DNA of 63,790 bases, the filler included, from Octopus bimaculoides (lineage: Eukaryota): NCBI RefSeq assembly GCF_001194135.2. It is 7 parts of 5 records of this genome, joined end to end, with 100 filler letters (N's around TTAATTAATTAA, not from the genome) between each part and the next. Parts side by side here need not be neighbours in the genome. Positions count along the whole stretch, not along the records: positions 18,098 to 44,852 come from NC_068981.1; 6 more parts are not named here. One strand, 5' to 3'. This document shows, piece after piece, positions 1-63,790 of the stretch. Positions within the stretch are counted from its first letter, which is position 1. The number at the start of each line of letters is the position of its first letter. A program made the position numbers and the translations under genes. The notes under the pieces were generated by a model. It saw only the letters and a list, made by a program, of their open reading frames with translations. It was not told where the DNA came from and searched no databases.

Positions 1-152
1 TATATATATATATATATATATATATATCTGTCTGGACGCAGTGACTGACAACAGAATGTTATAGTCGAGTCTTACTGCGTATCTGATAAAATATTCCGAG
101 CTTTCGAATAAAAGTGTGAGAAGGCCGCGGCCGTTTGAGTGGTGATAGCGTT

Positions 153-262
153 TCATTGGTTAAGTTTCAATTCCATCAACCAATGAGCGACAGTTTGGCA
201 TGTTGCTGTCTTCAAGAATTTTGTGTTACTCATTTTCATCTTCTTTTCGCTGTATGGTATGT
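153..262 (+). promoter_or_regulatory. Possible promoter/first-exon region (inverted CCAAT pair followed by a GTATGT donor)
   Basis: TCATTGGTT (153-161) and AACCAATGA (178-186) are exact inverted copies. A GC-rich GGCCGCGGCC lies at 123-132 and a donor-like G|GTATGT at 257. Confidence 0.25.
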
Positions 263-1189
263 CGTTTTAGATTTTGGTAATGATTTTCTAAAAATTAATA
301 CTATCAATATTTTTTTTAGCATACATCTCTTTATAATACAGCTATTAATAATATACTAGCTGCTGCTCAGTATCTCTCCGTATGATAATAAACAAATATT
401 TTTATTGGTTACCATTCAACCCCTTTGGCAAAAATAATTATGTTTTTACTACCCTACTAAAATTACATCTAATTACACCGCTTGTAGCTATTCTCGTGAA
501 TAGCTAAATACTTTTTTATTTTTCTGGCCTAAAGCATTTTTGGTTTATTATTCTTGTCAAGATGGTCAATTTTCTCTCATCATTCTATAACAAAATGCTT
601 CTTCGATTTCAGTTAACATACATTTTTACTGTAATACAGTTTTGTATCTATTAACAAGTAATTTACTGTTAATTTTTTCTCTATAAGCAACAGTTTTTTT
701 AATAATTAGTAAATAAATAAATGAATTGTCACTATTTCAACCTGCATACAACTTGACTTTAATGTGGACAGCCTTACACGTGGTTTTCTTAATGTATTTA
801 TTTCAATTATCAACCTTATTTGACTCATAAAATAATATCTTGATATTTTTCGTTCACTTTTGTCACTAAGCTTCAGTATGATAAACTTTGCTGTATTCGG
901 TGACAATTAGATTCCTTCACTTTTAAATTAATGCTTTGCGTGATTTCTCCGTCTTTGATTGACAAATAATTTGTCAACAATATATATAGCAATAACTCAC
1001 TAACTATATATCAGTAAAGATATTCATTCTGCTCTGTTGTTAATGTAAACAATATTAATCATATATATTCACGAATTGAAACAAGGTTCTTTTGATATTG
1101 AACACATTCAAAGAATTTATTGTTCACTATAGATAGCAAAGGAAACTGTGAGTAGATTTGTTTGATTGATATTGAGAGACGCCCGACGT

Positions 1190-1216
1190 GCATATATATA
1201 TATATATGTGTGTGTT

Positions 1217-1300
<84 letters not shown>

Positions 1301-1512
1301 TATGTGTCTGCCCCCACACCACCATTACTTGACAACCGATGTTGGTGTGTTTACATCACCATAACTTAGCGGTTGGACAAAAGTTACTGACAGAATAAGT
1401 ACTAGGCTTACAAAGAATAAGTCCTGGGATAGATGGCTTGGACTAAAAATTTTAAGGCTGTGCTACAATATGACTGCAGTCAAAATGATTGAAACATACA
1501 AGAATAAAAGAT
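1190..1512 (+). mobile_element. tRNA-derived SINE family A, 3' half with internal (TA)n/(TG)n
   Basis: Matches other copies in the window (6001-6228, 22618-23014): ...TTGACAACCGATG..GGTGTGTTTAC..ATAACTTAGCGG..AGAATAAGTACTAGGCTTACAAAGAATAAGTCCTGGG...GACTGAAAC. Confidence 0.75.
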
Positions 1513-2199
1513 ATACGTCGGAGATTTAAGGAACTGCGGCTGTTGCAAGTAATGGCTTCACAGAGACATACTGGGCAATGGGCTCAGAGATGTGCTTCCA
1601 GAATATAGATTTCATCATTATAGCCGAGATATGCAGGGTTTATATAAGCACTGCTCATCTCCAATCATCTTAGTCGTTTGTCATCTTCTCATAGGTTTAT
1701 CATCTTGAGATTGGTCTTCACCCTCTTTGCTTGTTTTTCAAATTCTCTGCATTCGGAGCCATCTTCTGCATTGATGACTCAGTATAATTTAAAAACTGGT
1801 CTGTCTTCATCCTAGAACAGTGAATCAAAAAAATGAAGAAAAGATGATAGCTGGATTAATTCCAGCTTTGCATGTTTTCTGAAAGGGAAATTGTCGTTAG
1901 GCATATAATATTCGGAACGTGTTCTCCGTAACCTGGCAGAAGGAATTCTATTTTCATCTTATGTGCTTCAGCTACTAAATAATCGCAGAAATGAAAATTT
2001 ATAAAATTATTTAAATATCCTGTTTTTTCGTTAATGTGACGACATTAATCAATTATTTTTAATTATTAATAAATTTACAGAATAAAATTAAAGTCACCAA
2101 CTAGCATATAACATTTGTTGATTAATTAAATTGATGAGGAATGCACACTTTGAAATATTACTTATGGAAACTAATTTCTTTTTTCATATAACACAAAAG

Positions 2200-2489
2200 T
2201 TGAGGTACTGAACGTTGATCCACCGTTATACGATGATCTACCATCATACGATGATCCACCGTCATACGATGAAGTCATGGGATATTCATCGGCTTTTGAG
2301 AATCCTACGACATCTGAACATACCGCACTGCCAGAATATCCACCACTTCCATATACACTACAACCCATACACTCATCACAACCAACACGACCTGGTTACC
2401 AGTCACAACCACCAGTACCCGAACACCCGTCACTACCGCCATTTGATTACAATTTAGATTTTTCAGAGCAACAACGACAGACTAATGCT
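2200..2489 (+). CDS. Internal coding exon of a proline-rich PY-motif (WW-domain ligand) protein
   Basis: CTAAT branch-like site at 2171, pyrimidine tract, AG at 2198-2199 and donor GCT|GTAAGC at 2490. The 290-nt open frame reads (x)EVLNVDPPLYDDLPSYDDPPSYDEVMGYSSAFENPTTSEHTALPEYPPLPYTLQPIHSSQPTRPGYQSQPPVPEHPSLPPFDYNLDFSEQQRQTNA, with PPLY, LPSY, PPSY and LPEY motifs. Upstream exons are not confidently placed. Confidence 0.62.
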
Positions 2490-4375
2490 GTAAGCAACTA
2501 TTTTTTTTCTCTTATTTTACTTTTTACTGTTCTACAACCATTTATCCTAAACAGAGATTTTATGCTTGTTGTGCCGACGCGCTCAGGCGAAGAAGTAGGA
2601 TCTCCCAAGACATATAAATGGCCGTGGTAGCAGTCGTGTAGCGGTTGAGTAGAGATCATCCGAAGGTGCTAGATAGCAGTAACTTGAGACAGAACAGTTT
2701 AGCAACTTTTAGTCATCAAAAGATGACTATACAAGGAAGTCATCTTGAAGAATTTTTAGTCAGTCACATCATTATATGGAGCACAATAAATGTTTTAGTT
2801 TGGAATTTATTTTATCAATCTTTATTTATCGAATGTCCGACAGGTTCTGCAGAACTACGATAGTAACAGTAGCAATCGGAGTAACTGACATGGAAGATGT
2901 ATACACACGAATGTGTACGTGTGTGTGTGTGCGTGCGTTCACGCATGTATTTATATGTATGTATTTGTGTGGGGGTATGAGTGTATGTGTGTGTATGCGC
3001 GTGTGTATATGTGTGTGTGTGCGTGTGCGTACGTATGTATGTCTGTGTGTGTGCGCGCGCGTGTGTGTGTGTGTGTGTGAATGCATGATGGTTCCCTCAA
3101 ATTTTCCATCAACTATATTCAATTCACCCGCTATTTGTCAATTCAAAGGTATGGTAGAGCCTAGCTCCATGTTGACCAAGCTATCGTGCAATAGGATCAA
3201 ACCTGAAACTTTCTGGTTCTAAAGTTTCTTAATCACAAAGTAATGAGTGGTCCTTCAAAAGTAAAAGGCTTAAGCACATAATGAAAGTGAGTTCAGAAAA
3301 AGAGTTTGACAGAGATGGCCAAAACAGTAGACAGTAAAACTAGGTAATTTTGATATTCATTTTCGTTTTCTAAAAACTGGGTTCACCTTAACCTAGAATC
3401 AATTAAATAAGTTCAATACAAGGCAGTCAATTCAATCAACTATATTCTTCCTTTTTAAATATAATTATACTTCTAATGAAACGGAAATAATGTTTTAATA
3501 ACTGAATCAAGTATTCAAACTAGCAGAGGTAGCTATAATAGTGTGCTTAAGAAGTTCACCCAGCATTCATAAGATGCCTGTTCTGGGCCTAGGGCATAGA
3601 TGTTTGAGCAAATATTTTTTATTATTATAGGAACGCAGATCGATTCAAACTTTGTGGGTGAAATTGTTTAGACGGAAACTATGTAGAAACAACTTGGTTA
3701 GAAGTGAAGCAGTAAATCAGAGGGTCAAACTTGTCTCATATTGTGTCAAGCTGATTTGGTCTGAAAATTATATTAAGCATACACGTGTTTCTGTGGAATA
3801 TTCAGCTAGTTACTCATTAATAAATAAGTACTTCTGTTGACCCTTGCAACTTAATGCTAATTTTGAAACTGGTTGGGGTTCCGTCATCACTCAAAATCAG
3901 TCAGCAATATTTTAGATATCCCAGAACAGGGTATAATCTTAATGACAAACCAGATTTCAATTTAGCTTTTCATTTAAGCTAATTGTTTTTATAATTGCTT
4001 TTAGCGTAAAGCAGGATTTGAGAACCTCAACAGTGTTTCGGGCGGTGTGAAACACATCTGAACCGAGACAATAAGATAAATGATCTTTCACAAAGTAAGA
4101 AGACTACAACATATATTAAAGTTTTATTGCAAATGCATCATTTGGAAGTTTCGAATTTTAATGTACACAGAGTTTTTTTTTTCAAAGGATGATACATTCT
4201 CCACTTTCATCAGAGAGTCACCAATCACTGGATTGAATGTCTTACAGACCTGGCCTTCATTATTTTATGTTCTAAATTTAGATCATACGGGCTCAACTTT
4301 GTCATCATTCCAAGGTTGACAAATTAAGTTCCTGTCACCTAATCAATTTGATATATTTCTTCTACGTGTTTGCAG

Positions 4376-4408
4376 AGTTGTACCAATGAAAGACATTATC
4401 ATTTATAA
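4376..4408 (+). CDS. Putative terminal coding exon of the PY-motif gene (SCTNERHYHL*)
   Basis: CCTAAT at 4338-4343, tract ATATATTTCTTCTACGTGTTTGCAG, phase 0 matching the 2489 donor, stop TAA at 4406-4408 and AATAAA at 4445-4450. Confidence 0.45.
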   Translation, partial: SCTNERHYHL

Positions 4409-5691
4409 TGAAATGTAGAGAGAAATTAGTCATTACATTAGCTAAATAAATCATGTGTGGTTTAGGAATATTCCAAAATTAAGAAAGTTCTCATTTTAAT
4501 TTTAATGTATACATTTTTTTTATCTTCATAACATCGTTTCTTTATATTAAACATTTCAAATGAATTAGTTAAACTTGTTTAAAGAGCGAGATTGATGACT
4601 GTTTTGTCATGCTACAGACTAAGATTATGCCTTCAATCTTATACTCTACAGACATTTTGAAAGGGTAACACTCAAACATATACAATGAAAAATGAAATGG
4701 TATTAAAGATTTATTGGGAACTTGTGACCTCGACTCTTTCAAGGTGTTTGAAACTAGTGTAAGGAAGGGAAGAAATGGACAATAGACAAAAGAATTAATG
4801 AAATGTTTTCAATGGGGTAAACTCTGCTGGAGGATGGTTTAAATCAACTATCGAAAAGCCGAGCTGAGTCCCTCTGGTAGGAAGCCATACAGATTCTATC
4901 TATTAAATTTTACTCACAAGAATTAGTTGGCGTGAAGCTATGGTTAATGACATCTGATCAAAATGCTGTGCTGTGGGATTGAACCTGAGCCATGTGGTTG
5001 AGAAAGAAACTATTGAACCACATTGCAATGTCTGTGCTTTATCACATTGAGCAAGTTATCAGTTTTTACTGCATGGATGATACAACTTTTCATATCCCAT
5101 TCAAATAAATATAGTTCATTTGTGCCTAAAGACAGAGAATCAAACATTCTATTTATTCAATTGAACTACAAAAATGAAGATACTTCAGGTAGAACTCTTT
5201 CGCTAGCGAAGTCTAATTTAGTCCTTGCTGCCCCATTCCAGTGAAACATACGTGGTAAGAGGCGAAATTTTGGTGACGCTGAGATACCTGATGATTATAC
5301 AGAAGGATTTCCGATAATGTTAAAGATTCGGAATAAGTGCTTACAACATCTCTGAGAAGTTCCTACAGTTTCTATGGTGACGGGGTAAAGTATCTCTGAT
5401 GTTAATTCTACATATATTCAGAAGCCGTATAATCTAGTCATGTTGAATAAATATATATTCTTGTAAAATAAGGATTGCTATTGTTGTTGTTGTCCTTCCA
5501 GGCCAAATCTTATTAACCAATCCTTTATTCGAAGGACATAGTTATAACCATTCAGTCTTTTTATAAAGCATTCTATCAGCACATTATCCCATGTGTTATT
5601 TCTCCAAAAGAATATAGAATTTTATCTAAGGTAGACATGGGGCTATTGTCATTAAGAAGTCAAAGTACCATATACAGGCACCTTCATTGGC

Positions 5692-5703
5692 TTGTTTGGG
5701 ATT

Positions 5704-5762
<59 letters not shown>

Positions 5763-5782
5763 TATCATTATTATTATTATTA
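5692..5782. repeat. (ATC)n/(ATT)n microsatellite
   Basis: Directly visible. Confidence 0.95.
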
Positions 5783-5789
5783 TATATAG

Positions 5790-5999
5790 TGTGACCCCTC
5801 TGTCCGGCATTCGCCATGATAGAGTGCTAGCCACTATACCTTTTTTCTATTTTCTCTCCCTATTTATTTCTGTGTTCCTTTCTGTCGAAGAGCATAGGCT
5901 CGAAACGTAAAAGACTTTCTCACTTTCCGAGCGTTAAACTAATACATCTGTTTATTGCTTACACACCCGTCCTCGTGTTTTTTTTTTTGTAATTTCTCA

Positions 6000-6000
<1 letters not shown>
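5790..6000 (+). mobile_element. Short (TA)n-flanked repeat carrying a minimal hammerhead-like motif (Penelope-associated type)
   Basis: Related to the inverted copy at about 44960-45130. Contains CTTT-CTGTCGA-A-GAGC-ATAG-GCTC-GAAA-CGT-A-AAAG (5878-5913). Confidence 0.55.
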
Positions 6001-6031
<31 letters not shown>

Positions 6032-6228
6032 ATTTGTCCCACCACCACCAACATCGCTTGACAACTGATGCTGCTGTGTTTACGTCCCTGTAACTTAGCG
6101 GTTCAGCAAAAAAGTGCGATAGAATAAGTGCTAGATAGAGATCGATATAATAAGTCCTGGGGTCGATTTGCTCGACTAAAGGCGGTGCTCTAGCATGGCC
6201 GCAGTCAAATGACTGAAAGAAATAAAAG
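6001..6228 (+). mobile_element. SINE family A, 3' half
   Basis: Same tail as 22618-23014 (GTCCTGGGGTCGATTTGCTCGACTAAAGGCGGTGCTCTAGCATGGCCGCAGTCAAATGACTGAAA). Confidence 0.8.
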
Positions 6229-6739
6229 AAAAAAATACGAATATGAAATTCTTTGTCTGTCTGTTCTCTATGCATTCTCGAACGGCTCGACCAAATTAAA
6301 TCAAATTTTACAACGCACCGTACATCCCTGTGTCGAAGACACTTCGGCCTCCAGGACGCACCCTAATTTTGAAAAACAAAAATTTGAAAAAAAAAAAATA
6401 TATAATAGTCATAAAAATAAGTTCCTGACACTTCGTGTCTTGTTACCTTAACAGGTGCAATGAAGAAAGAAACACCACTGTAATCTCCAGCACGCCACTT
6501 AAAATGTTCCGAGCATTTATTTTGGCTGTTCGTCTAACACTTATTTGCGTTATCCCTTACGCCGGCTAATCGTGACCCCACACTCGCGTCTGTAAAACTA
6601 ATAAAAGGTAGCACTCACCAGCCTTGCCAATTTGTTTTGTAGGACCGTCAGTACAGAGACATGGTATGGTAAGTTTATTCTCAAAGTTTGCACCTACCCT
6701 TATGTGCCCATTGTAATACTGAAAATACTCTACGACATG

Positions 6740-6983
6740 GATTATTATTATTGTTGTTGTTGTTGTTGTTGTTGTTCTTCTTCTTCTTCTTCTTCTTCTT
6801 CTTCTTCTTTCTCTTTTTCTTCTTCCTCTTCCTCTTCTTCCTCTTCCTCTTCTTCTTCTTCTTCTTCTTATTATTATTATTATCATCATCATTATCATTA
6901 TTATTATAATCATTATCATTATCATTATTATCATTATTATTATCATTATTTATTATTATCATTATTTATTATTATCATTATTA

Positions 6984-7023
<40 letters not shown>

Positions 7024-7030
7024 TACTACT
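6740..7030. repeat. Compound trinucleotide microsatellite (ATT/GTT/CTT/CTC/ATC)
   Basis: Directly visible. It explains the low-complexity ORFs here. Confidence 0.95.
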
Positions 7031-7449
7031 ATTATCAGTGATATAATTGTTTTTATTTTTTAGTATTTGTCATTGTTATATTAACAGACTCAGACGTTAC
7101 ACAGGTGGTGGTGGGCAATGGTAGTAGTGATAGTCGGGCCTGACATTCCTGTGCTATCAGCATAGTAGTAGGTGTAGCATTAACAGCTGCAGCATATTAT
7201 CATTATTTTTATTTTTATCATTAACACCATCACCACCACTACTACTGTTATTACCATTATTACTATTTCCATTTATTATTAAAAGATTTTATTAAATGTT
7301 CTTCATTTTCAACGTTTGTCCTGTACTTGAGATAATCATAAATATGTGGTTGTTGGAAGAAACAGTTGGGGGAAGTCTTGCAGCTTGGTGACTAGATCAA
7401 ATTCTACAGGTCTATAAATAGATTCGGCAGATGGTGTGGAGGTCAGCCA

Positions 7450-7830
7450 TATTATTATTATTATTATTATTATTATTGTTCAGTAGTTTTATTTTTATAA
7501 CGTGCTTTCACTTCACTACCGAGCGCAGCTCTGTGCGCCTTGGGTGTGTGTTGTGGTTTGCTGTGGTGCTCTTATGGTTACTGTATTGAAAGTGTTTTGC
7601 GTAGGATGTGTGCAGTGCCCAGTAGTGCAATTTTCTGTATGTTATATATATTTGTAAGTCCTGGTGTTTTTGTTATGTATTTGTCTGAATAATTTTTTAT
7701 TATACCTACTATGATAGGAATTGTTTCTGTTTTTAGATTCCACATTCGAGTTATCTCTATTTCCAGGTCTTTGTATTTTGAAAGTTTTTCCATTTCTTTT
7801 AGAGAGACGTTGTCATCTGCTGGTATTGAT
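7450..7830 (-). mobile_element. 3' end of an R4/Dong-like non-LTR retrotransposon (restriction-like endonuclease C-terminus) ending in (TAA)n
   Basis: Minus frame SIPADDNVSLKEMEKLSKYKDLEIEITRMWNLKTETIPIIVG..QKIALLGTAHILRKTL* fits the RLE-type end (EK..KY.DL..EI.RMW). A short 3' UTR follows, then (TAA)n at 7451-7477. Truncated by the gap at 7831. Confidence 0.7.
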
Positions 7831-7930
7831 NNNNNNNNNNNNNNNNNNNNNNNNNNNNNNNNNNNNNNNNNNNNTTAATTAATTAANNNNNNNNNNNNNN
7901 NNNNNNNNNNNNNNNNNNNNNNNNNNNNNN
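7831..7930. other. 100-N scaffold gap with an artificial TTAATTAATTAA spacer
   Basis: The same spacer is centred in gaps at 7875, 15277, 18042, 44897, 59307 and 62147. It is a palindrome with stops in all six frames and an assembly artefact. Confidence 0.95.
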
Positions 7931-7989
7931 GTCTCTTATATACATGTATATAAAAGACCAAAGTGTCTCTTATATATAGCGCCGCTATA

Positions 7990-9110
7990 TTTATATAAAA
8001 AAGGAATACTAAAAAAAGGGACAAGAACGCAAAACATCCAGACAGTTAGATGATACAAAAAAGAGACAACAAATTATCCAGACAGACGATACAAAAAAAA
8101 ACAAAAAACTCAAGGATGGATCATTCGGAGTTTTCTTTCTTCAGTCGAGTTCCAGATTATCTTTGCAATTTCGGCTGGTTATACTCGAGATTGCTCCAAT
8201 CTGGCCAGCCTCAAGGAAAAAGTAAGGTAAGAGCACTAGATTCCTTGGAAGAAAGCAGCGAATGTATATGAAAACAAGGACGGAAAAAAACGGAGAAATG
8301 GTACACAAATACAAATGTAAATAAAGGACATTACCTACAGGTGTCTTTCGACTAAGGACGAATTGAATTAAGCTGGCGTGTGTGGAAGTGAAGCCTTACG
8401 GCAGGGACATATGAGATGACAGGCATGGGGAGGAATAAGATGTTGCTCGGATGGTAGTCGAACCAAGAAATAAAGGTCAGGCTTGACCGAACACCGGTCA
8501 CGTGGATAGGGAAAAGAGAGAGGTAGAGGCAGAGGGATAGAAGAATTGGGGAGGGAAAGAAATAAAAGGGAACAGAGTGAAGTGAAAGAGGAGGAAATGT
8601 GAGAATGAAGAGAAAGCCAGGAAATATGAGAGAAGGGAATAAATATTTGAAAATATTTATTAATTTTTATTAATTATTATCGTTAGTAAAATGAATAATA
8701 ACAACAATAATATAGGTAGCCAACAAGCAAAAGTTGATAAATGGCAAATCCAAAATTTCATGATTAATTTATAATTATAATAGGGCACACGTGGTGCCAA
8801 CATTGTTGTGAAAATCAGAGTCGAAAAATCCTGTAAGAAAACCACCAATCACTGGAAAAATAACAAGCAGAACAGAAATCAGACTACGACCAATGAAATT
8901 AACTTATCATCTCGGCAGAAAGCTATAGAATGAGGAAATAGATGTTTGTGGATCAATTGATTTCAAGTTTTGAGAGGTTACCGCTCTTAATTCTCATCAG
9001 CAGGTCTCACTATACACCCATGGTTAAAAACTTTGCTCGATTCGTTTTGCTTGGTAACCGTTGAAAAGTTAGCGCTAAATTCAAAAACGGTGTCGGTGTA
9101 TAAAATTACT
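7990..9110 (-). repeat. Degenerate non-autonomous repeat(s), possibly Penelope-type terminal repeats, with a decayed hammerhead-like motif
   Basis: Purine-skewed repeat-like sequence. Minus strand CTGATGA...GAAATCAATTGATC at 9000-8951. Confidence 0.3.
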
Positions 9111-9166
9111 TAATGAATAAATATTTGAAAATAAAGATATAGATATTATTATTAACTATTCACACA

Positions 9167-9238
<72 letters not shown>

Positions 9239-9987
9239 NNNNNNNNNNNNNNNNNNNNNNNNNNNNNNNNNNNNNNNNNNNNNNNNNNNNNNNNNNNNNN
9301 NNNNNNNNNNNNNNNNNNNNNNNNNNNNNNNNNNNNNNNNNNNNNNNNNNNNNNNNNNNNNNNNNNNNNNNNNNNNNNNNNNNNNNNNNNNNNNNNNNNN
9401 NNNNNNNNNNNNNNNNNNNNNNNNNNNNNNNNNNNNNNNNNNNNNNNNNNNNNNNNNNNNNNNNNNNNNNNNNNNNNNNNNNNNNNNNNNNNNNNNNNNN
9501 NNNNNNNNNNNNNNNNNNNNNNNNNNNNNNNNNNNNNNNNNNNNNNNNNNNNNNNNNNNNNNNNNNNNNNNNNNNNNNNNNNNNNNNNNNNNNNNNNNNN
9601 NNNNNNNNNNNNNNNNNNNNNNNNNNNNNNNNNNNNNNNNNNNNNNNNNNNNNNNNNNNNNNNNNNNNNNNNNNNNNNNNNNNNNNNNNNNNNNNNNNNN
9701 NNNNNNNNNNNNNNNNNNNNNNNNNNNNNNNNNNNNNNNNNNNNNNNNNNNNNNNNNNNNNNNNNNNNNNNNNNNNNNNNNNNNNNNNNNNNNNNNNNNN
9801 NNNNNNNNNNNNNNNNNNNNNNNNNNNNNNNNNNNNNNNNNNNNNNNNNNNNNNNNNNNNNNNNNNNNNNNNNNNNNNNNNNNNNNNNNNNNNNNNNNNN
9901 NNNNNNNNNNNNNNNNNNNNNNNNNNNNNNNNNNNNNNNNNNNNNNNNNNNNNNNNNNNNNNNNNNNNNNNNNNNNNNNNNNNNNNN

Positions 9988-10025
<38 letters not shown>

Positions 10026-10954
10026 CTTTCTCTCTCTCTCATTCTCACTCACTCACTGTCTCACTAGCAAGGAAGCATAGGCAAATGCAAGCTTTGTTTA
10101 GTTTTTTTTAACAAATTGCATCGTAAAAGGTATGTGGCCTAGCGGTTCATGTTCATAACATTCCATGTTCATTTTCCATAATCCGGACGTCGCATTGTAT
10201 CTTTGAGGAAGATACTTCATTTTCCCATTGTTCCAGTCCACTCTCTCCATCCATCAGTCCACTCCCTACATCTGCCACCACATCCTGGATTTCCCACTTT
10301 ATCAACTTTAAGCAGGCCAAAAGGGTCAGCACGTCTGCTCTTAATCACATAAGAACTTAAAAGAAGCAAAAGCATGGTATATGTGACGAAACTATGCTTT
10401 CTGGCGAGTGACGGCAGGCTATGCTGTACAGTAATTGTTTACGTTGGAGGAAAGAACTATACCACTAGACTTCACAGCCATTTCCTTACTCAAGACCAGA
10501 AAGATTGATGTATTTGATGGGTGTTTTGAGCAGCTATAAACTGATGGTAGCAAGAAAATTAGAGAAAGGGAGAGGTGAAATTCTGGTAACACCTTTCTAG
10601 GCTTGAAGAGCTGGCTGAAGAGATTAATGCGTAGAGAGCACAAAATAGGTGACGAAAGAAGTGAATTAGTTGAGAGGACCTAAATAGAAATGGCATGAAT
10701 CAAGCAATAACCAAAGTGCAGAAGCCACTGTAGTGGTGGTGGTGGAAAAAGAACTAAGAGTCCACAGACTCTTGGTGTGCGACTTCGCTCTTATCAACCG
10801 TTTCTATTTTGAAGTAGCCAATGGTGTCTGTGTGTGTAGTAATAACGCTGTCTCAGATGTGTTAGATGTACTTTACTGTGGGCATCTCTTCCGCTTCTGG
10901 CCGATGAAAAGGGCCAGTATTATGGTGCAGTCTTTTTCTGCCTTTTTAACTTGT

Positions 10955-11300
10955 GCTTATTTCAGTCATTGGACTGCGGCCATGCCAGGGCACCACATTG
11001 AAGAATTTAGTCGAACAAATAAACCCCAGTACTTATTCTTTATGAAGTCTGGCACTTATTCTATCGGTCTCTTTTATCGAACAACTATGTTACGGAGACG
11101 TATGCTAATAAACGCACCGGTTGGCAAGTAATGGGGTGTGTTCGGAGGACAAACAGAAAAACACACGCACAAATGCATACACATATAAAAACACGACGAA
11201 GTTCCGCACAACTTCCGTTTTCCAAATCCACTCACAAGGTTTTGGTCATCTTGGAGCTACAGTAGAAGACACTTGCCCAAGGTGCCGTGCAGTAACACCC
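10955..11300 (-). mobile_element. SINE family A, diverged copy
   Basis: TTCAGTCATTGGACTGCGGCCATGC...CCACTCACAAGG...AGTAGAAGACACTTGCCCAAGGTGCC matches 22618-23014. Confidence 0.7.
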
Positions 11301-11324
11301 AAGAGAATTCTCTCAGCTCATTAC

Positions 11325-11470
11325 GTTCTGAATTCAAATTCCACCGAGGTTGACTTTGCCTTTCATCCTTTCGGGGTCAACAAAATAAGTGTCAGTTGAA
11401 CACAGGGGTCGATGTATTTGTCTAACCCTTCCCTTAAAGTTGCAGGCCTTGAGCCAAGATTTGAAATTGA
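11325..11470 (+). mobile_element. SINE family B (B-box plus GACTTTGCCTTTCATCCTTTCGGGGTC core)
   Basis: Same core as the copies at 51720-51910 and 32100-32695. Confidence 0.75.
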
Positions 11471-11889
11471 TATTTTATGTCGTGACTGTTTAGAAAAGCT
11501 GTTGGTAAAGACGAGATTGCCATGACTCTATTGGAGAATGCTTCCAAAATTTCTGTTCTTTAAATGATTGCAAGTTTGGTATGAGTTGTCTACATGTAAT
11601 GCGGATGAGGTTTGAGTGAGGAACGTTAGGAGAAATGAAAAGCGATATAATCGAAAGACAGGAATAGGCGTTGGCAACGAGTAGGACGTTAATGTATAGG
11701 CGAACGCATGCGGAGAGAAAACCAAACTTTAGAGAAAAGCAGAGTTGATAGGGTATGTGTGTGTGTATGTATGGGTGGGAAAGAGAGAGAGAGAGAGAGG
11801 GGGGGCGGAGAGAAGGAGTGAGAGGGTGAGAGTGAGAGTGTGAAAAAGTGAGAAAGAGAGTGAGGGAGGGAGATGGTTTTTCAGAAATT

Positions 11890-12520
11890 TACTTTAGGTG
11901 TGCAGTGAGGATATGAATGCAAAGAGGGCAGCAAATATAGCAGTTTTCTCAGTGGCATATAGCTTAAAATGCCAATATTGTTGAGAAGTTAGAAAAGCTC
12001 CTTTTGGCAAGGAGACCAAAAGAATCGACCGCAGACTGGGAGGGGGACATAGCTTGCGATACACGATGGATTGCAAGTGCTGCAGGGTGGATAAAGCTCG
12101 TCCAAGCGTTGTCGGTCGTGTACTTTGCCTGAAGTGCTACAGTGCAACTTTGTGTTGTTATTTGTTTTTTCTTGTGGTTGGATGAATTCAGAGGATGATT
12201 TCAGTCAACTGCTTAGCTCTCTCTGATTGGACAGAGATTAAGAACATTTGCTGCCAAGAATAGGTAGCATGGAACTGGAAAATCTCCAACCAGTCAGCTC
12301 ACCAAATGTGACTTAGTGTCCGGTATTTGTAAGGAAAGTACGTTTAGTATATGAATGTGTAATTGATTGTTGAGATGGGCAGTGGCCAGATGGATCTGAG
12401 AGTTGCGGCGATGACGGTGAGTGGTATAGAAGCTGGGTTTGGAAGTTAGAAAAGATATTTTGTGTGTTTGGAGTGTATATGTGCCGCTCAAGTACACATG
12501 CAGTCCCAGCCCTTGACAAT
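11890..12520 (-). mobile_element. Degenerate Penelope-like element, GIY-YIG-end remnant
   Basis: Broken minus-strand frames resembling a PLE C-terminus (..SKC..QSER.L..LTE..). Many stops. Confidence 0.3.
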
Positions 12521-13329
12521 TGTTAAGGGTTGAAAATTTGGCTTTTCTGAATAATAGTTTTCTCTGAATAATAGCTTATAGGTTAATAAAAGTGATGCAT
12601 GGAGTCTAATTTGGATTCGAATTTACGAATATTTCAAATGAAGAATTGTTCAACGAATTCAATGTTATTTTTTAACAAAAACATTTAAATTACAGTACAG
12701 TATAACCAGCTGTCACTCGCTCGCGAGTGACGGCTTGATAATATGATTCATGCTTTCGATAATTGTTTGAGATTCCTTAAGGTTGCGAGCAGGCTTACAC
12801 ACCTTATCGGTCCATTCTTGTACGAGTGAGGCATTTAGGATGTGACCGGTGGAGGAAGAAAGAGTTACATCATCAACTAGCTGTTACTTATTTACATTTG
12901 AGTGTGATGGTGTATCGTGAAATCATCATAAACCCCGAACTGAGAGACTTATTCGAATGTTCATGACACAGTGAACCTTGCCTAAGGTTAATTTGGCTCA
13001 GATGCTTGCATTAAATTTCAGGAATGATGTCTTTTTTTTATCACACACAAACAAAAGATAAAAATAAATGGAACATCAAAGTAGTCGGTTGACCTACTAG
13101 AGGTTATCGGACTACATGGACACTTATAAAAAGAAAAACGTATGTATGTATACATATATAGATGAGTGTGTGTACGTGTGTGTATGAACGCGTGTGTGTA
13201 TGTGTGTGTGTGTATGCATCTTCGTCTTTATCTCTCACTTTGTGTGTGACTCATATTCTGTATACCACCCACTTTCATTATTTCAGAGAAAGGAAGTATG
13301 ATTTGATGTAATTTAGCTGCTATTTCTTG

Positions 13330-13407
<78 letters not shown>

Positions 13408-15969
13408 TGTGTGTGTTTGCATGTTTTGCATTCACATACGTATATAACTCTGATAGTACCGCTAAACATGCATTTACGCCATCTCCTTTTTAACAGTTTA
13501 GTATTTACCTGATGAAAAAAATATGCTTTTATAAAGTGGCATGTTTCAGGTTAAGTTTTTGAGCGATAATGAAAACTGGCAATAATTAATTGAAATGAAA
13601 TAGAGATGAGTTCCAGAAGGCATGACGCTCTAACTAGAATTAAATATAATATGAAGTTTCTTAGAAGACCACTAAGAATGTTGTTCGCTAGGTAGTGTGT
13701 CTTTGTGTGTGCTCAAGTTTGCTGTTCCGGTAAACCACATCTATACGTATATCAGTAGATGAATGTAGACAGAACGACAACTGACCGTTAGAGTCTCACT
13801 AATAACGAACACAGCGTACGCCGGTATGTTATTTAATATTGCTGTAAATGGACAATGCAACCAATGGCAAGCAATCAGCATTTACTTAATACACAAGAGT
13901 TCTGCAATAAAGTATGACCATTATTTGTGTTGATCCAAATTATAACTATCTTCCTATTGCTGTCCCTCTCTATCGATGTTTCTGTATTCATATGTGCCTC
14001 TCATTGTCTATCTCTCTTAATTCCAGAGAGAAAGATAGGCACGATAGAAAAATTAAAAGACACTGAAAAAGGAAAAACAAAGTTTGACATCATTTATACG
14101 TACCACCGCCATTATCACCACCGCTCTCTTGCTCTTCATGTTTCTTGATGTGTGTCTCTTGTTCATTCTTTAATGCTCTCTGCTCCACGATGCTAAAGAG
14201 TGGCAAACGGAGAGAAAGAATAGCAGGCAGATTAAAGAGAGCCTGAAAAAGAAAACAGAGAGTTTGACGTCACATAAACGTATTGGCACCATCATCATCA
14301 CTCGTATTCGTCTTTATCTTTTTCTTCGTGTGTGACTCATATTCTGAATACTACCTTTTCCCCTTATCTTAGAGCGAGTATGATTTGAGGGAATTTACCT
14401 GCTATTTCTAGTAGGTTGAGTGATTGTGTCATTTAATAGTTTGTATGTAAGTGTACATAAGGCATTTAACTAGCAAGCTCATTACACCCCACCCACCCCA
14501 CACAGAGCCAAATTAATTAATATAAACAACCATACGCAATGATTTACCATAAAGGAAAACTATCACTATCACTAGCTCTAATATTCAGCAATGTAGGTGT
14601 TCTAACACCCTTGGTCGCATTTAGTGACAATTATAGTTTATATGTGTGTGTGTGTCTGTGTGTGTGTTCATCACAAAACCTATTGTGCAGATATTTTTAA
14701 CGTAAACTTGTTTTTGCATGTCAGGGAAAGAAGGTAGCTCCCGTATAAAAAATAGCGGGTGCTCTGATAGTCACAAGAGGTAAGAGAGAAGTTAATATTC
14801 GAAGGAGAGGCATAACTCAAGTGCCTGAAACAGTGGACACGACTAAAGGAACCCAATGAAAATTTAGGTCTAATATGTTCTCCCTTAGACCGCGAAATGT
14901 TTATTTGAGAGAAATCAAAACTTCATTTTGAACAAGTCAGATGAATACATAAGCTGCTCTTTCACAGACTTCCTTTCACAAATACAATATTTTCTCAATT
15001 ATTGCATTGTTTCTCTTTTCACTCTTCAAATTTCAGTTAACCAACAAGGATTAATATTATTTATTACAGTGTTTTACATTTATCTTATGTTACTATAATA
15101 AGCGAGTTAGTGTTAATGAAGTGATTTCAAATGTTGGCACAAGGCCAGCAATTTTGCGTTTTGTGATCAAGGCGTTTTGTGATCAAGGCCTGAAATTTTG
15201 TCGGAGGGGCTAGTCAATAATATCGTCTCCAGNNNNNNNNNNNNNNNNNNNNNNNNNNNNNNNNNNNNNNNNNNNNTTAATTAATTAANNNNNNNNNNNN
15301 NNNNNNNNNNNNNNNNNNNNNNNNNNNNNNNNAATATGTTTATATTAAACAGGGACGGTTCAAAGAAAACCGTTATTTGAACAGCTTTACGGAACATATG
15401 GGAGAAAATCCTGTAGACCCCAAATTTAGTGTTTACCTACGTGAACTACAAAATGTAACGGACCCTCCCTTTTAAATGTTACTCCGTCTCAAAAGTCGGG
15501 GTTCGATTTATAAGACGACAACCGGAAGTGGCATCTTCAGAAATGTAATTAAAATGCTTTGATTCTGTTGTAAACATTAAAAGTGGTCGTTGCTGGTTGT
15601 CTTGGGAAATCACTTGCTTGAATGATATATATATATATATATATATATATGTATCTATAACCTGCTTGTTATTCCCTCACTTGTCTTTTGCTTTCTGTAC
15701 ATTTGAAAGACACACACACACACCATGTATACATATACATACATCTGCTTATAGGCAAAAACTAGTGAATTCTCTAGTAACGAGGAACCAATTGTAATTA
15801 TTTTACGTTGACTACTTTTAGGTTTACATGATGGATTGTTCAGTCCACTTGGTAACAGGTCTTACCCCTAAATATAGAAATATAAGATAAAACTACAATT
15901 TTTTTGTTTTTTCTTTTTCTAGTTTATTTTATATCTTCTTGCATTGTTCCGAGCTTACCCACCAAGCCT

Positions 15970-16003
<34 letters not shown>

Positions 16004-16650
16004 ATTATATGTATTTCTTCTATCTTAATGAATAATAATTCTTCGGATAGAATAAATGGGTTAATAGAAACCAATGTAGCAAAGAACACAAAATAACTTT
16101 GGTGTTGTTCCTGTTTTTTAAGGCAGGAACTCCTTGAAATTTTGGGTATTTGAGTCTATTTAAACATTTAAGGAATGGAGAAAACGCATGTTATAATTGC
16201 ATACTTTATTCCTACATATGTTTCAAAGGATTNNNNNNNNNNNNNNNNNNNNNNNNNNNNNNNNNNNNNNNNNNNNNNNNNNNNNNNNNNNNNNNNNNNN
16301 NNNNNNNNNNNNNNNNNNNNNNNNNNNNNNNNNNNNNNNNNNNNNNNNNNNNNNNNNNNNNNNNNNNNNNNNNNNNNNNNNNNNNNNNNNNNNNNNNNNN
16401 NNNNNNNNNNNNNNNNNNNNNNNNNNNNNNNNNNNNNNNNNNNNNNNNNNNNNNNNNNNNNNNNNNNNNNNNTATATATATATATATATTATGCTGATGG
16501 CAAAATAGGAAAAAATGGAACTCAAAATATGAGTATATGTATATTTTTTATTAATATTTAGCAGGAGTAACGGATTGACTCAAGGTCCGAAGGTAAGTGC
16601 CAACGCATGAAACAGTCGGGCCATGCGTTACTCTTTTACTTCTGCTAAAT

Positions 16651-16682
<32 letters not shown>

Positions 16683-18096
16683 GCACGCATACATATATTT
16701 ATTATTTTCTGGTCATGTCTGAGAGCAAAAAGATGAGAAACTTCCGTGACCTGACGCTAAATAGAAGATACTTTCGACTTCTGACCATAGTTCCGCCCAA
16801 TGAGGACTGACCCGGAATTAGCTCCAGGTCAGTCCTATAATTTAGAACTGATCTATAACTGCTAAATTCCGCCTCGGTTCTGGTTGGGTAGAATTATCAT
16901 CTAAAGTCTTGCAGCTATTTTCCCCTGGCATAATGTATCTGGGGCTACATTATTCAATGTGTCATATCTGTTTTCTTAAGACAATAGAATGTAAGTCGGG
17001 TGATATTTGGCTGCAGACATCGGTTTTGACAAGTTATTGGTTTATGCAGGGGAAAGCTTACACGAAACGAGGAATAGTAAGTAATCGAACGTAAATAATA
17101 GTCGTATTATTGTTGTCTAAGTGTCGCCAAGATCGACTTAGTCATTTTGTCTTCACAAGGAAAATAATATAAGCATCAGTAATATACCCGTATCCATTCA
17201 TTGAACCGTGAGTTGACCAAACAGAAAATCAATATTCCCTAATCCAATTATAGGAAATGCGAAATTTCGTCTTTATATATAGTTTATGACTAACCTATAT
17301 CCGGTTAGATGGTCTTTTCTTTAACAGATGTAAATATTGGAAATTGTGTGTCTGTATGTGAAATATGGACCCTCATGTAAAAACGTTCTAAGAGCCTAAC
17401 TTCCATAGTGTATCAATTTCCTAGGACCAACTTTCAAGCATGGCTGTTGCGTGCATGTGGTTTTACTCCACGTTAGTCCTAATTGAGCAGACGTATAATC
17501 AAATCATTCCTGCTATAGCCATACTGTCGTTATTTCGACAGCGTATCCAGGTTATCCAGTATGCATTTTCTCCATTTTTTTTAAACGAGACATTAATATG
17601 GTGTGATTTGAGTTTAATTTGGTTTTGATATTTCTTGCAAGTAGAGTGATTACTTAGAGCCCCTATCATTATCTCACGAACAATACTATTTTGTTTAAAT
17701 AAATGCCGACGTCCTATCACTTCCACTTCTGTCATCACGTCCGCCAGACTATAATGAGTTTTGAATCAGATCCTTTCCAAGAACATACATAATAAAGTCC
17801 CTCCCAACCCATAAATTTGACTATAATTTCCGTTGGTTTTATCCCTCGCTATTCATTGTAGTTGTTTTGTACCCACGGTTCTTTTTCTTTTTAACCAACC
17901 CAGCCGTCTGTGCTGTATTTACCCCCTTCCACCCTCATCTCTCTCATCGATTTTAAACTTGTTTATTCTCTACCAGTTGCACTTATATATATATATANNN
18001 NNNNNNNNNNNNNNNNNNNNNNNNNNNNNNNNNNNNNNNNNTTAATTAATTAANNNNNNNNNNNNNNNNNNNNNNNNNNNNNNNNNNNNNNNNNNN

Positions 18097-18465
18097 NGCC
18101 ACGCTCGAAATGGTGTCTTTTATGTGCCACCCGCACAAGCCAGTCCAGGGGCACTGGCAACGATCTCGCTCGAAAATCCTACAGGAGCCAGTCAGGCGGC
18201 ACTGGCAACGGCCACGCTCAAAATGGTGCATCTCATGTGCCACCCGCACAAGAACCAGTCCAGGGGCACTGGCAACGATCTTACTTGGCTTGCCGGGTCT
18301 TCTCATGCACAGCACATTTCCAAAGGTCTCGGTCAGTAGTCATCGCCTCGGTGAGGCCCAATGTACGAAGGTCTTGCCTCACCACCTCAGCCCAGGTCTT
18401 CCTGGGCCTACCTCTTCCACGGGTTCCCTCAACTGTTAGGGTGTGGCACTTTTTCACGCAGCTTT
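18097..18465 (-). mobile_element. RTE-clade LINE 3' end (ORF C-terminus plus repeated 3' UTR)
   Basis: Minus frame SCVKKCHTLTVEGTRGRGRPRKTWAEVVRQDLRTLGLTEAMTTDRDLWKCAVHEKTRQAK* has the RTE-type RGRPRKTW motif. The UTR contains repeated GTGCCACCCGCACAAG..CCAGTCCAGGGGCACTGGCAACG units. Confidence 0.8.
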
Positions 18466-19110
18466 TATATATATATAAATATATATATATATATTGTGGT
18501 ATTTATTCCATCCTGAGTTCAAATCCCACATAAGTAATTTTATTCTTCCTGCAATGGCAGTTCCTTTGTGTCTGAAGATCACGAGGAAGAGTGACACACC
18601 CTCAAGTGGCTATGTAAACTGATCCTTGAAACTTCAGGGCTTTTTCTCCTGCCTGTGCTTAGTAGTTTTAAAGTGAGAGTCAGTCCATGGAAGTCACTCT
18701 TTAGGCTTGGAATTGTGACCATAATGGCTCAGTAGATGGAGGTCTGACCACAGTGGCTCAGTGGGTAGATGTCTGACCACAGTGGCTCAGTAGACTAAGA
18801 CAGCTGCAGTGTCCAGCAAGCTGTAACTCTTACATTGGAGTGGCCTTCTAGCTGAATTGTATGACAGGGCTGGAGAGCTCCACTTACCCAGGAGTTGCCA
18901 TAAAGGTGTCAAAGTGGGCACTGGACTGCCTGAGTGACTCCGCTTTCTGATTTGCTCTCAAGGTTGACTCCTGGTTCTTTCTTTTCCCAAAGCACTCATA
19001 AGGCAGTGAGGTGAGACCATTGTTGCCACCACAAAAAAAGGCAGAGAGAAGAGGCATATCACCTGTGGGTCAGTAGTTGGAGGTTGCTAGGTGACCTTTC
19101 CTGGATACAG

Positions 19111-19149
<39 letters not shown>

Positions 19150-19152
<3 letters not shown>

Positions 19153-19740
19153 CACCACCATCCCCAGTGTGAGAGAAATACTCTGTTGTGGGTCTCACCT
19201 AAGCTTTGTAGAGTGTCACTAATTGTTGGGGGCAGAAATATCATCTGGTTCTGAAGAGAAAGGCCAGTTGTTGGGATGCAATCCCAGGTTTGCAAGGTAT
19301 GTGTTTCTGCCAAGAGAGATTCTTAGTGATGCTAGTAATAAGAATAGCTTTGAGGGCTTCAGCTGAGTACTGCTCAGGATTAAGAGGTGTGGGAGTGTGG
19401 TGCAATGAGGTGTTCTTGATATGAGCAGTGTTTGTGTTGTCTTGCAATTGAAAGAGACACGATTAACATAGCTCCAATGGAGGAGGCTTTGAGATCTCTG
19501 TGTTGAATCAATGCAAATCTGACATGTGGTTCTAGGTTGCGAGTGGTTGATGCATGGCTGGAGAACGTTAGGCAAGAAATAAAGAGTGTTATCTGTGTGT
19601 GGGTTTTGTTGTATGCAAGTAAGTCATTGGTGCATAAAAAACCCAGAAAGTTGGGGAACAAAACTGAACCATGGGGTATGCCAGAATATATACATAAGCA
19701 GAAACATTAAATTGACAGAATGAAGGAGGGAGAAAAAGAG
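19150..19740 (-). mobile_element. Degenerate CR1/L2/Jockey-group LINE reverse-transcriptase remnant
   Basis: Minus frames SGIPHGSVLFP (approx. SGVPQGSVL.P), NDL, HWSYVNRVSFNCKTTQTLLIS, LSWQKHI, LAFLFRTR. Frameshifted. Confidence 0.65.
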
Positions 19741-20143
19741 CTCTATCTTCACACACATCAATAGTGTGATCTGCTACCTAGTGTCTAGTCCAAGAGATGA
19801 GTGAAGATAGCATTTCAGGTGCTTGACAGAGAAAAATGCTTTATATCAAGGATGACAACATTACTTTAACCAAATTCCTCTAAGGCAAGTGCTCTCTGGT
19901 GGTGTCAGAGAGAAGCAGGCCATCACCGGCTTCACAGAAACTGTACTAGTGGCTGTACAATAGATAAATATCAATGTTAAATTCTGCAGTATAATACCAC
20001 ATTACTTGCATTCTTTTTTGTTTATGGTTATTAAAAAAATACATTTTAGAAAGATTTAGTAATACTGAACAGTGGAAAAAAAAACTAGTGCAGATTATGA
20101 AAAAAGAATAAAAATAATATGAAACAAAAATAGTAATACTTAC

Positions 20144-20146
20144 AAA
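20144..20146 (-). CDS. Possible 3-nt microexon (TTT, Phe)
   Basis: Minus strand ...ATTTCATTTTCTTTCATATTGCAATTTGGCTATACCAG|TTT|GTAAGTA. Same architecture as the G and Y microexons, but no flanking exon is available to anchor it. Confidence 0.3.
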
Positions 20147-21984
20147 CTGGTATAGCCAAATTGCAATATGAAAGAAAATGAAATTTAATTTAGATATGGG
20201 AATATAATGAAATTTAGAATAAAATTTAAATGTTCAAAATAATCTTTATTAGCATTATACGACATGGGTTATTCCATAATAGAATAGTTTAATTATATGA
20301 ATGTACATAAAATATTGATTTCTTATATACAACACAAAATTATAAGCCTGAAGTTTGGAAATTCATGCTTTTCCAAAAGATAAATGAAGAGATATAGCTA
20401 CATCTGGGAATCAAAATTGGTTTGCAGTAAAATAATTCCTATCATGCATAACTGATGCAAAAATAATGATTATTATTATTATTTTCTTTTGTAAAGCTAA
20501 GTAGTTTGATCATTTGCATGGATCACAATATATCATAGGCATCTATTTTACCAATCTACTCAAAGAAAGGGCAGAACTGGCCATCGTTAAGATCTGAACT
20601 GCAAACCATGAGTCACTGTATTAGATACTCTCAGCTAGCTCATCTGTAGCATATAACGTGAACATGAATTGCCTCCCTTGGTGATTGATGGTTTAAAACT
20701 TGTACAAGTTCCATAGAATAATTTGCATGACAGATTATGGACTATACTGTATTTAGGTACAAAGAAAAAAAGTTCATACAGATTTTCAAATTTTTCAAAT
20801 ATATTAAATAGATGTTTAGTGATTATCCTCTTTTTCCCTACCCTCAAAATAGAACAATCTTTTCAAAAATAGCAATCTCCCTTTCGACTATTTTTTTTTC
20901 TAATTTGGGCATTAGGAGCTGAATAGCAAAAGAAAACCAGTTGTACAGTAAAAATGGGTTAACACTGCAACAGCTGAGTGCTAATCCAATTAAATTAAGC
21001 AGAGAAAATGCTGAGATGGATAAATTACTGTTTTATAAATTACAAACATCATGACAAATGTCAGGAGTTAGAGAGCAATTAGTTTTTGTAATGGGTGATC
21101 CTGCACAAAAAGGATATTATAAGTTGAGGCACCATATATAGAACTAGTGTCATAATGGGAGAATACATGCAACCAAAGCTCATTGTCATATGTGGTCAGA
21201 GAACGTTGTATCAAGATTTACAAGGTAATGATGTATTATATACATAGAACTGTCGATTATCAACTCAATTTTGTGATCCCGGTAACTGTGACTGCCACAA
21301 ACTATGTAGAGTCAATTGTAATACAATGTAGATGCAAAGATGTATGGATCTAACAATGCTATGATTCATGGTTATGTTAGGATTCCATTTATGGAAGAAA
21401 GAAAAATCAGAAAACTATATAGAAGATATTTTTTTTACTGTAATCATCATCATTGTCATCATAATAATAACAATGATTTCAAATTTTGGCACAAGGCCAG
21501 CAATTTTGGGGCAGGAGTAAGTCAATTACATTGACTCCAGTACTCAACTGGTACTTATGTTATCGACATCTTGAAAGAATGAAAGGCAAATTCAAATAAC
21601 AACAAGAGCACTCAGAGAGTGCAAATCTCTGCCAAAGCAAAAGCAATGTCCTCTCAACGATTAGCCGAAGATGATTTTTAAAATCAGAATATCTGAAATA
21701 AACTTGACTGCTCTCACAAATGGGAATACTGAAAATGAACCCAACCACTCTCAAAAATTAGGTAATAAAATAGAAAAAAATAATCCAGAATCCTTGTCCG
21801 GTACTGGCTCGATCACCACATCTAATCAGTTTGTGCCAGTCACAAGGCCAAACAACCTTAAAAGTTTCATCCAAATCCATCCAGGGGTTCTTGAGATACC
21901 TTGTCCAGAGACAAGCAGACAAACATGACTGAAAACAATACCTCCGCCTTCGCTAAGACAGAGGTAATAATGCTTTCTACTAAA

Positions 21985-22185
21985 AACACAAGGACTGAAA
22001 TTTTAAGGGAAGGAGCAAGTCAATTATGTTGACCCCAGTACATAACTGGGACTTATTTCATCAATCCTGAAAGAATGAAAGACAAAGTCGACCTCAGCAG
22101 AACTTGAACTCAGAACGTAAGGACGGACGAAATGCCACTAAGCATTTTGTCCAGCATACTAATGATTCTACCAGTTCGCTACCTT
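21985..22185 (-). mobile_element. SINE family B
   Basis: A-box-like TAGAATCATTAG, B-box GAGTTCAAGTTC and the family B core. Further copies lie at about 15110-15232, 21475-21600, 25690-25865, 34295-34505 and 55740-55890. Confidence 0.75.
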
Positions 22186-22617
22186 AATGATAGCAATGAT
22201 GGACTCTCCCATCAAAGATAACGTATGAGTATTCAACCTTTGTCAAATGACCTGCACAAAAGATTTGTTTATAGTGATCAAATGTCTGTGCTGCACATTA
22301 GCTCACTCTCTCCATCAAATCGATATTGTCTCAACAGGTGCACAGCGTACTACACCTCAGGTGTGAAAGTGATCACAGAAGAATGTGAGATTAAGTGCTT
22401 CGCTCACGAACACAATGCACCGCCAAGTCTAGGAACTGAAATCCTGATCACCGGATCGGGAGTGCAACAACCTAATAATTAACAACAATAATGTTCACTT
22501 TTCTATGCTTTCACAGGTCAGATGAAATTTGAGGCAAATTATTTTTATTTTGGAATAAACTGCAGGTAATGATGACCGAAATGAAGGTAACAGGGTTGTT
22601 ATGCTGAGAAAAAATGG

Positions 22618-23014
22618 TTTTACTCTTTTACTCTTTTACTTGTTTCAGTCTTTTGACTGTGGCCATGCTGGAGCACTGCCTTTAGTCGAGCAAATTGACC
22701 CCAGGACTTATTCTTTAGAAGCCTAGTACTTATTCTATCGATCTCTTTTGCCGAACCACTAAGTTACGGCGACATAAACACACCAGCATCGGTTGTCAAG
22801 CGATGTTGGGGGGGAAAAACATAGACACACAAACACACATACATATATACGACGGGCTTCTTTCAGTTTCCGTCTACCAAATCCACTCACAAGGCTTTAG
22901 TCGGCCTGAGGCAATAGTAGAAGACACTTGCCCAAGATGTCACGCAGTGGGACTGAACCCAGAACCATGTGGTTGGTAAGCAAGCTACTTACCACACAGC
23001 CACTCCTATGCCTA
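22618..23014 (-). mobile_element. Full-length tRNA-derived SINE family A
   Basis: Minus strand 5' AGGCATAGGAGTGGCTGTGTGGTAAG (A box TGGCTGTGTGG), GGTTCAGTCCC (B box), a central microsatellite and a (GTAAAAGA)n tail. Partial copies lie at about 3540-3700, 4850-5025, 27405-27570, 28680-28890, 43600-44190 and 63580-63720. Confidence 0.88.
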
Positions 23015-24426
23015 TTTCCTCATGGTTTTTATTATCAATCTCATCAGCTGTTGTGGTAGCCAATGACTAGCTTGGAGTCAGTTCTGGTCAAGTAGGCATG
23101 ATCACTTATGACCATCTTATCAGTTTTTCAATTGCGGTGCTTTTAGTACTACACTATCCAATGTGCTCTGTCATCTTTGTGTTCTTTTTTTTGTTTTTGA
23201 GTTTGTCGGGTGATGAAATGAGGGAAACGTGGTTGCTGTTTCTAGCCTGTCAGGTGATTAGAGTCTCTTTCAGTGTCCTTCAATGATAGGCAAACTAAAT
23301 GTTTTACAATACTTTGTTTCCCTCCTAAACCATTGAGTTTAAATTCTACCGTGGCTGGCTTTCTGTTATTCTATTGAATACATACAAGGATCATTTTAGT
23401 TGACAATTAAACTGTAGCCATCACAGGCAGGCTTTTGCTTATTGTTTTGGGTATCTATGCAGTTGTTGGCAGACCCAGACACTGTTTCAGCTTTCCCACA
23501 CTTTGATCCAGAGGAACATAAGAGATGTGACAGCTAGGGGGAGGAAGAGCTGCACTAGCACAAAGCTGGTATTAAATTTCAGTTCAACAGAATGGAATAA
23601 TATCAAATGAAGTGTATTTTTCAAGGACACAATACACTACTAGATCCAGAAACTGAACCCGTCACATTATGATTGTGAGCCCAACATCCTAACCACCAGG
23701 CCACATGCCTTCAACCCTCTCTTACAATCAGCATTCACATCAAGATTATCATAATCGCCATCATAATAAACATTTTGTGTCTATTCTAGAGAGATAAAAT
23801 TATGTGCAATCAAATGTTTTGCTTAAATAATACCACACAACTCCAATAATAAGATATGATGCCATGTACTCTGAGCCATCTTGTAATATATTGTTTTATT
23901 CATGAAAACAAAAATTGTAAAAAAAGAATTAAAAAAAAATTACACTAATGATTTTACAATTAAGAGGTTAATGATAAAGAAGACATCTGTTGTTAAAACA
24001 TTGCAGTGGAAGAAACTTTTTAAGCAAACATGTAAGAGATATTATGTATTTATGACAGTCAATAAGGTTTACTGATTAATTTTAGTGTAATGTTTAAGAA
24101 ACAAACTGATTCTTTGCCAGAAGCTGAAGCAAGTTAGGAATGAAATACCACATGAAAAGTGGTGATTAAGAAAGAGTAGAAAGAATTGAATCAAAGATTA
24201 TATGTGGAACCAGAACAAACAGCATGTATCTTTAATAGTAAATGATATGTCAGGTTGTCATTGTTGTTGTGACTGCTGTTGAGTAACTGTGTTAAATAGT
24301 AAGATGATAAGCTTTGGGATAAATGCATAATCATAACAGTTGTAAAATATTCAACATTCCAAGAAATTATGATAGGGGTAGAGGGAGAGAAAAAGGCTGT
24401 CTACAAGTAGTTACCAATGTTACTTG

Positions 24427-24466
<40 letters not shown>

Positions 24467-25871
24467 GAGAGAGCAGGGGAGAAATGTGTCTAGTAAATCC
24501 TGATAACATAATGATATTATTATAGAGCAGTTAGCCGTATCTTTGGCGAATAGTGGGAACCAGGATATTTTGTGTGAGTAGTTAATGGAACTGATGAAAA
24601 GATGCAAGCCAGGAGGTTTTTGAATGGAAACAAATGAATAATTAAATAGCAAAGTTTTGCTGTACCGCTAAACTAACAAACTGAAACTTGTAATTATAGC
24701 AATTACAGACAAGAAAATATCTGCCTGCACTCGGTGATATACTAAAATATGAATAGTGTTTGAGGTTTTCTCTCCCCAAATAAATGAGGCACAAAAAAGA
24801 AACAAGAGTCACTTTTAGATTTTTTTTTTTTTTAATTTTTTTTTCCCCTCCTATTCATTTTCTTTGTTGTGGTTGAGATAATTATAAGCTTAGCAAATTG
24901 TGAGTCGGCAGATTTCTCCAGAGGCAAACCAAAGAAAGGTTTGGCAAATGTTGGAAATCCTTATGATTTATTTATTTATTTATTTATTTTTTTTCTTTTT
25001 CTAATGCATTATGAGAATCAACAAATACATTGTAGTATGCAATTCCCAGTGGAACTTAGACAGAAATCAATATTATTTTTTTTTTTTTCATTTCTTTTTA
25101 CTTTGATAAAGCTTGACGAGTAGTGCTGTTGTTATGACTGTTTAGCCTCAGGTCAGCCCTGGTACTACACAATAATAATTAAAGGCATTCCAGCTGTAAT
25201 CCCCATCAACATTTTTTTCCCCTGTGCATAGTATAGCTGGGACAGCATTATTCAGATAGACAGAAGAGTGTTGTAATATGTATTACATTTGGCTGCTATT
25301 TCTAGTAAGTTGGTTGACTACATTAGAGGCTTCTCTGTTAGTTCAGGATGGTCAGAAATGGTAGAGATCTAAAGAAGTTGCTTATGCTATCTTGTTTCAA
25401 ATTCTGCTTGCACTGACTTAGCTTTTCATATCTCTGGATCCAATAAAATGAGTAGCATTGTTTTGATAGCCACATTTCCATGCTTGCATGTGTTTGACAA
25501 AATTCATTGAGATGGAGGTAGGTAAAACGAGTGTGGAACCTGTTTGTCAGCTAAACAGGCTGAGGCAATTAAGAGGTATTGCTTGCTTTGTTCTGCAGTA
25601 CCATATAATAACTACAGTGAAGCTTTAACTTATTATGTAATCAGTAATCCTTGATCATAACCTCATACTGTACTTCATCCACATCATCATTATTTGACCC
25701 TAAAAGGATGAAAGGCAAAGTCGACCTTGGAGTCCAGAATCTGCCATGGTTGACTTTGCCTTTCATCTTTTTGAGGTTGATAAAATATGTATCAGATGAG
25801 CACTGGAGTTGATGCAATCAATTAGTCCTCTCCTCCCAAATTTCAGGCATAACACCTATAGTAGAAACGTT

Positions 25872-26345
25872 TCATCATCATCATCATCATCGTTTAACGT
25901 CCGCTTTCCATGCTAGCATGGGTTGGATGATTTGACTGAGGACTGGCAAGCCAGCAGGCTGCACGAGGCTCCAATCTGATCTGGCAGAGTTTCTACAGCT
26001 GGATGCCCTTCTTAACGCCAACCACTCCGAGAGTGTAGTGGGTGCTTTTACGTGCTATCAGCACGAGGGCCAGTCACACGGTACTGGCAACGGCCTCGCT
26101 CAAAAGGTGTTTTTTTTACGTGCCACCTGCACGGGAGCCAGTCCAGTGGCACTGGCAACAACCTCGCTCGAATGATTTTCTAAATGTGCCACCAGCACAA
26201 GTGCTAGAAGGCGACGCTGGTAATGATTACGCTCAAATGGTGCTATTTACGGGCCACTAGCACGGAAGCAAGACAGCTGCTCTGGCAATGAACACGCTCG
26301 GACAGTGATGTTAGTGCTCCACTGGCGCAGGTGCCAGTCATCGAA
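25872..26345 (-). mobile_element. Short element made of the RTE LINE 3' tail, ending in (GAT)n
   Basis: Shares the GTGCCAC..GCACG..GCCAGTC..GGCACTGGCAAC repeats with 18097-18290. The terminal TTGG.GTTA.GAAGGGCATCCAGCTGTAGAAAC..AACGATGATGATG recurs at 27205-27400, 30085-30238, 30725-30887 and 41755-42075. Confidence 0.8.
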
Positions 26346-27172
26346 TATGGTTCGATTTCGATTTTGATTTTATTATTATTATTTATGTCAGAAGAAACAA
26401 TACTGCAAATAACTAATCTTTTTAATCAATCAAAATGGCTCATAAGACAAGTACTTATCCATGACTTTCATTTATTTGTGTGCTCAATGTCCATTTTGCA
26501 TGTTAGCATGCAACTTGGGCTGAGGACATATTTGAGGCAGGGTTTTTATGATTGGATGTTCTTCCTCTTGATGGACCTTATGTGATTTTTTTTTTCAACT
26601 TAGGGATTTTATTTTTATTCCACAGTTCTTTGAACACACAAAATGACCACTCTTACTGTCAACAAGGAAAGGAAACATCATAATCACTGTTTTACTTGGC
26701 CAGTGTCAAGCGTGGCTGTAGAATGTCAATATTTGTGCACAAATGAACACACCATACATACGTACATCTATATACATACATATATACATATATGCATGTA
26801 CAAAAGTTATGGAATGGAGTATGTAAGATCCAGGTTACATATGTTTCATAGTGGGCAGAATTGTTCGAAGCTAACCTTCTTCCTACACCTCAATCCCTGG
26901 ATCTTACATTATATATTATAGACAACATGAGATAACAAAGCCAAGGCTGCGAGGAGTTTTCAGGACATTTATAAGGAAAAAAGATATAGATATAGTCTTG
27001 CAGCTGTTTCTGGGATATCATGGATATTGCTTCATCAGAGACGATGTGAGATGGTTTAATAGAGGTGAATATTTGAGTTCGAAATAAGGAATTATTATGG
27101 AAAAGGAATCAATAGGGAATATAGAGGGAAATAAGAGAATGAAAGTAGAAGTAAAATATAAAATATTGTAGC

Positions 27173-27211
<39 letters not shown>

Positions 27212-29739
27212 TCATCATCATCATCCTTTAACATCCATTTTCCATGCTGGCATGGGTTGAACAGTTAGATCAGAGCTGGCAAGTCAGAGAGCTGTGCCAG
27301 GTTCCAGTCTGATTTGGCTTCGTTTCTATGTCTGAATGCTCTTCCTAATGCCAACCATTTTATAGACTGTGCTGAGTGCTTTTTACATGATACACACACA
27401 CTCATATGTGTGTTTGTGCATGAGACATACATATCCATATAGTTTCTGTTAACCAAATTCACTTGCAAATCTTTGGTAGGCCTGAAGCTATAGCAGAAGA
27501 CACAATGGGAATGAACCCAGATCCATGTGGTTGCAATGCAAACTTATAACCACAGAGCCCTGTCTGCTTCTGTAGCATTAAACGGAGGGATAATTCTTCA
27601 ATGGATAGAATGTTGGCCTTTCATAGATAACATTTTTCTGACAGAAGAACTGAACTCAGTACTGCATGCAAGTGAAAAACTCATTGATTCCTTAGTGCTG
27701 CCATTGCTTACAGCACAAGTTATTCCTCTTCCTATTCCTGCTGCCTGTTTATGGGTAAACGAACTTAGCTGAGTATCCTGATGGATGCAGGTAAGAGAGA
27801 AGAGTGAGGAGCAGGTGGTTTTAAACACAATGACATTATGAAAGCATGGGTAACAGAGATAAATAAATGCATGCTGCATCTTTATTTATTTAAAAAGTAA
27901 CATATATATATTTTGAAAATCAATTCAGAAAAATAAGTTCTGTTGTGAAAGCAAAAACGACTTTTTGAATGTTGAAATAAGATAAATTTGGTTTGCATTG
28001 CTTATCTCTTAACTCAGAACTTTATCTCATTATTCATTTATCACTTAGCAGTATTTTACTCTTATTTTTGTTTTTTAATCTGAATACGTCTTTCTATTGT
28101 TGTTATTGATGCAGCATTTGTTATTAATGTTGGTTTTTATAGAAAGTAGTTAATTTAATGTTTACACAACTTATGTAAAAAGCTTTATTCTTCTCTGCTC
28201 TTCTTCAATACAAGCAGAAATACACAAATATCACATACACATGCACAAATAACATGTACATGCACAAATAGTATGTACATATATACACATACATACACAA
28301 GTGCGTGAACTCTTCTGTAGTAGTTCAGATTCTAACATAAAGACTACAGTAATCTGTGTACTTAACATAATTTTCTCCATTGTTGTTGTTGGATGGTTGG
28401 AACACAAAGCAAAGAGGTAGTGGTGGTGGTGGTGGCGACAGGTTTAGTTTAATAATGGTACCAAGTTGAGAGAAGTGATATAATGGCTATATATGTGTCA
28501 GCAGATGTATCAGTGCCAGCTCACCAGTCCTGATGAATCAGCAGTGATACAATAACTCCAGGCATGGCAGTAGTGCCACCACATCTATAAGCTGAGGCCT
28601 GCTAACTCCAGATATACCAATAACAACAGTGCATAACATACAGCTAATATAACAGCACACAAATCAACAGTTACATAGTTTGGAGCTCAGTTCGACTGCA
28701 TAGCACCTTGTACAAGTGGTGTCTTCTACAATAGCCCTGGATTGACCAAAGTCTTGTGAGTGGATTTGGTAGATGGAAACTGAAAGAAGCCTATCGTGTG
28801 TGAGTGTGTGTGTACTTGTGTCTAAGTGTGTCTATGTTTATATCACCTTGTCTTGATGTTGCATGATTGTTGTAAATGACTACCATTCCTTTCCAACTTT
28901 CTGTACAACTCATACAAGCAAAAAAAAAAAAAAGTAGACAGTAAAACAATGATGATAATATAACAAATTCAGAAGTGTCAACTGAGACACCAAATGTATC
29001 AGAAATGACTTGCTGACTTCAAATATGCAAGCAGTATCTACCACTTGTAGACCTGTATGTGTGAACAGTGATGCACTGGCTTCAGCTGATTCACCAGTCA
29101 TATATGAAAAAGATTAAATGGGATATTTGAGTGACTGAGAAACCCATAAAAATTTGTTCAGTCTTGTGTCATATCACTTATTAATGACCTGTATGAGAAC
29201 TGTATTTCGTTATGCAACCATAATATATTACAAAGTACATTAAAAGCTTTTATAAGTGAATACTGTATTAGAAATGCTATCAAATCATCGTGTTAAAGAG
29301 TATTGAAAAGACTGACATAAATACCCACGGGCATGATTTATATATAAGAATATGAAAGGTTCCACAACATTTTGTTTTATTCAAGAATTTCGTTAAAGTG
29401 AATATAACGAATTAGCCTGACAGCCATATTTCTCCAATGTAAAACAAGAGTGAGGATAGTTTACAAATATAGTCTGCACCAGCATGAAAAAGTAAAATGT
29501 GAAACACGATACTTTTCAGATAACTGAGGATTGTGGGGAAAGTAATCTGAGTTTGCTTGGATTGGCCTAACTTCATGATCCTACATGAGGGCAGCAGACC
29601 AACATCTCATGTCCATACAGAGCAGGTCAACAAAGTTTTCCTCTGGACTACCATTCCATGCATATAGGTATAAGGGATGTCTGGAGTGTATCACTAATGA
29701 GTTATCATATAACTCTCTAGTAATATTTTGCAAAATGCA

Positions 29740-29770
<31 letters not shown>

Positions 29771-29874
29771 AATATCACAGTTTCTCCACAAGGAGTATTA
29801 TGTAGCTATGTCTATGTTTTTAGTCCACATGCGATATTTCTCATTAAACATAATCAAAACAAAACAATACTTAC

Positions 29875-29964
29875 TGTCTTTTGGTCCACATTAACACCAG
29901 GCTTCCCACACAATAATTTAACAACATCTGGTTTGCCATGTTTTGCTGCCCAATGAAGTGCAGT
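29875..29964 (-). CDS. sowah: Ankyrin-repeat exon, sosondowah (SOWAH)-like protein
   Basis: Minus strand AATTTTCTTTGTAG|90 nt|GTAAGTA, phase 0/0, translating TALHWAAKHGKPDVVKLLCGKPGVNVDQKT. This is an ankyrin consensus (TxLHxAA..G..V+KLL...+VN). TALHWAAKHG is recalled as typical of Sowah-family proteins, so the family call needs BLAST confirmation. Confidence 0.8.
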
Positions 29965-30533
29965 CTACAAAGAAAATTATTTAGATTTGTAAGCACAAAC
30001 TGAAAATAAGTCACATAATAGATTACTGTTATCATCAATATTGTTATTTATTATAAATAATTTTAATTCATTTTAATTCACTACACTCTCGGTGGTTGGC
30101 GTTAGGAAGGGCATCCAGCTGTAGAAACTGTGCCAAATCAGATTGGAGCCTGGTGTTGCCATCTGGTTCACCAGTCCTCAGTCAAATCGTCCAACCCATG
30201 CTAGCATGGAAAGAGGATGTTGAACGATGATGATGTTTGTGAGCATCTTATGCTGTGTTATCACCCTAGATGAATCGTCACAGAAATGTTTCAATAAAAC
30301 ATGCAAAAATATTTATAAAAAATACACAAAAATAAAATATCAGCAAAAGTATATATGTGAAATAAGTATGATCAAAAGTTCAATTCTAGTAGAAGCTTAC
30401 AACATCTACTCCAACTTGAGGAAATAAATGGCAGTCCCATGTCATAGCTCCAAAAGAGAACATGTCTGACCTGACTAATTATCCAACAACGGCCCTCTCT
30501 GTAATCACCTCAAGGGCTATTAGGATACTTCAA

Positions 30534-30916
30534 CCCTTTAACATTTAAACTGGCCTTATCTGGCCCAGACAATCTATCTGTTTCATGTTCAAACTGGCCA
30601 TGTCTAGCTTCTCAAACCTACCCTGCAACATCATTGTAAAATTAAACAATGCAATGACATCAATGAAATCTCAAAGCTGTGAGAAAATGCATGATTAATT
30701 CAAAACAAAGTAAATGAATAAGCACCAACCACTCTTGGAGTGGTAGGCATTAGGAGGGTTATCCAACTGTAGAAATGATGCCAAATCAGATTGGAACCTG
30801 GTGCAGCTCCCCAGCTTACCAGGTTTCAGTCAAACCATCTAACCCATGCCAACATGAAAAACAGATGTTAAATGATGACGATGATGATTTGACAGAGTAA
30901 TCTGAATGCTAAAGGG
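30534..30916. mobile_element. piggyBac-type MITE (CCCTTTA.CATT...AATGCTAAAGGG, TTAA target) interrupted by an RTE-tail insertion at about 30725-30887
   Basis: Terminal inverted repeats, right flank TTAA and left flank TCAA. A truncated sister copy lies at about 42420-42590. Confidence 0.65.
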
Positions 30917-32099
30917 TTAATGAAGGGAGTCCAACAAAGTCGCTTGACCTACTAGAAATAGCAGCTAAATCCTCTTCAAATCACTCTACTGATTTAAATA
31001 AAGAAGGATACATTGAATAATGTAGTCTGTTATATACAGAAAAACAGGATGATCATGGCTGGAACAACTTTGATCATAGGTCTTGCTCACCCAGAGCTGA
31101 CCTGCAGGAGTAAACAGCATCAACAATCGACTTTATGGTCTTTAATCCCTTTTCCTTTTCAGTGCTACTTCCAAAGAGTCATAACTACTTTGAACTTGTC
31201 TCCCTACATCACACATCAGTGGTCTCTCACTCTTGACAACCTCCAGCAAAGCTTTTAAACACGTCTGGTACATGCCACTTAAGTAATGTAATCTGCTAAA
31301 AAAAAAATAGACCACAAATTCATACTGATGAGTCAAATTCACTAGAATTGATCCCCAGTGCATAAGATGTTTGATAAATTATTGAAATCCTTTTTCGAAA
31401 GAAGGAAATACAGCAACAAGGTAAAAACTAGACCAGGTGATATAAATTCTAAATATAAAGGAATGAAAAGAAAATATCAGCTAACAAGCATTACCATTTC
31501 TGTTACTAAACCGCTTTTGTTAATAAATGGTACATGGAATAACTGGGAGAATTTTTAGCATGAGAACAATTACTGTAGCAATATGAAGGAAGGTGAGACA
31601 ATGGAAAAAATGAATATTGCAAAATGTGGTGATAGCTGTATTATGATCAAGAAACAAGAAAAATTTCGAGATATATCAGAATTTCAAATGTTAGGTTGCA
31701 ATGACACTGTCACTGAAGAAAATAGATGTAGAAAATGCAATGTCAAAAAATGTCTGTTTAATACAAACTATACAAATGTAAGACACTGAAGAGGTATTAG
31801 TGGTCAACAAAAGAACAATTATGAGAATAATCCAAAACTCATTGGAAAGTTTGTAAGAGAATTCTTTAAGTTTAATTGCTATGAAAGAGTGAAGAATCTA
31901 ACATTTAGGTGCCTTGTCCTTAATTAAAGACTGAGAGAGAGTGTATGTGTTGGTGGGTGTTATCATTTTGGCTATAAGCTAGCAGATAACACACATTCTA
32001 TAATATTTTAAACCCTTACATAAAAGACAAAGCTATGAGACCTTACATTTCTTCTACAAACTTCCATAGCGATGAGTGAAATACCACTAAGCATAATAA

Positions 32100-32695
32100 T
32101 AATCTTTACTATTATAGGCACAAGACCTGAAATTGGCTGGTACTTATTTCACCAACCCCAAAAGGATGAAAGGCAAAGTCAACCTCAGCAGAATTTGAAC
32201 TCAGAATGTAGAGATAGATGAAATACTGCTAAGCATTTTGCCTGGCATGCTAACGATTCTGCCAGCTTACTGCCTTAATAATAATCCTTTCTACTATAGG
32301 CACAAGATCTGGAGTTTGCAGGAAGGGGTACAGTCAATCACATTGACCCTAGTACTTAATTTATCGACCCTGAAAGGATGAAAAGCAAAGTTGACTCTGG
32401 TGGAATTTGAACTCAGAACATAGTGGCAGATGAAATACCACTAAACATTTCACCAGCTCACCACCTTAGTAACGATAATGATAATAATAATTCTTTCTAT
32501 TATAGGCACAAGGCCTGAAATTTTTGGGAAGGGGACTTGTCAATTACATTGACCCCAATGTTTCACTGGTACTTAATTTATTGACCCCGAAAGGATGAAA
32601 GGCAATGTTGACCTTGGCAGATTTTGAACTCAGATTATAGCAACAGCCGAAATACTGCTAAGCATTTCGCCCTGCATACTAACGGATAATAATAA
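32100..32695 (-). mobile_element. Three head-to-tail SINE family B copies separated by (TAA)n
   Basis: Three repeats of ..ATAGGCACAAG..GAAAGGATGAAA.GCAA.GT..ACC...GAAT(T)TGAACTCAGA..GAAATAC..CTAA, each bounded by TAATAAT. Confidence 0.8.
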
Positions 32696-34524
32696 TAATT
32701 TCATCTGCCAAAGGACATTGTATGGATACAGAACAATTGACAGAAATGCATGTTGATGGTCGTGGTGGTGGTGGTGGTGGTGAAGGGCCAGATTTGTGCC
32801 TCTGTATTTTTAGTTTCAAATAAAGCTAGTATTGATTTAATGAGTCACCTTTCTAGTATTGATACATTAAATACCAGCAAAATAATGGATGTTGATTGAT
32901 TTAATCAATCAAACCCATCTCCCTACAAAGAAAAAAAAAAAAAAAAAAAAAGAAAGAAAAAAAATAGCTGCATAAAAAAAAAAGAAAAAAAGGTAACATA
33001 AGCAAAAATTTACTTGATTTTTGCTGATTGTTTAGTTTAGTTTTCCTTGTTGCAGCAGCAGCTGCTCTTTTATATATTTATTATTCTTTTGTTTCCCCAT
33101 CACCCATTGATTTGCAGTGTAATCTATCTCGTTAGCATGCAGCAACCAATTAACAAATAATATATGAGAAAACACTAGACTACCAGAACTGAACTGGTTG
33201 ATGGTATTTTTATTGTATTTACCTTTTTTTTTTTTTTTCCTTCCTTACTAACACAAATAGGCACACAGAAACATCAGTGTTTGTAAAACAGTAGAAAATA
33301 CTCAACCTAGATGGTAGTGGTGATGGGGATGGTGGCAGTGAAGGTGGAGGTGATGACAATGATGAAAATTACCTATCTTTAAAAACAGAAGTTTAAGTGC
33401 ATGTGTGTGTGTATGCACACATGCAAATATGTTTCGTGTGTGTGTTTGTGTGTTTATATATATTTATATACATATATATGCACGCATATTCATACATAGA
33501 ATTGGAAGGACATATGGATATTTGAATGTATTTATTTACACATACACACATGCATGCACACAACATTACAAATAATTACATATACATACACATACTCCCA
33601 TTCATGTCACCCACTTGCACATGCATACACCCAACCCCTGCCCATAAACAAATCACAAAAGTAATTGTTTTAAAAAAGAAACAAAGTGAGGAAAGAACAT
33701 GAGGGAAGTGGTCTCAGAAAAAGAAACAAAAACCAAAAAAAAAAAAAACATGTATAAAAGTGTAAATACAGGGGAAGAAAAATAGAAGAGAGGAATAGAG
33801 AGAGAGAGAGAGAGAGAAAGAGAGGGATTGTGTGTGTGTGTGTGTGTGTAAAATGAAGATGAGTATAGACATGAAGCAAACACTCTGTGGTAGGTCTTTT
33901 CAACAACGGGATCCCCATTCCACTATCACCCATTCCTGTATTGCTGCCACATCTCTGAGTTCTTTCACTGCATCACCACCGACATTACTTCGCACAATAT
34001 TCAAATGTATATTATAAGAAAAAAGAAAAAAAAAAATGAGGGCCACTAATGGTCACTAATCTTACTAAAGATAGCAAATGAATTAATGTGAAATCTCAAC
34101 TTATCCTCTCGAAAAGCATAGATATTTTGGATAATATAGTCCGAGATACACTGTGTGAAAATATGATGGGATGACCTGGTCACTACTGGTTGGAATGCTT
34201 AAAACCATAGTAAGATCTAATCAGGCTTTACTTAGGGGCTAAATAACATTCTTGCCATTGAGCTGGTACTTGATCCTTCATGCATTAAATATTAGTTTCA
34301 AATTTTGGCACAAGGTCAGTGATTTCAGGGGAGGGGATAAGACGATTACATCAACCCCAGTATTCAACTGGCACTTATATTATCAACCCTGAAGGGATGA
34401 AAGGGAAAGTCAAACTCAGCAGAATTTGAACTCAGAATGTAAAGACGGACAAGATGCCACTAAGCAGTTTGTCCAGCATGCTAACGATTCTGGCAGCTAG
34501 CCGTCTTTCATCCATTGACTAGAA

Positions 34525-34740
34525 ACCCTTTTGATCCCAATGCACTTGAGACTAATTCTATGATACAAACTTCTTGTTTTAAAATCAACTAAATTCAAAT
34601 AGCCCATCAAAATTCTATGTTAATTTATGTTCCAGCTACCAACTTAAAAGAAAGAAAATTATTAAAAAAAAATTATTATTTTCAAAATTAATTGAAACAA
34701 TGGTAATGTGTATCAACATAATTTGGTAACAAAAGGGTTA
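34525..34740. mobile_element. Second piggyBac-type MITE
   Basis: AACCCTTTTG... at the left end and ...CAAAAGGGTT at the right end form terminal inverted repeats. Confidence 0.45.
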
Positions 34741-35459
34741 GTTTTGTGTTAAAATTTGTTTCATTGTTCTTGGATTGCTTCTTTATTGTTGGAATAGATT
34801 GATGAAATTACTGTGGTAAAAGTTGATAAACCTTGTTCTGAAATATTATTTTGGAAAAGAAAAGTGTGTCATATAAACTATCATATATCTATTTGTGATT
34901 ACATGACATATAAAACAGCAGTAAAGGCATGTGGCATGAAAAGTAAAGTTTTTCTCTGCTACCAAATCATATTTAATTGTGAAGAGGTGAAAGAGACAAA
35001 GGATGAGAAAGAGACACCATATTAGTGTTATAAATAAGAATCAATAAAGTTAATCTTTCAACACACGTATCCACATCAAGAATCTTGCACACAAAATACA
35101 CATATGAAATAGAATAAAGTTAATATTTTGTGAATGATCATTCTTTGATTTGCATTACTTGATTATACCACCTATCACTTTCCTGCATAGACTTTGGGGA
35201 GATTGGCAGGAAAACACCCTTTTTCTATAGAGAACTGGTTGAAGGATTTTTGCTGGACGGTCAACCAATATGTATCCATATCAGGATCTCCAGAAGAATG
35301 TATCATGAATGAGTTCTTGCTTCTTTTCATTAGTACTGAGTATCTTGATTGTTATCAGAGAATAACTGGTATTTAAAATGGCCATGTTAAAGAGAGCTAT
35401 CAGTTAAGGTTAAGAAATACAATAAATTGATACTATATTTAAATCTCTCTCCCTCTCAT

Positions 35460-35493
<34 letters not shown>

Positions 35494-36736
35494 TTGTATG
35501 TTGTGCAAGTTTAGTGTAAATAAATAGCAAATGCACTGCTTGAACCAGTTTTAATTTCTGGATAAAACAACTTCACTTAGTTCAAAGAAGATCTAGGAAA
35601 ATTTAACTTAATTTAGTGAGGTTCCCCAAGAAAAGAAAGAATGAAATGCTAAATCAGTCTTGTGCTCACTCATATCCAAGAGGAACACTTCTTTCCCTTC
35701 TTTTTAAAAAAGAGATCTGATTATGAATCCTTTAATCTTAAAATAAATGTAAAAAGAAGAATAAAAAATATGTAAGAAATAGTAATTTTCTTATTTATTT
35801 AGAGAACCTATTGCCAATTATATAAATTTCATTTCTGATTAATGTGTAAAAAAACAAAAAACAAACAAACAAAAAAAGTGACATTGGCATGAGTATTGTT
35901 ATGAAGTGAGCAAGTCTTCAAACTCTTCATTGAAGGTTGGCATTAGCAGCAGCTGGGGAGCTGAAGTTGGCTACAAAAAGAAAGTGAGGGGAGGAATGAG
36001 GGAACTGGTATTAACAGTTGAGTGAAAATATGTGTGTGTGTGTGGACAGGAGAACAATATATCAGGAGCTGTTCTCTTGCTACATAAATAATCAATTTAA
36101 ATAAATAATCAGAATGATGTCTGAAATTTAAAAAAAGGAAAGAAAAATAATATGATGAAGCCAGGATGATAAAGCTCCCTTCTTGCCTGTAACAATGGAT
36201 GTTGTATGAATAAAATATTTAACCTCAACCCAACTGCTGCCATTTTAACACAGCTTTTGACTTGCCCTGTTCTTTAGTTTTTCACTGTATATGGACACAT
36301 TAAAATAGATTTAATTTTACAACTACAACTATTTCTAAGTATTAAGTTGTCTGTACCTTTGGATTTATTGCAACTAACCCACTGCCAAATATGAAGTGGG
36401 GGCAATGATGAAAGAAAATCCAAAATAAAAAAAGAAAAGCAACATTAATGAAAGTTAATATATATAAATATAACTAAATTAAAAATATAAATGAATAAGT
36501 TGTGAAGAAATTCAAATGAGTATTATTTATTACAGAGGTGGGAGGCTGGAAAACAAAACAAACCCCTGCAAAGTAGGAAACACCTTACATTTAGCCATTT
36601 ACCATGTCAGTTGGGTATAATGGGGTGTTGTTGTGATGGACATCCAACTAACAATAGGAAAGAAGAAAGTGAGAGAAGACACCTTTCTGAAAGGTCTCAA
36701 TAGTCTTTGTGAATTACTCAGGCTCATGACATGCAG

Positions 36737-36790
<54 letters not shown>

Positions 36791-37394
36791 NNNNNNNNNN
36801 NNNNNNNNNNNNNNNNNNNNNNNNNNNNNNNNNNNNNNNNNNNNNNNNNNNNNNNNNNNNNNNNNNNNNNNNNNNNNNNNNNNNNNNNNNNNNNNNNNNN
36901 NNNNNNNNNNNNNNNNNNNNNNNNNNNNNNNNNNNNNNNNNNNNNNNNNNNNNNNNNNNNNNNNNNNNNNNNNNNNNNNNNNNNNNNNNNNNNNNNNNNN
37001 NNNNNNNNNNNNNNNNNNNNNNNNNNNNNNNNNNNNNNNNNNNNNNNNNNNNNNNNNNNNNNNNNNNNNNNNNNNNNNNNNNNNNNNNNNNNNNNNNNNN
37101 NNNNNNNNNNNNNNNNNNNNNNNNNNNNNNNNNNNNNNNNNNNNNNNNNNNNNNNNNNNNNNNNNNNNNNNNNNNNNNNNNNNNNNNNNNNNNNNNNNNN
37201 NNNNNNNNNNNNNNNNNNNNNNNNNNNNNNNNNNNNNNNNNNNNNNNNNNNNNNNNNNNNNNNNNNNNNNNNNNNNNNNNNNNNNNNAATATTAGGGATA
37301 AAATCCAAAATTACAGGTAAAAACTCAATTAAAATCAATTCTCTAATACTATATATATGAGTGTGCATCCTGAGTGTTTGTCTCCTTTTCAATT

Positions 37395-37426
<32 letters not shown>

Positions 37427-37850
37427 CAACCACAATGATAACTAAATTTCCCAAGCAAAAATAAGAGCAATACTTTTAAAGTCAATGCCTACCACATTGC
37501 TTATCACTTTATAGCCATCGGAAATAAGGGTTGACCTTAAATGAAAAGACTTGGTTGAGAGACAATCTTTCAGAAGTCTGAAAGCCTTGTTATAGATAGC
37601 CAAATAGACAGAGAAGTAAAGAAAAGAATGGAGTGTGAGTTTACTACAGCAAAAGAAAGCCATGGTAGGTATAACTGCTGTGGTATCAATTCATTAAACA
37701 TTTGGCAATACAAAGAAAAGGTAACTCATGTACCTCATTCAACAGAGAGTCTATGCAAATGATGGCGTGTTGCTCACCACATTACAAACCAGACAAGAAA
37801 ATGGCAATCCAGCATGCTAGGTCTGTGGCTGGTGTGTAGATCAGTTGCTA

Positions 37851-37919
37851 CCGAACAATATAGCAATACAATGAAGCCGAACAATATAGCAATACAATGA
37901 AGCCGAACAATATAGCAAT
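37851..37919. repeat. 26-bp minisatellite, about 2.7 perfect units (CCGAACAATATAGCAATACAATGAAG)
   Basis: Directly visible. Confidence 0.9.
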
Positions 37920-39339
37920 CCCAAACAAAACTGGTACTGTCATGTTCTAGACCTGTGTAGGGTACAATGAAGGTAACAACTACTATTATTTAAATGAGAT
38001 CCAAAAAGTATAAGAGTAATATTTAGTAGTAAATCATCTCCCATCTCCTTATAAATCAACACTGTATTAATTCCTCTTGCGTTTGTTCAGCTCATTCACA
38101 ATTTGCACCAGGTTCTCACCACTGATTCGGATGACCATGAAGATTAGGCTCAGCAAGCAGACAGGTGCCCTACCATGAGGAACTTCCAGTAGCCTACTTG
38201 TTCTTTGTTTTGTTCTTTTAGACTGGGGCCCAGACTTTTGCATCTTTTACTGGTTTTATTTTCCTAAACAGTTTCCATCCCATCCTTCTCTATGTTCTAT
38301 CTCCTCCTCAACAATATCTCAAGATGATGGAAAACAACTGCTGCTTGGTAACTCTGGCCAGTTCAGTGCTTGAGGCGTGTATACCTTGTCCTTTCTCTGC
38401 TCTACCTCATCCGCCATTGGCATGAGTAGCACTGAGGACAACATAATTCTACTTGACTTTGCTTCTACTCCAGTTATTCTCAGAGCTGTGATTAGTGAGG
38501 CTCTGGAAACATTATTAGCAGCATCTATGGTCTTCACTGCTGGGGTCTGCTGCTGTTGTTTCTACCCTCTTAATTTTTCTCTCCTTCTGGGCAGAAGGCC
38601 CTTAAGAGGTCTTTACTACTAAACATGTAGCGATTGGGCCTTATGTCCTGCTCCACCAGTCAAATTGACTGCCTCTTTACTTCCTCAATGAGATACAGCT
38701 TCACAAGAGCATTGTGGTGAAAATCTAAAGGTCTATGCAGATCATACCCAATATGTTAATGTAAGTCCCCTCCATGTTCCCAGCAGTTGCAACTGGACCA
38801 GACCAACGCATCAAACAAAAGGAAAGATACTAAATGCAATTTTACAATCCATGATGATGATGATAGCAGACATATTCTTGTGACAAAGTGCAGAAATAAC
38901 GAAGAAAATATATCGTAGTAGTGCTGTCATAGAAGTCGTCAGAAGTAATGTAATCTAATAGATAAATTTTAACATAGACATACACAGTGAGTGCAATAGA
39001 AATAGAAGCTTTTAGTGAGCTAAGACCCAAGCATGGTCTTGATTTCAAATTGTGGCCATTTCAGTTCAGTTGTATCAGTGCTAATGCTCAGTAGAGAAAC
39101 ATGGACATGACAAAATCTCACTTCTTTCTTTATAAATCTGAGACTTTGTAAAAAGAAACAAGTCAAAACATCATCAGTGCATCATGTGGTACATGACAGA
39201 CAAAGGGGTTTTCAGAAATTTATAAATAGTCGGAGGTCCTTATGAGAAGGGGTTGTTTACCACTATTAATCAATACAGAATAGAATCAACCAATCATGGA
39301 AGTTGGACAGTGTCTCTTAACAAGTGGTAGTTGTGACAG

Positions 39340-40100
39340 GGACAGCATTACTAATAGTGGCAGTAGTGGTGGTGATAGTAATAGTGATAGAGCTGTAGTT
39401 GTGGTGGTGGGGAGGGTGATACTAGTGATAGAGAAGTGATAGTGATGGTGATAATAGTAGTGGTAGATGGATAGTGCTGGTGGTGATGATGATAACAGTA
39501 ATAAAAAGATGGCTATTACAGTGAGTGAGATAATGGTGTTAGTGATAGTAGTAGTGGTGGTGGTTAGGAAGCAGTGGTGGTGGTTAGGAAGCAGTGGTGG
39601 CAGTGACTGCTATAGTGATGATGGTAATGGCAGAAGTAATAGTGTTAATGTTGGCAATAACAACAGTGAGAGTGACTGTTGTGGCTACAGTTGTGTTAGT
39701 GACAGTGGAGTAGTACAGCAACAATAGATGTATCATAGCAGCAATGATGACAGTAGAAGTAGTAGTGATGGTGGTGGTGGATGTGTTAGTAGTAATAGTC
39801 ATGGTGGGGGAGGTGTTAGCAGCAGTAGGAGTAGTGATGATGGTGGTGGAGGTAGTAGTAGAAGTAGTGATGGTGGTAGAAGAGGTAGTAATAGTAATGG
39901 TGGAGGTAGTAGTAGTGATGGTGGTGTTAATAGTAGTAGTAATAGTGATGATGGTGGCAGCAGTAGTAGTAGTAGTAGTAGTACTGATGGTGGTGATGGA
40001 GGTGCTAGTAGTAGTAGTAGTTACAAAGGTGCACAGAGGTGACAGGGACGGTGGTGAATGAATTGATGATAGTAGCAATGATAGTGATGGTGAAGAAGGT
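39340..40100. repeat. Degenerate (AGT/GGT/GAT)n cryptic simple repeat
   Basis: Directly visible. It accounts for the poly-T/V/S ORFs. Confidence 0.9.
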
Positions 40101-40341
40101 GGTGGAGAAGTTAAACTATACCAGAAACAAAGAAATACTTCTATATGTAAAGAGCAGTCTTGTGTTAGTTAACGAACAGTAGTTTATTGATCTCAAGGCT
40201 TGATGAGCTAGTAGTGACTCAGAGAGTACTTCCCAAAGTACACTGATAACAAAGCCAGAGGTCAAGTGAACCGTTTAGGTGCACTGGTCGACATATGGTC
40301 AACAGATATAAACATTAGGTGAACTTTCCAATTAGAAAGTA

Positions 40342-40876
40342 CTGGGTTGGCAAGAAAGTAATTTCGGCTTTTTAGTGTGAAATAAAAGTCATTTTTTTTT
40401 TTCATACAAAGAATGAACTTTAATTAATTATAAATTTCCCATTTTGTTTGATGACCTTTTGCCATCTTTCTGACAACTTCATGATTCTGTGCTCATAGAA
40501 CTTCTGGTCCTTATCAGCCAAAAACTGAAGCTAGTGTGACTTCAGGTGGCCATCATCATTATTGAAAGTTTTGCTATTCAAAGAATTTTGCAAACTTCGA
40601 AATAAATGGTAATCTGATAGTGCAAGGTCAGGGTTATATGTAGGATATGACATCACTTCCGAACCAAGCTCCAATAATATTTCATGAGTCAGCAAAGACA
40701 TGTGGTCTAGTATTGTCATGGTGGAACACGATTCCTTTATGATTTGCCAATTCTGGCTGTTTTTCTTTGATTGCTTCCTCCAGTTTCATTAGTTGTTGAC
40801 AGTAAACATCTGAATTGATTGTTTAGTTCCTTGGAAGCAGCTCAAAATACACAACGCCTTTGTAATCCCACCAAAT
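40342..40876 (-). mobile_element. Mariner transposon 3' remnant
   Basis: Minus frames WWDYKGVVYFELLPRN and YPTYNPDLALSDYHLFRSLQN (approx. YSPDLAPSD). The terminal repeat CTGGGTTGGCAAG follows a TA. Confidence 0.8.
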
Positions 40877-42182
40877 TGACATTTAAAGAGAATTATCTTG
40901 ATGTTATTGATATTCCAGTGCTGTGACACAGACAGGTACTCTATTAACTTGACTTAGTATCTAATTTATAAAGTAAAATCAATAAGGACAATTATATCCA
41001 ATGTTTTTTGGTTTCTAATAAACATTTCATGATGATGATTGTGATGATTTGACTGGCAGGTTGAATGTCTGTCATTTAATTGAAACACTATTAATCTTGT
41101 ACTTACTGGAAACTTAAATTAGACAACAAAATATCCCGTTTTATTTACACATGTTAATTGAAGCTAGCTAATATGTAACATGTTATAATGAAATCAAAGA
41201 AATACAATATTTGTTTAGTATTGTTGATAATGGAAATAATATAGAGAAAATTACTAAAACAAACCATTTAAAGAACTTTTAATGATTATTTAAGGAGAAA
41301 CAAGAATCTGATATTTGGTTCTGGTACCAACGATCTTAAAGTTCATGAAAGTAAATAAACTTCATTTAATTTTAAAAATTTTAACAGATTTTCATGAACT
41401 TAGGCTATCATTAGATTGCTCATCCCCCACCTCTGATTCATTGTTGCACATATATTTCATTACTCAGGACTCAGTGGAACATCCAGAATTTGAGAGCTAG
41501 AAAGAGAGAGACACCTGCCCTGGCACTCAGCTTGTACTTATTTACAGCTGACAAGACTGAAGTAACATGAAATGAAGTGCATGGTTCTAGAATTGAACAT
41601 ACAACCTCCTGTTTATGAGATGAACACCTTGAATATTAGCTCATAAAATATCTCAGTAATGGAAAGCCATGGACAGAAATGAGACATGTTTATACTGCTT
41701 ATACAATCAAGAAGGAAGTTGAAGTGGCCTGAAGAAGTTTCTACATTTCCTTAGCAGTGATCATCATCACCATCATCATTTAACGTCCATTGCCCATGCT
41801 GGCATGGGTTAGGCAGTTTGACTGGACTGGCATGCTGGAAGGCTGCACCAGACTCCAATCTGATTTGGCATGGTTTTCTATGGCTGGATGCCCTTCCTAA
41901 CGTCAACCACTCCGAGAGTGTAATGGGCATTTTCACATGCTGCCAGGATGGGTACCATTTGTGTGACACTGGGGTGCTATTATGTGCCACTGGCACAGGT
42001 GCCAATTTGCATGACACCAGTATCTGCCACAAATGCAATTTTACTTGGTTTGATGGGTCTTCTTCTCAAGCACGACATAATGCCAAAAGTAGGATGTTTA
42101 AAAAAAAAAGAGAAAAACATGATTCTTGAAAACCTAAAAAAAAAATGAATATAGTAAATAAATATAGGAATGTTTTACTTAC

Positions 42183-42185
42183 ATA
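42183..42185 (-). CDS. sowah: 3-nt microexon (TAT, Tyr) of the ankyrin gene
   Basis: Minus strand ...TATTTATTTGGTTTCCTCAAACAG|TAT|GTAAGTAAA. It supplies the Y expected immediately before TALHW, in phase 0. Confidence 0.62.
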
Positions 42186-42594
42186 CTGTTTGAGGAAACC
42201 AAATAAATATTCAGAGTTCCAGGATAAATTAGAAAGTCATAAAAAAAAGTAGGGAAAGAGAGTAGTGAGAAAAGTATGAAATACATTAAAAAATTAACAG
42301 ACATATATATGCATGCATACACACATAAATTTATGTTAAACTAAATATATTAAGAGTACAAATATCACAGAGCATAAACCCAAACTATGTCAGATACAAA
42401 ATGTTATTAGGCACATTGACCCTTTAGCATTTAAACCTGCCATATCCAGCAAAAATATTTCACTCATTTAATGTTCAAACTGGCTGTATCCAACCTCTTT
42501 CACCTACTCTACAATGTCATTGTAAAATAAACAATCACATCACTGAAATCTCAAAACCACAAAACAATGTGAATAACTAAGCATTGACACATAC

Positions 42595-42835
42595 AGCGAA
42601 GGTGTGTGGCTTAGTGGTTAGGGTATTTGGCTCATGATCGCAAGGTTGTGAGTTCAATTCCCAGTGACACGTTGTGCCCTTGAGCAAGACACTTTATTTC
42701 ACGTTGCTCCAGTCCACTCAGCTGACAAAAATGAATAGTACCTGTATTTCAAAGGTCCAGCCTTGTCACACTTTGTGTCTGTAGAGTGCTCAGCTACTTG
42801 CACGTTAATTTCACAAGCAGGCTGTTTCAGTTTGA
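42595..42835 (+). mobile_element. tRNA-derived SINE family C
   Basis: A box TGGCTTAGTGG and B box GAGTTCAATTCCC, followed by GTGCCCTTGAGCAAGACACTT. Confidence 0.75.
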
Positions 42836-43330
42836 AGAGTAACAAAATGATTTTTGAAAACTTTATTCCTATTTTCATTATTCAATTACAAGAAGAAAAC
42901 TATATTTTCCAGATTTGTAAAAACTGCTTCGAAAACTAGCTCCCATGCCAATCAGTTTTAATCAAATAACTCTAAAACACTAGATCAAATCCTGAAACAT
43001 CTCCATGCACAAGATAAACATTTGTACTCAACATTTTCCAATAATTTCTGACAATGTTGTTGGTTCTGGTAGAAACACATTTTGTTGTGAACAGAAAAAG
43101 ATTAATTGATAAATGAGAACTTTGTCATACAAGAACACTAAGCTTTATACAATGGCTTCTTATTGAAACAACTTTCAGACAGAATGCAAATTAATTAGCT
43201 TCAGTATTATTCTTTCCTATTGTCAACAACAGACGCAGATACATTATAACAGGGAGTCTTTTAATATAAAGAGTTATTTCAAAGATTTGCATATCTTTGT
43301 TTTAACCATGAGAAAAGAAAATTTACTTAC

Positions 43331-43333
43331 ACC
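43331..43333 (-). CDS. sowah: 3-nt microexon (GGT, Gly) of the ankyrin gene
   Basis: Minus strand ...TTTCTGAATTTGGAATCACTTCAG|GGT|GTAAGTAAAT. It supplies the G of G-Y-TALHW, in the correct order upstream of the Tyr microexon. Confidence 0.62.
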
Positions 43334-43439
43334 CTGAAGTGATTCCAAATTCAGAAATTCAACAGTAATGCCAAAATATGGAAGAAAAACGATATTATAC
43401 ATATTTTACAATTTTTGACTGAACTTCAGCTTCTCTTAC

Positions 43440-43441
43440 AT
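43440..43441 (-). CDS. Possible 2-nt microexon (AT) upstream of the Gly microexon
   Basis: Minus strand ...GTGTATATTTATTTGTTTAG|AT|GTAAGAG, leaving a 106-nt intron to the GGT exon. It would complete an N/D/H/Y codon. Confidence 0.25.
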
Positions 43442-44201
43442 CTAAACAAATAAATATACACAGGCACATATACATATTGTGATATTGATACAAAGCAATG
43501 TATATTGACTAAGCACTCAATGTTCCATCCCTCTAAATACTGTAATATTCAACACAAAAAACATGTGTGTGTGTGTACACATACAAAGAGTTTGAGGAAT
43601 GAACATGGTTAAGAAGTTCAGTTGCAATCACATGGTTTCCATAGTGTAGAACCTTGGGTAAGTGTCCTCTGTTATATTCTAGAGTTAACTAATGCTTTGT
43701 GGGAAAAACTTGATGGATGGGGTTCAGGGAAGATTTTCTATGGCCAGATGCAACTTCTTGTCATCAATCCTCATCTATTTCCAAGCAAGGTTATTTCCCC
43801 ATGACCTGACATGTTTTAGCAGAAGATTGGAAATGAATAACATTTCTTGTGTGATTGTGACACACACGTACAACTATCAGGTGGTGTCAAGACAAGAAGA
43901 CACACACACACACAAAGACGAGCTTCTTTTAGTTTCCAACTATCAAATCCCTTTAGTCAGCCCAGGGTTATAGAAGACATTTGCTCAAGGTACCATGTAG
44001 TGGGACTGAACCTGGAACCATGTGATTGGGGAGCAAGCTGCTTAAACATAAAGCTATGCTTGCACCCATATATATATGTGCAGATGTGGCTGTGTGATTA
44101 AGAAGTTTGCTTGCTAACCATATTCTTTCAGGTTCAGTCCCACTGCATGGTACCTTGAGCAAGTACCTTCTGGGCCAAAGCCTTGTGAGTGATTTGTATA
44201 T

Positions 44202-44247
<46 letters not shown>

Positions 44248-44372
44248 NNNNNNNNNNNNNNNNNNNNNNNNNNNNNNNNNNNNNNNNNNNNNNNNNNNNN
44301 NNNNNNNNNNNNNNNNNNNNNNNNNNNNNNNNNNNNNNNNNNNNNNNNNNNNNNNNNNNNNNNNNNNNNNNN

Positions 44373-44852
44373 GAGTGAAAGATAGATTGTATGATGCATG
44401 TGTGCGAACTGCCATGCTTCACGGCAGTGAAACATGGGCCGTGACTGCTGAAGACATGCGTAGGCTCAAAAGAAATGAAGCTAGCATGATCCTCTGGATG
44501 TGTAATATCAGTGTGCACACATGACAGAGTATAAGCGCCCTGAGAGAAATGTTGGACATAAGAAGCATTGGATGTGGTGTGCAAGAGAGACGTGTGCGTT
44601 GGTATGGTCATGTACTATGGATGGATGAGGAGAGATGAGTGAAGAAGTGNNNNNNNNNNTATATATATATATATATAAGAATTGCCTGGGCAAAGTTCAG
44701 AAAGCTTCTACCCCTACTGGTGATAAAGGGCCTCTTGCGCGGAGTGAAAGATAGATTGTATGATGCATGTGTGCGAACTGCCATGCTTCACGGCAGTGAA
44801 ACATGGGCCGTGACTGCTGAAGACATGCGTAGGCTCAAAAGAAATGAAGCTA
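44373..44852 (+). mobile_element. RTE LINE RT C-terminal fragment, present as two overlapping contig pieces
   Basis: RIAWAKFRKLLPLL...VKDRLYDACVRTAMLHGSETWAVTAEDMRRLKRNEASMILWMC...RWYGHVL. 44373-44483 is identical to 44742-44852. Confidence 0.85.
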
Positions 44853-44959
44853 NNNNNNNNNNNNNNNNNNNNNNNNNNNNNNNNNNNNNNNNNNNNTTAA
44901 TTAATTAANNNNNNNNNNNNNNNNNNNNNNNNNNNNNNNNNNNNNNNNNNNNTATATGT

Positions 44960-45130
44960 AGGAGAATGTACGAAAAAAAAACCAACAACAGACGAGGACA
45001 GGTGCTGTAAACAACAAAAGGATGTATTAGTTTGACGCTCGGGAATACAGAAAGTCTTTAACGTTTCGAGCTACGCTCTTCAACAGAAAGAATACGGAGA
45101 AAACAAGGAGAAAAACACGGAGAAAAAAAA
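44960..45130 (-). mobile_element. Second copy of the short hammerhead-bearing repeat
   Basis: Minus strand TCTTT-CTGTTGA-A-GAGC-GTA-GCTC-GAAA-CGT-T-AAAGA (45091-45055). The downstream CCGAGCGT.AAACTAATACATC matches 5928-5948. Confidence 0.55.
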
Positions 45131-45301
45131 TTGAATAGTCTTTGGTCATGGCTTGTCTTGAGAATTTATAAGCCTGTAAGCCTTAAGAGTACTTATTCTC
45201 TCGAAGTTTATAAACTCCTCAGGCGTCAACAACATAAATTTCTCGCTGGTAAGAGTAAACTTACGAAAATTGGTAGAGAAATTCGATTGCTTTGGTACTA
45301 T

Positions 45302-45369
45302 GGTACCCCGACCATGTTGGTACACCTGCCATGTTTACAGGAGATGTGGATTCGAGTCCCACGGGCACC
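45302..45369 (+). pseudogene. tRNA-like sequence (tRNA pseudogene or SINE head)
   Basis: Acceptor stem GGTACCC/GGGCACC (6/7 pairs), T arm GTGGA-TTCGAGT-CCCAC (4/5) and anticodon arm CCTGC-CATGTTT-ACAGG (4/5). The D arm and anticodon loop are non-canonical. Confidence 0.5.
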
Positions 45370-46649
45370 CTTCGACGTTTTCTATCTAAAGAAGTTTCTA
45401 AACCAATATTTACTCGCTATTATTTGTAACTTATCTGCTTGAGGTTCCAACGTTCCAGCTAGGGGTAATTTTTATCCTCCACTTAAACGGAGATGTTCTG
45501 TTAGAACAAACTATACTGAAGTTGATAGCATGAGAGAAATTCTCATATTGCCTTTCGGTGTAAAATGCACCCTTGCTCATATCGCTAGCGGGAAGATAAA
45601 TCGCCGCCATCTCCAGCGCCGAGACCACCAGATCACGTGATTTCGACCTTCCTTGGTGTTATCAATGATGGATGCTCGACCGCTGGAGATAGCAGCCACT
45701 CATATGTATGTATGTAAGTATGTATGTATGTATGTATGTATCATCAAAATATATTACAGAAATGACATGAGTTTGGAATTTACTTCCAGGAATCAATTCA
45801 AAATTGTAATAGAAACATAGTATTGGTTTTCTGGATTATTTAACTATTTGTTCTATTCCATCTAAAAATCACTTCAAGAAAACTATTCTTTGATGAGATT
45901 GGATAGAAAGGTCAAGTGTTTGTCTTTAATTTTGTAGTAATACATAAATGTAACATATGATATTACAAAAGACACTTGTCTTATCTTTATTCTAATACAT
46001 ATATAAAAATGTAATATATTCTATGCAACAGATACTTCTCTGTAATCGGAGAGATCTCATCTTTAATCTGGGAGAGACATAGATATGTTGAAAAGTATAT
46101 TTGTGATATTACACAAGTACAAAGATACACATGCATACGTGCACGAGTATATGCGATATTTTTGGAAAGTGCATCACAAGAAAAGTAATCCATGTCTCCC
46201 AGTAGTTTCTTAATCCTTTCAATATCAAACATATTTCCATTTTAAACTTGAAATATTTCCTGATGCCAGAGAAATGAAAAAGATTTAACTCGAGGTAGTT
46301 AAGTAGGTGAGCGAATCTATTCTAAGAATTGTATTTTAGTGGTAGAGTGGAGAAACCGCGTACGCTTCTTTCTGAAGGCTCTTTATCCCCCCTTTCTTAG
46401 TTAACGCTTATAGAACTCGCTATCAATTTTAGGAAGACAGAGTAACTTATAAGCTAATCAAGGCCTGTAATTCATAAAGATAGCATTCAAAACAATTTCT
46501 GGATTTCTTCACGAACTTCTGAGAAAATTAGTGATTGGCGATATAACATTTTCTATGTGACATATCACTGTGACATGACAACCCTTAATTGCTCATTTTC
46601 TCATATATCACTACAGTTTGTTGTAATCTATTACAAGGGTTGAATTATT

Positions 46650-47420
46650 TTTGCTTGCTGATGTCAACAATTGAAGTAGCTGTTCAATTTAAACAAATTC
46701 AGATGCACACTGTTCTCGCCTCTTTAATCAAACAATAGAACGTCTGGCATGAACAACATAATAGTATACAGCAACAGTACACAGCATCAACTTATAATTA
46801 TATGAATTCTGTTCGCCAGTTTCAAAACATAGGTTTCTAGCATTTCGTAGATTTCTTCCAATTAATTTCCCTGTTTGAGACATTCTACAACTACCTGTGA
46901 TAATTCTGTGACTGAAAACTTTTTGAATGCATATAAATCAGAGTAATAAATTCTTGGATGATAATATTTTATTGCTTGCTTTAATGTTTGAACCACTCTT
47001 TCTGCAGTACCAATTATTTTGAAGTGATACGATGCGGAGTTAAAACTCATTGTAATCAACTGGGTTAAGTAATTGCTTTACGATGATATATTCAGTATCA
47101 TTTTCAAGGGTAAATTTGAGAACATTTCAGTTAACTTACACTTTATCTATCCCCCAAAATGCTATTAGAACAACGAAATCAACGAAAAAAAATGAGTCGA
47201 CTGTTGTGAGAATGTTTCTAATATCTCTTACGACTGCCTTAGCGTTATGAATTCTTTTCCAAGCCTTATTGACGTTCCAGATGTTAAAACCTGGTGTTCT
47301 TGAAAATCGATTTCTTTTTACATTCCAAGTATATTGTTTGAGAGATTAAGATAAGCTAGACTGCCATATACAATTCCTTACCTTCTTCACTGTTTGATAA
47401 ATGCCCAAGAATATTCACTC
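46650..47420 (-). mobile_element. Degenerate Gypsy-type integrase remnant
   Basis: Minus frames ..KAWKRIH.. and SASYHFKIIGTAERVVQTLKQAIK (approx. PYHPxxNGxAERxVQTxK). Confidence 0.5.
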
Positions 47421-47612
47421 TGAAAGATTTTGGAGGAAATGAAACGTTTTTATGAAGGATGAAATCATTTTCAACTTAGGAATGATCTCACGACATTATT
47501 TGTTTATTAATAGGTTACATTACGCCAATTAGTTGTTTGGATTATTTTTTTAAAATTTTCTATATATCTTGTTCTTCAATCAAATCCATCGGTAGTGTTT
47601 TTATAACACACA

Positions 47613-47648
<36 letters not shown>

Positions 47649-48479
47649 TTTAAGTCATTTGTAGAGAAGAACTGTGCTTCATTCATTCAAGAGCTTTTAT
47701 TCAATAGTTGGTAATAAGTAAACATATTTGTCAATATTTGTGCATATTCTAAGCATATTCTTATTCATGCCACAGTTGAAGTATACCTGACGCCATTCCA
47801 TTCACATATTGACATTACACAAAAATTCTCGAGGCTACCTAGTTTTTTTCTTAATTTCTGCATATAAATAAAAAGGTACTTTTCGAATAACAGCTTATAT
47901 TCTGTAACCTTTCGCAATGAGTAGATAATAATTAACTTAAAACAAAATGTACGTTGATATAAAGAATCTATGACCCCTAATTTCTGCTTCTATATTTTCC
48001 TTTACCTTCAGTGTTGAACTGTTATAAGTTTTGACTGGCGAATTTAATGCTGAATGGATTTTATTAATAAAGAAATATGAAATAGTTGAACTAAATGCGA
48101 ACGTAATTTCATTCGAATTGAAACGTCGTTCAGTTTACAGCAGATATCTTTAACACTATGAAGACCTATATTGCTAACACAGGGTATGGGGGCATTGTTA
48201 TTATATGACGCTTTATTGCTGTTGTAGGCACTTCAGCATTGGGATCAGGTCTGGGTGAGGATTTGTTATATGTTAACAGCTGAAAATTCAATTTTAAAAG
48301 AACTCCAAAAATTTGCGAACTTACAAGTTTTTCATTTAAGCTAAATTTAAAGTAATACCATATTGGTAGGGTACCAATAAATGCTTTATTATTATTGCTC
48401 TTTTTGGTTTTGAACCGCAGGCCCAATTAGCCCTCTGCAGGAGCTAGCTTAAAAGTCCACACAGAGTGCAGCTTTTTAA

Positions 48480-49950
48480 TTTCTTTTTTTAATTTGGGGC
48501 ATCATCCAGTCAGGCTGATTGCCCGGGCCAGCCTGACTGCTTCTCTCCACTCCTCCCGATCTTCCATTAGTGTTTTTAGGTTTTCAACTTGGCATCTAAC
48601 ATCTTCTGCAAGCTGTTGTATATACGTCTTCCGTGGTCTTCCAGCCGTTGATGTTTGCAGCAACACATTACTCATAAGTTTTTCTTTACTTCTCCAGCAA
48701 TGGCCATCAAACCTCAATCTCCGTTCTTGGATGGTTGATACATTCTCGTATAACCATTGTTTTGTTGAGTGCTCCCTCCAAGAGATGTTGAACACTGCAC
48801 GTAACATTCTGGTGTAGGCACCTGAGTCTCTTGATGAGAGTCCAAGTCGGAGATTCATATACAAGCACAGGTTCAAGAAGAACTGTCAGGGGGATAAACT
48901 GTCTTCTTTTCATTCACATATTGTCCTATGTTAGCGGCAGCATTTTCCAGAAGATGGAGTAAATGTTCAGCATTTTTTGTGTTGTCTGCGAAAAGCGCTG
49001 TCATCAGCATAATCGGCGTCAGTCAAGTAGATGGTCGGATATCTTCTGCTTCTAGACTTCTGTAAAGTGAAACCCGGATCATTGTGCAGATCATTGTGCA
49101 TATCATTGTGCTGATCGCAATACATAATCGAGACACAGGATGAACAAGTAAGGAGCTAGTGTGTCACCCTGCACTACTCCTGCACGATCATCGAAGAAGT
49201 CAGTATCTCCATCTGGTGCCTGCACTTTTGCTCGAGTGTTTCTATACAGCATCATTGCTGCCTTTATTGTTTCATCAGGGATTCAATATGCCCTAAGGGT
49301 TTCTGCCATCTTATCGCTGTGTACAGAGTTAAAGGCCTTGGAGAAATCAATAAAGAGCAGAACTGCATTAAGGTTTTCAGCTCGTACTCCTTCCAACATC
49401 CTCCTAACTGTGAGAATTTGACCAGATGTAGAGCGGCTCTTCCTGAATCTATTTTCATTTTTCCTAAGAACTCTTTCAATTTGAGGTCGGATTCGATTGA
49501 GTAGCGTTGCATTCTAAATCTTCGCTGCAATTAGTGTTAATGAAATTCCTCTGTAGTTCATTGCAAGGTCCAGATCTCCTGTTTTGGGGAAAGGCAGAAT
49601 ACATCCTTCTGTCCAGACTTTTATCTCGCTTTGATGATAATGTGAGTTGCACGATTTGAGAAGAATGTCATTGAAATTGCCGGTTTTCCAGACTTCAGAA
49701 GGGATGTCATCCAATCCTGCAGTTTTTCGGTTTTTGGTCTTCCTCAGTACGACTTCAAGCTCTTCTGTCAAAAATGGTCCTTGCTTGATATCCAGGACCT
49801 CCTCAACAATACGATGGATCCGCTTGTTTGATGTACTAGATGACTTCCGAAGAATGTTTTGAAAATGGTCTTTCCACTTGCTCAGTCTCTCCTGTAGACT
49901 ACAGGCCTTCAACTTCGCTTTGGAAGATTTTTTCCGGCCACTCCAAGGAA
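48480..49950 (-). mobile_element. RTE-clade LINE, 5'-truncated, RT domain to C-terminus, with stops and frameshifts
   Basis: KTAGLDDIP, NYRGISLTLIAAKI, LLFIDFSKAFNSV, GVVQGDTLAPYLF, YADD (49011-49000), AYTRMLRAVFNISW and GRPRKTY. Confidence 0.9.
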
Positions 49951-50399
49951 GACTGTTTATTGTCTGCTGTGTATTTTGGTTTTGTCGATTTGATTTTGAA
50001 TGTATTTTTGCTGTTTTGCCTGATATAATACATTAAGCTCTTTTAAACTAGTCCTTGATAATATAAAATTTTCCTTCATAAATATCTGTTTTCAATTTAG
50101 CAAATAATTTCGGACTGTACTATTGTAGTTAATGTTAATGACACAACTTTACCATATCCTAAATTTGGAGGATTGCGAACGAAGTCTAATACGTTCATTA
50201 ATAAGATTACAATAGGATATGATATTCAGTTTAATTATCTATTTTACCTGGTTTTCCTTCATTAGATTCGTTTCATAAAATGTTACTTGTAAATGTATTT
50301 TTGAAATAAAGTCATTTAATGACATATTGTTAGATTGATTTCTAGCAATTTCAGCTTATTAGATATGAATAATCTTCTTGTTATCTGATTAACTTTCGG

Positions 50400-50760
50400 T
50401 CAAATGGTTTTAACCAGCTTTGCTTTATCTTTTTCTTTATCTGTAGGTTCGTGGCATCTTCAAAATCTTTTGTGTTTCAGAATGACTTTAATACCAGATG
50501 TGAACAACAAAAAGGGCTTTTGTAAAAAATTATTTTTTACATCATGTAAAATGTTTTTGGCTTCGAATTACACTAACCAAGTCGTGGCTTCATCTTGGTT
50601 TTCCAGATTGAGATGTTTTCCTAACAATTTCGCCGCCGATCTGTCGCGTTTTAATAATACAAATAGAAATCTCGTACTCAACTGTTTACAGAATTCTCTA
50701 CCGTTGTCAGATCACCAGATCAATTTCATAAAAAGTAGTACAACATTTTCAAAAGAATAG
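50400..50760 (-). mobile_element. Possible rve-type integrase remnant
   Basis: SDNGREF on the minus strand at 50711-50691. The surrounding frames are broken. Confidence 0.3.
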
Positions 50761-51719
50761 GCACTATGTAAGAAAGTTGCCAAAAATGGAAATTTTGCTT
50801 GTAACTTAAAAATACACTTAAAGATTATCTGTATGACAGTTCTTGTTGACTATTTATAATTTAATATCGTACATTATAAGATAAGATTCTTATTTTTATC
50901 TTTAAAATCAGAATTTTAAAGAAGCAAGTAACCCAAATTTAAAGAAAAGAAAAATTGCGTGCAATTCCAAAAAGTAACGTATTTTGATGAACCTGCCGGT
51001 TGTAGATAAATCGAATAAGTTTTAGGTTTATGAAGGTTCCTAGCTTGCATTAACTGCACTGAAAGCAAGCCCGATGAGAATTATAGTAATGAAATGTCTA
51101 CTGAAGATGTATCAAGTATGGTCCTTCATATTTCTTTTTCAGCAAAAACTATATTCCAAGATTTATACAGACATGGGCATTTGGAACCCTTTGGTTAGTG
51201 GAGGAAAGGAAGGAAATGATTGATTTAACAGTTTTTAAGTCTTTTGTTTAATTGAGACTACACAATTAGTAAAACGTCACTTTTACATAACTTTCCAGTA
51301 CATCTCAAAACACTTACAAAATTTGTTTACCTTTTTTCTTCCTTCTTGTTTTCCTTTTATTTCTGCTATTAGTAAAAGTTGCCTTGGTTACTGTTGTTAA
51401 TGTAGTGGTTATATAGCAAAGTTTTTCATTGCAGTTATTTCGCTGTATTACTTTCAATGCAAGCAATCTAATCAAAAAGTTAAAATCGCGTATGGCATTC
51501 CATAATGCCCTGTTATCTGTATATATTTATATTTTATCATATCTACAAGACCTCTGGTTGCACTTTAAGATTTATGTATCCGTGAAATTTGTACACTGTC
51601 CACCATTGTGCTTCCAAAGTGTGCATGTAATTTGCTACTGGCATCTAGAAAGTTGTGGAGGTTCTGAATAGTTCTTAAGATATTGCAGATTGGCATAGTA
51701 TTTTCAGTACATCTTGGAT

Positions 51720-51910
51720 AGCAAAATTTCGGATCTGAAGGAGAAGGTAGTCAATTATATCGATCCCAGTGCTCAACTGGTACTTAATCCCTCCATCCCC
51801 GAAAGGATGAAAGGCAAAGTCGACCTCGGTGGAATTTGAACTCAGAACGTAAAGACAGACGAAATACTGCTAAGTCCGGTGTGCTAACGATTCTGCTAGT
51901 TAGCTGCCTT
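51720..51910 (-). mobile_element. SINE family B, CpG-intact copy
   Basis: GCAGAATCGTTAG A box, GAGTTCAAATTCC B box and GTCGACTTTGCCTTTCATCCTTTCGGGG core. Confidence 0.82.
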
Positions 51911-52561
51911 ATCTGTATCTATAATAATGAATGCAAAGTGCAAGCGGAGAACAGTTCTTTATTGCCAACCCTCTATGAATACTACTCATATCTATTGCAT
52001 ATCTTACTTCAAAACATTCTCCAATAAATTTGTTGCTTTTCAGCTCCAGCTTCCCGAGTGCATTTTTATAAAGTGATCCGAATAAAAATTTCCTAGTTTC
52101 CCCTTCAGTCATGAATTTAATCTTGCGTCTTGCTCAACCCTGCTGACGTCAGACATTTCATCGAAGATAAAGAAATATCTTGAACACTTCTTCACAACAT
52201 AACTTCGCTGAGTTTATTTTGATGGCAAGTGAACGATAGAATTTCGAAAATAATTTTCAAGTATTCTTAATTATAAAAATATATTTTCTGGCAATGGTTT
52301 CAGTCACAATGTTAAAGGGATTGTATAAGTTCATGTAGTAAGCTATGAAATTCTTACATTCTCTCGGTTTCCTGTAATTCAGACCGCCTCATAGTCACAG
52401 TAAACAAAATAGAAAAGGATGGCGAATCAAAATAGACTGATTTAGTCCAATCTCAGGGATGTTGGCTAGCAGATATAGCGAAGCCAGTAATGAATGAGGG
52501 GTGGGTGAAGAATTTTAGAAAGGCTGTTTATCAAGAATTTTGGTTGTCTGTTTGCCAGCAC

Positions 52562-52720
52562 CACTAGCGTATGTGCCGCCCGGGGTGGCCCTTCCGTTTG
52601 CCGCCCCCGGCCCCTACTTAAAACCCAAAATATCTACAGCCGATCCAAAAGTGGTGCCCTTTAAAAGTGCCGCCCGGAGCGGACCGCCCCTACTGCCCCC
52701 CCCCCCTAGCTACGCTAGTG
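52562..52720. mobile_element. GC-rich 159-bp hAT-type MITE
   Basis: Perfect 10-bp TIR CACTAGCGTA/TACGCTAGTG and an 8-bp TSD GCCAGCAC (52554-52561) / GCCGGCAC (52721-52728), 7/8 identical. Confidence 0.7.
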
Positions 52721-53106
52721 GCCGGCACCTAATTTACCTGCTTTTGTTATTTTGTTAAACGTTTGGCTTTTCCTATCTGATATTTTTTCTTATTGTTTTG
52801 CCTAAATTTTCTCTATTGTTCCGTCCGACTTTGAGAGGACAGTTGTTCTCCTGCTCATTCCCCAACTCGCTCACCCGTGTGCATAGTGCACCAGCTTAAA
52901 ATTTTCAAACTAAAGTTAAAAACACTCGAATGCAGATGCATCTCTAACCTTGTAGAAAAGAATGTTACTACAGGGTGTTCATATTAATAAATAAAGTATC
53001 CGATGACGATCAGGGAAGAAATAGATCAAAATNNNNNNNNNNNNNNNNNNNNNNNNNNNNNNNNNNNNNNNNNNNNNNNNNNNNNNNNNNNNNNNNNNNN
53101 NNNNNN

Positions 53107-53153
<47 letters not shown>

Positions 53154-53155
<2 letters not shown>

Positions 53156-54400
53156 GGGTGCGTAAGGTATTTGAGGACATACCTTTTTGGGAGTCATTGC
53201 TGTATTTTTTGCTAACTCTGTATAACCTTTGTTTCAGAAAATAATAATGGCAGACCCTCAGCTTACTCAAGAAATGAAGAGGCATGCTGTTATTGTGGTT
53301 ATAAAGGCTGAGCATAGCGATTTAGAAATATCTCGATTTTTAAAAGCTACCAGATCTTTCGTCTACAAAGGAGCTAGAGACTGAAGATGGAAACGTATCA
53401 CCAGCACCAGTATCAAAGCATAAAAAGCATTCTAAACGCTCTGAAATCATCAGAACACCTGAATTTATCCCAGCAAGTTCAACAGACCATTGATTACAAA
53501 CCCAGAAACTCCATGAGGTCAATTGCAAAAGACCTCCATGTGTCAGAAGGAACAGTTAGAAATGTTGTCCACGAAGACATCAGATATAAATCTTATATGA
53601 TGAGAAAAGGTCAATTTGTCAGAAAAAGCAAAACGAAATCACTACATCAGATCTAAAAGGCTCTTAAACAAACTGAAAAATCCAGCAGAAGAAGATTAGA
53701 TTTGGTTTTTCTCAAGCTAGAAAAACTTCGATCAAGATCAAAAAGTTAACAAGAAATGACAGATGGTTATGTGCAAACCCTTCTGAAGTTCCAAGTGTTA
53801 TTGCATACCAAATTTCCTGCAGCCGTCATGGTTTTAAGGATTGTCAGCAATGAAGGACAAGGCCTTCGAGTTAACTCTGTCGCCTACTTTGAGGTCCTGG
53901 AAATAATTTTTAGGCCATGGGTAGACAGTGTATGCAATGGGAGGCCATATTTGTTTCAGTAAGACTCTGAACTATCACATATGACTCTAGTAACACAGGA
54001 GTGGATGTCTGAAAATTTTGATGATCATATAACCCCTAACATTTGGCCTCCTAATTCCCCAGATCTCAATCCATTGGACTATTACATGTGGAGAGTTGGA
54101 GAAAGAAGTCAATGGACACGCCCATAACACCAAAGATTCTTTGAAAGCTGCCATTGTCAGATTAATATCCAGAATGAAACAGCACCACTTGATTCGAGCA
54201 TGAAGATGATTTAGATCTCATATACAAGCAGTTGTTGAAGCTGAAGGTGGCTTTATTGAATAACATTATTGAAAAGAAGATTTATTTTTATCCTCATAGA
54301 ATTTTTCGATAAATAAATTTATCTGTTATTATATATCTGTTTTTTTAATTTTTTTTTTTTTATAACTATAAATCTGTCCTCAAATATCTTACGCACCCTG
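53154..54400 (+). mobile_element. Near full-length DD37D (maT) Tc1/mariner transposon, inactivated
   Basis: 26-bp TIRs CAGGGTGCGTAAG(G/A)TATTTGAGGACA flanked by TA. Transposase pieces include SMRSIAKDLHVSEGTVRNVVHED and WPPNSPDLNPLDY. There are 37 residues between Asp codons 53963 and 54077, a stop at 53960 and several frameshifts. Confidence 0.9.
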
Positions 54401-57400
54401 TACATAAACGAGCTGACTAGTTCGAAAAATTATAATCTTATTAATTCGTCTAAGATATTTAGACATTAATTAACTGTGAAGTTTCCTGTTAGAAAAGACA
54501 TTTGTCATAACTTTAATGTAGTATATGCATGAAAACATGGCATTCGTTTGTTGGAAAACGTTGTCAAACAAAATTATGACTCAACACGTTTTCATGGCGC
54601 AAGGTTGAAATAATTTTGTTTGAAATAGAATACTTTTTCTAGTGTAATTTAACGGTAAAATTTCATGGGATGGTTTTTTTTCAGATAAAATGTAAAAAAT
54701 ACTGAGACTAGAAATCTTCAGTTATAAATTATATTTGATAAAATTACTTTTATACTTAGCTATGTTTTTGGCTACTTTTACCGCAGGCCATGTGAAACTT
54801 AAGTGTACTTTTAAACTCAACTATGTTTTGGTTAGTTTTACTGCAGGCTATGTGAAACTTAAGTGTACCACCAAATAAATAGATTGTTAACGTTCGTATC
54901 ATTCGGTTTTGTAGTGCATATATTGTTGTTGCTGTTGTTGTTGTTGTTGTTGTTGTTGAACCTCAGACTAACCATGATCGAGCAGACCTGTTAAAAAAGG
55001 CATTCATCCATGATAATCCCGTCTTCGTTTTAGAGGTGTGTAAGGCAACATTAATGAGCCCTATCCTTATATAAGACGACAGGGTGTGATTTGAGAAAGA
55101 TTTTGTTGCTGTTTCTACCAGGTTGAGCCACCTGTCTGAGATTCCCTAACTCGTAAATGTATTGTAAATGTAATTCGTTTGCATGAGTCGACTAATTAAT
55201 TTCATAGCTCGATTACAGCATGCAATAATCAGGAAATAAGAAATAGCTATATATTAGTTTGTTTATTTCCCTCTTCTTTCTCTTCCTTCTCACCCCACCA
55301 GCCAATCAATGTATAGCACAGCATGAGATATCAACGAAAGCGAATGCAAACCAAACGAATCTGCTTTAGCTTTTAATAATACAGACCTAAGGATTAAACT
55401 TTGATGTCATTTGCATTCTACGTAGTCTTTCATTTCATTAATTAACCAAGATGGAAATAAATTTCTTCTTTCAATGCAACCACGTAATCAAGTAAGCTGT
55501 TGTTATATTAGTTCGACAGAATAATAGATTTGTATTTCTATCATGTCAGATGTTAGTTGTTCCTGGTTTAATTTTTGATTAAGGACCTTGCCTACGAAGG
55601 TTTCATAAATCTTATGTTAATTATTTACGAATATATTTGAACTAATTCCTTCCTCTTAGAGACTAGTCGGAGTATACCAGTGTGTAACAGTCGTTTCTAA
55701 CATGGATACACAGTCAGAATTTTTTGTTGGAGTTAGTCTCTTAACAAGTGTTTTATTTTATGACTGGTGCTTTATTTTATCAACCCGGAAGAATGAAAAA
55801 TGAAGTTGACTTCAACGGCATTTTGAACCCAGAATGAAAAGAGCTAAAAGAAATGCCGCAAAGCATATTGTCCAGCGCTCTAACAATTCTACATATAATG
55901 TATATTATAATAAATGACGTGATTCTCTGTCCGTCCATTACACGCTATCCTCAGATCGAATTGGTTTTCAAGAAATCTATTTATAGAAACGAAATAAAAA
56001 AATATGAACTCATTTGAATTAGTTCATTGAATTCATATGTGTAACGTAAGAAAAAAATAAGGTTCGTATTCTGTTTTTGATCATAGTTTATTTTTTCTCA
56101 TAGGCCACTGAAAAAAATTGACTATGAATATTTCACTCGCAAATACAAGAGACAGGACTATATGATGGAAAGCAAAAGATAAAAAGCAAAATAATAAAAA
56201 TAGCGGCATATTTACTAAAATTTTCAGTGAGTAAAACAGTTAATTCAGCCATAAACCTATTTCTCATTATTGAATACAGTTCTTTCTGCCACCTGAAACT
56301 ATTTATTTTTAGGTCCCTTATTTTCACAATCCTTCAGTCAGTAAAATAGTCAATTCTGCTGTTTGTAACATAAATATATTATTTTCCACTTGAATATTTG
56401 TTGGTACACAGCAATAGGGAAATGTTATTAAAAAAAAAAATCATGAAAGCATTCATTATTGCGAATGAAAATAATCATTGCAACTTGTAGATGTTTTCGA
56501 TCTACCTTGGATTCTTTACAGTCAAATTTGATGGCAAAGAATCTAAACTAGATCGAAAGCATCTATATTAATTCCCTTTGACTTTCATCTTCTGCCAGAG
56601 ATATATACGCATATATTCTCAAATATGAGAGCTTTTATGTGATTACTTGATGAGCTAGAAATAGTAGCCAAGTTTCCTTCAAGGCATTGAAAAAGACACA
56701 TAATAATGATGAAAACAGAACCTTGATTAGGAAACTTGTTTGCCGAGAAGTTATGAAAGTAAATGTAAATTTTGCACACTGTATGTACTGAGTTTGCAGG
56801 ATATGAAATAAAATACCTCTAGTGTTTTCAATTTATCAATACTAAGAAATTATTTATTAAATCTTCACTGAGAAAGACAGCCTAAATTTCAATAATTTAT
56901 CCAAATAAAAGAACACTTAACATCTATTTTTCTGAAAATTAAGCTATAGCTAAAGTTATTAACTTTCTAATTCTTTCAAAAATGAATATATTTTTTATTA
57001 AAGTTAACATTTAAAAATTTACCATCTTACTGTCAGCAGAGATGCTATGATAATTTCTCGGAAATTCAAGCAAAGATTAAATCGTATTTTGGTTCGAGAC
57101 CTGTGTCTCTGTTAAAACAACTTGTGTACGAAGTACACGAAACGGTAAAAATAACAAGTTTTTCATTAGGTTTAAGTGCTGGACTTAAAGCGCTGGCTTG
57201 AAGTAACGGACACGGAGAGATGTCCATTTTCCAAATAGGAAATCATAGGTAATCTGATATTCTGTTCAAGGGAGGAGTGCGTACCTTGAATAGGTTGGTT
57301 CCGAATTAAATGGAATATATTTTAATATGTTTTAGTTACCTCTGATATCGACGGATAAAAAGGAAAAAAAAATTTAATCCGTATATTTTTTTAATTGAAA

Positions 57401-58316
57401 CAATCCAAGACTATGAATAATCGTTCGACCTGTTAGAAACGGCAGATACACCTACCTCAAATAAACCCCAACTGTCTTAATGAAAGAAAGGTACGTTGGA
57501 TAACAGATTCCTTGAGGTTCCTTAAAACTTATAATACTCACTGGTGGGTACTTGTGATCAGAGGTTAGCTCAATCAAGTTCGACTTCGGGACTAAACAGC
57601 AACAACTGTTTATAGAAACGTTTTATTGGAAAACGAAAGAAAAGAAGAAAGAAAGAAAACGAAAGAATGAAAGAAAGGAAGAATGAAAAAAGGAAAGAGA
57701 AAAAGAAAAAAGAAAGATAGATAGAAAGAAGGAAAGGAAATTCTATAAACTCCCTTCTGAGAAAAGTATTCGAGTTTATGCACCCGGTAAATATTATTCA
57801 TCATAAGAATATATCCAATATAAAAGTTATGTCTGTTTCGTTATTTCTAATAATAACACGTGACAATAGATACTGGAGGAAGGACAAGGTCGATTAAATC
57901 GATGACGATACTTGGGTGATACTTATTTTATCGAAACTGAAATGATAAAATGGTGGAGTAGATCCACTGTGGTAATTGAATGGAAGACATAAAGGTTCTG
58001 GTTAAGCACCGCAAGATTTTTTGCTCTGTCGATTCTACTATTGATCTATCATTATTGCTTATAAATTATTATGTTTTTTAGTCAACATATTTATTGAAAA
58101 TAGCTATACCTATGCAGATCATCGCTATTTTCTTTACTCATTGCGCGGTGATCGCTATAAGCCTTAAGCTTATAAAATACTAGTATTATTACTTACAGAA
58201 TTATAAAAATCGGCACTGCTTAACAAAACCATCGCAATGAAAGCATATGATAGTATGTGTGCAAAAACAACTATGAACTAATTATAGTTCTTAAATCTGA
58301 CGGAAAATAGGCGGTT

Positions 58317-58396
58317 GGTTCGATGGTGTAATCGGTAGTACACTTAGTCGCCTAAACAAAGAGGTATGGTGCGAGTCCAACGCGTACGGGAAAACC
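58317..58396 (+). pseudogene. Degenerate tRNA-like sequence with an oligo-T terminator
   Basis: GGTTCGA-TG-GTGT-AATCGGTAGT-ACAC D arm, a B-box-like GGTGCGAGTCC and TTTTTT at 58400-58405. Confidence 0.35.
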
Positions 58397-58535
58397 TACT
58401 TTTTTCTGTCGAGGGCCTTATATGCCCCATTATTAGACTATTTTCTTTCCTCATTGCGTGGCGATCGCTTTAAGCTAATAAAATATTATTATTATTTACA
58501 GAATTGTAAAAATTGACACTGCTTAACAAAGCTAT

Positions 58536-58623
<88 letters not shown>

Positions 58624-58669
58624 TATATGCATATATATGTACATGTATGTACATACCTTCATCTACATG

Positions 58670-59242
58670 TACATATAGATACATATCTGGGTACATGACG
58701 TTGCAAAAAAACATAGACAAAATAATAAACAGGGTACAAAAAACAAGCAGGCCACATAGAAAATATATCCTTCATCAGCTGCCACCATTAAAACACTGGC
58801 GTTTATATATATATACTTACTTGGAAAAAGATGCGTAGCGTTCGATCACATAATAATTTAAATAACATATAAACATATGCATATATACATACATATACGT
58901 ACATACCTACATATATATGTAATATATTCATGCATATATGGGTACAGGACATAAAAAAAACGTAGACAAAATGAGAAACGGGAACATAAAAAAACAAAAC
59001 CATAGAAAACGAACTTTTTTTCGAACAACGAAAAAAACAAACAGAGAAACTAGACATGCAACATAAAGAACATTCCCTTCATCAGTTGTCTCCTGTTTTA
59101 TCTACTCCGCGTTTCGAAGGTAAGGACAAGACGTGACTTCGTTAAAACTCCTTCCCGCAAAGCAAATTAAATAAAGTTTGAGATTTTCTGCGGAGAGTGA
59201 AAGTGATAACAAAAACAGGACGGTAAGAACAAAACAGTAAAA
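58670..59242 (-). repeat. Two tandem related short repeats, each containing CTGATGAAGG on the minus strand
   Basis: GGGTACA.GAC..T..AAAAAAAC.TAGACAAAAT...CCTTCATCAG.TG occurs at about 58688-58782 and 58938-59090. Confidence 0.5.
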
Positions 59243-59697
59243 ACAAACGGTGAGGGCTGTTANNNNNNNNNNNNNNNNNNNNNNNNNNNNNNNNNNNNNN
59301 NNNNNNTTAATTAATTAANNNNNNNNNNNNNNNNNNNNNNNNNNNNNNNNNNNNNNNNNNNNTATATATATACATATATATATATTGAGAAAAAGGAGGC
59401 AGACACAATTTTGGATAATTCTGTATTATTACTTTGCTAAGCAGCTAGATTAGATGTCTCTCCTAATGAGTGGTAAAATGGTTCCAGTATTCTTTCTCCG
59501 GTACATGTAAGTTCTAAAAGAATAACAGTTGTCAAAGAGCACACCTCGAAGAGACTATTCTAGAGTACGTTCTGTCTTATCTTCGAAACGTCTAGATNNN
59601 NNNNNNNNNNNNNNNNNNNNNNNNNNNNNNNNNNNNNNNNNNNNNNNNNNNNNNNNNNNNNNNNNNNNNNNNNNNNNNNNNNNNNNNNNNNNNNNNN

Positions 59698-60188
59698 GGG
59701 ACTGGGAAGGGATTATTCATTACGAATTGCTTGAACGGAACCAAACGATCAACACGGAACTCTATGTTCAACAGATGGAACGACTTAACACGGCTATTCA
59801 GGAGAACAGACCTAATCGGCAGCATGGAGTTCTTCTGCTGCACGACAACGCCCGTCCTCATATCGCCAATATGACCAAGGAAGCCATTCAAACGCATGAC
59901 TGGGAAATGCTGCTGCACCCACCGTACTCTCCTGGTTTAGCACCAATGGATTTCTACCTCTTTCGATCAATACTGATGCAGAATTTAGAGCTTGGTTGGA
60001 TCAATTTTTCGAGTCGAAATCGGGTGATTTCTACCAACGAAGTATTGAAAATCTTGTTGAACGCTGGGAAGAAGTTGTAAACAACATGGGTGAATAAATT
60101 ATTGATTAATTAGTTGTTATTTTTTATTAAACCTTTTAAAAAAATTTTAATTTAAAAAAAAACGGCGGGAACTTAGTTGCCAACCCAA
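59698..60188 (+). mobile_element. Mariner transposon 3' half
   Basis: DWEGIIHYELL, LLHDNARPH and HPPYSPGLAPMDFYLF. The right TIR AAAACGGCGGGAACTTAGTTGCCAACCCAA is followed by TA. Confidence 0.9.
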
Positions 60189-60399
60189 TATATATATATA
60201 TATATATATAATTATTACATTACCATGTGCGCGACAAGTGATGCTATATGTGGGATTCTCAGCTTTTTTAGCTGCTATTTCTGAACTTCGGTATATGGTG
60301 AAGCAAATATTTGCTGATCCCTTAATTATATATATATATATATATATATGATCATTTATAGTGATGAGTATCACGTTATTAACATTGGAGACACATTCA

Positions 60400-61790
60400 G
60401 AAACAACAGTAATAAGTATAATATAAATGTTTTCTTTTCATCCATCATCATTACTATTAAAAAATAATAAAAATGTTGTTCCTCTGCTTCTCTTTCAAAC
60501 ATTTAATTTTGGAGAAATTGTTTTGATGTAGCTCCATTGCTTTACGGAATTTTGGGTCATCTCTTGAACATTTGTAAAAAGGGAATAATACAATACGTCC
60601 TGCCATGCTGTATGGGATGTTCCTTTTGATGCGTAAGGGATGGCAAGAGTAGAAATTCAAATTTGGTGTGTATCCATTTTTTTTTCTAAAATATGTCTGT
60701 TGTGATGGTGGAGTTGTGTATTTTTATGTGAATATCTGGGAATGGTAATTCATTGCAACTGGATTCTGTCGTGAATTTGATGGATGGGTGAAGTGTGTTG
60801 AGTATATTATTAAATATTTGTAGGTCATCATTTGATTTGTCCCAAAAGATGAAGTAGTCATCGAGGAAGCGCTTCCACATTTCAATGATGCATTTCTTGC
60901 AATCCTGATTAAAAGCTCTCTCTACTTCTTCATAAAACTTATCTTCCAAGTATATATTTAAGCAGACCATGTTTTATTATGTAATTTATATCCTCCAGAG
61001 TGGCTTCCAACTAAATATACAATGTACATACAAATTTCATTTATGATGTTTGATTAGTTGTTCATAGAGAATAGATTGAATTGTAAATAGTCCCGAATAA
61101 TTAATTTTTTTTTTTTAATATTCTGACTTTATTTTCCTAATTTATGAATGTTGTACTAATATTTAATGTATGTTCATGCAAAACATGGAATTACACAGAA
61201 TATGGGACTTGGCTATACGAGTGTAAAGGAATATAAATTTTCATAGGACTTTGAACTTTTATTTTTCAGTGATAACCGCACCCTCCCCACTTTTCTTATT
61301 TTTTTCTTACTTCCTAAAATTGAGTCAGTTTCAAGCGTTTATTTATCCGTCCTCTATGTTTCTCTACCCAGCGTTTGACTGCTCCCAGGCTCAAAGTGTG
61401 AGGTATATTGGTAGAAAGATTGGTGAGGTCAAAGCTTGTAAGTGTAGTACCTTCTGGGACAGTGAATGGAATGTGTTGGAGGAAATCTATGCCGTCCCGT
61501 ATATAGCTGGGCATTAAAGGGCATAAATATTTTAGGAGTGTGTCCCAAAAATGACTCAACTGTTGTGTTGGTTCTTGAAGTCCAGCAGCTCTTGGTCTCA
61601 GTTTGAGGTTCGTAGGTCTTAGTATTTTTATGTATTGGTTCCTCTGCTCATTTACGGCTCTCTGTATTTCGGGGCTTTTGTGGATTTTGGGTAATCCGTA
61701 GAAATTGCTCTTTGATTATAGAGTTGCATAAATAATTTTTCTCTTTGTCTGTGAAAGAATTTTACTATTTATTAATTTGTGTTTTGATTT
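60400..61790 (-). mobile_element. Penelope-like element reverse transcriptase, disrupted
   Basis: FYGLPKIHK, LRP, SYIRDGIDFL, LTSFDLTNLSTNIPH, WKRFLDDYFIFW, LNTLHPSIKFTTE, LPFPD and SCHP..KRNIPY are PLE RT motifs. Confidence 0.88.
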
Positions 61791-61799
61791 TATTCATTA

Positions 61800-61890
61800 C
61801 TAGCAGAAATACCCGGCGTTGCCCGGGTTAAAGAGAATAATGAAATCTAAAAACGCCGTCTAGACTACGCATCATCTTTATATATAGAGA
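61800..61890 (-). mobile_element. 91-bp non-autonomous Helitron
   Basis: Minus strand A|TCTCTATATATAAAG...ACCCGGGCAACGCCGGGT-ATTTCTG-CTAG|T shows a 5' TC, a subterminal GC hairpin, a 3' CTAG and an A|T insertion site with no TSD. Confidence 0.85.
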
Positions 61891-62626
61891 TGTATATACA
61901 CACACGCACCCAAACACACGTATATATATGTATATCAATATAAATATATGAAAGTCAATGAAGTTTCGTAAAAGAAGGTGATCACGTACATACTTTCTTG
62001 CTGTTGTGATTATAACACCTCATTGTAAACTATGTTCCTTGTTTTCCCTTGTGGAGCGTATACAAATAGGTTTTTTGTTGCTGCCCACTCTTGAGCAGCC
62101 AANNNNNNNNNNNNNNNNNNNNNNNNNNNNNNNNNNNNNNNNNNNNTTAATTAATTAANNNNNNNNNNNNNNNNNNNNNNNNNNNNNNNNNNNNNNNNNN
62201 NNTAGTGTATTATTTGTACATTTCTAAAGAGCAGAATCTATACAGCTGATATATAATTAGCTAGATTCCTGGCGTAAAGAAAGTTATTGTTGTTTATTTA
62301 AAGTGAGGGATGGGTACAATTTGTTTCATCGTATAAAAGGAGGTTAATAAAATTTTGCCCAGAAATCAAGCAGACTAGCCTGTTTGCTTTAGCTAAGTCA
62401 AAATGGTTTTTTATATTCTTCCTTCCAACTTGGATTGTTTAATTGTAATTACAACAGCAATATGTCCTTCTACTGAAATTTCATTTCAGTAAATTTTGTG
62501 TATCTTCGTGCAGCTGAAGATTGCTCTGCATTTTACATTTAATGTAATGCACGCATTGCTTAAACAAATGGAATCACATGAAACGATCGTACTGCAGTAA
62601 CCTTCAATATCCTTGTTTCTTATTTT

Positions 62627-62657
<31 letters not shown>

Positions 62658-63755
62658 GGCACACACAGTCATACATACATACATATACACACCACCCCAA
62701 TACGCATTTACATATATGCGTATATACAGATCTTTTCATAATTTTAGATACGCAAAAAAGTTATCGAAGTGATTCAAAGACGGAGAATTGCATACATGAC
62801 AATTTACCAGGCTGGTTGATAAACGCCATGTCACGATTTCATTGGACGAAGTGGAAGCGAAAGTTTTCTAAAATCGAATAAATTGCAATATTGAATTCCA
62901 TTCTTTTTCGCTTTTGTCTCCCCTCTTGGCACAAGTTGCTTTCTAATTCACTCGTAACACGAAACGTTTAAACTGATTGATAATTACCGTATCGATCCGC
63001 TGTCGATGCTCATAAAATTTAATCAGTCGATGAAAATCTACCTACATGTCTCTTTTACCAATGATAATGCAGAACCTTGTACCAATTTTAGTTTGGAATA
63101 TTAAGCCCTTTTATGCAGAACTTTTATGCAAACGCATACTTCATCATGACGTTTACTACGTACGACCTCATCTAACAAAATGGCAAAATATATTACTTGA
63201 ATTAATTTCCATTTTGGTCCGATTCATCTTTACTTTGAGCAAGTATTGCATATCAGGAAAACGGGCGAATATAACGGAAGCCATTTTAGTTGGGTAGCGA
63301 AGCCAATAAAATTTTAGTTACCGATCGATAAATCGTTGTGATTTCGTAACGAAATTATTTATTTCACACATGTTTAATAAATTATATATTGCTCTCTGAT
63401 CACTGGGCAACTGGATCTATAAATATAGGAAGGAGGAAATTGGAAATTGATCATTGTAACATATATTGGTACCAGCAAATGATAGCTGATATTTTACTAT
63501 TTCAAATACCCGAAAGTGAAAAGCGGAAAAATGAGGAGGTATCCCAGTAGTTGGAATGCAGGATTAAATAATATTGTGATAGGTGTAGGCGTCTGGTAAG
63601 AAGTATGTTTCTCAACCCCATGGTTTCCGATTCAGTCCTAAAGCGTGGCACGTTGGTCAATGGACTTCCACGTTAACTTCGGGCCAACGAAATCTTGTAT
63701 GATGATTTGATAAGCAGAAAACGTACATACATATGTATGTATGTACATACATACC

Positions 63756-63790
<35 letters not shown>

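Follow-up and report, generated by a model that had tools for sequence, protein, structure and literature searches.

The Octopus bimaculoides sequence NC_068981.1 contains an ankyrin-repeat (ANK) exon that opens abruptly at a threonine codon, which raises the question of where the residues on either side of this exon are encoded, and whether exons of a single codon could supply them. To our knowledge, three nucleotides is the lower limit of the exons that animal spliceosomes include, and single examples have been treated as curiosities. We addressed this question in positions 18098-44852 (NC_068981.1; 26.7 kb) of the window, the whole 63,790-nucleotide stretch of joined genomic parts and filler that was analysed.

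Three codon-sized sites flank an ankyrin-repeat exon

A preliminary description had placed a CAG/GGT/GTAAGTA site and a CAG/TAT/GTAAGTA site on the minus strand, ahead of a 90-nt exon that begins at the T of TALHW, and its coordinates and intron sizes agree with ours (Table 1). Three sites in this piece have the form CAG/NNN/GTAAGTA (GGT, TAT and TTT), with exactly 3 nt between acceptor and donor, and all of the junctions that they and the ANK exon would form are in phase 0. On the minus strand the local context is ...cacttCAG/GGT/GTAAGTAAA for the Gly site and ...ctcaaaCAG/TAT/GTAAGTAAA for the Tyr site, the latter with a pyrimidine-rich run, tttatttggtttcctcaaacag, at its acceptor. Over positions -25 to -1 the pyrimidine fraction at the window acceptors is 0.56-0.64, so that the tracts are only moderate. 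The third site, CAG/TTT/GTAAGTATT, sits downstream of the ANK exon; it had been noticed earlier but left without a role, and is the ortholog of the microexon that follows the ANK exon in other animals (see below).

The borders of the ANK exon on the same strand are ttctttgtag/ACTGCACTTCATTGG and CAAAAGACA/gtaagtatt, that is, tag/ACT and ACA/gtaagt. As the exon opens at the T of TALHWAAKHG and an in-frame TAG immediately precedes this ACT codon, it cannot itself encode an upstream Gly-Tyr or Gly-Phe. It is the sole conventional coding exon that we found in the piece, and neither of two tblastn baits, an ANK consensus and a Sowah-like sequence, recovered another ANK exon there.

Table 1. Positions of the candidate exons and introns in the window and of their counterparts in other animals (numbers for the other loci follow each exon)
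Locus	Feature	Position	Strand	Description
Window	Gly microexon GGT	43331-43333	minus	acceptor CAG 43336-43334; donor GTAAGTAAA from 43330
Window	G-to-Y intron	42186-43330	minus	1145 nt
Window	Tyr microexon TAT	42183-42185	minus	acceptor CAG 42188-42186; donor GTAAGTAAA from 42182
Window	Y-to-ANK-exon intron	29965-42182	minus	12,218 nt as assembled; true size uncertain because of a 497-N assembly gap within it (36791-37287)
Window	ANK exon	29875-29964	minus	90 nt; peptide TALHWAAKHGKPDVVKLLCGKPGVNVDQKT; phase 0 at both ends
Window	ANK-exon-to-F intron	20147-29874	minus	9,728 nt
Window	Phe microexon TTT	20144-20146	minus	acceptor CAG 20149-20147; donor GTAAGTATT from 20143
Amphioxus L003	Ordered exons			DFVS 524, GGG 1418, TTT 2856, exon 14814-14903, CAT 15380, GGG 16451, GYT exon 20521
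Spider L004	Ordered exons			GGG 535, TAT 2613, exon 11175-11264, AAT 13097, GGT 14304, GYT exon 14446
Tilapia L006	Ordered exons			DFIT, GGG 6954, TTT 9919, exon, CAT 21416, GGG, GYT exon
Killifish L007	Ordered exons			DFIT, GGG 5700, TTT 8445, exon, CAT 13267, GGG, GYT exon
Wasp L001	Ordered exons			Y microexon TAT 4234; fused 6-nt NG exon 17222
Wasp L002	Exon			fused 6-nt NG exon 10634
L005	Ordered exons			only the downstream N and G pair kept; N = AAC 10704

The three sites lie in unique sequence, outside repeats, and their flanks showed no alignment when compared with one another, indicating that they are not copies of a repeat. Neither a second Gly microexon nor a 12-nt D-F-x-S exon was found in positions 18098-44852. 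A weak candidate for the former (ttgag/GGT/gtgtca at ~18600) was discarded on its poor donor, and a regular-expression match to GYT at 20157 was set aside as intronic and coincidental. Homology predicts more exons outside the piece: a further Gly microexon and a GFTPLH... exon past its low-coordinate end, and a 12-nt exon (D-F/P-x-S/T) past its high-coordinate end. Within the intron between the Tyr site and the ANK exon lie a mariner-type transposase remnant and SINE-like repeats.

The codons match residues required by the Sowah family

Judged from its ANK region, this piece very probably belongs to a minus-strand gene of the Sowah (sosondowah ankyrin-repeat) family. The exon contains TALHWAAKHG, the signature of the first Sowah ANK repeat, and UniParc model P0241 is 100% identical to it over residues 7-30 (profile E-value 1.5e-12). 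P0241 also carries the second ANK repeat and the IRD(Y/H)SGKK..QYL tail, whose coding sequence falls beyond the piece, as do the N-terminal Sowah domain and the linkage to Iroquois genes that mark this family. This model, which has no genomic locus on record, is uninformative on the Gly-Tyr pair because it is fragmentary and begins inside the ANK exon; at its next junction it reads through the intron for three residues, VSI, where the family has two.

Homologues were collected with a human SOWAHC ANK-region bait, a query that served solely to retrieve database proteins. It matched a JGI protein at 97% identity over about half its length and partial bird SWAHC proteins at ~85% over nearly the whole length. 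The 30-residue exon, padded with X or doubled, yielded zero candidates as a homologue query; run against protein representatives it returned only giant multi-ANK proteins, with scores summed over repeats, and these were of no use for finding orthologues.

The motif GYTALHWAAKHG, which the preliminary description had put forward, is real in this family. Almost all intact matches read (S/T/H/N)-G-(Y/F)-TALHWAAKHG, with incomplete gene models as the exceptions, and between K(S/T) and G(Y/F)T almost all intact homologues carry exactly two residues (HG, NG, SG, FG or FS). The three codons in the window are in frame and match these consensus sequences, G-(Y/F)-TALHWAAKHG and K(S/T)-x-G-G(Y/F)T. The Gly microexon corresponds to Pfam Ank position 2 of ANK repeat 1, the Tyr microexon to position 3, and the Phe microexon to x in the x-G pair that separates ...QKT from the G-F-TPLH of ANK repeat 2. 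Phe also occupies the x position in P0252 (KS-FG-GYTPLH) and in the mite protein P0271 (RS-FS-GSTPLH).

From these features we consider it highly likely that the edges of Sowah ANK repeat 1 are encoded in this gene by single-codon exons, in the order Gly, Tyr, the 90-nt exon TALHW...DQKT, and Phe. The spliced product would be ...G-Y-TALHWAAKHGKPDVVKLLCGKPGVNVDQKT-F-(G)-GFTPLH.... If the microexons are included in O. bimaculoides mRNA, as we propose, the 5' junction would read GGTTATACTGCACTTCATTGGGCA (G-Y-TALHWA), with GGTTATACTGCACTTCAT as a diagnostic sequence, and the 3' junction would read GACCAAAAGACATTTGGN (DQKT-F-G).

Orthologous loci carry the same arrangement

We compared this piece with loci from two wasps (L001, L002), amphioxus (L003), a spider (L004), tilapia (L006) and killifish (L007), and with locus L005. 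The orthologous ANK exons of all but L005 begin at the same T, and the phase-0 intron immediately before it is kept in the two wasps, amphioxus, the spider and both fish. Four loci (amphioxus, spider, tilapia and killifish) have a G exon followed by a Y or F exon, each of 3 nt, upstream of the orthologous exon; two more 3-nt exons, x (H or N) followed by G, come downstream. The preliminary proposal of codon exons opening the repeat, Gly first and Tyr second, is thus supported by the same order in all four. A 12-nt exon (DFIT or DFVS) is present further upstream in fish and amphioxus.

Among the insects, wasp L001 has a TAT microexon for Y; a G microexon did not turn up in the 4.2 kb ahead of it. 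In this wasp locus tblastn found no upstream conventional exon, and a weak match, DWISCAARG, was discarded as not being an exon. The donor is GT[AG]AGT in 26 of the 27 microexon sites, the T at +6 not having been imposed by the scan. The opposite strands of the orthologous loci lack strict sites, except for two in L002. The position, order and encoded residue of the microexons are thus kept across the orthologs. Together, these comparisons indicate that the one-codon exons, which recur at matching positions in fish, amphioxus and spider and of which one recurs in wasp too, are very probably an old, conserved and easily missed structure.

A killifish gene model includes the microexons, and several other models lack their residues

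To ask how annotation treats these sites, we turned to the protein models. Residues 2-103 of the NCBI killifish model P0206 are reproduced exactly once all of the microexons, including four of 3 nt, are spliced in, and this reproduction requires them; since fish gene models are partly computational, the match is no proof of RNA. Models P0234, P0240, P0230, P0224 and P0211, among which are those of amphioxus, spider, wasp and tilapia, are without the microexon residues. It had been predicted that gene predictors would yield proteins without the Gly-Tyr pair, and the amphioxus, spider and wasp models are of this kind, their residues being missing because the tiny exons were overlooked.

The tilapia model, isoform X1 (P0211), retains the DFIT and F exons and leaves out G, H and G. 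As it omits three of the four codons, microexon inclusion may not be constitutive; this isoform is the single hint that skipping might tune binding or be specific to neural tissue. These could be real microexons that are alternative and tissue-regulated (for example neural and dependent on Srrm234/eMIC), in which case isoforms without G, Y or F would alter the hairpin loop. Neural regulation applies to the majority of animal microexons described to date (PMC10250204). Upstream of the acceptors of the 27 sites, the TGC motif is about twice as frequent as in controls (mean 0.89 vs 0.48, P ~0.004), but sites that contain any TGC are not significantly more numerous (14/27 vs 10.3 in controls, P ~0.10), and the G and Y sites of the window have none between -40 and -4. 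Gly at Ank position 2 is, moreover, highly conserved, and among intact homologues it is missing only in evident mis-predictions. One residue less at the start of a 33-residue ANK repeat would probably disturb the repeat. We therefore regard regulated skipping as unlikely, while giving it more weight than either of the alternatives below.

The sites are not readily explained by chance

A different possibility is that the three sites are unused chance motifs and that the ANK exon is spliced straight to a conventional exon with ...G-Y at its end, which would be located upstream, beyond the piece. In some taxa (the P0250 group, L005, P0216 and P0219) the genome encodes GY and TALHW without interruption. 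However, under Markov models of orders 0-3 only 0.07-0.09 CAGNNNGTAAGT sites are expected per strand, whereas the minus strand has three and the plus strand none. The earlier estimate of about 0.1 such sites by chance was close to this figure (~0.08 per strand), although it had assumed an AT content of about 66% and we measured ~63.5% with N excluded. GTAAGT occurs only seven times on the minus strand of the piece, and in three of the seven it follows CAGNNN.

The codons are also the required residues in the required order. Finding AG-GGN-GTRAG and then AG-TAY/TTY-GTRAG ahead of the exon has a chance probability of ~2.6e-3 from the window alone; for the same ordered pair it is ~1e-3 in each of four other loci, giving a product of 3e-14. 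The arrangement recurs in amphioxus, the spider and two fish and is used by P0206, and a Y or F microexon is present in every examined locus that has an intron before the T, apart from L002, in which the flank is too short. Given these observations, we consider coincidence very improbable.

Least credible is the suggestion that the sites serve as stepping stones, through recursive splicing or as decoys, for the removal of very long introns (1.1-12 kb in the window and up to 15 kb in tilapia) and are absent from mRNA, since recursive sites, despite sharing near-perfect GTAAGT donors, need AG and GT to abut, whereas here 3 nt always intervene, no donor is re-formed, the 3 nt always code the residue that the family needs at that place, and the killifish model includes them.

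A model for splicing and retention of the array

For the single-codon exons that we favour, we propose a stepwise route of splicing. Because pairing with U1 would span the whole exon and the acceptor AG, a 3-nt exon is probably too short for its 3' and 5' splice sites to be occupied simultaneously, and the flanking introns would therefore be removed sequentially. The codon dictates what stands at exon positions -3 to -1, and the near-perfect intronic donor GTAAGT may compensate for this. After ligation on one side, the microexon would belong to an exon of normal size, and the second intron could then be removed.

The array of 12, 3, 3, ~90, 3 and 3 nt was probably inherited from the bilaterian ancestor. 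Sowah introns are reported to house enhancers of Iroquois genes (Maeso et al. 2012, as cited in PMC12311624 and PMC5803294). Because the introns carry these enhancers, intron loss through recombination with cDNA would delete regulatory DNA; where the enhancer constraint is gone or introns have been lost, the codons would be fused into ordinary exons. On balance we lean towards a cluster of bilaterian age, with four one-codon exons that supply positions 2-3 of repeat 1 and its junction with repeat 2, kept for more than 500 million years by introns that contain Iroquois enhancers. Such retention would tie tiny exons to introns that cannot be lost since they hold enhancers of neighbouring developmental genes, an idea testable in lineages that keep or have lost the Iroquois-Sowah linkage.

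Comparison with known microexons

In literature searches that covered Sowah, its ankrd57/43/56/58 names and microexons, we found no paper describing this single-codon array. Coding microexons of 3 nt are known in animals from mouse Ncam, Drosophila TnT, the diglycine/triglycine forms of cytohesin-1, MAP4K5 and RPS24 (PMC8042270, PMC6314551, PMC8632122, PMC12207440). Like these, each Sowah site is one codon flanked by AG and GT that would keep the frame, add one residue and often be overlooked by aligners and annotators. The known cases are solitary or stand beside longer microexons, as in RPS24 (3, 18 and 22 bp), whereas in Sowah up to four single-codon exons and a 12-nt exon bracket one ordinary exon, in an array conserved from fish and amphioxus to spider and O. 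bimaculoides. Several of these 3-nt exons adjoin, code core repeat residues and keep position, order and residue from O. bimaculoides to fish. If our reading is correct, no run of single-codon exons known from animals would be denser than that of Sowah. The array would offer a natural model of spliceosome action on exons that are smaller than the spliceosome's footprint, a strict and testable case for ordered splicing of exons too short for exon definition, and possibly a model for regulating one-residue changes in an ANK hairpin.

The closest parallel outside animals may be the plant microexon-tags, clusters of exons of 1-15 nt (Yu et al. 2022, PMC8831610). These are likewise tiny coding exons (constitutive in plants), conserved in position and phase, widely misannotated, sometimes adjacent, and lost through intron loss that fuses them into larger exons. 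They differ in belonging to other protein families and in forming adjacent pairs of 5+12 nt and similar, with no runs of single codons. Routine annotation fails reproducibly on the Sowah array, and a homology-guided search of the microexon-tag type could repair the models.

With the recursive sites, or ratchet points, of long introns (PMC6110457, PMC6224609) the array shares very long introns, a 3' splice site next to a very strong GTAAGT donor and an implied stepwise removal of introns; at ratchet points AG and GT abut and nothing is retained, whereas three coding bases remain at the Sowah sites. Neural microexons dependent on SRRM4/eMIC (PMC10250204) resemble the Sowah exons in their very short length, their moderate or weak acceptors and a probably fixed splicing order, but the Sowah exons specify core positions within a structural repeat, not insertions at the surface.

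Assignment of the gene to the Sowah family

To retrieve homologues, we used as bait a profile of the window's ankyrin (ANK) exon, the sole conventional exon of the Sowah (sosondowah ankyrin-repeat) gene within the piece 18098-44852, and the ANK region of human SOWAHC, which had no other role in the analysis. A representative-library protein search was dominated by giant multi-ANK proteins. The bait was validated by its ~85% identity to bird 'SWAHC' partial proteins, and it retrieved 165 Sowah-family proteins. Nearly all intact homologues contain (S/T/H/N)-G-(Y/F)-TALHWAAKHG...K(S/T)-x-G-G(Y/F)T(A/P)LH, the first repeat being separated from G(Y/F)T by exactly two residues (HG, NG, SG, FG or FS). 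The database protein P0241 (UniParc UPI000695159B) matches residues 7-30 of the window exon with 100% identity and continues as a Sowah second repeat and tail. From these similarities, we assign the window gene to the Sowah family. Beyond the ANK exon, P0241 contains 'VSI', obtained by translating nine bases into the intron (GTAAGTATT; window 29866-29874, minus strand). As these are three residues against the family's two, 'VSI' is a gene-model patch, and it looks like one placed over missed microexons.

Predicted one-codon exons in the window and in orthologous loci

The preliminary description had proposed that single Gly (GGT) and Tyr (TAT) codons are spliced ahead of the ANK exon. Read on the minus strand, all three sequences are as described, the site coordinates bear out the 1145-nt intron between GGT and TAT, and the ~12.2-kb intron to the ANK exon measures 12,218 nt as assembled, a 497-N gap included. 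The third CAG-NNN-GTAAGT site it counted was found to be TTT, 9.7 kb downstream of the ANK exon. An in-frame TAG lies immediately 5' of the ACT of the ANK exon and a TAA four codons further upstream, so this exon cannot be extended upstream and starts in phase 0 at T. Judged by sequence, GGT, TAT and TTT are predicted to be the G, Y/F and x microexons of the Sowah gene, x being the codon that follows the ANK exon. P0252 (KS-FG-GYTPLH) and a mite protein, P0271 (RS-FS-GSTPLH), likewise have phenylalanine at x.

Positions of Sowah exons and other features (slashes mark exon boundaries; locus positions are first exon bases or ranges in locus coordinates)
Feature	Window	L003 amphioxus	L004 spider	L006 tilapia (Oreochromis niloticus)	L007 killifish	L001 wasp Odynerus	L002 wasp Mischocyttarus	L005 ENA contig
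12-nt exon		GATTTTGTCTCG (DFVS) 524		DFIT 4474	DFIT 5180			fused
G microexon	43333..43331 (minus), aatcacttCAG/GGT/GTAAGTAAAttt	GGG 1418	GGG 535	GGG 6954	GGG 5700			fused to ANK exon
Y/F microexon	42185..42183 (minus), tttcctcaaaCAG/TAT/GTAAGTAAAaca	TTT 2856	TAT 2613	TTT 9919	TTT 8445	TAT 4234		fused to ANK exon
ANK exon	29964..29875 (minus), ttctttgtag/ACT GCA CTT CAT TGG ... AAG ACA/gtaagtatt, translation TALHWAAKHGKPDVVKLLCGKPGVNVDQKT	14814-14903	11175-11264	12649-12735	10661-10747	17002-17100	10151-10249	ends 10264
x microexon	20146..20144 (minus), CAG/TTT/GTAAGTATT	CAT (H) 15380	AAT (N) 13097	CAT (H) 21416	CAT (H) 13267	fused 6-nt AACGGG (NG) 17222-17227	fused 6-nt AATGGG (NG) 10634-10639	AAC (N) 10704
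Second G microexon		GGG 16451	GGT 14304	GGG 21591	GGG 13349	fused to x	fused to x	GGG 10939
Repeat 2 exon		GYT 20521	GYT 14446	GYT 27970	GYT 14591	GYT 22728	GYT 18074	GLTPLH 11454
Extra site		GTA 14966-14968						
GGC TAT ACC	20149-20157 (minus)							
N runs	36791-37287 (12-kb intron), 44248-44372, 44650-44659							
SINE-like copies, same orientation	41760-41941, 25874-26056, 27208-27357							
SINE-like copies, opposite orientation	30079-30235, 30730-30888							
Mariner-type transposase	~40423-40822 (minus)							
Low-complexity stretch	39289-40168 (minus)							

No second G microexon was found within the piece, and it is expected, with the GFTPLH exon, below 18098; nor was a 12-nt D-F/P-x-S/T exon found there, which is expected above 44852 or inside an assembly gap. 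Two N runs lie within 1.5 kb upstream of the G microexon, a possible place for the 12-nt exon. Just before the TTT site, GGC TAT ACC reads G-Y-T in one frame and resembles a repeat start; we judged this coincidental, as it lies in the acceptor region without a preceding AG.

Scanning the gene strand of fetched loci for AG/NNN/GT[AG]AG extended the proposal to other lineages, with G and Y/F microexons in amphioxus, spider, tilapia and killifish and Y alone in Odynerus. Upstream in amphioxus and spider, the scan gave no non-stop 3-nt match other than the G and Y/F sites, and TAT is the sole strict AG-NNN-GTAAGT match within 17 kb upstream in Odynerus. With the strict GTAAGT donor, opposite strands of the compared regions gave zero matches, save two in Mischocyttarus. 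The 12-nt exon was not found in the fetched spider locus, nor were it and the G microexon in that of Odynerus; the Mischocyttarus flank was too short to reach the 12-nt, G and Y/F positions. Amphioxus has an extra site, cag/GTA/gtaaga, 63 nt past the ANK exon donor, whose use would give one residue too many for the family (three against two); we regard it as a probable decoy or chance match.

Pfam Ank positions 2-32 align to residues 47-77 of the killifish NCBI model P0206. The G and Y/F microexons are thus Ank positions 2 and 3, with the ordinary exon beginning at position 4 (T of TPLH), a register in which the repeat start is, as had been suggested, built one residue per exon. Repeat 1 ends with the x microexon and repeat 2 begins with the second G microexon; the junction into the next repeat is assembled in the same way.

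Gene models and possible alternative use

As anticipated in the preliminary description, gene predictors yield proteins without GY: several invertebrate models start abruptly at T, or with junk before it (amphioxus RPIK/TALHWGAKHG; spider GAESV/TALHW; wasps MLHACRQ/TALHW and SLSLLQ/TALHW). Some also lack the x-G pair (e.g., LRT/GYTPLH), and the fused NG exon is annotated in Odynerus (P0230) and absent from the Mischocyttarus model P0224. Joining the killifish exons, with the 12-nt and all four 3-nt exons included, gave an exact match to P0206 residues 2-103, residue 1 being encoded by an upstream exon. Tilapia SOWAHC 'isoform X1' (P0211) matched a splice product containing the DFIT and F exons but not G, H and G. 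These reconstructions indicate that the NCBI pipeline already uses one-codon exons in fish and, from P0211, models at least one isoform skipping some of them; at least one fish gene model of NCBI implicitly contains the Sowah microexon array.

The omissions in P0211 reflect either alternative splicing or incomplete evidence. Alternative, regulated use of the microexons is possible, though less likely than not. P0211 speaks for it, as does a weak TGC excess seen when the compiled sites were examined for the UGC signature that marks SRRM4/eMIC-dependent microexons; against it, the Sowah family has a near-invariant G at Ank position 2.

Single 3-nt exons are already known in Ncam, TnT, cytohesin-1, MAP4K5 and RPS24, and conserved, misannotated microexon clusters have been described in plants (PMC8831610). 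A 2015 article gives 6 nt for the smallest constitutively spliced exon and 3 nt for the smallest alternative one (PMC4674806). Our literature search found no paper pairing Sowah or its ANKRD aliases with microexons.

Chance expectation

When fitted to the piece, Markov models (orders 0 to 3) predict 0.07-0.09 CAGNNNGTAAGT sites per strand, and 0.02 once the trailing A is required. The minus strand carries three and the plus strand lacks them; the preliminary description had estimated about 0.1 expected on one strand against three seen. GTAAGT occurs seven times on the minus strand, once as the ANK exon donor, and CAGNNN precedes 3/6 of the others. The three sites lie in unique sequence and are not repeat copies. 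At any one locus, an ordered G site then Y/F site upstream of the exon has a chance probability of ~1e-3. Multiplied across five loci this becomes 3e-14, in which the two fish are not independent. Given these statistics and the conservation across loci, it is very unlikely that GY ends a conventional upstream exon and that the CAG-NNN-GTAAGT motifs are chance.

Splice signals and mechanism

Donors read GT[AG]AGT in 26/27 compiled microexon sites, although the scan did not demand the +6 T; 21/27 have GTAAGT, and GTAAGTA is present at each of the three window sites. Most acceptors are CAG, and their pyrimidine tracts are no more than moderate. Recursive splice sites are excluded, as AG and GT are nowhere adjacent in the Sowah sites and the three intervening bases always code for the needed residue.

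For these one-codon exons, U1 pairing (-3 to +6) would span the entire exon plus the acceptor AG, so we infer that both splice sites are not engaged together and that the flanking introns are removed sequentially. Where the codon fixes the exon bases, a very strong donor in the intron could make up for them. For most SRRM4-dependent microexons, the downstream intron is removed first (PMC10250204). A chain reaction beginning at the ANK exon and proceeding upstream is plausible.

Retention of the exons

As cited in two later articles (PMC12311624, PMC5803294), Maeso et al. (2012) reported that the large Sowah introns contain enhancers of neighbouring Iroquois genes and that intronless retrogenes replaced the parental gene in tetrapods. 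Recombination with cDNA that removed a Sowah intron would also remove Iroquois enhancers, and absurdly small exons could thus be frozen in place. The fused versions (the upstream pair of the ENA contig, the P0216 and P0219 contigs and the wasp NG exon) appear to fit this idea.

Other features of the introns

The ~0.9 kb low-complexity stretch is of trinucleotide type with T/S/H/Y/L/P-rich open frames in all three frames, and was non-coding by every test applied. The long intron also contains a degraded mariner-type transposase (Pfam Transposase_1, E = 1.2e-5, joined frame fragments). A SINE-like interspersed repeat of ~160-180 bp is present in five intronic copies (78-82% identity), one of which begins ~240 nt downstream of the Y microexon.
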